Source of the DNA: Bernardetiaceae bacterium
Lineage (GTDB): Bacteria > Bacteroidota > Bacteroidia > Cytophagales > Bernardetiaceae
Assembly (NCBI GenBank): GCA_036822015.1
Contig: DAISIL010000002.1
Location: 75,268-116,592 of the forward strand
Direction of reading: 5' to 3'
DNA: 41,325 nucleotides
Part shown: positions 1 through 41,325 of the stretch, in pieces
Layout: the number at the start of each line of letters is the position of its first letter
Position numbering within the stretch: the stretch's first letter is position 1
The notes under the pieces: generated by a model
Database searches by the model: none
What the model was told of the DNA's origin: nothing
The model's input: the letters and a program-made list of their open reading frames with translations, nothing else
Position numbers and translations under genes: made by a program

Positions 1-310
1 GGGCATTTTCGTTGGCTTCGGCCCCCGAACTACACAAAAACAGTTGGTAGTCGTTTTTGTGGGAGACCTCCCCCAGGCGTTGGGCTAGCTGCCGCTGGAG
101 GGGTAGCTCCACGGCGTTGGAGTAAAACCCGAGCCGGGCCACCTGTTCGCAGATGGCTTGGACGTAGCGTGGATGTCCATGCCCAATCGAAATGACGGCA
201 TGACCGCCATAAAAATCCAGGTACTCTGTGCCGTGGTTGTCATAGACGTAAGCACCCTTGCCGGAGACGACTTCGATGGGATAGACGGGATAGACGTTAT
301 AGGTTTTCAT
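1..310 (-). CDS. argD: acetylornithine aminotransferase, N-terminal part (the gene's 3' end lies beyond the window start)
   Basis: The reverse-strand translation from the ATG at 310..308 reads MKTYNVYPVYPIEVVSGKGAYVYDNHGTEYLDFYGGHAVISIGHGHP..., which is a typical class-III aminotransferase/ArgD N-terminus. The start overlaps the argC stop as ATGA. The ORF track misses it because it is truncated by the window edge. Confidence 0.75.
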   Translation of the reverse strand, partial: MKTYNVYPVYPIEVVSGKGAYVYDNHGTEYLDFYGGHAVISIGHGHPRYVQAICEQVARLGFYSNAVELPLQRQLAQRLGEVSHKNDYQLFLCSSGAEANENA

Positions 311-1269
311 AAGCCGATGGGTTTGAGGTGCAGCCCTAGCGTCTGATCGTAGCCACAGGCAAGGTTCATGTTTTGAACCGCCTGTCCGCTGGCACCCTTG
401 ATGAGGTTATCAAGCGCCGAGACGATGAGTAGTTGCTCCCCCGATTGAATCAACTGAATAAAGCATTTGTTGGTATTAACGACTTGTTTGAGGGCAAGTT
501 CGTGGGGGACAAGCCAGGTGAAGGGATGCTCGGCGTAATAATCGCGGTACAGTTGCTGGTTTTGGGAAAGCGAATGGGTGCTACGCAGGGAAACCGTCGC
601 CAGAATCCCACGGCTGAAGTTGCCGCGCTGCGGGATAAAGTGCAGCGGTGGTAGCTCGGCTTGTAGCCCTCCGAGAGACTCCTCGATCTCGTGGAGATGC
701 TGATGGGTGAAGGCTTTATAGACGGATAGGTTGTTGCTTCGCCAACTGAAATGCGTCGTTGGAGAGGGGTTTTGTCCGGCTCCCGTCGAGCCTGTGGTGG
801 CTTGTATGTGTATGTCGCCCTCGAGCCTTTGCGCCTGGGCAAGGGGTAGGAGTGCTAGCTGTATGGCGGTAGCAAAGCAGCCCGGGTTAGCGATCTTTTG
901 GGCCTCACGCAAGGCAGTTAAGTTGAGCTCGGGCAAGCCATAGACAAACGAATGTGTGTCTCGCTCGAGGCGAAAATCCTGGCTAAGGTCGATGATCTTG
1001 ACCTGATCGGGCTGTGGATGCTGCTCCAGGAAGTCTTTGGAGTCGCCATGCCCGAGGCACAAAAAAAGTACGTCGATTTGCGCCGACAGCGTATCGGTGA
1101 ACTCGAGCGTACAATCGCCGAAGAGGTCTTGATGCACCGCCGCGACGGGCCGCCCAGCCTGGCTTTTGCTATGCACAAAAACGATCTCCACCCCCGGATG
1201 CCAGACCAACAAACGGAGTAGCTCGCCGCCCGTATAGCCGGCCCCACCTGCAATGCCTACCCGAGTCAT
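307..1269 (-). CDS. argC: N-acetyl-gamma-glutamyl-phosphate reductase
   Basis: VGIAGGAGYTGGELLRLL NAD-binding N-terminus and the GCFATA active-site Cys motif. The ORF track starts it at 1290, but the Met at 1269..1267 (MTRVGIAGG...) gives an ATGA overlap with the argG stop and a typical ArgC N-terminus. Confidence 0.9.
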   Translation of the reverse strand: MTRVGIAGGAGYTGGELLRLLVWHPGVEIVFVHSKSQAGRPVAAVHQDLFGDCTLEFTDTLSAQIDVLFLCLGHGDSKDFLEQHPQPDQVKIIDLSQDFRLERDTHSFVYGLPELNLTALREAQKIANPGCFATAIQLALLPLAQAQRLEGDIHIQATTGSTGAGQNPSPTTHFSWRSNNLSVYKAFTHQHLHEIEESLGGLQAELPPLHFIPQRGNFSRGILATVSLRSTHSLSQNQQLYRDYYAEHPFTWLVPHELALKQVVNTNKCFIQLIQSGEQLLIVSALDNLIKGASGQAVQNMNLACGYDQTLGLHLKPIGL

Positions 1270-2465
1270 GCCTGATGAATTTGTTGCCATATCGCGATTT
1301 GGTTACCAAAAATTTTAGAAAATCCTTTGACATCCTCCCCCGTCCAGCTCTTGTTCATTTCGCCGTAGCTCCCGAAGCGATCCGACATCAAATCAAAGGG
1401 ACTTTCGATGCCCAAAACCTCAAAACGATGTGGGTATAGCCGCAAATGAACCGTTCCGCTCACACGGGCTTGGCTGCTGTCGAGAAAAGCCTCTAAGTCG
1501 CGCATCACGGGATCGTGGTACAGCCCTTCGTGGAGAAAGTTGCCGTAGAATGCGCCCAGTTGGTCTTTCCATTGGAGTTGCCACTTGGTGAGTGTGTGTT
1601 TTTCGAGGGCGTGATGCGCCTTGATGAGCAAGATGGGGGCGGCGGCCTCAAAGCCTACCCGCCCTTTGATGCCAATGATCGTATCGCCTACGTGGATGTC
1701 TCGTCCAATCCCGAAGGGCTGTGCTATGGCTTGCAGTTCTTGGATGAGTGCTACGGGCGACCATGTTTGTCCGTTGAGGGCGATGGGTTCTCCTTTCAAA
1801 AACTCTAAGGAGATTGTTTCGGGGTCGGTTTTGGTGATGGGCGTAGGCCAGGCTTCCTCGGGTAGGGGCAGGTGTGAGGTGAGCGTTTCGGCACCACCTA
1901 CGGAGGTTCCCCAGAGACCCTGATTGATGGAGTAGCGGGCCTTTTGGGCATTGTAGGAGATGCCGTGCTGCTGGAGGTAGTCGATTTCGGCTTGGCGGCT
2001 TAGTTGGAGGTCGCGGATGGGGGTGAGGATGGATACCTGCGGGATCAGGACATGAAAAATCATATCGAAGCGCACCTGATCGTTGCCTGCCCCCGTGCTG
2101 CCATGAGCGATATAAGCCGCTCCCAGGGCGCGTGTGTGCTGGGCTACTGCGGTGGCCTGGCAGATACGCTCGGCACTTACCGAGAGTGGATATGTGCTGT
2201 TTTTGAGGACATTGCCAAAGAGCAGATAGCGCAACTGCTCCTGGTAGTAGGTCTGTGTTGCATCGATGGTCGTGTGCTGGGCTACGCCGAGGGCTTGGGC
2301 TTTTTGGGCGATCTGCTGGCATTCGGCATCGGAGAAGCCACCCGTATTGACGGTCAGGGTATGGACTTCCAGCCCGCGGTCTCGGGCTAAGTAGATGGCA
2401 CAAAAGGTGGTATCCAGCCCACCACTAAAAGCCAGGACGACTTTGTTGTTGGTTGCTTGGGTCAT
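1266..2465 (-). CDS. argG: argininosuccinate synthase
   Basis: VVLAFSGGLDTT PP-loop motif and full-length ~400-aa ArgG-like sequence. ATGA overlap with the upstream GNAT gene stop. Confidence 0.93.
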   Translation of the reverse strand: MTQATNNKVVLAFSGGLDTTFCAIYLARDRGLEVHTLTVNTGGFSDAECQQIAQKAQALGVAQHTTIDATQTYYQEQLRYLLFGNVLKNSTYPLSVSAERICQATAVAQHTRALGAAYIAHGSTGAGNDQVRFDMIFHVLIPQVSILTPIRDLQLSRQAEIDYLQQHGISYNAQKARYSINQGLWGTSVGGAETLTSHLPLPEEAWPTPITKTDPETISLEFLKGEPIALNGQTWSPVALIQELQAIAQPFGIGRDIHVGDTIIGIKGRVGFEAAAPILLIKAHHALEKHTLTKWQLQWKDQLGAFYGNFLHEGLYHDPVMRDLEAFLDSSQARVSGTVHLRLYPHRFEVLGIESPFDLMSDRFGSYGEMNKSWTGEDVKGFSKIFGNQIAIWQQIHQA

Positions 2466-3130
2466 GCTTTGCTTTTTTTGGTAAAGATCTTGGACAAACG
2501 CCCCAGAAGGCTACGCTTTTTTTTCATGCGCTTGAGGCGTTCTTTGGCGAGTTGTTTTTGTTCGATTTTGAGTTTTTGCTCTTTGGCTTTGGCTTCGGGA
2601 TCCCAGATCATGGCGGTACAGAGGCAGTTCTTGCGTTCTTTGCTTTGCAAGATTTCATAATTGATACAACTGCTACAACCTTTCCAAAAGTTATCATCTT
2701 GGGTGAGTTCGGAGTAGGGAGCGGGTTCGTAACCCAGCTCGGAGTTGATCTTCATGACGGCAAAGCCGGTCGTGAGTCCGAAGATTTTGGCATCGGGATA
2801 GAGCTTTCGGGAGAGATCAAAGATGGCTTTTTTGATGGCTTTGGCTAGTCCGCAGTTCCTGAACTGTGGATTGACGATCAAGCCCGAGTTGGCGACATAG
2901 CGTCCGTGGCTCCATGTCTCGATGTAACAGAAGCCGGCCCATGTGCCGTCGTGGTGCAGGGCAATGACGGCCTTGCCTTCGGTGATCTTCTCGGCGATGT
3001 ACTCGGGCCGGCGACGGGCAATACCCGTACCGCGCATCTTGGCCGATTCGGCCATCTCTTCACAAATCAACTCGGCATAATGCACGTGATTGGCATTGGC
3101 CTGCACAATCCGAAAATCAGATTTCTGCAT
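2462..3130 (-). CDS. GNAT-family N-acyltransferase, first gene of the arg operon (probable N-acetyl/N-succinyl-glutamate synthase analogue)
   Basis: GNAT-fold-like 222-aa protein with a Lys-rich C-terminal tail. It is translationally coupled to argG (ATGA overlap). Bacteroidota arg clusters characteristically begin with such an acetyltransferase. Confidence 0.7.
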   Translation of the reverse strand: MQKSDFRIVQANANHVHYAELICEEMAESAKMRGTGIARRRPEYIAEKITEGKAVIALHHDGTWAGFCYIETWSHGRYVANSGLIVNPQFRNCGLAKAIKKAIFDLSRKLYPDAKIFGLTTGFAVMKINSELGYEPAPYSELTQDDNFWKGCSSCINYEILQSKERKNCLCTAMIWDPEAKAKEQKLKIEQKQLAKERLKRMKKKRSLLGRLSKIFTKKSKA

Positions 3131-3184
3131 AGGGCAAAAAATATCAAAGCAAAAGGAGGTAAGCGCGTAGCGCGTAAGTCAAAG

Positions 3185-3198
3185 TGGTGTGTGTGTGT
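3185..3198. repeat. (GT)7 dinucleotide microsatellite in the intergenic region between DUF350 gene stop and arg operon start
   Basis: gtggtgtgtgtgtgtag read directly from the sequence. Confidence 0.6.
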
Positions 3199-3210
3199 AG
3201 TGAATGGAGA

Positions 3211-3729
3211 TTAGCGGATGTTTGGTAGCCTGGGGTAAGGTACCAGCGATTCCATGACCTGGATGATGGCCTCCTTAACGAACATGGAGATGACGATCAT
3301 GATGACCCCCGTCAGGATGCCGATGGCGATGTTGTTTTGTCTAATCTCCTCAAACTCGTCAAAGTGCGTCAGGCTGATATAGAGCTGGATGGATAGCCAG
3401 TTAATCAGTAGGGCAATAAAAAAACTGATGACAAAGAAGAGCAAGATATACAAAAATGCCTGTCCGGCGATAGTAGCCACGTGATCGTGGACATCGCGTA
3501 GCTGCCGGATGGTGCTGCTTACCGGTGCCACAATCCCCTCCAAAATATTACCGACCGAAAAAAGCATTGCCGCCCCCAACACCGCAAAAGCGATGTTGTC
3601 TTTTTCGATGTCATAGCGGCGCACGATGAGGCGTTGCATCACCAAAAAGGTGAGGTACAACACAAAAACAGAGAGCAGCAAGGCAATCCCCAACTCTAGC
3701 AGGGAGAGCAAAATCAAGGTGGTGTTCAT
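3211..3729 (-). CDS. DUF350 domain-containing inner-membrane protein (two DUF350 repeats)
   Basis: Two repeats of the hydrophobic-helix + D/E..EI..(G/N)N.A.A motif (YDIEKDNIAFAVLGAAMLF and FDEFEEIRQNNIAIGILTGV). Its N-terminus overlaps the stop of the upstream membrane protein by about 119 nt, so the true start could be an internal Met. Confidence 0.55.
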   Translation of the reverse strand: MNTTLILLSLLELGIALLLSVFVLYLTFLVMQRLIVRRYDIEKDNIAFAVLGAAMLFSVGNILEGIVAPVSSTIRQLRDVHDHVATIAGQAFLYILLFFVISFFIALLINWLSIQLYISLTHFDEFEEIRQNNIAIGILTGVIMIVISMFVKEAIIQVMESLVPYPRLPNIR

Positions 3730-5944
3730 CGTCTTGGGGGTTTGGGCGCAAGGATAAAATCTTTTCGGACAAGGACGGCATCTCCCAGGATACCTGGGCG
3801 AGGCATCGTATGAGGCGACGCGGCATACGGGTATAGTTCCAGACTTCTTCTAGTCCGGACTTGATTTCGAGGGCGGTAAGGTGTACCGTATCCTGGGGCA
3901 AGGCAATGACCTGCCAGAGGAGCGTATCAGCGGGGCGATAACGGACGTAAAGCGAGTCGGTCTGGAGGGCGGCCGCTCCAAAGTTGAGCCTTTGGCCACC
4001 CCGAATGTAAAGGCGGAGTTCGTCGGGCTGGCGTTGGGAGGGCGTATAACGCAGGGTGAGGTAGCGCAGGGAGTCGGTCTGGCCCAGGGTGTCGGTTAGG
4101 AGGTCGATCTGGGGTGCGGGCAGGTAGCGCATACTGTCGCGGGCAGTGAGGAAGCGTTGGTTTGCCCAGGGGAAGATGTCGGGCATCGGGCTGATGTCGG
4201 GGGCATTGCCGAAGAACTGCCGCGTATAGGTATCCGTGCTGGGGTCGGTGCTGCCCCAGAAGGCCTGGTCGCTGCTTAGGTTGATCGCAAAAAAGGCACT
4301 GTTGGGACGTTTGTGGTGTTTGCTGAACGCACTTCCGATGTGTCCGTAGAGCAACAGCCCTAGTCCCGTAACAAGCACGAGCAGGGGCATTGTCCAGCGC
4401 AAACCACCAGCCAGGACGCGCCACTGTGGCAAAAACAAAGCCAGCCACAAGCCTAAGGCACTGCACCAGAGGAGGGTTTTGTCAGCAAAAAGCAAGCCTT
4501 CGATGGTGGCCAGGGGCAGCCAAAGTTCGCCCAAATACCAGCCGGCAGGCAAAAAGAACAAGGTCAGGATGAGGGTATCGGCGGGGTTGTAGTCCGAGGT
4601 TTGGCGACCGCGCAGCAGCACATATACCCAACTCAACAAGCCCCAGAACATCGGAATCAACCAGAAGTGCAGAGCCGCTGTATCGAACAAAGCAAAGCCC
4701 GATAAGTCCATCGCCGCTGGCAAGGCCGATCCAAAAGGAACACCAAAAACAACCAGACCGCAGCCCAATATCGCCCAGGTCAGGGCGGCAGCCCCCAGGT
4801 CAATGGCCCGCAAGAAGCCCGCAAAAAAACCGTACATAAGCCAAAACCCACCTAGCATGAGCAGCGTAAGGCTCAACAAAAATACCGACTGCATCGGGAT
4901 ACCCCGCAGCGACTCCCCCCACCAAACAAAAGCCGGGTGCCAGGCCAGGGTCATCTGCCAAAGCAAAAACGTACCCGTCGCCGCCGTCCCGATCAAGACC
5001 GGAATCACGCACACACTCCAGAGGTACGAACCCAAAGAGATCGCCCCGCGCCATAAGCCCAACAGCAACAGGCAAACCCACACACCAGCCAGGGTCAAGA
5101 AGACGATCCGAGCCTCGAGGTGCGTATAGGCTACCTGCCCGATCAGCGGCACGACAAAGTAGCCCGCTACGGCATCTTCCGAAGCCTTCGCTTGCTCTCG
5201 AAAATTTAAGACCACATCTAGCAGGGTCTGGGTTTGGGCTTCCAGCAGCGGTAGCGAGACGTTCTCGGGGACATCCATGGCCGTCCCTTGCGCCAGATCG
5301 CCCTCCAGGGCCAGCAGCCAGCTTTTGCGCAAAGGCAGCCCCGTAGCCAGGACGGCATCCGCAACGGCCATACCGTGAGGCAGTACCGACTTACTCAACA
5401 ACACGGGTTTTCCGCGTGTCCCGCGCCCGGGCATTGAAAGTTGATGGGTCAGGTCAAGCCCTTGATCTACGGCTAGTTCGGGTTTATTTCCCCAAAAAAA
5501 GACGACATCCACAGGCGGGCGATATTCGGATGAACCCGCCAGCACGGATACCGCTTCGAGCATCGCGGCGGCCTGCAAAGCCTCTGAAGCCGGTAAGGGT
5601 TGCCGCAGAGGAGCTACCACGAGTAGCGTCCGGCTGCTGTCCTGCCCCGGCATACGGAGCCACACCTGATGGCTCGCCTCGAGGGAAAGATAGCCTTGCT
5701 TCTCCTCTTGCTGCACCTGCTGGTAGAGCGTGTCCTGAAAGTCTAGCCCGAGGCTATCGAGCCATCGGGTCAGGTGTGCCGGTGTCGAAGAAGCAAGCCG
5801 CTGAAAGTGCATCTCCAGGCGGTCTTTTTGGAGGGGATAACCCACCGACTGACGGGGCAGCTTTTGGGTCAAGCCAAAAAAAGCAGCCCCGACAAGCAAG
5901 AGCATCAGCCAGGCGGCCAGACGAGCAGAAAGCGAACGTGGCAT
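3611..5944 (-). CDS. large (777 aa) multi-pass membrane protein of unknown function with N-terminal signal/anchor and a about 230-aa C-terminal soluble domain
   Basis: Long ORF with roughly 10 or more hydrophobic helices in the central 350 aa (W/G/L-rich). I recognised no diagnostic catalytic motif. Confidence 0.55.
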   Translation of the reverse strand: MPRSLSARLAAWLMLLLVGAAFFGLTQKLPRQSVGYPLQKDRLEMHFQRLASSTPAHLTRWLDSLGLDFQDTLYQQVQQEEKQGYLSLEASHQVWLRMPGQDSSRTLLVVAPLRQPLPASEALQAAAMLEAVSVLAGSSEYRPPVDVVFFWGNKPELAVDQGLDLTHQLSMPGRGTRGKPVLLSKSVLPHGMAVADAVLATGLPLRKSWLLALEGDLAQGTAMDVPENVSLPLLEAQTQTLLDVVLNFREQAKASEDAVAGYFVVPLIGQVAYTHLEARIVFLTLAGVWVCLLLLGLWRGAISLGSYLWSVCVIPVLIGTAATGTFLLWQMTLAWHPAFVWWGESLRGIPMQSVFLLSLTLLMLGGFWLMYGFFAGFLRAIDLGAAALTWAILGCGLVVFGVPFGSALPAAMDLSGFALFDTAALHFWLIPMFWGLLSWVYVLLRGRQTSDYNPADTLILTLFFLPAGWYLGELWLPLATIEGLLFADKTLLWCSALGLWLALFLPQWRVLAGGLRWTMPLLVLVTGLGLLLYGHIGSAFSKHHKRPNSAFFAINLSSDQAFWGSTDPSTDTYTRQFFGNAPDISPMPDIFPWANQRFLTARDSMRYLPAPQIDLLTDTLGQTDSLRYLTLRYTPSQRQPDELRLYIRGGQRLNFGAAALQTDSLYVRYRPADTLLWQVIALPQDTVHLTALEIKSGLEEVWNYTRMPRRLIRCLAQVSWEMPSLSEKILSLRPNPQDDEHHLDFALPARVGDCLAALCFCVVPHLFGDATPHRAPL

Positions 5945-6085
5945 ACAAAAAAATTATTTTTTTGGGCCGACAAGGTAATAAATTTTTTTAAGTATTCAGC
6001 CGCTAAGCAAACACCAGACTTTTGGCGGATGATAATCCACAAAAATAAAATCTTTTTGGCGTATCTTTACATTCAAAAACCGCAT

Positions 6086-6667
6086 ATGACTTTTGATCCC
6101 GCCCTCATTAACGACTTGATTCATAGCCGACGTTCGGTATTTCCTGACCAGTTCACGGATCAGGTGATCCCCGATGCTATCGTTGAACAGATTTTGGAGA
6201 ACGCCCATCGTGCGCCTACCCACAAAAAAACCGAACCCTGGCGTTTCTTTGTCTTTGCGGGAACTGCACGGGAGCAACTCGCCCAAGCCCAGGCGGAGAT
6301 TTACAAAACCCACACGCCGGCAGAAAAATTTAGCGAAAAGACCTACCAAAAGCTCCTCCAAAAACCCCTCAAAGCCTCCCATATCATCGCTATCGCGATG
6401 CAGCGCGACCCCCGTGAGCGCGTCCCCGAGATCGAAGAGATCGAAGCCGTCGCTTGTGCCGTGCAAAATATCTATTTGAGTGCAACAGCTTATGGCTTAG
6501 GTGGATACTGGGGGAGTGGTGGGATTACGTATTATGCAGCCGCCAAAGAATATTTTGGTTTAGGCGAAAAAGACCGCCTGCTGGGCTTTTTCTATTTGGG
6601 TTATCCGGCGAGCCTACCCGAAGCCAGCCCGCGCAGCCCGATTTCGGAGAAGGTTACCTGGGTCTAA
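6086..6667 (+). CDS. nitroreductase-family oxidoreductase
   Basis: In-frame Met at 6086 (MTFDPALINDLIHSRRSVFPDQF...) gives a 193-aa protein with the nitroreductase-fold pattern (RRS.R.F, C-terminal GYP). The upstream part of the 5774 ORF overlaps the divergent membrane gene and is rejected. Confidence 0.75.
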   Translation: MTFDPALINDLIHSRRSVFPDQFTDQVIPDAIVEQILENAHRAPTHKKTEPWRFFVFAGTAREQLAQAQAEIYKTHTPAEKFSEKTYQKLLQKPLKASHIIAIAMQRDPRERVPEIEEIEAVACAVQNIYLSATAYGLGGYWGSGGITYYAAAKEYFGLGEKDRLLGFFYLGYPASLPEASPRSPISEKVTWV

Positions 6668-8174
6668 ACCCAAGGATGAGTACGTCGTCGAGTTGCTTTT
6701 CTTTGCCGCGCCAGTCGTCGAAGGTCTCGGATAAGATGGTTTCCTGAGTGGCAGCTTCCTGATCCGCAATTTTTGTAACGAGTTGGCGCAGGCGTTTGGC
6801 GGTGTATTTGGTGGGAATGGCTCCGCCGCCAAACTGATCGGGCATACCGTCGGAGGTCATGTAGAAGGTGTCCCCGGGCTGTATGTCAATCTCTTGTGCC
6901 GTGAAATGCTTGGCTTTATCGCCCCAGCTCCCGATAGGCACACGGTCGCCCTTGTAGGTGTCGATTTGCCCTTGGCGCACGCGCCATAAGGGCTGTCTGG
7001 CTCCGGCAAACTGCAGGCGGCTCTGGCTTTGATCGACGCGACAGATGGCCATATCCATCCCATCGGATACCTTTTTGTTATCAACGGATTTGCGGTGGAG
7101 TGTCTGGGCTAGGCGTTGGTCGAGTTGGTGTAGGATTTGATCGGTTTCCCAGCAGTGGTTGTCGGCGATGATCTGTTGGAGGAGCATGTTACCGATCATG
7201 GTCATGAAGCCGCCCGGAACGCCATGCCCGGTACAGTCGGCCAGGACGAGGAATTGGTAGTTTTTCTGAACAGCAAACCAATAAAAATCACCCGATACGA
7301 CATCCTTAGGTCTAAAAAAAGCAAAAAACATTGGGAAATGTTCTCCTATGCGGGCATGTTCGGGCAAGAGGGCGCGTTGGATGCGCTTGGCGTAAGTGAT
7401 GCTGGACATGACCTGTCGGTTGCGCTGATCGAGGAGGTGATGCTTCTCTTCGAGGTCTTCTTTTTGGGTGTTGATTTCTTCGTTTTGTTGGCGGATTTCC
7501 TCGTTTTGTTGTTCGATTTCGTTTTTTTGTTCTTCTACGAGCAGTTGCCCCAGGAACTGAAAGCGCCGGCTGCGCTCAATGACATAGCTGGCCAGCACAC
7601 CTACGGCATTGACACAAAACAAGATAATGTCTTCGTAGCCCAGCTCAAGCAAATCCACGTGCATCACCTGCAAGCCATAAAACTGAAAAGCCGCCAGAAT
7701 CCCCACGCCAAACCAAAGCAGCCGCTCAAAGCGGATGCCCGTAATGGTATAGCCCAAAAACAACACGATGGTCGTGATGCTGACCAAATAAAAATGCGCC
7801 AACTCGGCAATATTGGCTAAGATGAAGTTGCCCGCCGCCGCTACCAACAGGCTCGAAAAAGCTACCCACTGCAAGACCTTCGGTGTCGCGTTCTTTTGGA
7901 GGTAAGTCCAGGCCCAAACGCCCAACAAAAACGGTGCAACGACAGCCAGGCGCACCCATGCCAGGGCAGCAAAGTCGTTGGCGTGCAGAAAAAAATCTAG
8001 CCCGGCAAAAGACCCGTAAATGATCGCCCCCAAAAGTGCCGCCGTGCGGAGCATCCGTAGGTCGGAGGGCAGTGCAAACCAAGCGTACTGCTCCTCCGTA
8101 TCAGGCTCACGGAAGCGCAGCAGCAGGGGGTGCATCGGATGTGCGGATGGTAACATAACGAATGTAAAAAACAA
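6654..8174 (-). CDS. 7TM-receptor-type sensor fused to a PP2C/SpoIIE-family Ser/Thr phosphatase
   Basis: N-terminal about 200 aa with 7 predicted TM helices, then a coiled coil (EEQKNEIEQQNEEIRQQNEEINTQKEDLEE), then a SpoIIE/PP2C domain with the motifs VSGDFYWF, ADCTGHGVPGGFM, DGMDMAIC and DDVLILGFR. Confidence 0.85.
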   Translation of the reverse strand: MFFTFVMLPSAHPMHPLLLRFREPDTEEQYAWFALPSDLRMLRTAALLGAIIYGSFAGLDFFLHANDFAALAWVRLAVVAPFLLGVWAWTYLQKNATPKVLQWVAFSSLLVAAAGNFILANIAELAHFYLVSITTIVLFLGYTITGIRFERLLWFGVGILAAFQFYGLQVMHVDLLELGYEDIILFCVNAVGVLASYVIERSRRFQFLGQLLVEEQKNEIEQQNEEIRQQNEEINTQKEDLEEKHHLLDQRNRQVMSSITYAKRIQRALLPEHARIGEHFPMFFAFFRPKDVVSGDFYWFAVQKNYQFLVLADCTGHGVPGGFMTMIGNMLLQQIIADNHCWETDQILHQLDQRLAQTLHRKSVDNKKVSDGMDMAICRVDQSQSRLQFAGARQPLWRVRQGQIDTYKGDRVPIGSWGDKAKHFTAQEIDIQPGDTFYMTSDGMPDQFGGGAIPTKYTAKRLRQLVTKIADQEAATQETILSETFDDWRGKEKQLDDVLILGFRPR

Positions 8175-8249
8175 AAAGTGGGCCGTCTCTATTTTTTTGT
8201 TGAAGCAGACAAAGAAAAATGATCGTGGCGTAAATTCAAAAAAATTTAA

Positions 8250-8257
8250 TAATTTTG
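8250..8257 (+). promoter_or_regulatory. candidate Bacteroidota sigma-A -7 element (TAnnTTTG) upstream of the TIR gene
   Basis: TAATTTTG lies 25 bp upstream of the ATG at 8282 in an AT-rich divergent intergenic region. No convincing -33 TTG was seen. Confidence 0.3.
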
Positions 8258-8281
8258 ATCTTCAGACAAAAGTAAGGCTTT

Positions 8282-10756
8282 ATGTCGGATTTCAAAGATG
8301 TTTTTATCTCCTATGGTCGCGCGGAAAGCAAAGCCTTCGCTACCAAAATCCACGACTGGCTAAGGGCAGAGGATTATGCCGTGTGGTTCGATCAGAATGA
8401 CATCCCGCTGGCGGTAGATTTCCAGACCCAAATCGACCAGGGCATTCAGGAGGCCCACAACTTCATCTTTATCATCGCCCCGCACGCCCTACGCTCTGTT
8501 TATTGCCTCAAAGAAATTCTGCAAGCCATCCGGCTGGGTAAGCGCATCATCCCGATTTTGCACATCGAACCCCAGCAAAAAGAAGACTGGGATCAGATGC
8601 ACCCCACGATCTCGAAGCTCAACTGGCTGTACTTTAGGCAGCAGTATGATCCCAATCTTCCCCTTGAACAGTGGGAGGACATCGACGACTTTGCCAGAGC
8701 ATTTGATGCACTCAAAGCTGTTCTCCAGAGCAACCAGGAGTACGTCGCCTGGCATACCTATATCCTCAATGAAGCCATCCGCTGGAACCAAAACCAACGT
8801 CGCCCCCAGTTTTTACTTGCCGGAGACGACCGTGAACAAGCCCTCAAATGGCTCCTGACGGATTTTCGCAAAGAGCAAACCCCCTGCCTACCCACCGACC
8901 TACAATGCGAGTACATCTGCGAATCCCGAAAGAACGCCGAAAACCTCATGGCCGATGTCTTCATCTCATCCCCGCCCGCCGACCGCCGGCTACGGGAGCA
9001 GATCACGGCCGCCCTGCACCGCAAAAGCATCACGACCTGGACAGAAGCCGACATCAAAACCGGACAACGCGCCCGCGATGCCGCCAAGACGGGTATCCTG
9101 CATTCGGATAACTTCATCTTTTTTCTTTCCACCGAGTCCGTCGTTTCTGTCGAGTGCCTCAAAGAACTCAAAACAGCGATCAAGAACCAAAAGCGTATCA
9201 TCCCCCTGCTCGTGGAGTTTGTGGACGATTACCAAATCCCCCGCTCGGTGCGCTCCCTCAAGCGCGTCGATTTCACGGACAACGAAAACGAAGAGCATTT
9301 CCAGATCGACATCCGAGACCTGATCCAGGAAATCAGAAAAGACCAAACCTACTACCACCAACACAAAATACTCCTAGCCCGCGCCCTCAAGTGGGAACAA
9401 CAAAACCGCAACGATAGCATCTTGCTCCAGGGGCAATCCCTCCAAGAAGCCCAAGCCTGGCTCGACATCGGCGAACGCAGAGCCGACCATAAGCCCACCC
9501 AACTCCACCGAGATTTCATCCAGGAAAGCCTCCTCAAGACAGGACAAATCCGCACCGATGTTTTTCTTTGCTATGCCTCCAACGAAGGCGATTTTGTCCG
9601 ACGGCTCAACGAAGAACTACAAATCCACGGCAAAAACACCTGGTTCGATCAAGAAACCATCAACACCAACTCCTCCGAGGGCTTCCGTCAGGAGGTAGAG
9701 CAGGCTATCCTCGAATCCGATAACGTCGTTTTTATCCTCTCCAAAAAATCCGTCGAAAACACCGACACCCAAGCCGAACTCGCCCACGCCCAAACCCTGG
9801 GCAAGCGCATCATCACCCTGATTTACGACGAAGTACCACCCTGGCAGATGCCTGACCGCCTGCGCCAAACCACGCAAATTGATTTTGAGCGCGACAAGAT
9901 GGACTTCCACGACGCTTTCAGTCAGCTCATCCGCCAACTCGATGCCGACAGCGATCATGTCCGTAGCCACACCCGATGGGAGCAGGAGGCCCGCCAGTGG
10001 AGCCAAAACGGACAAAATGAAGACTTTCTCTTGCGCGGCAGTGAGTTCACGATTGCCAAGGAGTGGTTTGAGGAAGCCAAACGCCGCAACAAAAAACCCG
10101 CCCCCACCCCCCTCCAGGAATCCTTCATTGCCAAAAGCGAAGAGGTCATCGAATGGACGCGCCAGCAGGAGGAAGCCCAGGAGCGTCGCCTCCTCGACCT
10201 CGAACGTGCCCGTGTACGGGAGGCCCAGAAGCGCGTCCGACGGCAGAACATCTCCCTGGTTATCATCAGTGTAGCCCTTTTGGTGGCCATTGTCTTTGGC
10301 AGCATTGCCTACAAGCGTACCACGGAGGCCAGTGCCGCCCTAGCCATAGCCGAAGAAGCCGAAAAACTAGCCCGCCTCAAAACCGAAGAGACCGAACGCG
10401 CCCTCCAGAAATCTCTCGAAGCCGAAATCAGCCTCCAAAATGCCCTAATCGAAGTAGAAACGGCCCGAGCCAATGCCGAAGCCGCCCTCCAAAAAGCAGG
10501 CATCGCCATCTCCCAACGCCAGCAGGCGGTCAGGGAGCGCGTACAGGTAGAACGGCAGGCCAAAAGCAGGCTCTCGGCCCAGGAGCAACGCGAGATCGAA
10601 AAGTTCCAGGAACTCCGAAAGAAACTCGAGCAAGCCCAAAAAGACCTCCAGCGGGCGGTCGATGATATGGCTGCCATTGGGGTCATTCGTCCGGCAGTCA
10701 AGCAACGCCTGCGCGAGTTGATCGAAAAGGAGTTTAAGGAAGCTACCGTGGAGTGA
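8282..10756 (+). CDS. triple-TIR-domain membrane protein: TIR1 (aa 5-125), TIR2 (aa 224-345), TIR3 (aa 425-545), each followed by a W-rich helical module; TM helix at aa 657-676; C-terminal coiled coil at aa 680-824
   Basis: There are three betaA motifs (DVFISYGRAES, ADVFISSPPAD, TDVFLCYASNEG) and three alphaC motifs with a conserved Glu (SVYCLKEIL, SVECLKELK, TDTQAELAH), plus recurring KRIIP. The three linker modules are ILNEAIRWNQNQRRPQFLLAGDDREQALKWL, ILLARALKWEQQNRNDSILLQGQSLQEAQAWL and HTRWEQEARQWSQNGQNEDFLLRGSEFTIAKEWF. The hydrophobic stretch is ISLVIISVALLVAIVFGSIAY, flanked by KRVRRQN. Confidence 0.85.
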   Translation: MSDFKDVFISYGRAESKAFATKIHDWLRAEDYAVWFDQNDIPLAVDFQTQIDQGIQEAHNFIFIIAPHALRSVYCLKEILQAIRLGKRIIPILHIEPQQKEDWDQMHPTISKLNWLYFRQQYDPNLPLEQWEDIDDFARAFDALKAVLQSNQEYVAWHTYILNEAIRWNQNQRRPQFLLAGDDREQALKWLLTDFRKEQTPCLPTDLQCEYICESRKNAENLMADVFISSPPADRRLREQITAALHRKSITTWTEADIKTGQRARDAAKTGILHSDNFIFFLSTESVVSVECLKELKTAIKNQKRIIPLLVEFVDDYQIPRSVRSLKRVDFTDNENEEHFQIDIRDLIQEIRKDQTYYHQHKILLARALKWEQQNRNDSILLQGQSLQEAQAWLDIGERRADHKPTQLHRDFIQESLLKTGQIRTDVFLCYASNEGDFVRRLNEELQIHGKNTWFDQETINTNSSEGFRQEVEQAILESDNVVFILSKKSVENTDTQAELAHAQTLGKRIITLIYDEVPPWQMPDRLRQTTQIDFERDKMDFHDAFSQLIRQLDADSDHVRSHTRWEQEARQWSQNGQNEDFLLRGSEFTIAKEWFEEAKRRNKKPAPTPLQESFIAKSEEVIEWTRQQEEAQERRLLDLERARVREAQKRVRRQNISLVIISVALLVAIVFGSIAYKRTTEASAALAIAEEAEKLARLKTEETERALQKSLEAEISLQNALIEVETARANAEAALQKAGIAISQRQQAVRERVQVERQAKSRLSAQEQREIEKFQELRKKLEQAQKDLQRAVDDMAAIGVIRPAVKQRLRELIEKEFKEATVE

Positions 10757-10803
10757 TGCCCACAAAAAATTGTACCTTTGTTCAAAAAAAACATTCTCTC
10801 TGT

Positions 10804-11193
10804 ATGCCTACCATTGATATTACCGGAAAAATCATCAAGAAATTTGATACGCAGGTAGTCTCCGAACGCTTCCAAAAACGGGAGTTTGTCTTGCACGTGG
10901 AGGAGGATCGCTATCCCCAAGAAATCCTGCTACAACTGGTCCAGGACAAATGCGATCTCCTGGATAGCTACAAGGAAGGCGACCAGGTGCTGGCCCGCGT
11001 AGCCATCGAAGGGCGCAGTTGGCAACGCTCGCCGTCAGAACCCATGCGTTGGTTTAACTCCCTTAAAGTCTTTGCGCTGCAAGCAGCGGCCGGAGAGAGC
11101 AGTAGCCCTGCGTTCGCGCCCGCAACAACAAGCAGCGCACCCCCGCCCCCGCCTCCGCCCCCGCCCACCAGCGCGGATGACCTGCCCTTCTGA
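10804..11193 (+). CDS. DUF3127-family protein with C-terminal Pro-rich linker and SSB-like acidic tip (…APPPPPPPPPTSADDLPF)
   Basis: MPTIDITGKIIKKF...REFVLHVEEDRYPQEILLQLVQDKCDLL...GDQVLARVAIEGRSW...RWFNSLKVFALQ matches the DUF3127 pattern. Start chosen at the Met at 10804. The stop overlaps the folP start. Confidence 0.65.
   Translation: MPTIDITGKIIKKFDTQVVSERFQKREFVLHVEEDRYPQEILLQLVQDKCDLLDSYKEGDQVLARVAIEGRSWQRSPSEPMRWFNSLKVFALQAAAGESSSPAFAPATTSSAPPPPPPPPPTSADDLPF
11141..11167 (+). repeat. (CCCCCG)n hexanucleotide simple-sequence repeat encoding the poly-Pro linker
   Basis: ccccgcccccgcctccgcccccgccc read directly from the sequence. Confidence 0.7.
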
Positions 11194-12041
11194 TGACCAG
11201 CCCGTCTGCCTTTAGCCTGCGCCTGGGCGGCTCCCTGATGTCTCTGGATAGGCCCAAGGTGATGGGTATTCTCAACCTTACCCCCGATTCTTTTTTTGCT
11301 GGCAGCCGAGTGTCCCAAACCGAGGCACTTCTACGGCGTGCCGAGCAGATGCTCAACGAAGGTGCCGACTTCCTGGACGTAGGAGGCTACTCCACCCGCC
11401 CAGGGGCTAGCCCCGTACCCGTAGCGGAGGAGCAGCGGCGGGTGCGCGAGGCGATACAGGCATTGGTACAAGCCTTTCCGGAGGCGCATATCTCCGTGGA
11501 TACCTTTCGGGCTTCGGTGGTCGAGGTAGCCGTCGGGGAAGGAGCCGTGCTGATAAACGACGTATCGGGGGGTAGCCTAGACCCGCAGATGTTCCAGACC
11601 GTAGCCCGTCTGCGCGTCCCTTATGTGCTGATGCACCTACGTGGGACACCCCAAACGATGATGACCCTCAACCAGTACGAGGATTTGCTCCTGGACATCA
11701 TCGAGGAGTTACAGGCTCGTCTGGTACAACTTCGTCGCCTGGGCGTATCCGACGTGATCCTGGATCCGGGCTTTGGCTTCGCCAAAAATATCCCCCAAAA
11801 CTTCCAACTCCTGCGCCAACTCCCCGAGCTGCACCTGCTGGGCTGTCCTCTTTTGGTGGGGCTTTCTCGCAAGTCGATGATTTACAAGATGCTCCATATC
11901 ACGGCCGAGCAGGCCCTCAACGGCAGCACAGTCCTGCATACGCTTGCGTTGGAGCAAGGGGCGCATATCTTGCGTGTCCATGACGTAAAAGCGGCTCGGG
12001 AGGCTGTCCAACTTTGGGTTGCCTTTCGGGGAAAGGCATAG
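11193..12041 (+). CDS. folP: dihydropteroate synthase
   Basis: VMGILNLTPDSF, DVGGYSTRPGA, LINDVSGG and ILDPGFGFAK motifs over a 282-aa pterin-binding domain. Confidence 0.9.
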   Translation: MTSPSAFSLRLGGSLMSLDRPKVMGILNLTPDSFFAGSRVSQTEALLRRAEQMLNEGADFLDVGGYSTRPGASPVPVAEEQRRVREAIQALVQAFPEAHISVDTFRASVVEVAVGEGAVLINDVSGGSLDPQMFQTVARLRVPYVLMHLRGTPQTMMTLNQYEDLLLDIIEELQARLVQLRRLGVSDVILDPGFGFAKNIPQNFQLLRQLPELHLLGCPLLVGLSRKSMIYKMLHITAEQALNGSTVLHTLALEQGAHILRVHDVKAAREAVQLWVAFRGKA

Positions 12042-12149
12042 ATTTTAGTTATCTGACCATCAGAAAGATTGATGTTTTGCTCTCGAAAAGTCAAGTATCT
12101 TTGTCGAAATTCTGATAACTAAGGTTACAACTTACTACCGCTTAACGAA

Positions 12150-12183
12150 CGCTTCTCTGCCCGGGGGAGCGTTTCTTTTTTTT
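12150..12183 (+). terminator. candidate rho-independent terminator downstream of folP (imperfect GC-rich hairpin plus T-run)
   Basis: cgcttctctgcccgggggagcg can form a stem of about 8 bp including wobbles, followed by tttcttttttttat. Confidence 0.3.
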
Positions 12184-12190
12184 ATCTTTG
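12183..12190 (+). promoter_or_regulatory. candidate -7 promoter element (TATCTTTG = TAnnTTTG) upstream of hisG
   Basis: Perfect match to the Bacteroidota -7 consensus, 42 bp upstream of the hisG ATG. It is embedded in the T-run of the putative folP terminator. Confidence 0.3.
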
Positions 12191-12231
12191 CGCCTTCACC
12201 GGTCATCAAACCAACAAATCAACAAAGCGAT

Positions 12232-13092
12232 ATGTCCGACAAACTACGGATAGCCGTCCAGAAGTCCGGGCGGCTGAGTGAAGGATCAGATGCACTCCTA
12301 CGCGAATGCGGCATTCAGTTTCAGCAAGGAAAAGGAAAACTCAAGGCAGTGGCGCATAATTTTCCGATTGAGATTTTGTTTTTGCGGGACGACGACATCC
12401 CTGCCTACGTCCAGGACGGCGTAGCCGATGTGGGTATCCTGGGCGAAAACGTCGTCGTAGAAAAACAACAGTCCGTACAGATACTCGAACGCCTGGGCTT
12501 CTCGAAGTGCCGGCTCTCCATCGCCGTTCCACGCGGGGCGACCTACCACGGCATCGCAGACCTATCCGGCAAAAAGATCGCTACCTCCTACCCGCATCTG
12601 CTGGGGAGCTACCTCGAGGCGCAGGGCATTACGGCTAAGCTGCACTTTATCAACGGATCGGTAGAAATTGCGCCGAGCATTGGGCTGGCAGATGCTGTGT
12701 GCGACATCGTGAGTTCGGGTAGCACCCTGTTGAGCAACGGACTCAAAGAAGTACAGACCATCTTTAAGTCCGAGGCTGTCTTGATTGCCGGAAACGGCTT
12801 GAGTGCCGAGCGTCAGGCGATCTTGGATCAGCTTCGGTTTAGGATTCAGTCGGTTCGTCGGGCGGAGGGGCGGAAGTACATCTTACTCAATGCTCCGGAG
12901 GATCAACTGGATACGATTTTGTCCATTTTGCCGGGTCTCAAAAGCCCCACGGTGATGCCCCTGGCAACCAAAGGCTGGTATTCGGTGCACTCGGTGATTG
13001 AGGAGGATGTTTTTTGGGAAAAAATAGCCGCTCTTCGCACGGCCGGTGCCGAGGGCATCCTGGTTGTCCCGATCGGGAAGATGATTATCTAA
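12232..13092 (+). CDS. hisG: ATP phosphoribosyltransferase, long form
   Basis: LRIAVQKSGRL N-terminus and 286 aa including a C-terminal regulatory domain. Confidence 0.9.
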   Translation: MSDKLRIAVQKSGRLSEGSDALLRECGIQFQQGKGKLKAVAHNFPIEILFLRDDDIPAYVQDGVADVGILGENVVVEKQQSVQILERLGFSKCRLSIAVPRGATYHGIADLSGKKIATSYPHLLGSYLEAQGITAKLHFINGSVEIAPSIGLADAVCDIVSSGSTLLSNGLKEVQTIFKSEAVLIAGNGLSAERQAILDQLRFRIQSVRRAEGRKYILLNAPEDQLDTILSILPGLKSPTVMPLATKGWYSVHSVIEEDVFWEKIAALRTAGAEGILVVPIGKMII

Positions 13093-13757
13093 TCTACTTT
13101 GTATCGGCTCTGCAACTTTTTGATTTGGTCATCACGAAGTTGCTTGAGTTTGATTTCATGGTCTTCGATCCATTTGGTTTGGCTATAGCTGCCGTCGGGA
13201 TATTTGTCTTGATAAAACTCATATTCTACTTTGTATTCGGCAAATATTTCCTGATAGACATCTTCGATGATGGCAAAGTTTTGTTTGATGTTTCGCTTGA
13301 GATAGGAAAGGTCTTCGCGTTCGGTCATGATGATGGCTTCTACACCTGCCAGGTCGGCTCGGGTGATACCTGGTTCGGATGAGGCTAGGGTCTCTTTGAT
13401 GAGGCGATCAAACTCGGTAAAGGCCTGTTCGTCAATAAAAAAGTCATCCATCATCTGATCGGAGATCACCAGTCCTACGATGGCTTCGTTTTCGGTGAGG
13501 CGTTGGAGCATCAGTTGTTGTTTCCAACTGGCATAGCGTCCGAGGTCTTTGTCGGAGAGTTTGCTCACGGGAGATCCCATGTAGGCTTCCCAGGCGGCGG
13601 CATCGGTGGGATCTTCTTTGAGGGTCTGCCAGATTTTGGGTTTTTTTAGGGGATCGTTTGCCCATCCATCGGGTTCGTCATCTTGGGCGTAGGCGTTCAG
13701 GCAAGGTAAAGCAAGACAAGCGATCAGGAGGAGAAAAGTGTACAGGTGATATTTCAT
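13089..13757 (-). CDS. hypothetical secreted protein (signal peptide; acidic, helical)
   Basis: N-terminal MKYHLYTFLLLIACLALPCLNAYAQ signal peptide. Lies in an operon with the upstream OmpA-family gene. No recognisable domain. Confidence 0.5.
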   Translation of the reverse strand: MKYHLYTFLLLIACLALPCLNAYAQDDEPDGWANDPLKKPKIWQTLKEDPTDAAAWEAYMGSPVSKLSDKDLGRYASWKQQLMLQRLTENEAIVGLVISDQMMDDFFIDEQAFTEFDRLIKETLASSEPGITRADLAGVEAIIMTEREDLSYLKRNIKQNFAIIEDVYQEIFAEYKVEYEFYQDKYPDGSYSQTKWIEDHEIKLKQLRDDQIKKLQSRYKVD

Positions 13758-13791
13758 AGGTCATGGATGTTTGATAAAACTAGCATCAAAA

Positions 13792-14982
13792 TTAACGCCA
13801 TATTGTGATGCGTACTTTCCGATCTTTGGTGGTGGTGCTGGGCCGGGTATCTGCTTCATTGGCAAAAAACTCTCCGTGGGCTTTGGTCAGGATATGATCG
13901 TATTTCAGTCCGAGCATCTGCAAGACAAAAGAAACGGCATCAATACGATCAGCGGCTAGATGTAGATTTTGTTGTACATCGCCCGTCGCATCGGCGTAGC
14001 CCTCTAAGAACGCAGAAAGTCCGGCATAATGGTTGGCTTTAATGAAGTTTTCGATTTCTTTTTTGCTTTCTTCGCTGACATTGGCACTATTGACCTCAAA
14101 GAAAACCTCGAGGCTTTGTGTTTTCTTGGGGGTATGCGCCTGTGCATTGAGGGCTTTACCGCTGGGGCCGCCCAGATGCACGACGTAGCGACGGGTTTGT
14201 TTGGGGGGGAGGTCGGAGGGTTTCCATTCCATCAAGACAGCACTATCGTCGGTGTATTGCATGACCCCTTCGCTGGTATCGAGCCTAAAGATGTTGCTTA
14301 GGTAGGCCCACTGCCCCACACAGAGGGCATCCATGGGGTGGCTATCTTCGGTTTCCTGGGTAAGGACGATGGCCTGCGCTGCTGTGGGGTTGGTGTGGTC
14401 GTGATGAAAGACGACTTTTCGGGGGATGGCCGGATAAGCAAATACTTCGTCGAGCATCACCAACTGCCCGTCGCCGGTGGCTACGCAGTTGTCTTTGTCT
14501 TCGATTTTGGCATCGAGCATCAGGCTTAGCCCAACGGGTATGCGACGGTCGGCGTTGTTGGTGATTTCGTACTCGATGCGGTAGTACGTGCCGTCTTTGC
14601 CGAGCGGAACGGGCTGTAGCTGGGCATCTACGGGGATAAGTTTTTGTTTGATGGAGAGTTGGGCAAAAGAAAAGTGCGTTTCGATGTATCGCGATCCTAC
14701 CTCTGTTTCTAGCCCGACGATCTTAGCCCGTGTGATGCGCTCGCCCAGCAGGTGTTGTGTCTGGTAAAAATCCGGTGAGTTGGAGGCCAGCCGCGCCCCT
14801 GCTTGCAGGATAAAATGTGAACTCGAATACCGATGCGGATAACCAAACAGCAGTGGATGGTCTTGATAACCAATCGTAAAGCGCCCATCAGCTGATTTTT
14901 CGACCCGCTCCTCCGGTGGATGCCCCCCAGAAAACGAGAACAAAGACAACGTTACCACCAGTAAGAAAGATAGGAAATTCAT
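13792..14982 (-). CDS. OmpA-family protein (N-terminal unknown domain plus C-terminal OmpA-like peptidoglycan-binding domain)
   Basis: Start set at MNFLSFLLVVTLSLFSFSGG (signal peptide; ATG 14982..14980) rather than the ORF-track 15165. The C-terminus (FEVNSANVSEESKKEIENFI...LEGYADATGDVQQNLHLAADRIDAV) is OmpA_C-like. Confidence 0.7.
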   Translation of the reverse strand: MNFLSFLLVVTLSLFSFSGGHPPEERVEKSADGRFTIGYQDHPLLFGYPHRYSSSHFILQAGARLASNSPDFYQTQHLLGERITRAKIVGLETEVGSRYIETHFSFAQLSIKQKLIPVDAQLQPVPLGKDGTYYRIEYEITNNADRRIPVGLSLMLDAKIEDKDNCVATGDGQLVMLDEVFAYPAIPRKVVFHHDHTNPTAAQAIVLTQETEDSHPMDALCVGQWAYLSNIFRLDTSEGVMQYTDDSAVLMEWKPSDLPPKQTRRYVVHLGGPSGKALNAQAHTPKKTQSLEVFFEVNSANVSEESKKEIENFIKANHYAGLSAFLEGYADATGDVQQNLHLAADRIDAVSFVLQMLGLKYDHILTKAHGEFFANEADTRPSTTTKDRKVRITIWR

Positions 14983-15110
14983 ATTTTTGCGTTTTGTACC
15001 GAGTAAAAATAGCCTGTTTGGCACTTTTTTGCTATTTTTCCAACGAAAAAATAGCCCGGCCTTGTACCCCAGCCTTTGACAAAGCCCGTCATCCACAAAA
15101 ATACCAAATT

Positions 15111-16022
15111 TTGAGCATCTTAGAAATTCAGCAACTGACCAAAGCCTATCACAGTCATCAGGCACTCAAAGGCATCACCTTTGCTATCCCTCGCGGTACG
15201 ATCTTTGGTCTGTTGGGCCCCAATGGTGCCGGCAAAACGACGCTTTTGCGGATCATCAATCAGATCATACAAGCCGATAGCGGAACAATACTCTTTGATA
15301 ACCAGCCACTTGCTCCTAAGCACATCGCCCGTATTGGCTATCTGCCCGAAGAGCGGGGACTCTACAAAAAAATGAAAGTCGGGGAGCAGCTCATGTACCT
15401 GGGGCAGCTCAAAGGACTTTCGGCGGCCGCCGTCAAGGACAAGCTCCGCTACTGGAACGATCGCTTTGCGATGCACGGGTGGTGGAAAAAAAGTGTGAGC
15501 GACCTCTCGAAGGGGATGCAACAAAAAGTTCAGTTTATCAGTACGGTACTCCACGAACCCGAGTTGATTATCCTCGACGAGCCTTTTTCGGGCTTCGACC
15601 CGGTCAATGCAGACTTGATTCAGGAGGTCATCTTAGAGTTTCGGGATCGCGGACATACCATCTTGTTTTCTACCCACCGGATGGAATCCGTCGAAGAACT
15701 CTGCCAGGCCCTGGTACTGATCCATCAAGGCGAACTGATCCTGGAGGGTACCAAAGCCGAGATCAAGGCCCGCTACCGCCCCTTCATTTACGAGTTGCTC
15801 ACCGATGCCCCGCTTGTTTTCGATCAAACGCCAGCCTTTGATATTCTGGGTATCCAGCCCGAAGATGGCCGCTACCGTACCCAGGTGCGCATCCAGGATG
15901 CCCAACATACGGGACAGGATTTGATCGCGGCCAGCATCGCCCAAACTACCGTCTGGGCCTTTCAGGAACAGATGCCCCGTATCCATGAGATTTTTGTGCG
16001 GCTTGTACAGGGGCAGGACTGA
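15111..16022 (+). CDS. ABC transporter ATP-binding protein
   Basis: GPNGAGKTT Walker A, LSKGMQQKV signature, ILDEPFSGFD Walker B and a His-loop. There is no in-frame ATG; the TTG at 15111 (MSILEIQQLTKAY...) is the most plausible start. The ORF-track extension to 14916 overlaps the divergent OmpA gene. Confidence 0.75.
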   Translation: MSILEIQQLTKAYHSHQALKGITFAIPRGTIFGLLGPNGAGKTTLLRIINQIIQADSGTILFDNQPLAPKHIARIGYLPEERGLYKKMKVGEQLMYLGQLKGLSAAAVKDKLRYWNDRFAMHGWWKKSVSDLSKGMQQKVQFISTVLHEPELIILDEPFSGFDPVNADLIQEVILEFRDRGHTILFSTHRMESVEELCQALVLIHQGELILEGTKAEIKARYRPFIYELLTDAPLVFDQTPAFDILGIQPEDGRYRTQVRIQDAQHTGQDLIAASIAQTTVWAFQEQMPRIHEIFVRLVQGQD

Positions 16023-16043
16023 CCGTTTTTGTAACTTTGTGAG

Positions 16044-17018
16044 ATGGAATGGACATGGTATCGTAGCTGGGGCGGGCAAGAGACGCTCCTGATGGTAGTT
16101 TTTGGTGTGTTGTATCTCCTGTTTGTCTTGCGCCTGGATCGCTCGGCGCGGGTTTTGGGGGTCAAGCCCTACCGCGTCTGGATCAAGGCTGCCCTGCGGC
16201 TAAGTTATTTTTTGCTGCTTTTGTTGGCCTTTTTGGGGCCTTCCTTCGGAAAAATCAAACGAGAGATTGCTGCCGTAGGCAAGGATATTTATATTGCTCT
16301 TGATCTCTCTGGCTCCATGAATGCCCAGGACATCGCCCCCTCGCGGCTGGATCGGGTCAAGTTTGAACTCAAAAAGCTATCCGATGCCTTTGCTTCGGAT
16401 CGCTTAGGCTTGATTATTTTTTCCTCCGAAGCCTTCGTACAATGCCCGCTCACCTACGACCAACGGGCCTTTTCGCTCTTCCTCGAGACCCTCAATACCA
16501 ACCTCGTCCCCAAAAGTGGCACCGACTTCGGCCCGCCCTTACGCATGGCCCTGGAGAAGCACACCGAAGACCAAAACAGCGGCGGCCGACCCAGTGCCAA
16601 GATCATCTTACTCATCAGTGATGGGGAGGACTTCGGTAAGGAAGCCCAAGAGGTGGCCCAGGAAATCAAGCAAGCCGGTATCAGGCTCTTTACTCTCGGG
16701 ATCGGGACAGCGACGGGCGGAAAAATTCCCGCCAACAACGGCTTCAAGCGCGATGCCCAGGGCAATGAAGTCATCACCCGCCTCAACTCGGACGACCTGC
16801 AAGAACTCTCCCGCATCACCGACGGCAAGTATTTTGAAGTCAGCGATACCCGAAACGACATCTCCCGTCTGATCCAGACCATTGCCCAGATCGAAGGACA
16901 GACCCGCGACGTGCGCCAACTCGATGCCTCGGCCAACAAATACTACTACCTCCTCTACCTTGCCCTGGGCTTGATTCTGATTGATCTCCTCTTGATGGTG
17001 CGGCTCTTGAAGCTATGA
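16044..17018 (+). CDS. BatA/BatB-like membrane-anchored von Willebrand factor A domain protein
   Basis: Two N-terminal TM helices, a vWA domain with the DLSGSM MIDAS motif (IALDLSGSMN, ILLISDGEDFG), and a C-terminal TM. Confidence 0.75.
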   Translation: MEWTWYRSWGGQETLLMVVFGVLYLLFVLRLDRSARVLGVKPYRVWIKAALRLSYFLLLLLAFLGPSFGKIKREIAAVGKDIYIALDLSGSMNAQDIAPSRLDRVKFELKKLSDAFASDRLGLIIFSSEAFVQCPLTYDQRAFSLFLETLNTNLVPKSGTDFGPPLRMALEKHTEDQNSGGRPSAKIILLISDGEDFGKEAQEVAQEIKQAGIRLFTLGIGTATGGKIPANNGFKRDAQGNEVITRLNSDDLQELSRITDGKYFEVSDTRNDISRLIQTIAQIEGQTRDVRQLDASANKYYYLLYLALGLILIDLLLMVRLLKL

Positions 17019-18523
17019 AAGTCAAGCCTTTTTGGTGGCTTTGGGCGGTGGCGGCGGTCTGTTGGTGTTATCCCCTGGACTTTGCCCTCCTGGATTGGGA
17101 CGAGATCAACTTTGCGGCGGCGGCCCGCGAGATGCTCCTGCGCCGAGACTTTGGCCAGGTAACGATTGGCTTCCTGCCTTTCTACGAAAAACCGCCCTTG
17201 TTTTTTTGGTGCCAGGCCCTGGTCATGTACCTCTGGGACACCCATGCCGCTGCTGCTCGGCTACCCAATGCCCTTTGTGGGTTGCTGACGCTTTGGTTGC
17301 TTTACCGTTGGGGCGGCCCGCGTATCGGGACTTACTGGGCTTGCTTTTATGCGGCTTCTTGGCTGCCGCAATTTTACTTTCGGGTGGGATTGATTGATCC
17401 GGTGTTTAATCTGTTCATCGTTGGGGCTTTGTACACGATGCAAACCCACCCGCGACGCTGGTATGCCGTGGGGGGATGCCTCGGGTTGGCTGTCCTGACG
17501 AAAGGTTTTGCGGCTTGGGTGGTTTTTGTGGGCGTAGTCGGGTTTTGTTATCGTCGGGGCGATACCCGCTGGGCGGCTTACGCGCTACTGCTCAGTGCAG
17601 GCGTAGCGGCGGTGTATTTTTGGCAAACGGATCGGGCTTTTGGATGGGCTTTTTTGGTGTACCAGTGGGAGTTGTTGAGCCGTCCTGTGGCTGGGCATAG
17701 GGGTTTTTTGGGGTATCATGCGGTGGTGTTGGGGGTGGGCGTTTTTCCGGCGGTGGTATGGGCCTGGCCTTACTTGTGGCGGCGTTCGGGATATTGGTGG
17801 GGGCTTTTTTGGGTGGTCTTTGTGGTGTTTTCTTTGGTACAAACGAAGATCATTCACTACTCGTCCTTGTGTTATTTTCCGCTCACCTACTGGGCTGCCC
17901 AGGCTTGGGATAAAGAACCGGTTTTGCCGCTTGCTCGGCGCGTATTGTTTGGGTTGCTGGGTGGGGCGATGGTTGTGGTGGTGGTGGTGGTGCCGTGGGC
18001 AGGGCTGTATCTGGGGCCGTTGTTGGCTTGGTTGGAGATCAAGGATGCGTTTTTGTTGGCCTTGCCTGGTCAGGGTATTGTTTGGTTGCCGTGGCAAGGG
18101 CTGGGGTTGGGTGTGGGCTTGGCACTCTTGCTGGTTTGGCTAGGCCGTGGACGGTCGTTGGTGGTGGCAAGTGTGGGTTTTTTGTGCTGGTTTCAAGTAA
18201 CTTTGGCTGTGTTTATGCCGCGCATATTGGCTTACACGCAGGGGCCGGCAGTGGCTTTTTGTGAGCAGCACTCGGGAGCGTATTTCATCCCCGTTGGCTT
18301 CAAGACCTACACGCATTTTTTTTATGGACAGATGCCTGCTTTGCCTGCTTATGTAGGCACGGACAAAAAATCCCGACAAGATTGGCTGCTCTCTCCCGAA
18401 GGTCCTCCGGACGTGTATCTGATCGCTCGCCTAAACCGCAGACCGCCGCAAGATGAGCGCATCCGTTATCTCTACACCCGAGGTGGCTATGTCTTTTTTG
18501 AGAAAAAAGCAAGGCAGCGATAA
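17015..18523 (+). CDS. glycosyltransferase family 39 (ArnT/PMT-like) multi-pass membrane protein
   Basis: DEINFAAAAREM and the FYEKPPLFFW loop are typical of the PMT_2/ArnT family. About 12 TM helices. ATGA overlap with the BatA stop. Confidence 0.7.
   Translation: MKVKPFWWLWAVAAVCWCYPLDFALLDWDEINFAAAAREMLLRRDFGQVTIGFLPFYEKPPLFFWCQALVMYLWDTHAAAARLPNALCGLLTLWLLYRWGGPRIGTYWACFYAASWLPQFYFRVGLIDPVFNLFIVGALYTMQTHPRRWYAVGGCLGLAVLTKGFAAWVVFVGVVGFCYRRGDTRWAAYALLLSAGVAAVYFWQTDRAFGWAFLVYQWELLSRPVAGHRGFLGYHAVVLGVGVFPAVVWAWPYLWRRSGYWWGLFWVVFVVFSLVQTKIIHYSSLCYFPLTYWAAQAWDKEPVLPLARRVLFGLLGGAMVVVVVVVPWAGLYLGPLLAWLEIKDAFLLALPGQGIVWLPWQGLGLGVGLALLLVWLGRGRSLVVASVGFLCWFQVTLAVFMPRILAYTQGPAVAFCEQHSGAYFIPVGFKTYTHFFYGQMPALPAYVGTDKKSRQDWLLSPEGPPDVYLIARLNRRPPQDERIRYLYTRGGYVFFEKKARQR
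17975..17992 (+). repeat. (GTG)6 trinucleotide repeat encoding VVVVVV inside the GT39 gene
   Basis: gtggtggtggtggtggtg read directly from the sequence. Confidence 0.6.
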
Positions 18524-18586
18524 AGTGTGGATTTTTTGGGGGGAGGTGTTTGTTCGCTTTTTAGGATTTTACTTATTGGATAGCTG

Positions 18587-19421
18587 TCAGAATAGCTGCA
18601 TCTGTGGTTCAATTTCCTTGACCATCATCTGATGGTAGTCCTCCGTGATTTCGATGCCGATGCTGTGCCGCCCCATCTTTTGCGCAACCCGAAGGGTTGT
18701 TCCTGATCCGGCAAAGGGATCAAGTACGGTATCGCCTGCTTGTGTGAACAGTTTGATGAACCACTCAGGGAGGGAGTGCTTCTGGGAAGGCGGCTGGATG
18801 GTTTTTGTTTTGGCATTCTGTGGCCAGGTGGATCACGTTATTGGGATAAACGGTGTCTTTTCCTACCCAGTTGGCGATCTTCTTTCCAAAACCACTGCCA
18901 TTTTTGGCTGTATCGCGTACTTTATCCGTCTGGCTTAGATTTTTCAAACGCCCCTTTGCCCAGTCTCCAATCGGTACTTTGACGGCATCCTGGTACATGT
19001 TGAATTTTTTCTCTTTGTTGAACTGGAGCAAACGCTCCCAGCTATCTCTGAAGCGGTTCGACCACTTGCCTGGATAAGAATTTTTTTTGTGCCACACAAA
19101 CTCCTCCGTCCAAAGCCAGCCCTGCTGGCGCAAGGATAGGATCAACTCTAGTACATAGGTACTGCGTTCACCATTGACTACTTTCTCCTTGATATTCAGG
19201 ACAAACGTACCTGTAGGCTTGAGGATACGGTGCAACTCCCCCCCAATAGGCAGAAACCAGTCCACGTATTGATCGGGATGAATGCCACCATAGCTATTTT
19301 TTCTTTGGTCGGCATAAGGAGGCGATGTAAAGATGAGATCTACGCTTTGGTCGGGTAACTGTTGTAGTATCTCTCGGCAATCGCCCAAAAATATATCGGT
19401 CTTAATGGTCATCAAGAACAA
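18587..19421 (-). pseudogene. N4/N6 DNA methyltransferase (PF01555-like, beta-class: SPPY motif before FxGxG), disrupted by a +1 frameshift near 18770-18780
   Basis: Frame A gives MTIKTDIFLGDCREIL...DLIFTSPPY...HPAAFPEALPP*. Shifting one base continues EWFIKLFTQAGDTVLDPFAGSGTTLRVAQKMGRHSIGIEITEDYHQMMVKEIEPQMQLF*, the canonical C-terminal AdoMet-binding half. An extra C in tccctccctga explains the break. Confidence 0.7.
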
Positions 19422-19441
19422 AGATAATCAATCCCGCTTAC

Positions 19442-20080
19442 TTACCAGGGCAAAATTTTACGGAAAAGCCCCTTAGTGGTCTTGGAGATATAGGTCTCTG
19501 CGGCTTCATTTTTTTTGCGTGGAGGATGGGTGATCGCTTCCTGGACATCCTGCACAAACCGCTCATCAAAAAAACCGACGATGTACAACTTGAGCTGGCT
19601 TTGGAGCGTAATTAGCTCGGCAGCAAAGGTAAACACGTAGTTCGGCTGTTGGTGCTGGGCATCAAAGTAAGCCACCAGGCGTTCGGGCTGATAGGTTTGG
19701 GCTTCGGGGACATCACCGATGATCTGTTTTTGCAGGATTTCGGAGTATTTCGTTACCATGGCCGCCGTCAGGATGTTATCGACCTCGAGCAGGATGGCTT
19801 CTCGCATTTCGGGTTGGCCTACCAGGCTTCCAGGCAAGAGCAGCTCGGAGATACGGGGTTCGTCCGTCGGGCTGACGACCAAATAGACCTCGCCCGCAAA
19901 GTCGCCCTTGATGTCGGTACGCAAGACAAAAAACTCACCGTCCACAGCGGGCCAGGTCTTGGGCTGTACCGTAAAGTGATGCACAATGACCTCTTCTTTA
20001 ATCATTTTGCCGAACGCACTGGCCGCGTGTGCTAGTGCCATCTGGGTAATACTCGTTGCAAGTAGGGTGTGATCGCTCAT
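19442..20080 (-). CDS. cheC: CheC/CheX/FliY-family CheY-P phosphatase-like protein
   Basis: Two CheC-type helices. Motif 1 is degenerate (SITQMALAHAASAF versus the EIGNIGAGNAATAL consensus). Motif 2 is intact (LLEVDNILTAAMVTKYS, with E..N conserved). Located 16 bp downstream of cheA. Confidence 0.55.
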   Translation of the reverse strand: MSDHTLLATSITQMALAHAASAFGKMIKEEVIVHHFTVQPKTWPAVDGEFFVLRTDIKGDFAGEVYLVVSPTDEPRISELLLPGSLVGQPEMREAILLEVDNILTAAMVTKYSEILQKQIIGDVPEAQTYQPERLVAYFDAQHQQPNYVFTFAAELITLQSQLKLYIVGFFDERFVQDVQEAITHPPRKKNEAAETYISKTTKGLFRKILPW

Positions 20081-20096
20081 TTCCGGCTGGGTAAGT

Positions 20097-21872
20097 TTAG
20101 TGGCTTGATGCTAGGGTTTCCTGGTGGGTGAGCAAGCCAGAGGTTCTGAACAAAATCTTGATGAGATTGGGAATATCCAAGATGAGGCATACGTTGCCGT
20201 TGCCCAAAATGGTGGCGCCACTAAAAAAATAGATGCTTTCCAGAGGCTTTACGAGGGGTTTTTCGATGATCTCTTTTTGTTGGAGCAAGCGATCAACGAC
20301 CAGTCCTACCGAGCGGTTATCTGCCTGAACAATAATCATGTTCAGCAGGTCGTCCTCGGCGTGTTCGGAAAAGCTCTGCTGCAAGCGACGCGCCTGGTAG
20401 AGGTCCTCCAAACGCTGAACAGCAAAGACATCTCTAAGAAAAATAACCGAAATGGTCTTTTCCTGATGTGTCGTCATCAAGCCTTGCCCCACACGATGAA
20501 TCCGCGATTTGGGAACGGCAATGACGGCTTCGGTGAAGGCAAGCGGAATGGCAAACTCGGCTTCATTGAGAACAAAAAGCAGGGCGTTCTTGACCGCCAT
20601 CGAAGCGGGCAAGCGCAAGGCAAAACTTGTCCCGACACCCAGGGCGGTACGGATCTGGATGCTCCCACCGATCTGGTCAATGGCATTACGGACAACATCC
20701 ATGCCCACGCCGCGCCCCGAAACAGCCGTTACCTTTTCTTTGAGCGAAAAGTTGGGTTCAAAGATCAGGTCGATGACTTCTTTTTCGGTTAGTTTTTGGG
20801 CCATGCTTTCGCTAAACAACCCGCGTTCGATGGCCTTTTGGCGCACGCGCTCGGGGTCTATGCCACGTCCGTCATCAGCTACCTGAATGACGACACTGTC
20901 TTTTAAGTTATTGGCTTCCAGTCGAATAGTGCCTTTGGTGGGCTTGCCTACGCGCTGGCGTTCGTGGGGTTCTTCTAAGCCATGACTGACGGCATTTCTG
21001 ACCAGATGTATCATCGAGTCGGAGATCGTCTGGAGTACGTTTCGATCAATTTCGATGTCTGTTCCTTTCAGGATCAGTTCGACTTCTTTGCCTTCGGTGT
21101 GGGCTACATCTCGGACAATGCGGTGAAACTTCTGAAACAAGAGTTCTACCCGCACCAGACGCGCTCCCATGACGGAGTACTGCAAATCGGAAGTAATCCG
21201 GTTGAGGCGATCAAAGGTGTTGAGGCGCGATTGCCCCTGGCTGCGGTCGTTGGCGATGCGGTCTTTTTCGATGGCCAGTTCACCGACGAGTTTCATTAGG
21301 TCGTCGAGTTTCTTGACCGGTACCTGGATGGCTTCGGCAAAGGTGATCTTGGAGGCTTTTTTGGTTGAGTCGTCCGCTTCGTCTTCGTTGCTTGTCGCGG
21401 CGGGTGTAGGTGTAGGTAGGGGCGTATCCGCTTGTGGCGCCGGTGGGGCGGGTGGGCGTTCAGGTTGGGCTAGGGGGGCATCCTGACGCGAGGCTTGGGC
21501 GTTATCGAGGAGCAGCTTGAGTTTGGCGCGTAGCCCTTTGTAGGATACTTTTTGCCCGGTTTTGAGGGCATCCAGGAGTTCGCCGAGCTTATCGAGGGCG
21601 CGGAAGAGGTGGTTGAAGTCCTCTTTTTCCATGATCCAGCCGTGCTTTTTCATTTCCCCGAAGAGGTCTTCCATTGTGTGGGCCATCTCGGCGATGTCCT
21701 GAAACCCCATACCAGCGGCATCGCCTTTGAGGGTGTGCAGCCGTCGGAAGATGTGGTCGATCAGCCCTGAGTTGCTCAAGTCCTGCTCCAGTTCGGTGAA
21801 GAGCCGGTTGAGTTCTTCGTGATGGTTGAGGGCTTCGCCCATGAAAAGTTCCTTGAGTTCTTCGGTTTTCAT
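20097..21872 (-). CDS. cheA: chemotaxis histidine kinase CheA (HPt-dimerisation-HATPase-CheW-like; no obvious P2 domain)
   Basis: HTLKGDAAGMGF HPt phospho-His motif; RNAVSHGLEE...IQVADDGRGID ATPase motifs; C-terminal CheW-like domain. Confidence 0.9.
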   Translation of the reverse strand: MKTEELKELFMGEALNHHEELNRLFTELEQDLSNSGLIDHIFRRLHTLKGDAAGMGFQDIAEMAHTMEDLFGEMKKHGWIMEKEDFNHLFRALDKLGELLDALKTGQKVSYKGLRAKLKLLLDNAQASRQDAPLAQPERPPAPPAPQADTPLPTPTPAATSNEDEADDSTKKASKITFAEAIQVPVKKLDDLMKLVGELAIEKDRIANDRSQGQSRLNTFDRLNRITSDLQYSVMGARLVRVELLFQKFHRIVRDVAHTEGKEVELILKGTDIEIDRNVLQTISDSMIHLVRNAVSHGLEEPHERQRVGKPTKGTIRLEANNLKDSVVIQVADDGRGIDPERVRQKAIERGLFSESMAQKLTEKEVIDLIFEPNFSLKEKVTAVSGRGVGMDVVRNAIDQIGGSIQIRTALGVGTSFALRLPASMAVKNALLFVLNEAEFAIPLAFTEAVIAVPKSRIHRVGQGLMTTHQEKTISVIFLRDVFAVQRLEDLYQARRLQQSFSEHAEDDLLNMIIVQADNRSVGLVVDRLLQQKEIIEKPLVKPLESIYFFSGATILGNGNVCLILDIPNLIKILFRTSGLLTHQETLASSH

Positions 21873-21874
21873 GG

Positions 21875-22234
21875 CTACTGGATTTTTTGGAGTGCTTTGA
21901 GGAGTTCGTCTTCGGTGAAAGGCTTGGCCAGATAGCCGTTAGCCCCCTGTTGGAGTTCTTGTTGGATCATAGCTTGGTTTGCCAACGAACTGACCATGAG
22001 TATCTTGCCTTTGTATCCACGGGCGCGGAGTTCTTGTACGACATCACCTCCAAAGCCATCGGGTAGGATGTTATCGAGGGTGATGATAGCGGGCTGTAGG
22101 CTTTGGGCAAGGGTAAGGGCCTCCTCGGCTTTGTCCGTAACGCCAACGACGGTATATTTTCCTGCCAGGGCATTGCGGATCACCTCTTGCATGTACTTAG
22201 AATCTTCGACGATCAGGACGCTGTTACGGCTCAT
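21875..22234 (-). CDS. cheY: CheY-like single-domain response regulator
   Basis: 119-aa REC domain (VLIVEDS, IITLDNILPD, KPF). Confidence 0.85.
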   Translation of the reverse strand: MSRNSVLIVEDSKYMQEVIRNALAGKYTVVGVTDKAEEALTLAQSLQPAIITLDNILPDGFGGDVVQELRARGYKGKILMVSSLANQAMIQQELQQGANGYLAKPFTEDELLKALQKIQ

Positions 22235-22240
22235 GGGTGT

Positions 22241-22612
22241 TTATTTGTTTTTGGTCATCACCTCTTGAATGGCATCCAGGAGCTGCTCGGAGGAGAAAGG
22301 CTTGACGATGTAATGATCCGCTCCGAGGCCCATACCGGCATTGATAACCGACTGCTGCCCAACGGCACTAATCATGATGATCCTGGCATTGACGCTCTCC
22401 TCCTTGAGGGTGCGGATGATGTCCAGCCCCAGCATATCGGGCAAGATATTATCCAGCGTGATGAGGTCAGGCTGTAGCTCCAGGGCCAAGTCGATGGCAC
22501 TCTCACCGTCGGCGGCCTGCCCAACGATCTGGTAGTTGTTCTCCTCGAGGGCTTCCTTAATGACGGTTCGCATATAGAGCGAGTCGTCCACGATCAAGAC
22601 ACGTGTTGTCAT
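22241..22612 (-). CDS. cheY: CheY-like single-domain response regulator (tandem paralog)
   Basis: 123-aa REC domain (VLIVDDS, LITLDNILPD, KPF). About 70% DNA identity to the neighbouring cheY over the core. Confidence 0.85.
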   Translation of the reverse strand: MTTRVLIVDDSLYMRTVIKEALEENNYQIVGQAADGESAIDLALELQPDLITLDNILPDMLGLDIIRTLKEESVNARIIMISAVGQQSVINAGMGLGADHYIVKPFSSEQLLDAIQEVMTKNK

Positions 22613-23091
22613 AGTTCTTGTTTTGAGATTACCTTAAAAATATCAATCAAAATGATGAGTCGATCTTCGCCCACTCGGGCAATCCCCTCCACGTAGTTGC
22701 GCTCCGCGATCACTTGCGGGGAGCGGTCGATGTCAGCCTCGGGGATACTTAGCGTATTGGGTACCTGCCGAACAAGCAGCCCCATGTTGTGTTCCCAGCT
22801 CTCCACAACGAGTGTGTAAGGGGGTAGGGCATCGCTGCCTGGGTGGGGCAAGTCAAACTTTTTTTCTAAATCGACGATAGCCAGGATGTTGCCCCGTACA
22901 TTGGCGATACCGGCGATGTAATCGGGGGACATCGGGACGGCGGCGACCTTTGGCGTAGCCACGACTTCCTTGATCTGTTCGATGGACAAGCCATACTCCT
23001 CCTGCCCAAGCCGAAAGACGATGATTTGGGCGATCTCTTTGCTCCCCCGTGTATCGTTGAGGAGTGTGGCTGTCTGTAGTTGCTCTTGCAT
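22609..23091 (-). CDS. cheW: chemotaxis coupling protein CheW
   Basis: 160-aa CheW-like domain (IVFRLGQEEYGLSIEQIKEV...VRGNILAIVDL). ATGA overlap with the downstream cheY. Confidence 0.85.
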   Translation of the reverse strand: MQEQLQTATLLNDTRGSKEIAQIIVFRLGQEEYGLSIEQIKEVVATPKVAAVPMSPDYIAGIANVRGNILAIVDLEKKFDLPHPGSDALPPYTLVVESWEHNMGLLVRQVPNTLSIPEADIDRSPQVIAERNYVEGIARVGEDRLIILIDIFKVISKQEL

Positions 23092-23103
23092 CAGGTGAGG
23101 GGA

Positions 23104-26100
23104 TTAGACAAGTTTGAAGCGGCTAACCCCTGTTTTGAGCGTACCGGAGAGCTTGGCGAGTTCCTTACTGACAGTGGCAACCTCATCGACCGAACTTTGA
23201 AGCGTTTCGGATGACTTGGTGGCATCCTCTGTTCCTTTGGCAGTCTGGTGAGAGACCTGCACGATGCGTTGGATGTTGCTGGCTACCTGCGTGATGATCT
23301 CCTTTTGACCGCTGGTGGCTTCGGAGACACTGCGGGACAAATCCAGGGTTTCGCGGCTAGAATCGGAGATGTTCTCAAAGACCTCTCGGGCTTCTTTGGT
23401 GGCTCGGTTGCCGTTTTCTACGCTGTTTTTCATCCGATTGATAGAATCGGCGGCGGTGTTGATGTCTTTGGATACATCCTTGATGACCCGCTCGATGTCC
23501 GTAGCGGATCGTCGGGAATCCTCGGCTAGCTTTCGTATCTCTTCGGCAACGACGGCAAAGCCACGTCCGGCATCTCCGGCTCGGGCTGCTTCGATGGCAG
23601 CATTGAGGGCCAGGAGGTTGGTTTGGGCAGCAATGTCGGTGATGACACTCAAGGCACGGGAGATTTCATCGGAGCGATCGGAGAGCGTGCTGATGGAAGA
23701 GCTGGTGCGGTTGGCGGTCAGGTCGATCTGGCTCATCTCTTGTACCAGTTGTCGGATGATTTTCATCCCGTCGTCGCAACGCTGCATCCCTTTTTCGGCG
23801 GCTCCTCGGATGATACCCGCCTGCTGTCCTGTTTCGTCGGCACTCTTGATGACCTTCTCGACGAGTTGGGTTGCCTGATCGGTTTGTTGTACCTGCTGGT
23901 GCATCCCGTCGTTGATATTGACGATGGTCTTGACGACGCTTTGGGCATCTTTTTCCATGCCCTCAAATCGCTGCTCGAGTAGGTGAGAGGATTGCCCTAA
24001 CGTAACGGCACTGCTTTCGAGGTCTTTCAGGATCACGTTCAGGCTCTGGATGGCGTTGTTCATCGCCTGTCCCATGGCTTGAAGCTGCCCGGTGGCGGCG
24101 TAGTTGAAGGAGGTCGTTAGGTCTCCTTCGGAGAGCGACTGGATGACCCGCTTGATGTCCAGGATGGGTTCGGAGATGGAGCGGAGCAGTTCGTTTACCG
24201 AGTCAGCTAAGAGTTTCCAGGAACCCCTTGCGCCTTCGATGTTGAGGCGTTCGTCGAGCTTACCCTCCTTACCAGCAGCCTCCACGACGCGCTTGATTTC
24301 GGTGATAATGCTTCGGAGGTTATCGCGGAGGTTGATGGCGTTGCCGATCATCTTCCCGATGTCTCCTTCAATGCTTACGCCTTCGAGTTGGATTTCGGCA
24401 TCGAAGTTACCCTGGGAGAGGGCATCTACGAAGTTGCTCAAAGCCATGGAAGACTGCCGAAGGTCGGTTACGTTTCGGGCGTACTTGACAACTTTCAAGA
24501 AGTTGCCTTCACCGTCCGTGATCGGGGTGTAGTTGCCTTCGAGCCAGATGCGCTTGCCTGCTTTGTTTAGGCGCGGGTATGTCCCAAAGAGTGCCTTACC
24601 ACTGCGGAGGTCATCCCAGAACTCGCGGTACTCGCGGCTGTTGCGATAGACTTCATCACAGAACATGGCATGTGCCTTCCCGATGAATTCCTCACGCTGG
24701 TACCCCATCGCTTCCAGGAATCGGTTATTGGCCGAGATGACAACCCCCTCTCGATCAAACTCCACGACGAGGTTAGTCCGGTTGATGCCCTGGAGCTTGC
24801 CTCGGTTTTCGGCGTTACGGGTGCGGCGTTCGGTGGCATCCTGAGCAAACTTGACGATCTTGAGCAGTCGTCCGTCGTCATCCGTGATGGGGGTGTAGCT
24901 ACCCTCGAGCCAGATGCGTTGTCCGGCCTTGCCGATACGGGGGTAGGTATCAAAAACGGCTTCTCCTTGTCGGAGTTTTTTCCAGAGGTCTTGGTAGGTG
25001 CTGCTGTTGATGTGGTTTTGATCGCAGAAGAAACTGTGAGGCTTGCCGATGACCTCTTCGAGGGTATAGCCGCTGGTTTGGAGGAAGTTTTCGTTGGCGG
25101 TCAGGAGCCGGCCTTCAAAATCGTACTCTATGACGATGTTGGTGCTATTGATCCCCTCAAGTTTGCCTCGGTTTTCGGCGTTGCGTCGCTTGCGCTGGGT
25201 TACATCGACGGCAAGGGTCAGGATGCTGGACAGGTTGCCGCTTTGGTCATAGATCGGGCTAAACGATTCCTGGATGAAAACCTCTCGCTTATCCTTCGTG
25301 ATCCTTCGGTAGTCGCCAAAGAGGGTCTTTCCCTCTCGAAGGGTTTGCCACATTTCTTTGTAGCTCGGTGAGGCGACCTCCTCGGGCTTGCAAAGGAAGC
25401 TATGGTGCTTGCCGATCAGTTCATCTCGGGTGTAGCCCACAAAGTCAAGGTAGGTTTTGTTTGCGTCCAGGATTTGCCCTTCGGGTGAGAGTTCGATTGT
25501 ACCGTTGGATTTGCCGATGGCAAAGTTTTGGGCTTCTATGCGGGCGGTTTGTTCGATGCGATCCGTGATGTCGATGCGGAAGCCGAGATACTTGTAGATG
25601 TCGCCGTTTTCGTCTCGGACGGGGGCAATCGTAGCATCGACCCAATAGGTGCGTCCATCTTTGGCGCGGTTGCGGTAGGTTCCCTGGAAGATGTTTCCTG
25701 CCTGGATGGTTTCCCACATCTCTTTGAAGATGGTTTTGGGTGTCTCGGGATGGCGGATGATGCTATGCGGCTTACCGATGAGTTCGGCTTCGGTGTATTG
25801 GGCGACTTCACAAAACTTATCGTTGGCATACGTGATGCGCCCTTGCAAGTCGGATTCACTCAGAAGAGCCACCTTGCTGATGACCTTCAGACGTACCTCG
25901 AGTTCGTTTTGGAGGCGTTGTAGCTCCAGTTCTCGTTGTTTTTGTGCGGTGATGTCGATACGGAAGCCCAGATACTTGACAATCTCACCTTTTTCGTTCA
26001 GGATGGGGGCAATGGAGGCATCGACCCAGTAATCTGTACCGTCTTTGCGGCGGTTTCTGATGGTCTTTTGGAAGAGCTTACCGGCCTTGATCGTATCCCA

Positions 26101-29100
26101 CATCTCCTTGTAGATGCCTTTGGGGTTATCGGGATGGCGGACAATGTTATGGGGTTTGCCTACGGCTTCGGTGTTGGTGTAGCCGGAGACCTCCGTAAAC
26201 TTTTCGTTGGCAAAAGTGATCGTTCCGTAGATGTCCGTTTCAGTAACCAGAGCCACCTTGTCGATGATCTTCATTCGGGCTTCGAGTTCGCCTTGGAGGC
26301 GGCTGGCTTCGAGTTCAAATTGTTTTTGTTCGGTGATGTCGTTGCAGAGACAGGTAACGCGCTCGAGATGCCCCTGCTGATTGAGTATCGGGATATAACT
26401 AGCCCGTAGCCAAACTTCTTTTCCTGCTTTGGAGAGCCGCTTGGCATCTCGAACAAAAGAAACACCTCTGCCAATCTCGTCCCATAACTGATCGTATTTA
26501 CCCTCTCGGATTTGATCCTTAGCCACATAGAAGTCATGGGTTTTGCCCAGAACTTCGGTTTCGGTGTAGCCAAACAGCTCGGCAAAGTTGTCATTGATCG
26601 TGATGACGCGGCGTTGGGCATCGAAGTCAATACGTATCGTGGAGGTATTGATGGCCGAGACGTAATCATCGAGTTCTTTTTGCTGGGCTTTGATCTTCTC
26701 TCGGGCGGCTTTTTCTTCGGTAATATCGCGCATCGAGACCCGAATCAGGGTGCGTTCGTTCAGGTCAAAACTGATAAGGCTGATCTCGGCATCCCATAGC
26801 GTGCCGTCCGTTCGTAGGTGCTGCCACTCAAAGAGTGTACTGCCTTCGTCGATGGCGCGTTGGATGTGCCTCAGGGGGGTGGCTTCACTGTCGCTGCCGT
26901 CGGGTTGGGTAGTCGGGGAGAAGTCGATGGGTGTTTTGCCGATGATGTCTTGCTCTGTGGCCTTTTCTCCGCCAAAGAGTGCGATGGCAGCGGCATTGGC
27001 ACTGGTAAAACTCCCCCCTTCAAGGACGAGCAGCCCGTAGTTGGAGACCTCAAAGAGTTTGCGGTTGAAGGCAGCATTGGCTCGAATTTCGGCTTCGAGA
27101 CGTTGGCGTTCTTCGGCTTCCATGACGGAGGTGATGATCTCCGGTATGGCACGAAGAAACTTTTGGTCATCGCTTGTCCAGTGATAGGCTGTTGATCCTA
27201 CGTGTTCGATGCACAAAACACCCATGATCTCCCCTTTGAAGCGCACCGGCACATCGAGCAAAGATTGTATTTGATTCGGCTTAAAGTAGCCTTCGGTGAA
27301 CTCCCGCGTGTCGGGGTCTGTTTGTGCCTCTGATGCTACGATAAGCGTACCCCGCTTCAAGGCTGCAAAATAAGACGGGAAATCTTTTTGATGCAGCACC
27401 AAAGGGTCGTTGGAGAACTGCTGTTGGCTGCGTTGGTAGAGTTGCTGACACGTAATGAAACTTTGATCGGCGTTGTAGTGCCAAAAACTTGCCCGTTCGA
27501 CATGTACCCCTTCGGCAACCGACCTCAGGATTACCCGAATGGCTTCGTCTCGGTTACCTGCTTGAACATCTTTATTGATGGGCAGACGGTTTAGGATGTC
27601 ATTCTGCCGATTGAAGCGGATTTCGCGGGCTTTTTCTTCCGTGATGTCGCGGACGTTGGCGTAGATGAGTTCTTTTTCATAGACGGGAGCCGAGTTCCAT
27701 TGGAGCCACACATAACTACCGTCTTTTTTGCGGTAGCGGTTCTCGAAGGAGATAACCGTCGCCCCATCGGCGAGTTTGCCGGCCTCCTGGAGGGTAGCGG
27801 CTACGTCGTCTGGGTGAACAAATTCAATGAAGGGCTGGGCTTTGAGTTCGTCCTTGGTGTAGCCCAGGAGGTTCATCCAGTTTTGGTTCAAGAACTTGAA
27901 GTAGCCATCGAAGCCAGCAATACAGAGCAAGTCAATCGACTGGTCAAAGAAGGTGTTGAAGCGTTGCTCGCTTTCGCGGAGGGCATTTTCTTTGGCTTTG
28001 CGCTCGCTGATGTCTTCGCTGATATCGAGGTAGCCCAGAACTTCTCCAGCGGCATTGCGGACGGCGGTTACCGAAAGCACGATGGGGTATTTGCTGCCGT
28101 CTTTGCGGACGTAATGCCACTCGCGGATGTCTGGTTTTCCCGTCGTGCGGGTGCGATAAACAAAGGTCTCGAATCCAGGGCTTAGATCAAGTCCCATCTC
28201 CTGGTTGAGTTCGTGGGTACGGGCAACGACCTCCTCGGGGTCATGGATCAAGGCAGGCGTTTGCTTACCGATCATCTCCTCGGCGGTATAGCCCAGGTCG
28301 CGCTCGGCGGCTTCATTGAAAATGTTAATGACCCCATCGGCATCGGTAGAGACGACGGCAAAGCCCGCGCTTTCAAGGACGGCGCGTTGGTAAGCCGTTG
28401 CCTCCTCAAGGGCGATTTGTTTGTTGCGGATGTCGGTGATGTCGGAGTGAGAACCAGCCATGCGGTAGGGCTTGCCCGTCGGATCGAATAGGGCTTTGCC
28501 ACGCGCCCGAATCCAGCGGTAGCTGCCGTCCTGGTGTTGCATCCTGAACGAGACATCGTACTCGGGCAACTGTCCGGCAAGGTAGCCATTGAGGGCGTTT
28601 TCTACCTGGGGGAAGTCCTCTGGATGCACCAAAGCCTGAAACTGCGCGAAGTTATCTGCAATATCTTGCGGGGCATAGCCCAACATGGCTTTCCAGCGAT
28701 CGGAGAAGAAAATATCGTTCGTGCGCATGTTCCAATCCCATACGCCGTCGTTGCTGCCCTGCAAGGCTAGGTTGAAGCGTTCTTCGCTTTCTGCTACGCG
28801 GTTCTGGATCCGGCGGCGTGTACTCACATCCCGCAGGAAGCCCACAAACTCCGTGATGCCATCCTGCTGACGCACAACCCTGGATTGTACCCGAATCCAT
28901 TTTTCGGTTTGTGTTTGGGCGGTCTTTATCCTGAACTCTACGTCGTAAAGTGCCTTGGTTTGGATCGAATGTGTGATCCGCTCCTGGATCAAGGGTAGGT
29001 CTTCGGGATAAACCAAGCCAAACATGGTGTTGGCATCTTGGAGGGCGGCTTCGGGTTCGACTTCATAGACCTCCCGTACCTGCTCGCTGATGAACGTAAT

Positions 29101-30408
29101 CCGTGAAGTTCCTTCGTCGGATACTTCAAAGCGATAGATGATCCCGGGAACGGTAGCGATCAACTCCTGGCTATCTTGCTGCTGGGCTTTGAGCGCCTGC
29201 TGGGCTTGGATGCGCGGCGTAACATCTCGGATGATACCGTAAGACTCGTACTCCTCCGATGCCTGATCGACGCTGGAGTCTAGCTTGACCCAGATCACAT
29301 CGCCGTTTTTCTTCGTGATCCGAAACTCCATCGCTACGCCACTTCGTTGGGCGATGGATTGGCGCATTTTGGCTTCAAAATCAGATTTGTCATCCTGATA
29401 AATCAAGCTCCAGTACATCTCGGGGTTGGTCATCACCTCTGCGGGTGTATAGCCAAACACCTGCTCAGCATAGGGGCTTAGATAGGTGAAATAGGGCAGC
29501 CCTTGGGCGTTGAGCTTGGCTCGGTAGATCACCCCCGGGACGGTATCCAGGACGCGCTGGAAGGCTGCCTCGTTGGTTTCGGCTTTGAGTTGGGCGGTTT
29601 TGCGGATCGTTACGTCCCTAAAAATTCCGACAAACTCTACCTCATCGGCGTTTACGTATTCGACCCGTGATTGGGCGCGTATCCAACGAATTTTGTCTTT
29701 GACAAAGATGCGGTACTCATAATCGAAGAAGCCTTGCTTGGCTACGGCCTCTGTGATAGCTGCCTGTACGCCGGGTAGGTCGTCGGGATGAATCACCGCC
29801 AGCACTTTGGAGAAATCCTGTAGGGCTTCCTCGGCTGGAACGCCGTAAATATCTGCCATCTGCGGGCTAAGGTAGCGAAAGAGATACTCGCTCGTGTGCC
29901 GGGCCACGAAGCGATACAAGACCCCTGGCACGGTATGGATGAGGGTCTTTTGGTTTTCGATCTCTTCCTGGCTGTCCGACGAGATGCTGGGCTGGTCTTG
30001 GAGGGGCTGGATCAGTTGGAGGATTTTGTAGGGGCGATCCGAGGCATCCAGCAGAGGGGTATAGGCGATCTGGGCCGTGATGGTGCGTCCTTCTTTGTCG
30101 ATCAACTCAAAGTTTCCCGAAAAGGGTTTTCCGCCTCGGAGCGATTCCCACACGTTGGCGTGTCGTCCGTTTTGGCGGAAGGCTTCGGTGTGTAGGGCGC
30201 GTTCGGACTTGCCTTTGAGTTCGTCGGCGGTAAATCCCAGCCAACGGACAAAAGGGGCGTTGGCGGTCAGGATTTGTCCTTGCATATCTAGCTCGAGGCT
30301 AGGCACAAGGGCGTGCAAGGCGGCTTTGAGCTGCTGGCATTCGTTGCCGGTGGCGTGGCTCTCCTGCGGGATCAGACTATCTTTGTTGAGGTTGTCTCCA
30401 AGTGCCAT
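23104..30408 (-). CDS. giant (2434 aa) cytoplasmic methyl-accepting chemotaxis protein: about 14 PAS/PAC domains plus one GAF, HAMP-like linkers and a C-terminal MCP signalling domain; no TM segment
   Basis: C-terminal [37 protein letters not shown] signature. Many repeats of the PAS pattern (...[39 protein letters not shown]...). GAF block at [16 protein letters not shown]...GVLCIEHVG. No hydrophobic helix at the N-terminus. Confidence 0.9.
24440..25200. repeat. tandem duplication, 2 x about 366 bp, inside the MCP gene (two adjacent near-identical PAS domains with an RR(T/K)RNAENRGKL linker)
   Basis: ttgcctcggttttcggcgtt recurs at about 24797 and about 25163. aacttgac...ccgtgatgggggtgtag...cgagccagatgcg recurs at about 24484 and about 24850. 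Confidence 0.7.
25566..26340. repeat. tandem duplication, 2 x about 383 bp, inside the MCP gene (two adjacent PAS domains, about 75% nt identity)
   Basis: gtgatgtcgat(g/a)cggaagcc(g/c)agatacttg occurs at 25566 and 25949, with colinear similarity through ...gcatcgaccca...tcccacatctc...gggatggcgga... A third partial start is at 26333. Confidence 0.75.
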
Positions 30409-30470
30409 AGTGCTTGTGGGTTATTTCTTTTATTGTTTTTGTTTAGGTCTGCAATTTCTTTGCCGTTCCA

Positions 30471-31229
30471 TCAAAAGATGGTTAAAGTCATCACCTCCAT
30501 TGCCAGGACGTGATACGCCTTCGCGCTTGGGCTTTCGGGGCTGTATGCCAGGATACTTTTCCCGAAAGAAGGAGCCTCGATGGCGCAAGCATCATCGGGG
30601 ATGTAGGTTTTGAGCAAGCGGATGCCCAAATGCTGTTGTAGGTAGGCATACACTTCATGGCTCACTTGCTTCTCGGGGCGTACCATGACGGGCAAGACCC
30701 CGATTGTTTTTAAGGTAGGATTAAGGCTACCCCGCACGCGATCCATCGTTCGGATCACCAGGCCTAGGCCCTGGACACTCAAAACCTCGAGGAGCATCGG
30801 GATCAAGGTGTATTGAGCCGCTACCAGGGCATTGACCGTCAGGACGGACAAGGCCGGGGAGCTATCAATCAGCACAAAATCGTAGTCCGAGGCTTGCTCG
30901 GCGATGATTTCCTTTAAGATGTACTCCCTGCGGGCGTTTCCGGTCAGGGTGAGTTCGGTGTCGGCTAGTTCTACGCCGGTGGGGGCGATGTCCATGTTTT
31001 CCTGGCGTAAGATCACGTTAGATAGAGAACGTTCTCCTTTGAGCACCTCCGAAAGCGTATGCGGGTAGTTGGTCAGTCCAAGGTAATAGGTCAGGCTTCC
31101 CTGGGTGTCCAGGTCGATGAGCAAGACGCGCTTCCCCATCTGTGCTAAGGCACTGCCCAGGTTTACGGCTGTGGTTGTTTTGCCGGTGCCGCCTTTTTGG
31201 TTTACGATGGCAATAGTGATAGGAGCCAA
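30471..31229 (-). CDS. ParA/MinD-family P-loop ATPase (PpfA/ParC-like, first gene of the chemosensory operon)
   Basis: Deviant Walker A IVNQKGGTGKTTTAVNL; 252 aa; 62 bp upstream of the giant MCP. Confidence 0.85.
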   Translation of the reverse strand: MAPITIAIVNQKGGTGKTTTAVNLGSALAQMGKRVLLIDLDTQGSLTYYLGLTNYPHTLSEVLKGERSLSNVILRQENMDIAPTGVELADTELTLTGNARREYILKEIIAEQASDYDFVLIDSSPALSVLTVNALVAAQYTLIPMLLEVLSVQGLGLVIRTMDRVRGSLNPTLKTIGVLPVMVRPEKQVSHEVYAYLQQHLGIRLLKTYIPDDACAIEAPSFGKSILAYSPESPSAKAYHVLAMEVMTLTIF

Positions 31230-31312
31230 TAGTTAAATAAACTTTGCTTGTAAATTAGGAAAAAAGTATGAATGATTGGTCATCATAGAAGGCTTACGTA
31301 ATTTTTTTTTGT

Positions 31313-33505
31313 TTATTCTTTGTTTTCAGGGCTTATCCGTACACCGATCACCAAAATATCGTCGATTTGTTTGTGGCTATTGCCCATCCACTCGCCAATG
31401 CGCTGATCCAGGGCTAGCTCCTGATTATCCATATCGCGCGCTGCGATTTCTAGGAGCAGTTGCCTAAAGCGTCGGCTCATAAATTTTGCGCCCTTAGGGC
31501 CACCAAACTGATCCTGGTAGCCATCCGAAAAGAGATAAAACATCGTCTCTTCCCGAATGGAGATACAGTGCTGCCGAAACGGTGGGCTTTGGTCGCTTTG
31601 TACACCCCCGATGGCTCGGCGTTCTCCCTTGATATAGAAGAGTTCACCTCCCTGCACATAGACCAGTGGGTTGTGTGCGCCGGCAAAACAGAGCTGTTGC
31701 TGCGCGTAGTCGATGGTACAGAGGGCGACATCCATGCCGTCGCGGTTGCGGGTCGTGGACTGGCGTAGGGCGCGCCGGATGCCCTGGTTGAGTTCTTCGA
31801 GGATTTGTTGGGGTTCGGTGATGTCGCGGCGATAGACGATTTCGTTCAGGAGATCATTGCCGATCATGCTCATCAGTGCGCCCGGGATGCCGTGTCCGGT
31901 GCAATCGACGACGGCCAGAATTTGTCGGTTGTTTTGTACACCAAACCAATAAAAATCACCCGAGACGATGTCTTTGGGGACGTAGTAAATAAAAAATTCG
32001 GAGAGATGCTTTTTGATCTGTTTCTTTTGGGGCAGTAGCGCCAACTGAATCCTTCGGGCATAGGTCATGCTGGATAGGATTTCGTTGTTGGTCTGCTGGA
32101 GTTTTTCTTTTTCGGCTTGCAGCTCTCGGGTGCGTTCTTGCACCTGGCGTTCGAGTTTTTGTTGGAGGGCGCGTTCTTGTTCGAGTAGTTTGCGCTCCAT
32201 GGCCTTGGTTTCGGTTACGTCTTGTCCCGTCCCAAAAATCTTGATGGGCTTTCCTCCCTTGTCCTTCAAGACGGTTCCGCGTGAGTGGAGGATGCGTATT
32301 TGTCCGTCTTGCCGTACGATGCGCTGAAAGAAGTCAAAGGCATCGCCTTTCTCGATTGCCTGCCGGATGGTACTCCTAACGCGGTCGCGGTCTTCGGGAT
32401 GCACCCGCTTGAAGGAGTTGTGGTAGGCGGGGAGGTACTCTTTGGGGTCGTAGCCATAGAGGCGGTAGAGTTCATCCGACCAGGTAACGGTGTTATTGAC
32501 CATATCCCACTCCCAACTGCCCATACGGGCCAGGCGTTGGGCTTCGGCTAGCTTTTGTCGGCTGGCTTCGAGTTCGGCTTCGGCTTTTTTGCGTTCGGTG
32601 ATGTCTTGTACCTGCACAATGACCATGGGTTGGGAGCGTTGTAGCACCCTCGAGAAGTTCACTTGGCACCAGCAGACCTCCCCCGATTTGTGCAGCAGTC
32701 GCCACTCAACGGGATGGGTGGGTAGCCCGCCGCTTGTGGGGTAGTCTTCGGGAAAAACCAACTGCTCAAATTGGTTGTAGCGCAACTCTACCTTTGCGTA
32801 GCCCAAAATCTGGGTGATGGCACTATTGACCCGCTCAATGCGTCCGTTTTCTTCCCAAAAAATAATCATCCCACTAGGCGAGCTTTCGATGATATGCACC
32901 AGGTCTTGGCGGCTCTCGTTGATGAGTTGTACATCCAACTGCGACTGTCGCTCTTTGAGCAACCCGTACAGGTGCGACCCAATGGCACGTCCCATGCGCC
33001 CAAGCAACTCGAGATCGCGTTTGGCAATCTCCCTCGAGCAGAGGATTTCTAGGATGCCGTGGATTTGTCCGTTGTAGGTCAGGGGAGTACTGACCAAAGA
33101 AAGTTGCTGCGTGGGGTCTTCGGGTGGGGTGTAGCCCGGGAAAGACCCAATAATAACTGCGGCATCGTTGGTGTGAAAAGGCAGGAGGTGTTCCTTTTGG
33201 TAGCGCATCACGGCCCGATTGCGGTAGCTGCGATAGGGCATCCACTCCTCCACGGCTTCGGTGTGATAGGCAAAGGGTTCAAACGAACTGTGTTCGGCGT
33301 GGTAGCCGTAGATGACCCCCTGGGCAAAGTCCATCAGTTCGGCGACCACCGCCAAAACACCCGCTCCCCAGCCCTCCGTGGTATCGGTTTCCTTCCAATG
33401 GAGGGCAGACTGGAGTTGTGTGATGGCAGCGTCAATGGCTTGCTTCTCCAAAAAGGCTTTCTTGTATAGGCGCAAGTCGTCTATCGGCTCATCGGGTAAT
33501 TGCAT
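31313..33505 (-). CDS. GAF-PAS-PAS sensor fused to a PP2C/SpoIIE-family Ser/Thr phosphatase
   Basis: N-terminal GAF, two PAS domains (…ITERKKAEAELE…, …VTETKAMERKL…), a coiled coil, and a PP2C domain with VSGDFYWF, VDCTGHGIPGALM, DGMDVALC and DDILVIGVR. The phosphatase core is about 75% nt-identical to that of the 6654..8174 gene. Confidence 0.85.
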   Translation of the reverse strand: MQLPDEPIDDLRLYKKAFLEKQAIDAAITQLQSALHWKETDTTEGWGAGVLAVVAELMDFAQGVIYGYHAEHSSFEPFAYHTEAVEEWMPYRSYRNRAVMRYQKEHLLPFHTNDAAVIIGSFPGYTPPEDPTQQLSLVSTPLTYNGQIHGILEILCSREIAKRDLELLGRMGRAIGSHLYGLLKERQSQLDVQLINESRQDLVHIIESSPSGMIIFWEENGRIERVNSAITQILGYAKVELRYNQFEQLVFPEDYPTSGGLPTHPVEWRLLHKSGEVCWCQVNFSRVLQRSQPMVIVQVQDITERKKAEAELEASRQKLAEAQRLARMGSWEWDMVNNTVTWSDELYRLYGYDPKEYLPAYHNSFKRVHPEDRDRVRSTIRQAIEKGDAFDFFQRIVRQDGQIRILHSRGTVLKDKGGKPIKIFGTGQDVTETKAMERKLLEQERALQQKLERQVQERTRELQAEKEKLQQTNNEILSSMTYARRIQLALLPQKKQIKKHLSEFFIYYVPKDIVSGDFYWFGVQNNRQILAVVDCTGHGIPGALMSMIGNDLLNEIVYRRDITEPQQILEELNQGIRRALRQSTTRNRDGMDVALCTIDYAQQQLCFAGAHNPLVYVQGGELFYIKGERRAIGGVQSDQSPPFRQHCISIREETMFYLFSDGYQDQFGGPKGAKFMSRRFRQLLLEIAARDMDNQELALDQRIGEWMGNSHKQIDDILVIGVRISPENKE

Positions 33506-33616
33506 GGAGCTTGGGTGGTCATATCCTAAAAGGAGTAGGTAATCAATAATTTGACCAAATTTTATGCAAGAAAGTTAAGGAAAATAATGAAACCATCCGC
33601 TTGAATGTCAGAAAAT

Positions 33617-35158
33617 CTAGCGTTTTTGAGAAATGCGGGTCAGGGTCGGCATCAAGTAGGCGCATCCGACCTGCCAGGTCAAGGGTTGGTAGTTGCCGTT
33701 GGGGGAGCTAATCTGGGAGAGACCGCCGATCAGTTTCCAGTCGTTGTAGGCGTAGGCCAGGCTCAGTCCGTACTCGAGGTGTATGCCCGATCCGCGATCA
33801 ATACCCCCACCGCCGCCGGCCCCGAGGTAGAGCGGGAGGGAGATTTCGAGGGTGCGCTGGCGCAATACCTGTTTGTGTAGCCCCAGCCCGAGTAGCCCTT
33901 CGGCATAAGCACCGTAGTCGCCGCCGAGGTAAGCCCAGCGGGTCTGTCCTGCCAGGCTCAACCAGGAGCGAAGGTAGCGACGTGCGCCCATGACGAGTAG
34001 CCCCATGTCGCGGTAGGGGAGTTGGTTTTTGTCGGTGATGCCCTGCGGGGCCAGGTACTGCTGATGCCCAAAGTAGATTTCGGTTTGTCCGCTTTTGAGG
34101 CTATCCGAAGGGATAAGTAAGGTAGGTTTTGCCTTTACGGCTAGGTAGTTGAAGGAGCGCATCCCGAAGCCTACTTCAAAGTGCCTGGCCGAGAGTTTTC
34201 CGTCAGGGGCAAATGTTTCTCCGGCTGAGGCTCTCAAAAAGTAGCCCTGCCAGAGGTTTAAGTTGAGGGCTAACTCGGCTTGTAGGGTTAGTCCGCCGCC
34301 TGTCAGGACGGCCCCGCCGCCGCTGTTGCCGGCCAGCCCGCGCAGCTCGGCCGAAAGCCGGTTTTGGCTGTTGGTTGTCAGTCCGGCTCCCAGGAGATAG
34401 CTCATGTAGCCGTCGATGCCGCCGAGGCCGGCACCGTATAGCTCAAGGGTAGCGTAGAGGTGCTTGGCCAAAAAATAATCATACTGAATCCCGAGCAGCC
34501 CCACGAGCTGATCGTAGTCGTAGTCGGGGCGAACGACGGATCCCTCCCGCAGGTGGTAGTTGAGGAAGCTCACCGCTAGGCGGTGTTGAGCTGGTGCTGG
34601 GGTGTGCCAGGTCGTCGATTTGGTAGGAGCATACAAAAATCGGGTATTGAGGCTAAGCCCGAGGGCAGCGTATGTCCCCGAAAGACTGCCTGTCAGGAAG
34701 TTGTGATGAACAATTTCGCCGCGTATGCCAGCCTGCCCCACCCGATACTCGAGGGCTACATGGGGGCGTACCGCGATGCCGTCGCCATCAGGGGCAGCCG
34801 CGCCACCGCCACCCCCCAAAAAAAAGCCGACATCCAGCAGCCACTTCGGATGCAAAAACGGCGCGTAGCCCACCTGCCCCCCAAAAGTAAACAACCCACC
34901 AAACTGCCCTACCGTCGCCGAGTAAGACCCCAGCCCGAGGTACAAACGCGGCAGGGCCGGCACCAGCCCAAAGGCATCCACGCCAATACCGACTAAGCCC
35001 ATATCCGCAAAGTCGCGGAGTGGCATCTGTTCGTAAGACAAACGCACCCGCAGGTCTTTGAATGGCAGTTGCTCTCCCTGAGATTGGGCATAACCCCAGC
35101 TGCTCATCCCCAGCCAAATCAAGCACGCAGATAGGGTTCGCAAAAGTGGTATCGGCAT
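33617..35158 (-). CDS. putative outer-membrane beta-barrel protein (Gly/Tyr-rich, signal peptide)
   Basis: Start moved to MPIPLLRTLSACLIWLGMSSWGYAQ (ATG 35158..35156). It shows the alternating amphipathic pattern typical of porin-like beta-barrels and a Gly-rich loop. Confidence 0.45.
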   Translation of the reverse strand: MPIPLLRTLSACLIWLGMSSWGYAQSQGEQLPFKDLRVRLSYEQMPLRDFADMGLVGIGVDAFGLVPALPRLYLGLGSYSATVGQFGGLFTFGGQVGYAPFLHPKWLLDVGFFLGGGGGAAAPDGDGIAVRPHVALEYRVGQAGIRGEIVHHNFLTGSLSGTYAALGLSLNTRFLYAPTKSTTWHTPAPAQHRLAVSFLNYHLREGSVVRPDYDYDQLVGLLGIQYDYFLAKHLYATLELYGAGLGGIDGYMSYLLGAGLTTNSQNRLSAELRGLAGNSGGGAVLTGGGLTLQAELALNLNLWQGYFLRASAGETFAPDGKLSARHFEVGFGMRSFNYLAVKAKPTLLIPSDSLKSGQTEIYFGHQQYLAPQGITDKNQLPYRDMGLLVMGARRYLRSWLSLAGQTRWAYLGGDYGAYAEGLLGLGLHKQVLRQRTLEISLPLYLGAGGGGGIDRGSGIHLEYGLSLAYAYNDWKLIGGLSQISSPNGNYQPLTWQVGCAYLMPTLTRISQKR

Positions 35159-35258
35159 CGTTTTTACTTTTTTTGATCGAAAGAAAACCAAAGATACAGC
35201 AGCAGGGCAAGGATAAAAAATAAATCATCCAAACGAACCATCCCTCCCTGGAGTTGTT

Positions 35259-36641
35259 TTGGAGATCACGCATCGACCCAAAAACAAGGTGGAACATCCC
35301 ATTGTTGCCCTGGCAACACCTCCAGGTACATCGGCTATCGCGGTTTTGCGCCTGAGCGGCAAAAATTGTATCGCGCTCTTCAACCAGGTCTTTCGGGGCA
35401 AAGACCTCACCCAGGTACCCAGCCATACGGCGCATCTGGGAACGATTCACGATGGAGAACGGATCATTGATGAAGTACTGGTAACGGTCTTTCGGGCCCC
35501 GCGTTCGTTCACCAAAGAAGACAGCCTTGAGGTCTCGACGCATGGCTCCCCTTATATTGTCCAGGAAACGATACAACTGCTTGTTCGTCAGGGGATTACT
35601 TATGCCAAAGCTGGTGAGTTCACGCAGCGGGCCTTCCTGAACGGTCGCTTTGATTTAGCGCAAGCCGAAGCCGTCGCTGATTTGATTGCCTCCGAGTCGG
35701 CGGCCGAACACGCCATCGCCCTCCGTCAGATGCGTGGCGGCTTCTCGGAGCAGCTCCAGACCCTACGGCAGGATTTGCTCGACTTTTGCGCCCTGATCGA
35801 ACTCGAGTTGGACTTCGGAGAGGAGGATGTGCAGTTTGCTAACCGCGATGAGCTACGCCGACGTATCGGGGATGCCCAGCGGTTTGTGGCCAAGCTCCTG
35901 GATTCTTTCGCCTGGGGAAATGCCATCAAGACAGGTGTCCCGACCGTGATCGTGGGCAAGCCCAACGCCGGAAAATCAACCCTCCTCAATGCCCTGCTCA
36001 ATGAAGAAAAAGCCATCGTCTCCGACATCCCCGGCACCACCCGCGATGTCATCGAAGACCAGCTCACCATCGGGGGTATCCGTTTTCGCTTCATGGATAC
36101 GGCAGGTCTCCGAGAGACCAAAGACCGTATCGAACAAATCGGTGTAGCTCGCACTCAAGCCCAGATGAAGAAAGCCGCACTTATTCTCTATCTTTTTGAT
36201 GCCCAAACATTTACTGCTATCGATGCCAAACAGGTCGTTCAAGAACTCCAGGCACTGGATGTTCCTTTTTTGATGATCGCCAACCAGATCGACCGCACGG
36301 CCCATCAAGTACCCGAAGCCCTTCGTGCCTTCGTGGATATAGGGATTTCGGCTTTGCAGCGTCGGCATTTGGAGGAGCTACAAGCCCTTCTTCTGCGCAC
36401 GGTAGCCAGGGGCGATGCTGGCAGCCAGGAACCCATCACGAACCTCCGCCACTACGAGGCTTTGCAGTCTGCTCTGGCGGCCCTGCAAGCCGTTGATCGT
36501 GGGCTAGATCGGGGAGATACGAGCGACTTCCTTGCCCTGGATCTGCGGGATGCCCTCTATCATCTCGGCGTTATCACAGGCCAGGTTACCAATGACGAAG
36601 TGCTGGGGTCTATCTTCTCGAAATTCTGTATCGGCAAGTAA
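35259..36641 (+). CDS. mnmE: tRNA uridine-5-carboxymethylaminomethyl modification GTPase MnmE (TrmE)
   Basis: IVALATPPGTSAIAVLRLSG N-terminal domain, G-domain GKPNAGKSTLLNAL and DTAG motifs, and the C-terminal CIGK tetrapeptide. TTG start inferred at 35259, which is uncertain. Confidence 0.88.
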   Translation: MEITHRPKNKVEHPIVALATPPGTSAIAVLRLSGKNCIALFNQVFRGKDLTQVPSHTAHLGTIHDGERIIDEVLVTVFRAPRSFTKEDSLEVSTHGSPYIVQETIQLLVRQGITYAKAGEFTQRAFLNGRFDLAQAEAVADLIASESAAEHAIALRQMRGGFSEQLQTLRQDLLDFCALIELELDFGEEDVQFANRDELRRRIGDAQRFVAKLLDSFAWGNAIKTGVPTVIVGKPNAGKSTLLNALLNEEKAIVSDIPGTTRDVIEDQLTIGGIRFRFMDTAGLRETKDRIEQIGVARTQAQMKKAALILYLFDAQTFTAIDAKQVVQELQALDVPFLMIANQIDRTAHQVPEALRAFVDIGISALQRRHLEELQALLLRTVARGDAGSQEPITNLRHYEALQSALAALQAVDRGLDRGDTSDFLALDLRDALYHLGVITGQVTNDEVLGSIFSKFCIGK

Positions 36642-36656
36642 ATCAATAACTTACGC

Positions 36657-37850
36657 CTACTCTGCATCTGGGTTCGATTTGTCCAGTTTGAGCAAGAGCG
36701 TAAAGCGCAGCGTATCTGCCAGGGGATGGTTTTGTTGGTTGGGAACCAGATAGGCGAAATCAAAGCCAAACATCTGGTAGCGTAGCCCTAAGCCTACGGA
36801 GAAGTAGTTGCGGTCGCCCTTGTTGGGGCTTTCGTAGTAGTAGCCAGCCCGAATTGCAAAGATGTCATTGTACCAATACTCTGTCCCGAAGGACAGGATC
36901 ACTTCTTGCAGTTCTTCGCCTAAGCCATCAGGGGCATCGGTGAAGGAACCAAAGACGCTGTTGAGCAGCGATCGGTCATACTCCTTACCCGCACGGAGCG
37001 TACCATCGGCGTTGAGGATGGGCGGCGTAGGGACAAGCAACTTATTGAAATCTAGCGCAAGTGTTAATCGGTTGCGGGGGTTGAAGCGGGCATTGAAGGC
37101 CGTACCGAGGCGCAGGTTGGCGGGGAGATAATCGCGCTGCTCGGGGTTGTTGTATGAAATTTTAGCACCGATATTAGAGATATTGAACCCAAAAGCCATG
37201 TCGGCATCCGTGCTACCGAGGCTCAGGGGCGTTTTGTAGAACATCGAGAAATCGACGGCTACCGTGTTGCCTGGGCGTGTGCCGCCGCCTTGTACGGTGC
37301 CATTGGAGATGCTGCCAGCAAGGTTGGAATGAATAAAACGCGCCGTTCCGGCCATGCTCATCTTCTCGGAGAGCTGGAAGGCATACGTGCCATCAATGGC
37401 AAACTCACGGGGGATAAAATCCTGAATTGGATTGCCTATGGCATCCGTAAACTGCAAGGATCCCATATCGAAGTAGCGCATGGAGGCAGCCAGGGTGCGG
37501 CGTTTGTCGAGGCGTTTGTAGGCACTCAAATAGGAGAGCGACATATCATTGACCAGGTTGCGGAGCCAGGGCGAAAACGAGACCGCTACGCCCCATTCGT
37601 CCTCGGCGAAGGCCAGCTTGGAGGGGTTCCAGTGCGTGGCATTGGCATCCCCATCAATGGCTACCCCGACATCACCCATGCCTGCGCTGCGGGCATCCGG
37701 CGAAATGAGCAAAAATTGAACAGCCGTCGTGATGACGCGGCGCGTGGAGTCCTGTCCCAGAAGACCAGGGGCGGTTTGTGCGTGTGCAGGCTGGAGGAGT
37801 GCCAGTACGGCAGCCACGACCAGCATCGTAAAGAAGCGTTTTTTTAACAT
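36657..37850 (-). CDS. Bacteroidota outer-membrane beta-barrel protein, probably T9SS PorV/LptO-like
   Basis: Signal peptide, then the FLLISPDARSAGMGDVGVA N-terminal motif I associate with the PorV family, then a beta-barrel-like remainder. I recall the motif from memory and have not verified it. Confidence 0.4.
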   Translation of the reverse strand: MLKKRFFTMLVVAAVLALLQPAHAQTAPGLLGQDSTRRVITTAVQFLLISPDARSAGMGDVGVAIDGDANATHWNPSKLAFAEDEWGVAVSFSPWLRNLVNDMSLSYLSAYKRLDKRRTLAASMRYFDMGSLQFTDAIGNPIQDFIPREFAIDGTYAFQLSEKMSMAGTARFIHSNLAGSISNGTVQGGGTRPGNTVAVDFSMFYKTPLSLGSTDADMAFGFNISNIGAKISYNNPEQRDYLPANLRLGTAFNARFNPRNRLTLALDFNKLLVPTPPILNADGTLRAGKEYDRSLLNSVFGSFTDAPDGLGEELQEVILSFGTEYWYNDIFAIRAGYYYESPNKGDRNYFSVGLGLRYQMFGFDFAYLVPNQQNHPLADTLRFTLLLKLDKSNPDAE

Positions 37851-37973
37851 AACCCGATGATGAATGAAAGGTAAAAATCAGTAGAGATGCGGCATACAGC
37901 GGAAACAAGAGGGGGGTTATGGTCAATGAATGGTCTAGCAAAAATACAAGTTTTTCTGGAAATGGTCAAATAC

Positions 37974-38855
37974 CTACCGCTGTTTTGGGTGGCTGGCTTT
38001 AAAAAACTTGAGCCGAACGACCTCTTGCTCCTTCAAAAAACGCCACTTGCCTCGGCCGAGTCCGGCTTTGGTTAGGCCGGCATAGATGGTGCGATCAAGC
38101 TTTTCGATCTGATAACCAAAGTGTTCAAACATCCGTCGGACGATGCGGTTTTTGCCGCTATGGATTTCGATGCCCAGTACCAGTCCGTCTGGGGAGACCA
38201 CGGCTAAGTCGTCGGGCTTGATGAAGCCATCTTCGAGCGTAATGCCCTGAGAGAGCTGATCGAAGTGATCGGCTTCGATGGGCTTATCGAGTTCGATGCG
38301 ATAAACTTTCGGGACTTGGTAGGAGGGGTGGGTGAGCTTTTTGGAGAGGTCGCCGTCGTTGGTCAAGAGGAGCAGTCCGGTGGTTTGGCGGTCGAGCCGT
38401 CCGACGGGATAGAGGCGTTGGGGGGCGGCATCCTTGACCAAATCCATGACCGTAGGTCTGCCCTGGGGGTCTTTGGTGGTCGTGATGAAATCTTTGGGCT
38501 TGTTGAGCAGGATATACACGGGTCGTTCGGCCGAGATGATCCTGCCTTTGTAGCGCACCTGATCGTCGGGCTTTACCCTTCGCCCGAGTTCGGTAACCAC
38601 TACGCCATTGATCTGGACGTGTCCGGCGGTGATATGGGTATCGGCTTCGCGTCTTGAGCAGATGCCGGCATTGGCAATGAAACGGTTGAGGCGGGTATCT
38701 TTGGGTGGAAGGGGGGCGGGTTCTTCTTTGCGTTTCCTGAACGTAACGGGTCGGCTTGGGCGGCGTGCCGGCGGGGTGTTGAGTTTGTCGAGGTTATACT
38801 GCGGGGGGCGTTTTTTGCTGTCGCGTCGTGTGCGCCGGGGGGGTCTTTGATCCAT
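37974..38855 (-). CDS. rluB: 23S rRNA pseudouridine synthase, RluB/RsuA family (S4 domain plus catalytic domain), with basic Pro/Arg-rich N-terminal tail
   Basis: LNRFIANAGICSRREADTHITAGHVQING is an S4 domain. YILLNKPKDFITT...GRLDRQTTGLLLLTNDGDL has the catalytic Asp. Start set at MDQRPP (38855), because the ORF-track extension to 38900 runs into the upstream terminator hairpin. Confidence 0.8.
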   Translation of the reverse strand: MDQRPPRRTRRDSKKRPPQYNLDKLNTPPARRPSRPVTFRKRKEEPAPLPPKDTRLNRFIANAGICSRREADTHITAGHVQINGVVVTELGRRVKPDDQVRYKGRIISAERPVYILLNKPKDFITTTKDPQGRPTVMDLVKDAAPQRLYPVGRLDRQTTGLLLLTNDGDLSKKLTHPSYQVPKVYRIELDKPIEADHFDQLSQGITLEDGFIKPDDLAVVSPDGLVLGIEIHSGKNRIVRRMFEHFGYQIEKLDRTIYAGLTKAGLGRGKWRFLKEQEVVRLKFFKASHPKQR

Positions 38856-38882
38856 GGGTAAAAGAGAATTTAGCCCCAAAAG

Positions 38883-38922
38883 TACTAAAAAAACCTTCAT
38901 CCCAAAGGAAATGAAGGTTTTT
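38883..38922 (-). terminator. rho-independent terminator of the phasin-like gene cluster (hairpin AAAAACCTTCAT/ATGAAGGTTTTT plus T-run; potentially bidirectional)
   Basis: A perfect 12-bp inverted repeat (38889-38900 and 38911-38922) with a 10-nt loop. The minus-strand transcript ends ...CCUUCAU-loop-AUGAAGGUUUUUUU. Confidence 0.5.
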
Positions 38923-38974
38923 CACATCACATCACACTACCTATCCGCACCCGCAGGTACGGATATACACGGTC

Positions 38975-39268
38975 TTAGGCCTCGGCGGCTTGCAGGGTTT
39001 CGAGCTGTTGGGTCAGGTCTTCGGTTTTTTGGTTATCAAACGTACCGATAGACTGCTTGACCTTCTGGCTGAGTTCTTCGAGTTGTCCTTCAAAGGCGGC
39101 TTTTCGTTCCTGGGTTTGTGTTTCCCATTGGCTGACGATTTTTTTGCCTTCTTCTTCGGCCACTTTGAGGTCATAGTTCATGCGGTCGATGAACTTGAGG
39201 AGACGGTCGGCGTTCAGGGAGGCCGCCCCGAGTCCAATGTGGAGGATTTCGGTGGCTAGGGTTTTCAT
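38975..39268 (-). CDS. phasin-family-like small helical protein (paralog 1 of 3)
   Basis: 97-aa Lys/Glu-rich helical protein (ILHIGLGAASLNADRLLKFIDRMNYDLKVAEEEGKKIV). Resembles PHA-granule phasin (PF05597-like) N-termini. Confidence 0.45.
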   Translation of the reverse strand: MKTLATEILHIGLGAASLNADRLLKFIDRMNYDLKVAEEEGKKIVSQWETQTQERKAAFEGQLEELSQKVKQSIGTFDNQKTEDLTQQLETLQAAEA

Positions 39269-39636
39269 GCTTCTTCGGAGGTTTCGGTCTCGGAGGTTTT
39301 TTTGGTGCGTCGGGTAGAGGTCTTCGTCTTGGTGGGCGCGGGGGTCTCTCCTTGGGCAGTTTCGAGGGCTTTGACGCGCTCTGCCAGGGTGTTTACGTCG
39401 GAGGTCGTGGCAAAGTTGAGGGATTTCATCAGTTTTTCTACCAATCCGCTCAACTGCGACTCGAAGTCTTCTTTTTTGTCGCCGGTGGTCTTGACGAAGT
39501 CATCCATGATCTTGCGGCCCTCTTCGACGGAGAGTTTTTTCTCGTCCACCAGCTCATCGACGAGTTGGGTAAACTTATCGCTGGTCAGGGAGACCAGTCC
39601 AACGCCAGTGTAGATTAAATTTTTGATCGTTTCCAT
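39265..39636 (-). CDS. phasin-family-like small helical protein (paralog 2 of 3) with Thr/Lys-rich C-terminal tail
   Basis: LIYTGVGLVSLTSDKFTQLVDELVDEKKLSVEEGRKIMDDFV. ATGA overlap with paralog 1. Confidence 0.5.
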   Translation of the reverse strand: METIKNLIYTGVGLVSLTSDKFTQLVDELVDEKKLSVEEGRKIMDDFVKTTGDKKEDFESQLSGLVEKLMKSLNFATTSDVNTLAERVKALETAQGETPAPTKTKTSTRRTKKTSETETSEEA

Positions 39637-39688
39637 AGGTACAAGCAGTTAAAAGTTTGTGTTAAAAATAAAAAAATGCCCTTTGCCT

Positions 39689-39985
39689 TTATTTGCTTTG
39701 CTCGGCTTCCAACTCTTTGATGCGGGCTTCGAGTTTTTCGATTTCGGAGCGGGGAGCAAAGTTAAACTGGGCGATGACGCGCTCAATGACCTGGTTGAGT
39801 TGCTGCTCGAACTCTTCTTTGCGCGTTTCGGTGGACTGAAAAAACTTATCGACGATTTCCTTGCCCTCTTCGCGGGAGAGTTTTTCGTCGCTCACCAACT
39901 GGTCGATGGTTTGGCGAAACTTGTCGGTGGTCATCGAAACCAAACCAACACCGGTGTAAATGAATTTTTTGATTAAATCTTCCAT
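39689..39985 (-). CDS. phasin-family-like small helical protein (paralog 3 of 3)
   Basis: Start at MEDLIKKFIYTGVGLVSMTTDKFRQTIDQLVSDEKLSREEGKEIVDKFF (ATG 39985..39983). The ORF-track upstream extension is rejected. Confidence 0.5.
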   Translation of the reverse strand: MEDLIKKFIYTGVGLVSMTTDKFRQTIDQLVSDEKLSREEGKEIVDKFFQSTETRKEEFEQQLNQVIERVIAQFNFAPRSEIEKLEARIKELEAEQSK

Positions 39986-40316
39986 GACAATTATTGCTTT
40001 TTGAGTGAGTGAAAAGATGTTCCGTTGAACAAATGATAGGACAAAGGACGGAACAAAATTTTTTGTGAGCAAATTTATTCAGAATAAAACGTTTGTTTGA
40101 ACCCGTAAAAATTGGCATAGACCAAATTTCGTTTGGATACCTCCGTATCCGCCCCTTTGCTTATCATAATCGAAAAAACGACCAGCAAAGTTTCAAACGC
40201 TTGTTTGGATATAGTCCGTGGGTCGCTCACAAAAAACCGGATAAAAAAATTACCTCAAAAAAACAAACACTCTTTACATACAAAGTTTTTTCAGAAGTAA
40301 AGAGAGCAAAAAAACT

Positions 40317-41141
40317 GTGAGAACGCGCATTATTTTTTCGTTGAAGAACCGTGGGGCTGCCCTTCCTTTTTTTCATCAGCATTTGTTTGCCGAAGTGATT
40401 GAGCATATTTTTTCAGACAAAAAATTTGATTATCATTTTTCGGGATTGAAAGGGCAGACCCGTATCAGTCGTAAGGGGCTGCACTACTGTTCCCGTTATG
40501 TTACGTTGGTTTTTGCCTGTAATTCCGTAACGGCGGTAGATCGTTTGTTGGATGTGATTTTTTCGCGTCCCCGATGGAAGATCGGTGCCTTAGAACTCGA
40601 GCCTGTCCGGGCAGAGCGGGAGCAGTTGCCGCGCTTCCAGGAGCAGATGCGTTATGTGTGCATTGCGCCGCTGGTTCCGGTGCGTCGTCATCACGAGGTG
40701 GGGATGTTGCGGGCGTTTTTGGAGCCAGACCAGGATGTTTTTTCGGACTACTTGTACGAGACGACGATCTTGCGAATGGAGCAATCGGGTAGGTATTCCT
40801 CCGAAGAGTTGGCGAGTTATTACCGTTTTCAGGTGGTTCCCGACAAATCCTACCTCGATAAGATGCGGAGCCGAGACAAAAAGTTTGCCCGCCTCTATGC
40901 CATTCATGCCGCCGGACGAGCCTACGAAGTGCGGGGCTATACCTTCCCGCTGGTCTTACACGCCGATGCGCGGGTACAGGAGTTTGTCTTCTTGGCAGGC
41001 TTGGGCGATTTTGCCGAGCAGGGCTTCGGGATGCTTGACCTGGCACACCGCGACCCAAGCGAGCGCACCGAACTCTACCGATCCGCTACGAACCAGGGTC
41101 GAGAAAGCGATCAACGCTTGATGCCCTCCTCCTCCTCCTAG
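40317..41141 (+). CDS. cas6: Cas6-family CRISPR-associated endoribonuclease homolog (solitary)
   Basis: N-terminal ferredoxin-fold signature ALPFFHQHLFAEVIEHIF (compare P. furiosus Cas6 VPYNHQYYLQGLIYNAI). C-terminal glycine-rich loop FLAGLGDFAEQGFGMLDL (the GhGxxxxxGhG motif). 274 aa. GTG start at 40317; no in-frame ATG upstream. Confidence 0.6.
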   Translation: MRTRIIFSLKNRGAALPFFHQHLFAEVIEHIFSDKKFDYHFSGLKGQTRISRKGLHYCSRYVTLVFACNSVTAVDRLLDVIFSRPRWKIGALELEPVRAEREQLPRFQEQMRYVCIAPLVPVRRHHEVGMLRAFLEPDQDVFSDYLYETTILRMEQSGRYSSEELASYYRFQVVPDKSYLDKMRSRDKKFARLYAIHAAGRAYEVRGYTFPLVLHADARVQEFVFLAGLGDFAEQGFGMLDLAHRDPSERTELYRSATNQGRESDQRLMPSSSS

Positions 41142-41180
41142 CTGCCGTCTTTTGTCCTGCCTCCGTTGTACCTTCGCGGC

Positions 41181-41325
41181 ATGAAAAACTTCTTGACCCA
41201 TGCCGCCCTGGGGGCAGTATCGCTCATTTATGCTGCCACCTATAATATTGTCAAGTTTGTTACGCCCGACCCCATCGGGCCGTTTGCCTTAGTGGTGATG
41301 CGGGTGGTGGGAGCAGCGTTGTTGT
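41181..41325 (+). CDS. EamA/DMT-family transporter, N-terminal part (continues beyond window)
   Basis: MKNFLTHAALGAVSLIYAATYNIVKFVTPDPIGPFALVVMRVVGAALL is a typical EamA first TM pair. Confidence 0.45.
   Translation, partial: MKNFLTHAALGAVSLIYAATYNIVKFVTPDPIGPFALVVMRVVGAALL

Follow-up and report, generated by a model that had tools for sequence, protein, structure and literature searches.

The closest described relatives of the protein considered here are TIR proteins of animals and bacteria. SARM1 is an animal NAD+ hydrolase that also contains ARM and SAM domains, and the bacterial AbTir, PdTIR and BtTir are soluble proteins composed of a coiled-coil and one TIR. Toll-like receptors and IL-1R combine an outside domain (LRR or Ig), one transmembrane (TM) helix and one adaptor-type TIR on the inside; the former are defined by N-terminal LRRs, a TM segment and a C-terminal TIR. 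Among bacterial defense systems, Thoeris pairs ThsB with a ThsA-type partner, SPARTA pairs TIR-APAZ with an Argonaute, and TIR domains are also part of CBASS TIR-STING and TIR-SAVED and of retron-TIR. bSEFIR is a validated single-gene defense, recognized by SEFIR being matched at the N-terminus with a higher score than TIR. For TIR enzymes to be active, TIR-TIR assembly is required, as seen in the structures of SARM1, AbTir, SPARTA and TIR-STING. To our knowledge, every bacterial TIR enzyme investigated to date is soluble and activated by cytoplasmic cues (nucleotides, guide-target duplexes, phage proteins).

The window (the whole stretch of 41,325 nt analyzed here, from a Bernardetiaceae genome) harbors a gene for a membrane protein with three TIR domains (Table 1). 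The ORF was present exactly as claimed by an earlier, sequence-only reading, whose layout was borne out as well: three TIR_2 domains, a helical module after each, a single TM helix and, behind it, ~148 aa of helical tail. The three repeat units (aa 1-215, 216-420 and 421-640) displayed a pairwise identity of 29 % (E 3e-17 to 2e-21), a likeness that is far above chance in sequence comparison, and are joined by linkers of just 4-8 residues. The AF2 model of the full-length protein reached a pLDDT of 85.4 and a pTM of 0.70. These scores, the short linkers and the continuous helix 610-665, which leads into the membrane segment, point to a rigid architecture of the cytoplasmic part.

Table 1. Features of the triple-TIR gene and its two neighbors (window positions; aa numbering of the triple-TIR protein)
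Feature	Position	Strand	Remarks
Divergent neighbor: polytopic membrane SpoIIE/PP2C phosphatase	6654..8174	-	Adjacent also in the closest ortholog, not in more distant ones examined
Bacteroidota-type -7 promoter-like box (TAATTTTG)	8250..8257	+	25 nt upstream of the triple-TIR ATG; consensus match only
Whole ORF: triple-TIR membrane protein, 824 aa	8282..10756	+	ATG start, stop codon included; identical to NCBI entry P0001, 'MAG: TIR domain-containing protein [Bernardetiaceae bacterium]'
TIR1, aa 5-135	8294..8686	+	Full family pocket: Y11, G12, R13, D37, F47, S72, Y74, C75, E78 (Glu codon 8513-8515)
Helical module 1, aa 150-219	8729..8938	+	Three-helix bundle with H158, W168, LL178-179, G181, W190
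TIR2, aa 224-335	8951..9286	+	E295 kept (codon 9164-9166); betaA Tyr (S230), BB-loop Phe (A264) and -4 aromatic (E291) lost
Helical module 2, aa 353-418	9338..9535	+	
TIR3, aa 426-540	9557..9901	+	E499 (codon 9776-9778), Y431, D456, F468 kept; R, S, Y, C replaced by S433, N493, D495, T496
Helical module 3, aa 555-620	9944..10141	+	Last helix runs unbroken into the pre-TM helix (helix 610-665)
Charged juxtamembrane helix, aa 621-656	10142..10249	+	Ends KRVRRQN
Single transmembrane helix, aa 657-676	10250..10309	+	Lone hydrophobic segment
Putative extracytoplasmic helical stalk, aa 677-824	10310..10753	+	~124-residue helix, KAGIA and GVIRP kinks, terminal helix
Downstream neighbor: DUF3127 protein	10804..11193	+	Own -7-like box at 10773-10780

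Pfam TIR_2 (PF13676) matched the ORF in three stretches, one per repeat, with 213.5 bits (cut-off 28) and an E value of 1.2e-63. The AF2 model displayed the flavodoxin-like beta-alpha fold of TIR domains, and Foldseek gave TM-scores, normalised to target, of 0.70-0.86 against the solved TIR domains of SARM1, AbTir, MyD88 and Hydra TRR-2, which identifies all three as genuine TIR folds. The sequence-only reading had further placed a glutamate of each domain at the catalytic position of NAD+ hydrolases. E78, E295 and E499 are indeed encoded by GAA codons where it had located them and occupy one column of the unit alignment. In comparisons with PDB sequences, E78 aligned with E642 of SARM1 and E499 with the Glu that AbTir carries in its TNYEL motif, taken to be the catalytic E208. 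TIR2 alone found no match among PDB sequences at E 0.01, hence there is no direct PDB alignment for E295, whose position follows from the HMM column that it shares with E78 and E499. The Glu was present at the TIR1 position of 106/106 homologs, at the TIR2 position of 104/106 and at the TIR3 position of 105/106; P0005, a protein from the clade of the window protein, displayed Gln in TIR2.

The remainder of the pocket separated the three domains. All nine TIR1 pocket residues were invariant or nearly so in the 73 homologs aligned, and conservation peaked in TIR1, where mean identity to the window protein reached 63.6 %, compared with 42-43 % in TIR2 and TIR3. In TIR2, the Y, (E/D), F and Y typical of the family are replaced by S230, P232, A264 and E291, respectively, and compared with the SARM1-type pocket this domain lacks the Tyr, Arg, Asp, Phe and aromatic residues; the four TIR3 replacements (Table 1) likewise affect residues typical of the family. 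TIR2 and TIR3 of this clade have thus retained the Glu, but three to four pocket residues that are otherwise nearly invariant are gone. Even in TIR1, the residue four before the Glu is Tyr and not the Trp of the WxxxE motif. The earlier proposal of three catalytically competent TIRs agrees with the three Glu residues but not with these losses nor with the Gln of P0005, since all SARM1-equivalent pocket residues are found in TIR1 only. From the sequence, only TIR1 still looks like a working NAD+-cleaving enzyme. We infer that TIR1 acts as the catalytic NADase, and that its two companions are probably for the most part built-in partner TIRs that supply the TIR-TIR interfaces on which the activity of known TIR enzymes depends.

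The best relative of TIR1 among solved structures, by sequence (E 3e-7) as well as by fold, was the SARM1 TIR, of which Y568, R570, D594, F603 and E642 align with Y11, R13, D37, F47 and E78. Unlike SARM1, the window protein lacks ARM and SAM domains, displays Tyr instead of Trp as the aromatic residue before the Glu, and carries three TIRs per chain, a module on each and a membrane anchor. TIR3 found its best PDB sequence match in AbTir (E 2.7e-5; fold TM-score 0.74, normalised to target). It differs from the TIRs of AbTir, PdTIR and BtTir by the absence of the aromatic and of other pocket residues.

The helical module following each TIR was highly conserved. In 318 units H158, W168 and W190 were invariant or nearly so, and LL178-179, G181 and A187 were conserved too. 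The W/LL/G/A/W signature of the sequence-only reading is therefore real, except that its spacing was off by one (W-x9-LL, not W-x8-LL). A profile of the module matched the window protein three times (E 1e-24 to 1e-26), and the predicted structure of isolated module 1 reached a pLDDT of 95.8 and a pTM of 0.81. No Pfam family covered the module, a Pfam scan of 59 isolated modules giving scattered chance matches only, and no specific match was found among solved structures. The sequence-profile search of the PDB had a best E value of 0.34; RNase H, the entry concerned, was rejected as a chance match. At E<=0.001 the profile matched 5,497 cluster representatives, and 295 clusters (50 % identity) carried several copies at E<=1e-30. 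Among the non-TIR ORFs of 27 loci and of the window the module was absent, being present in TIR-family proteins only; it may occur in caspase- or NACHT-WD40 proteins as well. The module is in no domain database and may deserve a domain definition of its own.

The hydrophobic segment (aa 657-675/676) displayed a KD value of 2.86 and was flanked by five K/R within 12 residues on its N-side against two on its C-side. Because of this positive-inside bias a cytoplasmic N-terminus is favored, as in the earlier reading. The same topology is supported by relative P0094, in which a dCache_2 domain (1015-1264) downstream of the TIR repeats sits exactly between TM 985 and TM 1270; in relative P0014, CHASE2 directly follows the repeats. 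The tail of the window protein (148-149 aa) is predicted to be helical (H675-798 and H804-823), a stalk in which no recognizable sensor domain was found. Its length was 148-159 aa in 17/17 short-form orthologs, despite merely ~20-30 % sequence identity.

The architecture turned out to be common. Of 993 homologs collected at E<=1e-5, the best 120 included 106 in which a TM helix follows exactly three units, and (TIR+module)x3-TM proteins were found by the hundreds in Cyanobacteria, Cytophagales, Gemmatimonadota and Thioploca/Beggiatoa. The statement that no such architecture was known could consequently not be upheld: the family is large and its NCBI label 'TIR domain-containing protein' was already in place. 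No published description of a triple-TIR membrane architecture was found in the literature on tandem or triple TIRs, TIR-WD40, membrane TIR receptors and the TIR survey, and no homolog in the phage collection searched. The window protein displays what characterizes this unnamed (TIR + three-helix module)xN-TM family, namely at least three units, the H/W/W signature and a TM helix after the last module. Beyond the TM helix, most relatives carry WD40, dCache, CHASE2, WG-repeat or polytopic C-termini, and short-form orthologs recur across Bernardetiaceae and Flexibacter. With Toll-like receptors and IL-1R the family shares the logic of an outside domain, one TM helix and TIRs inside. The window protein is nevertheless inverted (type II, N-terminal TIRs), lacks LRR and Ig domains and ends in a helical stalk, and its family displays three TIRs with enzyme-type pockets instead of one adaptor-type TIR. 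The likeness is one of analogy, not of membership.

An animal-like role has also been considered, in which the protein would be a membrane-anchored interaction platform comparable to TLR or adaptor TIRs, serving envelope, gliding or filament physiology without NAD+ chemistry. Such a scaffold would suit the degenerate TIR2 and TIR3, the housekeeping genomic context, the recurrence of the short form with its tail of 148-159 aa in Bernardetiaceae and Flexibacter, and the three-helix module, which with its invariant Trp, Trp and His has the look of a binding module. It would leave unexplained why the TIR1 Glu and the SARM1-equivalent pocket are invariant in 73/73 aligned homologs and why the closest solved relatives by sequence, SARM1 and AbTir, are NADases. 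Since the TIR1 pocket is invariant and at least 98 % of the homologs have the Glu at each of the three TIR positions, catalysis fits better than pure scaffolding, and a non-enzymatic platform appears quite unlikely.

There is about an even chance that the gene encodes a stand-alone, N-in, receptor-like NADase, in which the periplasmic part controls how a rigid cytoplasmic TIR array assembles or is activated, with TIR1 as catalyst and TIR2 and TIR3 as structural partners. The product would be a single-pass inner-membrane protein with cytoplasmic N-terminus, from a widespread, uncharacterized family of (TIR + three-helix module)x3-TM proteins with variable extracytoplasmic domains. The TIR array would receive changes on the outside by way of the continuous helix. 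Relatives could be triggered by a ligand that binds their WD40, dCache or CHASE2 domains, and the window protein by oligomerisation or strain of the length-conserved stalk. NAD+ cleavage would then result in NAD+ depletion or in an ADP-ribose-derived signal. A likely setting would be filamentous or gliding bacteria that sense conflict or damage at their cell envelope. More tentatively, and by analogy, the family may form a class of bacterial transmembrane receptors, analogues of Toll-like receptors with enzymatic output, each composed of an extracytoplasmic sensor, a continuous helix and a rigid three-TIR array. The sensor would be a WD40 propeller, dCache, CHASE2, WG repeats or, in the window protein, the stalk of conserved length, which would span the periplasm. 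In such receptors the W/W/H module might space the TIRs or bind the nucleotide product, and the short form might sense envelope geometry or integrity and respond with NAD+ cleavage. If this is true, TIR arrays wired by one helix to extracytoplasmic sensors would extend TIR signaling to the bacterial cell surface and offer a testable bacterial counterpart of the outside-sensor, inside-TIR logic of animals. The tandem of one conserved catalytic-type TIR and two diverging partners would also be a natural system in which to study TIR-TIR gating of NADase activity.

An anti-phage function by abortive infection would have the protein detect a phage protein or a phage attack on the envelope and then kill the infected cell by depleting NAD+, as single-gene TIR and SEFIR defenses do. 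PADLOC indeed reported PDC-S66 (4.6e-20), several ThsB models and, across aa 425-797, bSEFIR (1.7e-6), but these matches and those of NCBIfam were at domain level only and far below family cut-offs. The NCBIfam model ThcB4 scored 50.9 bits where 220 would be required, and no ThsA-type (SIR2 or Macro-SLOG) gene was adjacent, nor were SIR2, SLOG or Macro genes found among the window ORFs scanned. Pfam SEFIR scored 22.2 bits (cut-off 23), far less than TIR_2. ThsB and bacterial SEFIR proteins also differ by lacking tandem units, module and TM helix. From CBASS and retron-TIR, which are defined by a fused STING, SAVED or reverse-transcriptase domain and by a cyclase or ncRNA partner, only the TIR part was matched, SAVED_TIR covering aa 3-83 and retron-TIR scoring 65.5 of the 600 bits required. 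With SPARTA TIR-APAZ, Foldseek aligned 142-171 columns, slightly beyond the TIR alone, with high rmsd where the alignment extends past the TIR; PADLOC placed TIR-PNTD on aa 424-597, and the window protein has neither APAZ nor an Argonaute partner. Some relatives do occur in a conflict-type context: those of Moorena have SLATT_3 genes, RNase_A_bac toxins and tandem paralogs nearby, and a Kovacikia plasmid relative lies beside an integron integrase, transposases and a methyltransferase. By contrast, no defense genes were found around the window gene or the short-form orthologs examined, and no candidate reader of a TIR product within the window, where the surroundings consisted of housekeeping and chemotaxis-like genes. 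Abortive infection is accordingly regarded as unlikely. It overlaps with the receptor-like NADase, from which it differs solely by naming the trigger.

The sequence-only reading had finally combined the gene with its neighbors into a three-gene module. DUF3127 does start 47 nt downstream, using the ATG at 10804. The divergent gene encodes a SpoIIE/PP2C phosphatase, as proposed, with five clear hydrophobic segments in its N-terminal half, where seven TM helices could not be demonstrated; with its TTG start, the shared promoter region measures 107 nt instead of 108. These short distances, and the adjacency of the same three genes in the 72%-identical ortholog, would suit such a module. This ortholog was, however, the only one among the orthologs and relatives examined to be flanked by SpoIIE and DUF3127. 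Short-form orthologs at 42-46 % identity lay among unrelated housekeeping genes, namely HPPK/FTHFS, ComA/MarC or DUF2158/inositol monophosphatase, and the WD40-form and polytopic-form relatives examined had neither PP2C nor DUF3127 beside them. Because neighbors vary in this way, the gene is best considered as stand-alone, and it is very improbable that three active NADase TIRs form a module with DUF3127 and the membrane PP2C phosphatase as regulator. The three genes were moreover each preceded by a TAnnTTTG box of their own, a motif that was matched 30 times in the window, where 16.3 matches would be expected.

The TIR gene was an open reading frame of 824 codons, and its product, identical to an NCBI entry labelled 'MAG: TIR domain-containing protein [Bernardetiaceae bacterium]', matched Pfam model TIR_2 in three stretches (E 1.2e-63, 213.5 bits against a cut-off of 28). 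Matches to models TIR, ThsB_TIR and SEFIR were weaker, the last being below cut-off. The three units of ~200 aa obtained by cutting at aa 215 and 420, each composed of one TIR and its helical module, displayed 29 % pairwise identity (E 3e-17 to 2e-21). The sole strongly hydrophobic stretch (aa 657-675/676) was preceded by five K/R in 12 residues and followed by two, while the C-terminal 148-149 residues were rich in Ala, Glu, Arg and Gln and predicted to be helical. These results confirmed the triple TIR_2 ORF with its glutamate codons, the single membrane helix and the long helical C-terminal part described by the sequence-only reading, the interpretation of which was only partly supported.

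In a full-length AlphaFold2 model based on 73 homologs (mean pLDDT 85.4, pTM 0.70), each unit comprised a canonical TIR (betaA to alphaE) and, behind it, three helices; the linkers between units measured only about 4-8 residues. The third helix of module 3 started at aa 610 and continued via the juxtamembrane segment toward the membrane, beyond which the model displayed one helix of about 124 residues (675-798; roughly 18 nm long if straight) and a terminal helix (804-823). The top Foldseek matches of this model in the PDB were TIR proteins only; target-normalised TM-scores of 0.70-0.86 with the isolated TIR domains of SARM1, RPP1, Hydra TRR-2, AbTir, MyD88 and SPARTA TIR-APAZ established the TIR fold of the repeats, and no PDB match spanned both TIR and module. 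The module signature reported earlier was present, except that nine residues and not eight separate W from LL. Among 318 units, W168 and W190 (numbering of unit 1) were invariant, H158 was found in 315, and LL178-179, G181, A187 and a P-x-P-T...L..[FY]I..S tail were nearly invariant. A search of the module profile against 1.84 billion cluster representatives yielded 5,497 matches at E<=0.001, 1,623 at <=1e-10 and 295 at <=1e-30. Three to seven copies were present in each of the 150 best matches, and the module was confined to TIR-family proteins in the 27 fetched loci and the window.

Among the candidates scored, 993 proteins matched the window protein at E<=1e-5, the best 120 all at E<1e-172. 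Counted with an HMM of the unit, exactly three copies were found in 106 of these 120 and four to seven in 14; in almost all complete proteins the last unit was immediately followed by a single TM segment. The architecture, first taken to match no described system, is thus common among the closest homologs. Every annotated copy was labelled simply 'TIR domain-containing protein', and no paper on the architecture or module was found in open-access text, although supplementary tables of large comparative-genomics surveys could still list them. Named sources were mostly filamentous or gliding (Symploca, Moorena, Coleofasciculus, Nostoc, Calothrix, Bernardetia, Flexithrix, Thioploca and Ca. Parabeggiatoa).

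The part following the TM segment was diverse. WD40 propellers were encountered in most cyanobacterial and Gemmatimonadota members and in many Bacteroidota, WG repeats in some members, and a bundle of about 8-10 TM helices in long paralogs from Bernardetia. The window protein is one of the short forms (823-837 aa) encountered in Bernardetiaceae and Flexibacter, which have a helical tail alone. Homolog P0014 carried CHASE2 and homolog P0094 dCache_2 (1015-1264, between TM 985 and TM 1270). These two variants constitute the strongest computational evidence for an extracytoplasmic location of the part beyond the first TM segment, and therefore support the cytoplasmic placement predicted for the TIRs. 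Several members (P0038, P0050, P0051, P0067, P0085, P0011, P0012 and P0094) displayed an extra N-terminal domain of ~140 aa, which in the two scanned (P0012 and P0094) matched Nuc_deoxyri_tr2, a TIR-related fold, before the first TIR.

The glutamate at the predicted catalytic position was kept in 106, 104 and 105 out of 106 homologs at TIR1, TIR2 and TIR3, respectively. Alignment of TIR1 with the SARM1 TIR (E 3e-7) placed Y11, R13, D37, F47 and E78 on Y568, R570, D594, F603 and E642 (SARM1 numbers taken from the alignment, calibrated on E642). E499 of TIR3 fell on the Glu of the AbTir TNYEL motif, and TIR2 had no PDB sequence match at E 0.01. The family motif preceding the Glu was S-x-Y-C-x-x-E, which puts Tyr in place of the WxxxE Trp encountered in SARM1, AbTir and plant TIRs. 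Over 73 homologs, Y11, G12, R13, D37, S72, C75 and E78 of TIR1 were invariant and F47 and Y74 nearly so; the window protein displayed all nine. TIR2 lacked the Arg and Asp equivalents across the family; that of the window protein had, in addition, S230 for the betaA Tyr, A264 for the BB-loop Phe and E291 for the aromatic residue. At TIR3 the family kept the canonical set (Y, S, R, D, F, S, Y, C, E), from which the window protein departed at S433, N493, D495 and T496. These TIR2 and TIR3 losses were common to its clade (P0001-P0005), one member of which displayed Gln at the TIR2 Glu position. TIR1 was the most conserved region (mean identity 63.6 %), followed by TIR2 (43.4 %), TIR3 (41.8 %) and the tail (21.5 %). 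Each TIR resembled the TIR at the same position in other species far more than its sisters within the protein, indicating that the triplication is old and the copies specialised. Because of this specialisation, the pocket losses and the conservation of TIR1, three competent TIRs were an overstatement: the data show one TIR predicted to be clearly competent and two diverged ones.

The window protein belonged to the TIR superfamily and to none of the Thoeris, bSEFIR, CBASS-TIR, retron-TIR, SPARTA, SARM1 or TLR families, a defining feature being absent in each case. Its layout was closest to TLR, its predicted chemistry to SARM1 or AbTir. Monomeric TIR NADases are inactive; ordered TIR-TIR assembly switches them on by completing the active site, as in SARM1, AbTir filaments, TIR-STING, TIR-SAVED and SPARTA. 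The rigid chain of three TIRs, one strictly conserved and two relaxed, and the continuous helix to the membrane and to a periplasmic element make a receptor-like NADase the most economical model. The outside element would determine the state of oligomerisation or the conformation, TIR2 and TIR3 would act as built-in partner interfaces, and TIR1 would cleave NAD+, with either NAD+ depletion or a signalling nucleotide as its output. The short form has only a stalk as outside element, 148-159 aa long in 17 orthologs, although the stalk sequences are just 20-30 % identical. Conservation of this length and of two kinks (KAG[IV]A and GV[IV]RP) despite such low identity suggests that the stalk may act in the periplasm as a kind of ruler or bind a partner there.

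The divergent neighbour was indeed a polytopic phosphatase, with a gap of 107 nt rather than 108 and with five clear hydrophobic segments countable where seven TM helices had been announced. Both it and DUF3127 also flanked a 72 %-identical ortholog (L017/L018). Other short-form orthologs had HPPK and FTHFS (46 % identity), ComA and MarC (45 %) or, in Bernardetia (42 %), DUF2158 upstream and inositol monophosphatase downstream, the latter arrangement being constant (loci L021 and L027) on the chromosome and a 602-kb replicon alike. PP2C and DUF3127 neighbours were absent beside the WD40-form and polytopic-form relatives at the loci examined. The proposed three-gene module was consequently not retained, and adjacency is best explained by local synteny between close relatives. 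TAnnTTTG, the Bacteroidota -7 promoter element, was enriched in the window (30 boxes against 16.3 expected); the TIR ATG and the DUF3127 ATG each had a box 24-25 nt upstream, and a third box, on the opposite strand, could be assigned to the phosphatase gene. The DUF3127 protein ended in a run of nine prolines and ...SADDLPF, which resembles bacterial SSB with its disordered linker and acidic tip. In one Bernardetia strain, the short-form gene of the 602-kb replicon was located among IS4, ISL3 and IS1182 transposases.

Coordinates of features in the window and at two loci of relatives
Feature	Location	Coordinates	Strand	Remark
Polytopic membrane protein	window	3611-5944	-	777 aa; no Pfam match
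SpoIIE/PP2C phosphatase	window	6654..8174	divergent from TIR gene	five clear hydrophobic segments
TIR gene	window	8282..10756	+	
Codons of E78, E295, E499	window	8513-8515, 9164-9166, 9776-9778	+	all GAA
TAnnTTTG box of DUF3127 gene	window	10773-10780		
DUF3127 protein	window	10804-11193	+	downstream of TIR gene
folP	window	11193-12041		
N6_N4_Mtase family ORF	window	18765-19421	-	DNA methylase
Methyl-accepting protein	window	23104-30408	-	2,434 aa; at least 12 PAS, GAF, HAMP
CheA, ParA-like ATPase, PAS-SpoIIE phosphatase	window	20097-21872, 30471-31229, 31313-33505		
ORF with Cas6 C-terminal domain	window	40317-41141	+	at window edge
HPPK, FTHFS	L019	5281-5766, 8551-10218		
SLATT_3/DUF4231, RNase A toxins, paralog	L026	4507-5142, 10570-12252, 2025-3537, 14039-16320		flanks of WD40-form gene

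Some relatives were located in conflict-type or mobile settings. The WD40-form gene of Moorena producens (L026) had a second triple-TIR-WD40 paralog among its flanking genes, together with two genes each for SLATT_3/DUF4231 proteins and bacterial RNase A toxins; this neighbourhood may point to a reader or effector of TIR products. Paralogs were adjacent to each other in Allocoleopsis and Caldora, and on a 58-kb plasmid of Kovacikia the gene lay beside an integron integrase, transposases and a cytosine methyltransferase. No homologs were found in 50,697 phage records.

Judged from its gene content outside the TIR locus, the window was not a defence island, and no reader protein for the TIR product was encoded nearby. 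It included genes for amino acid and folate biosynthesis (semialdehyde dehydrogenase, argininosuccinate synthase, folP and hisG), MnmE, PorV and a chemotaxis-like cluster, in which the PAS-rich methyl-accepting protein was accompanied by CheA, a ParA-like ATPase and the second PP2C-type phosphatase of the window. Of the ORFs scanned, none was an obvious restriction partner of the DNA methylase. Folate-pathway genes adjoined the TIR gene in two lineages (L019 and the window), probably as residual synteny or by coincidence. A CRISPR locus may lie just past the window edge, beyond the Cas6-like ORF.

Follow-up and report, generated by a model that had tools for sequence, protein, structure and literature searches.

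A DUF3127 protein of a Bernardetiaceae bacterium with a predicted SSB-type OB fold and an SSB-like C-terminal tip

The DUF3127 gene described here lies in a window of 41,325 nt (the whole stretch of DNA that was analysed) from a MAG of the Bernardetiaceae (Cytophagales, Bacteroidota). It encodes a small protein that is probably a compact member of the SSB family, with an OB core that would bind single-stranded DNA (ssDNA) and a C-terminal tip that would dock on the partner proteins of its host's SSB. Within the very large DUF3127 family the gene is an ordinary one. The analysis shows the predicted fold of the core, its remote homology to SSB, the conservation and lineage tracking of the tip, and the context of the phage members; ssDNA binding, partner binding, oligomeric state and cellular role are inferred. 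The features of the gene and its immediate surroundings are these:

8282-10756, forward strand: triple-TIR gene, 824 aa, with three TIR_2 stretches in Pfam.
10773-10780, forward strand: TAnnTTTG -7 promoter motif, TACCTTTG, ending 24 nt before the DUF3127 ATG.
10804-11193, forward strand: DUF3127 gene, ATG at 10804, 129 codons, stop TGA at 11191-11193.
10804-11088, forward strand: predicted OB-fold core, residues 1-95, from the AlphaFold2 model.
11089-11175, forward strand: disordered Pro/Ala/Ser-rich linker, residues 96-124, from AlphaFold2 and the family tails.
11140-11166, forward strand: (CCCCCG) x 4.5 repeat, codons Pro113-Pro121, from Tandem Repeats Finder (90% matches).
11176-11190, forward strand: SSB-Ct-type tip D125-D126-L127-P128-F129, from family conservation.
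11176-11208, forward strand: 16-nt tandem duplication, GATGACCTGCCCTTCT / GATGACCAGCCCGTCT, from Tandem Repeats Finder (period 16, 2.1 copies, 88% matches, score 52).
11193-12041, forward strand: folP (dihydropteroate synthase), Pterin_bind E = 6.5e-73.

The product of 129 aa ends in ...RWFNSLKVFALQAAAGESSSPAFAPATTSSAPPPPPPPPPTSADDLPF, the tail given in the first-pass annotation. The ATG at 10804 is taken as the real start because the closest relatives (P0002-P0004) all open with MPTV[DE]ITGK, and these shared N-termini exclude the upstream GTG at 10753. Pfam DUF3127 (PF11325) covers residues 6-91 (profile positions 2-83 of 85, E = 9e-24) with 83.9 bits against a gathering cut-off of 27; together with the DDLPF end and the disordered linker, this bears out the first-pass annotation of a DUF3127 protein with an SSB-like tail. 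The match to PHROG 4932, ‘single strand DNA binding protein’, is full-length and takes in the C-terminal tail (residues 5-129, profile 2-117 of 117, E = 4.8e-22). NCBIfam offered IS66 TnpA at E = 0.042, which is sub-threshold and without meaning, and PADLOC gave no match for the protein.

AlphaFold2, given a 50-sequence alignment, models residues 1-90 with block-mean pLDDT of 89-96 in the topology beta1-beta3, helix, beta4-beta5 (strands at residues 3-13, 17-20, 23-32 and 39-46, a helix at 47-55, and strands at 61-73 and 82-94). In a Foldseek search against the PDB the top 50 matches were all bacterial SSBs (probability 1.00, E about 5e-6), and in BFVD, a viral structure library, phage DUF3127 proteins ranked first, followed by phage SSBs. 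The DUF3127 core is predicted to be an OB fold of the SSB/PriB type. Such a similarity had been put forward for checking when the gene was first annotated, and profile comparisons agree with the structural search. The DUF3127 profile matches Deinococcus SSB 1se8 with E = 0.0077, and a tblastn search with E. coli SSB (EcSSB) as query finds the DUF3127 gene of locus L019 with E = 7e-6. Against a small alignment of canonical SSBs, hhalign reaches 97.6% (E = 4.6e-12) in a stretch that comprises beta4-beta5, the linker and the tip, and 67% (E = 5e-5) on the cores alone, with the tails removed; the N-terminal half is aligned with SSB solely in a global alignment of low confidence (8.6%). The Pfam SSB family PF00436 is matched by none of 50 DUF3127 proteins, even at E <= 10, and the relation to PF00436 is visible only through profile-profile and fold comparisons. 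On these alignments, the link between DUF3127 and SSB appears faint but real.

Canonical SSBs (PF00436; E. coli SSB, S. aureus SsbA and Flavobacterium psychrophilum SSB) have the same layout of OB fold, linker and tip (PMC5531588). Their fold class, beta1-beta3/helix/beta4-beta5, is that predicted for DUF3127, and in the Bacteroidota SSBs the tip is identical to that of the window protein. Their beta4-beta5 motif, GDxVxVxGxLRxRxW, can be aligned with DUF3127, including the equivalent of EcSSB W88, to which the near-invariant W73 corresponds in hhalign. The canonical core, however, runs to ~110-115 residues, whereas that of DUF3127 has ~95 residues and short loops. The aromatic residues that stack on ssDNA in EcSSB are W40, W54, F60 and W88 (PMC5531588), and only W88 can be aligned confidently in DUF3127; for W40, W54 and F60, and for the tetramerisation residue His55, no confident equivalents were found.

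Among the positions conserved in the core across 50 relatives are the aromatic and basic residues F23, K25, R26, Y37, R71, W73 and F84, so that F23, Y37 and F84 are conserved aromatics besides W73, and the window protein carries F at position 90, elsewhere a near-invariant W. The core has a pI of 5.8 (family median 5.8) versus 8.0 for the EcSSB core. This mildly acidic character, the three canonical stacking aromatics lacking a confident equivalent and the silence of PF00436 would suit a protein with no useful ssDNA binding that acts as a decoy or regulator at SSB-Ct sites, its tip competing for SSB clients or delivering some other cargo or activity; so would the presumed presence of a canonical SSB beside the chromosomal copy, as in Flavobacterium, where both families occur at genus level. 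We consider a decoy of this kind unlikely. The whole OB core is strongly conserved, including the positions just named, tandem forms with two OB domains exist, as in the SSBs of Deinococcus/Thermus, and phage members occupy the SSB-gene site by exonuclease and Erf-type genes, where canonical SSB was not found in two complete phage genomes and 80 viral loci. The silence of PF00436, the single alignable aromatic residue, the change of W90 to F and the acidic core do count against the SSB reading itself, as do the housekeeping neighbours of the chromosomal gene. Natural chains of two DUF3127 OB domains in tandem were seen in P0052, P0055, P0058, P0064 and P0085, some with a DD[LI]PF tip, and they hint at a functional unit made of several OB domains.

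The predicted fold type also includes PriB, and the protein could be imagined as a PriB-like accessory, a small SSB-derived OB protein that serves replication restart or primosome assembly, or some other dedicated step of recombination or repair, and not the general coating of ssDNA. In PriB there is neither a disordered linker nor an acidic tip, and it is a proteobacterial protein encoded in an rpsF-priB-rpsR context. DUF3127 differs in bearing an acidic tail, in its genomic context, which is not rpsF-priB-rpsR, and in being found mainly in Bacteroidota, and we regard a PriB-like role as quite unlikely. Secondary SSB paralogues offer another comparison. Several of them lack the acidic tip, which DUF3127 keeps almost invariably, and they are clear members of PF00436, whereas the DUF3127 core is far more divergent. 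The likeness lies in the presence of a second SSB-family protein per genome: SsbB of Bacillus and Streptomyces, and SsbB/SsbC of S. aureus, stand beside the essential SSB (PMC3616714, PMC5945547).

The linker is modelled with pLDDT below 50 at residues 98-112. Among 176 single-domain relatives, all selected for a terminal PF, tail length has a median of 35 aa (range 19-93), the sequences vary, Pro makes up 14.7% of the residues, and Pro, Ala, Asp, Glu and Ser are the most abundant ones; the length and sequence of the core-to-tip linker vary likewise among the 50 aligned relatives. The run of nine prolines in the window protein is the longest in these 176 tails. That a (CCCCCG)n repeat encodes it was recognised correctly at the outset, with coordinates (11141-11167) that are one base off. 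The accompanying suggestion of a length-variable tract found no backing in a comparison of three assemblies: the window, the Logan contig L001 and the NCBI MAG protein P0051, which come from near-identical assemblies, show no difference in poly-Pro length. Relatives at the species level have runs of seven prolines or none, as expected for any disordered linker. One relative, P0137, has a 90-residue linker rich in Q, G, Y and P (QQGYGQPQGGYPQQGYAPQGY...) that closely resembles the disordered linker of EcSSB.

In contrast to the linker, the tip hardly changes. F129 is the same in all 50 relatives, and conservation is 90% or more at each of D125, D126, L127 and P128. When 1.84 billion cluster representatives were searched at E <= 0.001, 8708 DUF3127 clusters (50% identity) came up, and among the best 149 new representatives of these clusters 133 have a terminal PF and 113 a terminal D[LIVMF]PF. 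In the single-domain relatives, with their terminal PF fixed by selection, D stands at position -5 in 150 of 176, D at -4 in 153 and L at -3 in 167. A DDLPF tip conserved in this way is far beyond chance, and the tail is, to judge from the alignments, a trait of the family; the survey of homologues that the first-pass annotation had proposed thus finds it family-wide, in the sets of 50, 149 and 176 relatives. The NCBI MAG copy of the window protein, P0051 (GenBank MGF1533768.1), is 136 aa long and ends in ...DDLPSDDQPVCL, exactly the product of losing one T of the TT at 11188-11189. Its terminal Phe was lost through either a sequencing error or a real frameshift variant.

The residue at position -3 of the tip follows the lineage of the host. 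Eighty species genomes with DUF3127 were sorted by the taxon labels of their records into 56 Bacteroidota and 24 others. Position -3 is L in every one of the 56 loci labelled Bacteroidota, none of which shows I, V, M or P there. Of the 24 remaining loci (Myxococcota, delta- and gamma-proteobacteria, and others), 19 carry one of I, V, M and P at this position and five carry L (Fisher's exact p = 3.7e-14, a value that is indicative only, as MAG labels are fallible and the sequences are related). Canonical SSBs end in DLPF in Flavobacterium psychrophilum and Psychroflexus torquis, in DIPF in gamma-proteobacteria and in DVPF in one delta-proteobacterium (PMC3991886 Table 1); the tip is SDDLPF in the canonical SSB of a Parabacteroides phage and HDDLPF in that of a Flavobacterium phage. 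The DUF3127 tips agree with the canonical SSB tips at the level of lineage, and in these sequence comparisons the tip tracks that of the host lineage's own SSB. This is the pattern expected if the tip must fit the client pockets of the resident SSB tail. Three findings had been named at first annotation as able to overturn it, namely a different SSB tip, a tail not shared by orthologues and a fold unrelated to nucleic-acid binding; none of them was obtained, the SSB tips being compared at the level of lineage. The window itself contains no canonical SSB of the host within its 41,325 nt. Outside the Bacteroidota, DUF3127 was observed in Myxococcota, SAR324 and gamma- and delta-proteobacterial MAGs with tips of the DIPF, DVPF and EIPF kinds; these loci include L007, L010, L015, L019, L020, L022, L027 and L039, and the protein of L019 ends in FDDDVPF.

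The lineage pattern also bears on the possibility that the terminal LPF is mainly a ClpXP degron that sets the level of the protein rather than a docking peptide. For SsbA and SsbB of Streptococcus mutans, a C-terminal LPF is enough to bring about degradation by ClpXP, according to a study which also gives LPF recognition as strain-dependent and not seen in other bacteria (PMC5143411). A degron would not be expected to change from L to I or V along with the tip of the lineage's SSB, and conservation extends to the acidic residues at -4 and -5, another feature of SSB-Ct. A degron as the main purpose of the tip is very improbable.

DUF3127 is found in 89 GenBank phages of Flavobacterium, Nonlabens, Tenacibaculum, Cellulophaga and Bacteroides, where the proteins end in HDDLPF or SNDLPF and RefSeq names them ‘single strand DNA binding protein’. 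The SSBs so labelled by PHROG 4932 and RefSeq in Flavobacterium, Nonlabens, Cellulophaga and Tenacibaculum phages belong to the same family as the window protein, although they sit in replication and recombination modules and the window copy is chromosomal, amid housekeeping genes. The label is a database annotation of a putative function: in the searchable literature no experimental test of any DUF3127 member was found, and the sole mention of DUF3127 concerns a Pantoea phage SSB with matches to an SSB domain as well as to the DUF3127 superfamily (PMC8004638). Around the DUF3127 gene of phages Fpv5 and tooticki6-1 lie genes for replication initiation, RusA, DNA polymerase, primase/helicase and NinG. 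Neither complete genome yielded a canonical SSB, the best match to an SSB-core HMM being the DUF3127 ORF.

Relatives occur in at least 481 IMG/VR contigs, of which 80 were examined over up to 8 kb on each side of the gene; no canonical SSB was found in these 80 viral loci (956 kb of flanks). Genes that run in the same direction as DUF3127, most of them no more than ~1 kb away, encode an exonuclease in 22 loci, an Erf-like ssDNA-annealing protein in 15 and an ATP-dependent DNA ligase in 10. Genes for primase and helicase (12 and 12 loci) and for an ExoVIII-like nuclease (nine) are also close by, with NinG/Rap and RusA genes ~3-4 kb away. Judged by gene order, this is the classic place of the SSB gene in phage recombination modules. 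Of the two readings entertained at first, a divergent OB-fold ssDNA binder and a mimic or competitor of the SSB-Ct interaction, the former is favoured by these comparisons because the phage members hold the SSB position and no canonical SSB was found there; pure mimicry or competition loses ground in the same context. In 21 of 78 viral loci (L090-L169) a conserved protein of 166 aa, phrog_21613, is encoded between the exonuclease and the SSB-like gene, ~0.8 kb upstream of the latter (e.g. L137, 1700-2200); the protein is possibly an unrecognised component of the recombination module.

If the compact SSB-family reading is right, the ~95-residue OB core of the SSB/PriB type would bind ssDNA, and the ~29-residue disordered Pro/Ala/Ser linker would present the D-D-L-P-F tip. 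The tip would then dock into the hydrophobic pocket and basic ridge of SSB clients such as PriA, RecQ, RecJ/ExoI, RecO and chi, and the DUF3127 protein would thereby share the interaction hub of the host SSB. In Bacteroidota phages, DUF3127 would be the phage's own SSB within the recombination and replication modules. The window copy would be a second SSB-family protein of its host, a compact SSB paralogue.

DUF3127 is present in at least 575 species genomes, mainly of Bacteroidota. Across 80 genome loci the recurrent neighbours, named from sequence, are a flavin-reductase-like gene (17), aat (12) and an asparaginase gene (nine), and no DNA-metabolism genes are among them. Only two of 72,556 plasmids carry DUF3127. 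Because of the housekeeping neighbours and this rarity on plasmids, the chromosomal copy looks like a resident gene, not cargo, and a mobile-element origin for the window copy is rejected on the same grounds. Flavobacterium has both DUF3127 and canonical SSB at genus level, and the chromosomal DUF3127 protein presumably coexists with a canonical SSB.

The neighbours in the window are genes for a nitroreductase, a SpoIIE-type phosphatase, the triple-TIR protein, folP, hisG and an OmpA-like protein. Further along, a giant ORF of 2433 aa at 23104-30408 on the reverse strand encodes ~12 PAS domains, GAF, HAMP and a methyl-accepting chemotaxis signalling domain. The three TIR_2 stretches and a gap of 47 nt between the end of the TIR gene and the DUF3127 ATG agree with the first description of the gene as lying directly downstream of a triple-TIR gene. 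A triple-TIR gene also lies upstream of DUF3127 in L084, whose DUF3127 protein is 72% identical. L084, a related Bernardetiaceae-like contig, encodes the 824-aa triple-TIR homologue at 3491-5965 and has the same divergent SpoIIE-phosphatase neighbour. The TIR neighbour was seen only in the window, in a near-identical contig and in L084, and it is absent from all 80 diverse genome loci. The link is rejected as a family trait, being local synteny only, and as far as the evidence shows the TIR neighbour would not be part of DUF3127 function. In PADLOC, the triple-TIR protein matches at the level of TIR domains only (ThsB, PDC-S66, Aga TIR). With no PADLOC match of its own and no conserved TIR linkage, DUF3127 is not supported as a component of anti-phage defence. 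A link with folP was rejected, since folP adjoins DUF3127 in none of the 80 genome loci, nor in L084.

The first-pass annotation had the DUF3127 stop overlapping the folP start. The A at 11193 is indeed common to the stop TGA and the first ATG of the folP ORF (TGATG, 11191-11195). The Pterin_bind match starts only at folP residue 24, however, and the true start could instead be the ATG at 11238 or at 11262; therefore the overlap is real for the ORF and putative for the FolP protein. The 16-nt duplication extends from the DDLPF codons across the stop into the folP ORF, of which it takes in the first five codons, and the DUF3127/folP junction, TGATG overlap included, may have arisen by this duplication.

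A scan of the window placed no terminator-like site between the TIR gene, DUF3127 and folP, the first such hairpins downstream being at 12020-12038 and 12147-12174. DUF3127 and folP are probably co-transcribed, since a terminator-like site is absent between them. The TAnnTTTG motif, which we take to be the -7 promoter box of Bacteroidota (Bacteroidetes), is possibly the gene's own promoter at 10773-10780, where a sigma-70 scan placed no site. The window has 30 copies of the motif, for example those at 8250-8257, 10773-10780 and 12183-12190, against 16.3 expected; none of 100 shuffles reached 30 copies. Several copies stand 20-45 nt upstream of ORF starts.

That phage members of the family are called SSB is already known from PHROGs and RefSeq, whereas Pfam and NCBI still say DUF3127. 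What is offered here as leads, none of which should surprise a specialist, is the lineage tracking of the tip, the absence of canonical SSB from the DUF3127-bearing phage genomes and flanks examined, and the second, chromosomal copy across Bacteroidota. A wider reading, possible but doubtful, is that most Bacteroidota, together with scattered Myxococcota, Proteobacteria and SAR324, keep a chromosomal mini-SSB whose tip stays in step with that of the main SSB. Its core would have diverged past recognition by SSB models, and the SSB interactome would be shared or partitioned between the two proteins. Such a protein could be a dedicated mediator of recombination or restart in phyla without PriB, PriC and DnaT, or it could be a tunable competitor for SSB clients, and it may have been exchanged with phages, in which it would be the only SSB.

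Our findings give a testable function to a large DUF family, which comprises 8708 clusters and occurs in no fewer than 575 species genomes and 481 viral contigs, and the annotation ‘DUF3127 domain-containing protein’ could reasonably become SSB-like OB-fold protein. If the chromosomal copies bind ssDNA and SSB clients, Bacteroidota run two SSB-type hubs. Two hubs, if true, would bear on how replication restart and recombination are organised in these bacteria and on how their phages tap the repair enzymes of the host.

Follow-up and report, generated by a model that had tools for sequence, protein, structure and literature searches.

A ParA-linked chemosensory operon with a giant soluble receptor and apparent loss of methylation-based adaptation in Bernardetiaceae

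We consider it moderately probable that the Bernardetiaceae che operon described here belongs to a gliding lineage in which a ParA-type ATPase positions a cytoplasmic chemoreceptor array on a matrix other than the nucleoid, the array being built on a giant, soluble, tagged receptor and having lost methylation-based adaptation. The operon occupies positions 19442–31229 on the minus strand of the whole stretch of DNA analysed (41,325 nt of a Bernardetiaceae MAG, hereafter the window).

Results

Searches of open reading frames and protein domains delimit seven tightly packed genes in the operon, separated, in order from parA to the CheC-like gene, by 62, 12, −4 (an ATGA overlap), 6, 2, and 16 bp. 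All on the minus strand, they encode a ParA/MinD-family ATPase (252 aa, with a TTG start; 30471..31229), a giant soluble chemoreceptor (MCP, 2434 aa; 23104..30408), CheW (160 aa; 22609..23091; Pfam CheW, 6e-31), two single-domain receivers, CheY1 (123 aa; 22241..22612; Pfam Response_reg) and CheY2 (119 aa; 21875..22234; Pfam domain match), CheA (591 aa; 20097..21872), and a divergent CheC-fold protein that is a candidate CheY-P phosphatase (212 aa; 19442..20080). The MCP signalling domain, CheW, CheA, and CheY receiver that make up a Che-type core are encoded together, as found with Pfam and NCBIfam. The gene identities given in the original prediction were confirmed by Pfam, NCBIfam, and fold comparison; of the eight genes that it had placed in this range, seven lie there, the remaining one, a frameshifted N6/N4 DNA methyltransferase pseudogene (18587..19412, minus strand), falling outside. 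The frameshift itself is real: the N-terminal part, to which the Pfam N6_N4_Mtase match is confined, runs from 19412 to 18765, and the C-terminal part, with the DPFAGSGTT motif, continues in another frame to 18587, the break lying near 18765–18790 after a C-rich run. The methylase does not belong to the conserved cluster; it is absent from the orthologous locus L004. The co-directional run further takes in an unannotated 524-aa ORF and the gene for a PAS-PAS-PP2C (SpoIIE-type) phosphatase (730 aa; 31313..33505, minus strand; Pfam PAS_3 and SpoIIE), which is the first of the run and lies 83 bp upstream of parA.

The receptor (Pfam MCPsignal, E = 2e-41, with HAMP, GAF, and many PAS matches) is composed of an N-terminal tag, seven PAS domains (residues 40–929), a GAF domain (953–1088), seven further PAS domains (1129–1987), a HAMP region (approximately 1995–2124), and a signalling hairpin of about 44H length (2130–2434). 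The earlier estimate of roughly 14 PAS domains and a GAF domain was made exact by a self-built PAS HMM, which counts 14, seven on either side of the GAF domain, and the claimed lack of a transmembrane helix is upheld by hydropathy, the highest 19-residue Kyte–Doolittle mean being 1.35 and no segment exceeding 1.6. Alignment with E. coli Tsr revealed two symmetric pairs of 14-residue insertions, one pair close to the tip and one in the methylation region, with each arm carrying both, and about 154 residues lead from HAMP to the tip and about 156 from the tip to the C-terminus. The hairpin fits, approximately, the 44H length class (22 heptads per arm), as judged by alignment to the 36H Tsr. The pairing of ParA with a soluble MCP is present as proposed, but it is not special to this locus, since hydropathy of the related loci shows nearly all MCPs of the cluster family to be without a transmembrane helix, whether ParA is present or not.

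By sequence, the window cluster is assigned to a widespread, Bacteroidota-specific family, whose gene order over 80 loci is (ParA)-soluble MCP-CheW-CheY-CheB-CheA-CheC-like-CheR. ParA is found in 36 of the 80 loci, from many genera, where it adjoins the MCP or a CheW-like gene. Carriers of the family include the cultured relatives Flammeovirga, Fulvivirga, Chryseolinea, Ohtaekwangia, and Algivirga, as well as an Aureispira MAG (L063); in Aureispira, putative chemoreceptor arrays have been observed as cytoplasmic structures (bioRxiv 10.1101/2024.01.29.577165). This Aureispira carrier is an uncultured MAG, and the genus has cultured members. The literature searched contained no study of these Bacteroidota clusters.

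Neither cheR nor cheB was detected by tblastn anywhere in the 41,325-nt window, as had been predicted, and this absence covers the window only; copies of the genes may be present in other parts of the genome. In the survey of 80 loci the family as a rule carries both genes, and the subclade of the window, which is without CheB and CheR, has the derived state. The methylation site has decayed along with them, which strengthens the case for loss: the pair [EQ][EQ] is found in 58 of the 62 loci with CheB and CheR and in none of the seven loci without them (p = 3e-7, in a test that ignores shared ancestry), and in the window MCP this pair (the equivalent of Tsr E493) has degenerated to E-D. By comparison with its relatives, the window lineage appears to have lost methylation-based adaptation, with CheB and CheR gone, a second CheY in the CheB slot, and the methylation pair decayed, and phosphatase and phosphate-sink kinetics probably substitute for methylation.

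CheA, identified by Pfam, NCBIfam CheA, and alignment, has Hpt (H46), dimerisation, HATPase, and CheW domains and no P2. CheY1, with residues D9, D10, D54, S82, Y101, and K104, corresponds to the CheY that the cluster family conserves (its identity to the CheYs of L001, L008, and L006 being 87, 81, and 65%, respectively), and CheY2, with E10, D11, D54, S82, Y101, and K104, is a CheY paralog (43–44% identical to CheY and without similarity to the CheB receiver) in the slot held by CheB in most related loci. The 212-aa ORF gave no Pfam match and a weak NCBIfam CheC match (E = 1e-3); its supposed CheC-like nature is substantiated by an AlphaFold model (pLDDT 73), for which the top Foldseek matches are CheC, FliY, and CheX, the best being T. 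maritima CheC (1xkr, E = 6e-9). The active-site consensus of CheC, CheX, and FliY is D/S-x3-E-x2-N-x21/22-P (PMC12887009). Only the second site is kept in the 212-aa protein, as A95-x3-E99-x2-N102-x22-P125 with A instead of D/S, and the first helix lacks a counterpart; the E99, N102, and P125 motif is invariant in seven homologs, and a CheC-like gene follows cheA in almost all of the 80 related loci.

The Soj-like ATPase (Pfam AAA_31/CbiA, E = 8e-50; KGGTGKT) carries the deviant Walker A motif NQKGGTGKTTT, the Walker A' motif LIDLDTQG, and the Walker B motif VLIDSSP. Its best PDB match is T. thermophilus Soj (2e-46), and its identity is 40% to Soj, 36–51% to Bacteroidota che-linked ParAs, and 31% to P. 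putida ParC, a reference verified by its context cheA-cheB-motCD-parC-parP. A neighbour-joining tree, computed without bootstrap, places it in the Bacteroidota che-linked clade apart from ParC; orthology to ParC is ruled out by this separate clade together with the 31% identity. The ParA-MCP pair is syntenic in relatives, and some ParA homologs of about 50% identity are orphans away from che genes (L003 and L013). The expectation that this is not a canonical partition ParA with parB and parS agrees with its neighbours, the PP2C and MCP genes, and with the window, where none of the scanned ORFs has a ParB domain and no sequence matches parS within three mismatches.

R195 and R224 of CcParA, with their BsSoj equivalents, are conserved arginines for nonspecific DNA binding, and a part in DNA binding has been attributed to their counterparts in ParA homologs, PpfA, and PomZ (PMC7229837). 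In the window ParA, E stands at the R195 position and D-D-A-C replaces the R221-N-V-R224 loop; of the four members of its clade, three have E, Q, and E at the R195 position and the fourth, P0004, keeps R, and the net charge of the C-terminal region is −1 to −5, versus +2 in Soj and +5 to +6 in ParC. Since the DNA-binding arginine positions are now acidic or neutral, the positioning matrix is probably not the nucleoid in the manner of Soj or PpfA. The same substitutions and charges weigh against the proposal that ParA works exactly as PpfA does, with the nucleoid, bound nonspecifically, as the matrix for splitting and segregating the array and the MCP N-terminus stimulating the ATPase; even though the gene that follows parA encodes a soluble MCP with a conserved tag, an arrangement like that of ppfA-tlpT, and most che-linked ParAs of the family keep R or K at both DNA-binding positions, we regard this proposal as unlikely. 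Nucleoid-based, PpfA-like partitioning by the window ParA is doubtful and is not the default expectation. The arginine loss could alternatively mean that the window ParA is decaying.

A short tag with the consensus MALGxN(L/I/V)KKxxLIP stands at the start of the gene just downstream of ParA, be it an MCP or a long, ParP-like CheW protein. The window MCP begins [15 protein letters not shown], the tag itself spanning residues 1–14 (30367..30408, minus strand; [17 protein letters not shown]). It is present on 18 of the 21 MCPs with ParA directly upstream versus 4 of the 42 without (Fisher p = 2.9e-9, shared ancestry ignored), the exceptions being the ParA-adjacent MCPs of L022, L073, and L076, which have no tag, and a few MCPs (L049 and L065) that have the tag without ParA in the examined flank. 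The ParP-like long CheW proteins downstream of ParA bear the same tag, and all 40 occurrences of the motif in six-frame translations of all loci collected and the window fall on MCP or CheW-like genes. ParA/MinD ATPases are engaged by N-terminal peptides of their partners, and gene neighbourhood predicts the cargo (PMC10241942). Because the tag covaries with ParA and because of this general rule for ParA/MinD partners, we infer that it is a ParA partner peptide; the window ParA would thus sit in a che cluster together with an array-inserting partner, to which the tag covariation and the ParP-like long CheW of sister loci point. The tag has one to three lysines, fewer in the window clade, which also has D at the position of the arginine in ParB 'LGRGL'; stimulation of the ATPase may therefore differ or be absent.

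The behaviour of the tag bears as well on whether ParA neighbours the che genes by chance, as an ordinary partition ATPase or as an orphan in decay, the MCP peptide having some other role, such as binding DNA directly in the way of FrzCD. The closest structural relatives of ParA are indeed chromosomal Soj proteins, the orphans of about 50% identity fit such a history, and the basic N-terminal tail of FrzCD offers a precedent for the peptide (PMC5716589). However, ParB and parS are lacking in the window, ParA adjoins an MCP or CheW-like gene in 36 of 80 loci and many genera, the tag tracks ParA even where the next gene switches from MCP to CheW, all four members of the clade have kept intact Walker motifs, and one to three lysines are far too few for a DNA-binding tail, so that this explanation is disfavoured and seems to us very improbable. 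The original proposal of an array segregated by ParA as in PpfA or ParC survives in part: synteny and tag covariation support the functional link between ParA and receptor, whereas the ATPase is not a ParC ortholog and lacks the nucleoid-binding arginines.

As anticipated, the window contains no flagellar genes, and the output may lie in the control of T9SS gliding or in the PP2C phosphatase linked to the cluster. This phosphatase, a candidate accessory or output component, has an ortholog of 61% identity at the same position in L001; PP2Cs of the same subfamily occur in 14 of the 80 related loci, in nine of them directly after cheR, and L006 has a receiver and PP2C pair. These occurrences, together with the place of the PP2C gene at the head of the co-directional run, the absence of flagellar genes from the window, and the absence of CheR and CheB from the lineage, speak for a non-taxis pathway with PP2C output (such as partner switching, development, or gene expression), in which ParA only organises the complex. 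We hold this to be somewhat unlikely, because the outputs that the cluster encodes, stand-alone CheYs with a CheC-type phosphatase, are those usually met in fast motility control, most family loci lack PP2C, as does L012, the window yielded neither a STAS nor an anti-sigma partner, and the window PP2C has PAS sensors of its own but no receiver domain.

Discussion

In cheOp3 of Rhodobacter (Cereibacter) sphaeroides, ppfA lies next to tlpT. The window resembles this system, compared here by published description, in having a ParA-like ATPase encoded beside a soluble chemoreceptor in a che cluster, the receptor N-terminus as the proposed partner, and a predicted cytoplasmic array. The two differ in that the arginine counterparts implicated in DNA binding by PpfA, the mechanism and function of which have been reviewed (PMC11407121), are E and C in the window ParA, and in that the window host is a non-flagellated gliding Bacteroidota with a receptor about five times larger and with CheR and CheB absent. 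ParC-ParP of Vibrio and Pseudomonas likewise has a ParA-like ATPase inside a che cluster, and the Reichenbachiella-type sister loci, with the ATPase followed by a long protein that starts with a partner region and ends in a CheW domain, share the ParP architecture. However, identity to ParC is low and the clades are separate, the ParP N-terminus has no MALG tag, ParC serves polar flagellates by anchoring arrays in the membrane to a landmark protein at the pole (HubP or FimV), and the window has no ParP, its tag being on the receptor. The window system looks like a version of its own beside the array-positioning systems of Vibrio and Rhodobacter.

A parallel is FrzCD of Myxococcus xanthus, a soluble receptor that controls gliding-type motility and whose cytoplasmic clusters are organised relative to the nucleoid, which it binds via its basic N-terminal tail (PMC5716589). 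In contrast to the window, with its ParA and tag, FrzCD binds DNA directly and needs no ParA, and the Frz system has CheR and CheB homologs, whereas the window lineage appears to have lost methylation. The F1-type Che systems of Thermotoga and Bacillus share with the window a signalling domain of 44H length and a CheC-fold phosphatase with an E-x2-N...P site, but the window phosphatase has diverged beyond the reach of the Pfam CheC model and has one site only, and the window locus has no CheD and no flagellar genes.

In the reading that we favour, a positioned, methylation-free array in a gliding lineage, the 2434-aa receptor would integrate intracellular signals via its 14 PAS domains and GAF domain and, together with CheW, would control the P2-less CheA, which would phosphorylate the two stand-alone CheY proteins, the divergent CheC-fold candidate removing the CheY phosphate. 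ParA would recognise the N-terminal tag on the array component encoded just downstream, namely the receptor in the window, as for PpfA/TlpT, and a ParP-like long CheW in other genera, and would govern assembly, positioning, or inheritance of the cytoplasmic array, as the covariation and the partner-peptide rule suggest. Far more tentatively, and with more doubt than conviction, we speculate that the Bacteroidota have a ParA array-positioning system separate from ParC/ParP, with the N-terminal label MALGxN.KK..LIP on the receptor or a CheW-like adaptor, and that the Bernardetiaceae ATPase gave up its nucleoid-binding surface, so that it would use another matrix or act as an ATP-dependent regulator of assembly or signalling in a methylation-free, giant-receptor gliding array.

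Gradient sensing and the targets of Che-like pathways are essentially unstudied in non-flagellated, T9SS-gliding Bacteroidota, and experiments are feasible because several cultured relatives carry the cluster family. The handles that it may provide are a candidate 14-residue 'luggage tag' that would tie ParA to arrays while moving between receptor and adaptor, a range of naturally occurring ParAs, some of which keep the DNA-binding arginines while others lack them, and a clade in which methylation-based adaptation appears to have been lost, with its methylation site visibly decayed.

Organization of the chemosensory cluster

The minus-strand cluster at 19442-31229 comprises seven closely packed ORFs, spaced by 62, 12, -4, 6, 2, and 16 bp. 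Pfam and NCBIfam searches assigned the first six to a ParA/MinD-type ATPase (252 aa), an MCP (2434 aa), CheW, two single-domain receivers (CheY1 and CheY2), and a CheA composed of Hpt, dimerisation, HATPase, and CheW domains without P2; the seventh encodes a 212-aa protein. The original prediction of an eight-gene operon in this range thus holds for seven genes, the eighth, a DNA methylase, lying just outside. The predicted frameshift of the methylase was also found, its N part occupying 19412-18765 and its SAM-binding motif resuming in another frame, to 18587. The frameshift site is the run CTCCCTCCCTGA (18765-18790, minus strand), from which deletion of one C restores the reading ...ALPPEWFIKLF...DPFAGSGTT; it could reflect a true pseudogene or a MAG assembly error. 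The six genes upstream of the methylase have consecutive protein accessions; proteins identical to those of the window are annotated from a Bernardetiaceae MAG of the order Cytophagales (MGF1532217-MGF1532223). In L001/L004, metagenomic loci with ParA 75% and CheA 70% identical to those of the window, the order is PP2C-ParA-MCP (2392 aa)-CheW-CheY-CheY-CheA-CheC-like. The genes beyond are unrelated, which places the methylase outside the conserved cluster.

The 212-aa protein has no Pfam match and a weak NCBIfam match to CheC. However, a block EMREA.LLE.DNI...G..P, corresponding to E99-x2-N102-x22-P125, is invariant in its seven database homologs and agrees with the active-site consensus that PMC12887009 gives for CheC/CheX/FliY, and the best PDB matches of its AlphaFold model (pLDDT 73) are T. 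maritima CheC, FliY, and CheX. Fold and motif therefore both back the cheC-like call made from the sequence, with only the second of the two CheC sites retained.

Upstream of parA, on the same strand and after an 83-bp gap, lies a gene for a PAS-PAS-PP2C phosphatase (31313-33505, minus strand), which is absent from the related locus L012, where ParA is followed by a giant MCP. Another 111 bp upstream is a co-directional ORF (33617-35191, minus strand) encoding a glycine-rich, 524-aa protein with a hydrophobic N-terminal leader and no Pfam match, which may be an outer-membrane protein. A scan for sigma-70 promoters and terminators gave counts equal to the shuffle expectation, Bacteroidota promoters differing from the sigma-70 type anyway; searches of the window for Rfam families and tRNAs gave no matches, nor did exact-sequence look-ups with the window CheA and the protein P0121.

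Elsewhere in the window, an 824-aa protein (8282-10756, plus strand) has TIR domains in three stretches (TIR_2, E=1e-63); it has no relation to the che cluster and may serve in defence or NAD signalling. About 11 kb from the cluster lies another SpoIIE/PP2C phosphatase gene (506 aa; 6654-8174, minus strand), and a Cas6-like gene is found at the window end (40317-41141, plus strand), with no CRISPR array near it in the last 2.5 kb of the window. In the seemingly gene-poor stretch upstream of the Cas6-like gene, a 145-nt direct repeat occurs twice (39483-39627 and 39829-39973; 72% identity).

A Bacteroidota cluster family and its CheB/CheR-less members

When genomes were scanned with a CheA alignment, 80 loci emerged, all from Bacteroidota by annotation or appearance, including Flammeovirga, Reichenbachiella, Fulvivirga, Chryseolinea, Ohtaekwangia, Aureispira, and many Cyclobacteriaceae. 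The loci were annotated by ORF calling, with starts taken as the longest extension, and by blastp against the window proteins and the CheB/CheR of the related locus L006, labels being assigned at E<1e-6. The canonical order is [ParA]-MCP-CheW-CheY-CheB-CheA-CheC-like-CheR, with ParA in 36 of the 80 loci. The possibility that ParA tracks soluble as opposed to membrane MCPs was rejected, because the MCPs are almost everywhere without TM segments whether ParA is present or absent. The CheAs nearest to that of the window belong to L015, L018, L022, L017, and L019; these loci, together with L001 and L008, are devoid of CheB and CheR like the window cluster, and several encode very large MCPs (1313-2090 aa).

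The absence of both adaptation enzymes is paralleled in the receptors themselves. At the position equivalent to Tsr E493, the sequence A-x-G-T-[EQ]-[EQ]-V-A-S-S is found in 58 of 62 MCPs from clusters encoding CheB or CheR, whereas the [EQ][EQ] pair has been lost in all seven MCPs from CheBR-less clusters, with E-D in the window protein (Fisher p=3e-7, shared ancestry ignored). Such decay of the methylation pair argues that methylation has probably been abandoned, rather than the enzymes being merely encoded elsewhere. An origin of CheY2 from the receiver of CheB, by truncation, was also considered and rejected, since CheY2 has no similarity to the CheB receiver and is 43-44% identical to CheY; it is a CheY paralog.

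The giant receptor

The receptor conforms to the domain picture first drawn from the sequence, that is, a TM-less protein with about 14 PAS domains and a GAF domain upstream of the signalling domain. No hydrophobic segment is present (19-residue hydropathy maximum, 1.35), and an HMM made from the protein's own repeats counted 14 PAS domains in two sets of seven (residues 40-929 and 1129-1987), with the GAF domain (residues 953-1088) between the two sets and a HAMP region and the signalling domain after the second. Two pairs of symmetric 14-residue insertions relative to E. coli Tsr indicate the 44H length class, an assignment based on alignment and lengths. The L001 MCP, its closest relative, has 15 PAS domains, one of which (residues 960-1065) takes the place of the window GAF, a domain swap within otherwise colinear giant receptors.

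In several genera, the cluster MCP has a bacterial globin domain fused to its N-terminus: Pfam Bac_globin is matched in another locus, L054 (4960-5370), and similar MCP N-termini occur in L032, L035, L063, L064, L071, L073, and L076. In L054 and L064, the N-terminal tag described in the following section is internal, immediately behind the globin, suggesting a recent fusion ahead of a tagged receptor.

An N-terminal tag linked to ParA

MCPs encoded directly downstream of ParA open with the peptide MALG[DNK]N[LIVM]KK[DE]xLIP (residues 1-14 in the window protein), exemplified by MALGNNINKDSLIP in L012 and, after shifting the start six codons upstream, MALGENMNKDNLIP in L001. The database call of the L001 MCP (2386 aa) begins six codons late, at 10928, and the stretch before it (10910-10927) offers an in-frame ATG that restores the tag. 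Where ParA lies directly upstream, 18 of 21 MCPs have the strict motif, as compared with 4 of 42 where it does not (p=2.9e-9, shared ancestry ignored). The gene after ParA is a different one in loci of the Reichenbachiella type, where it encodes a protein of 255-359 aa that has a C-terminal CheW domain, and hence the architecture of ParP, and that carries the tag as MALGKNVKKDKLIP. When six-frame translations of all loci examined and the window were searched for ORFs of at least 100 aa headed by the motif, all 40 found were MCP or CheW-like genes.

In general, a partner protein joins ParA/MinD ATPases to their cargo by means of its charged N-terminal peptide, and the cargo can be predicted from the gene neighbourhood (PMC10241942). 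By analogy with this rule, we infer that the tag would be a ParA-binding label and the array the cargo. The tag also loosely resembles the N-terminal motif of ParB (GLGRGLEALLP in T. thermophilus Spo0J and GLGRGLSALL in C. crescentus ParB), except that N, D, or K stands where ParB has its arginine; this sequence resemblance may be taken as a lead. In a subgroup of four loci (L031, L045, L050, and L061), the ParA gene is found downstream of cheR on the opposite strand and its product is more divergent (35-37% identical); the MCPs there start with MVLGKN..., a form of the tag that lacks the LIP end.

The ParA clade and its DNA-binding residues

The solved structures closest to the window ParA are those of chromosomal Soj (T. 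thermophilus Soj, E=2e-46, 40% identical). Neither ParB nor parS was found in the window: no parB/parS adjoins the gene as would be expected of a canonical partition ParA, and the parS search returned no match. The ParC reference query showed about 90% identity to existing Pseudomonas proteins, one being verified by its cheZ-cheA-cheB-motCD-parC-parP-cheW context and by P. putida literature. The window ParA is 31% identical to this ParC, the che-linked ParAs of Bacteroidota, which share a KGGTGKT variant of Walker A, form a separate clade (neighbour-joining tree, no support values), and ParP lacks the MALG tag; by these differences, the ATPase-plus-tag family is distinct from ParC. The KGGTGKT variant is also present in two ParA homologs that share about 50% identity with the window protein but are encoded on their own, away from che and parB genes (L003, 10001-10759; L013, 2987-3739); in one case, a SpoIIE phosphatase and a GAF-PAS sensor are encoded nearby.

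In CcParA, R195 and R224 are conserved DNA-binding arginines; their counterparts in ParA homologs, PpfA, and PomZ have been linked to DNA binding, and the R221-V223-R224 loop touches DNA in the HpParA structure (PMC7229837). The corresponding motifs D-x-R-[RK] and I-R-x-N-V-[KR] are retained in most che-linked Bacteroidota ParAs, for example those of Chryseolinea and Flammeovirga, but not in the clade formed by the window ParA with P0002, P0003, and P0004. All four of these proteins have intact Walker motifs. The R195 equivalent is E in the window protein and P0003, Q in P0002, and R in P0004, and the DNA-contact loop of the four members reads D-D-A-C, D-D-E-R, D-D-E-Q, and D-D-E-C. The C-terminal net charge is -1 to -5 in this clade, against +2 in Soj and +5 to +6 in ParC, and is only partly discriminating, as the clade overlaps the rest of the family (-3 to +4). 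Canonical binding to the nucleoid has probably become weaker or been lost in this lineage, in which case the PpfA-style mechanism of array segregation originally proposed would not be the default here.

Output and significance

Array-positioning ParA-like ATPases and cytoplasmic arrays are already established (PMC5716589, PMC11407121, PMC10241942). Our literature search returned nothing specific on Bacteroidota chemosensory systems, including this cluster family and its ParA clade, and found neither a transferable N-terminal tag nor a CheBR-less giant-receptor subclade with a ParA devoid of the DNA-binding arginines. The same subfamily of PP2C phosphatases is represented in 14 of the 80 loci, the gene coming directly behind cheR in nine of these; L006, L001, and the window have such a gene too, making a functional link between PP2C and the cluster plausible. 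A stand-alone CheY with a CheC-type phosphatase is the usual layout for motility control. Putative chemoreceptor arrays have been observed in the cytoplasm of gliding Aureispira, for which the authors suggested chemotaxis (bioRxiv 10.1101/2024.01.29.577165), and an Aureispira MAG contains this cluster family (L063). As the output of the cluster, we tentatively rank control of gliding first and signalling through PP2C second, both with low confidence.
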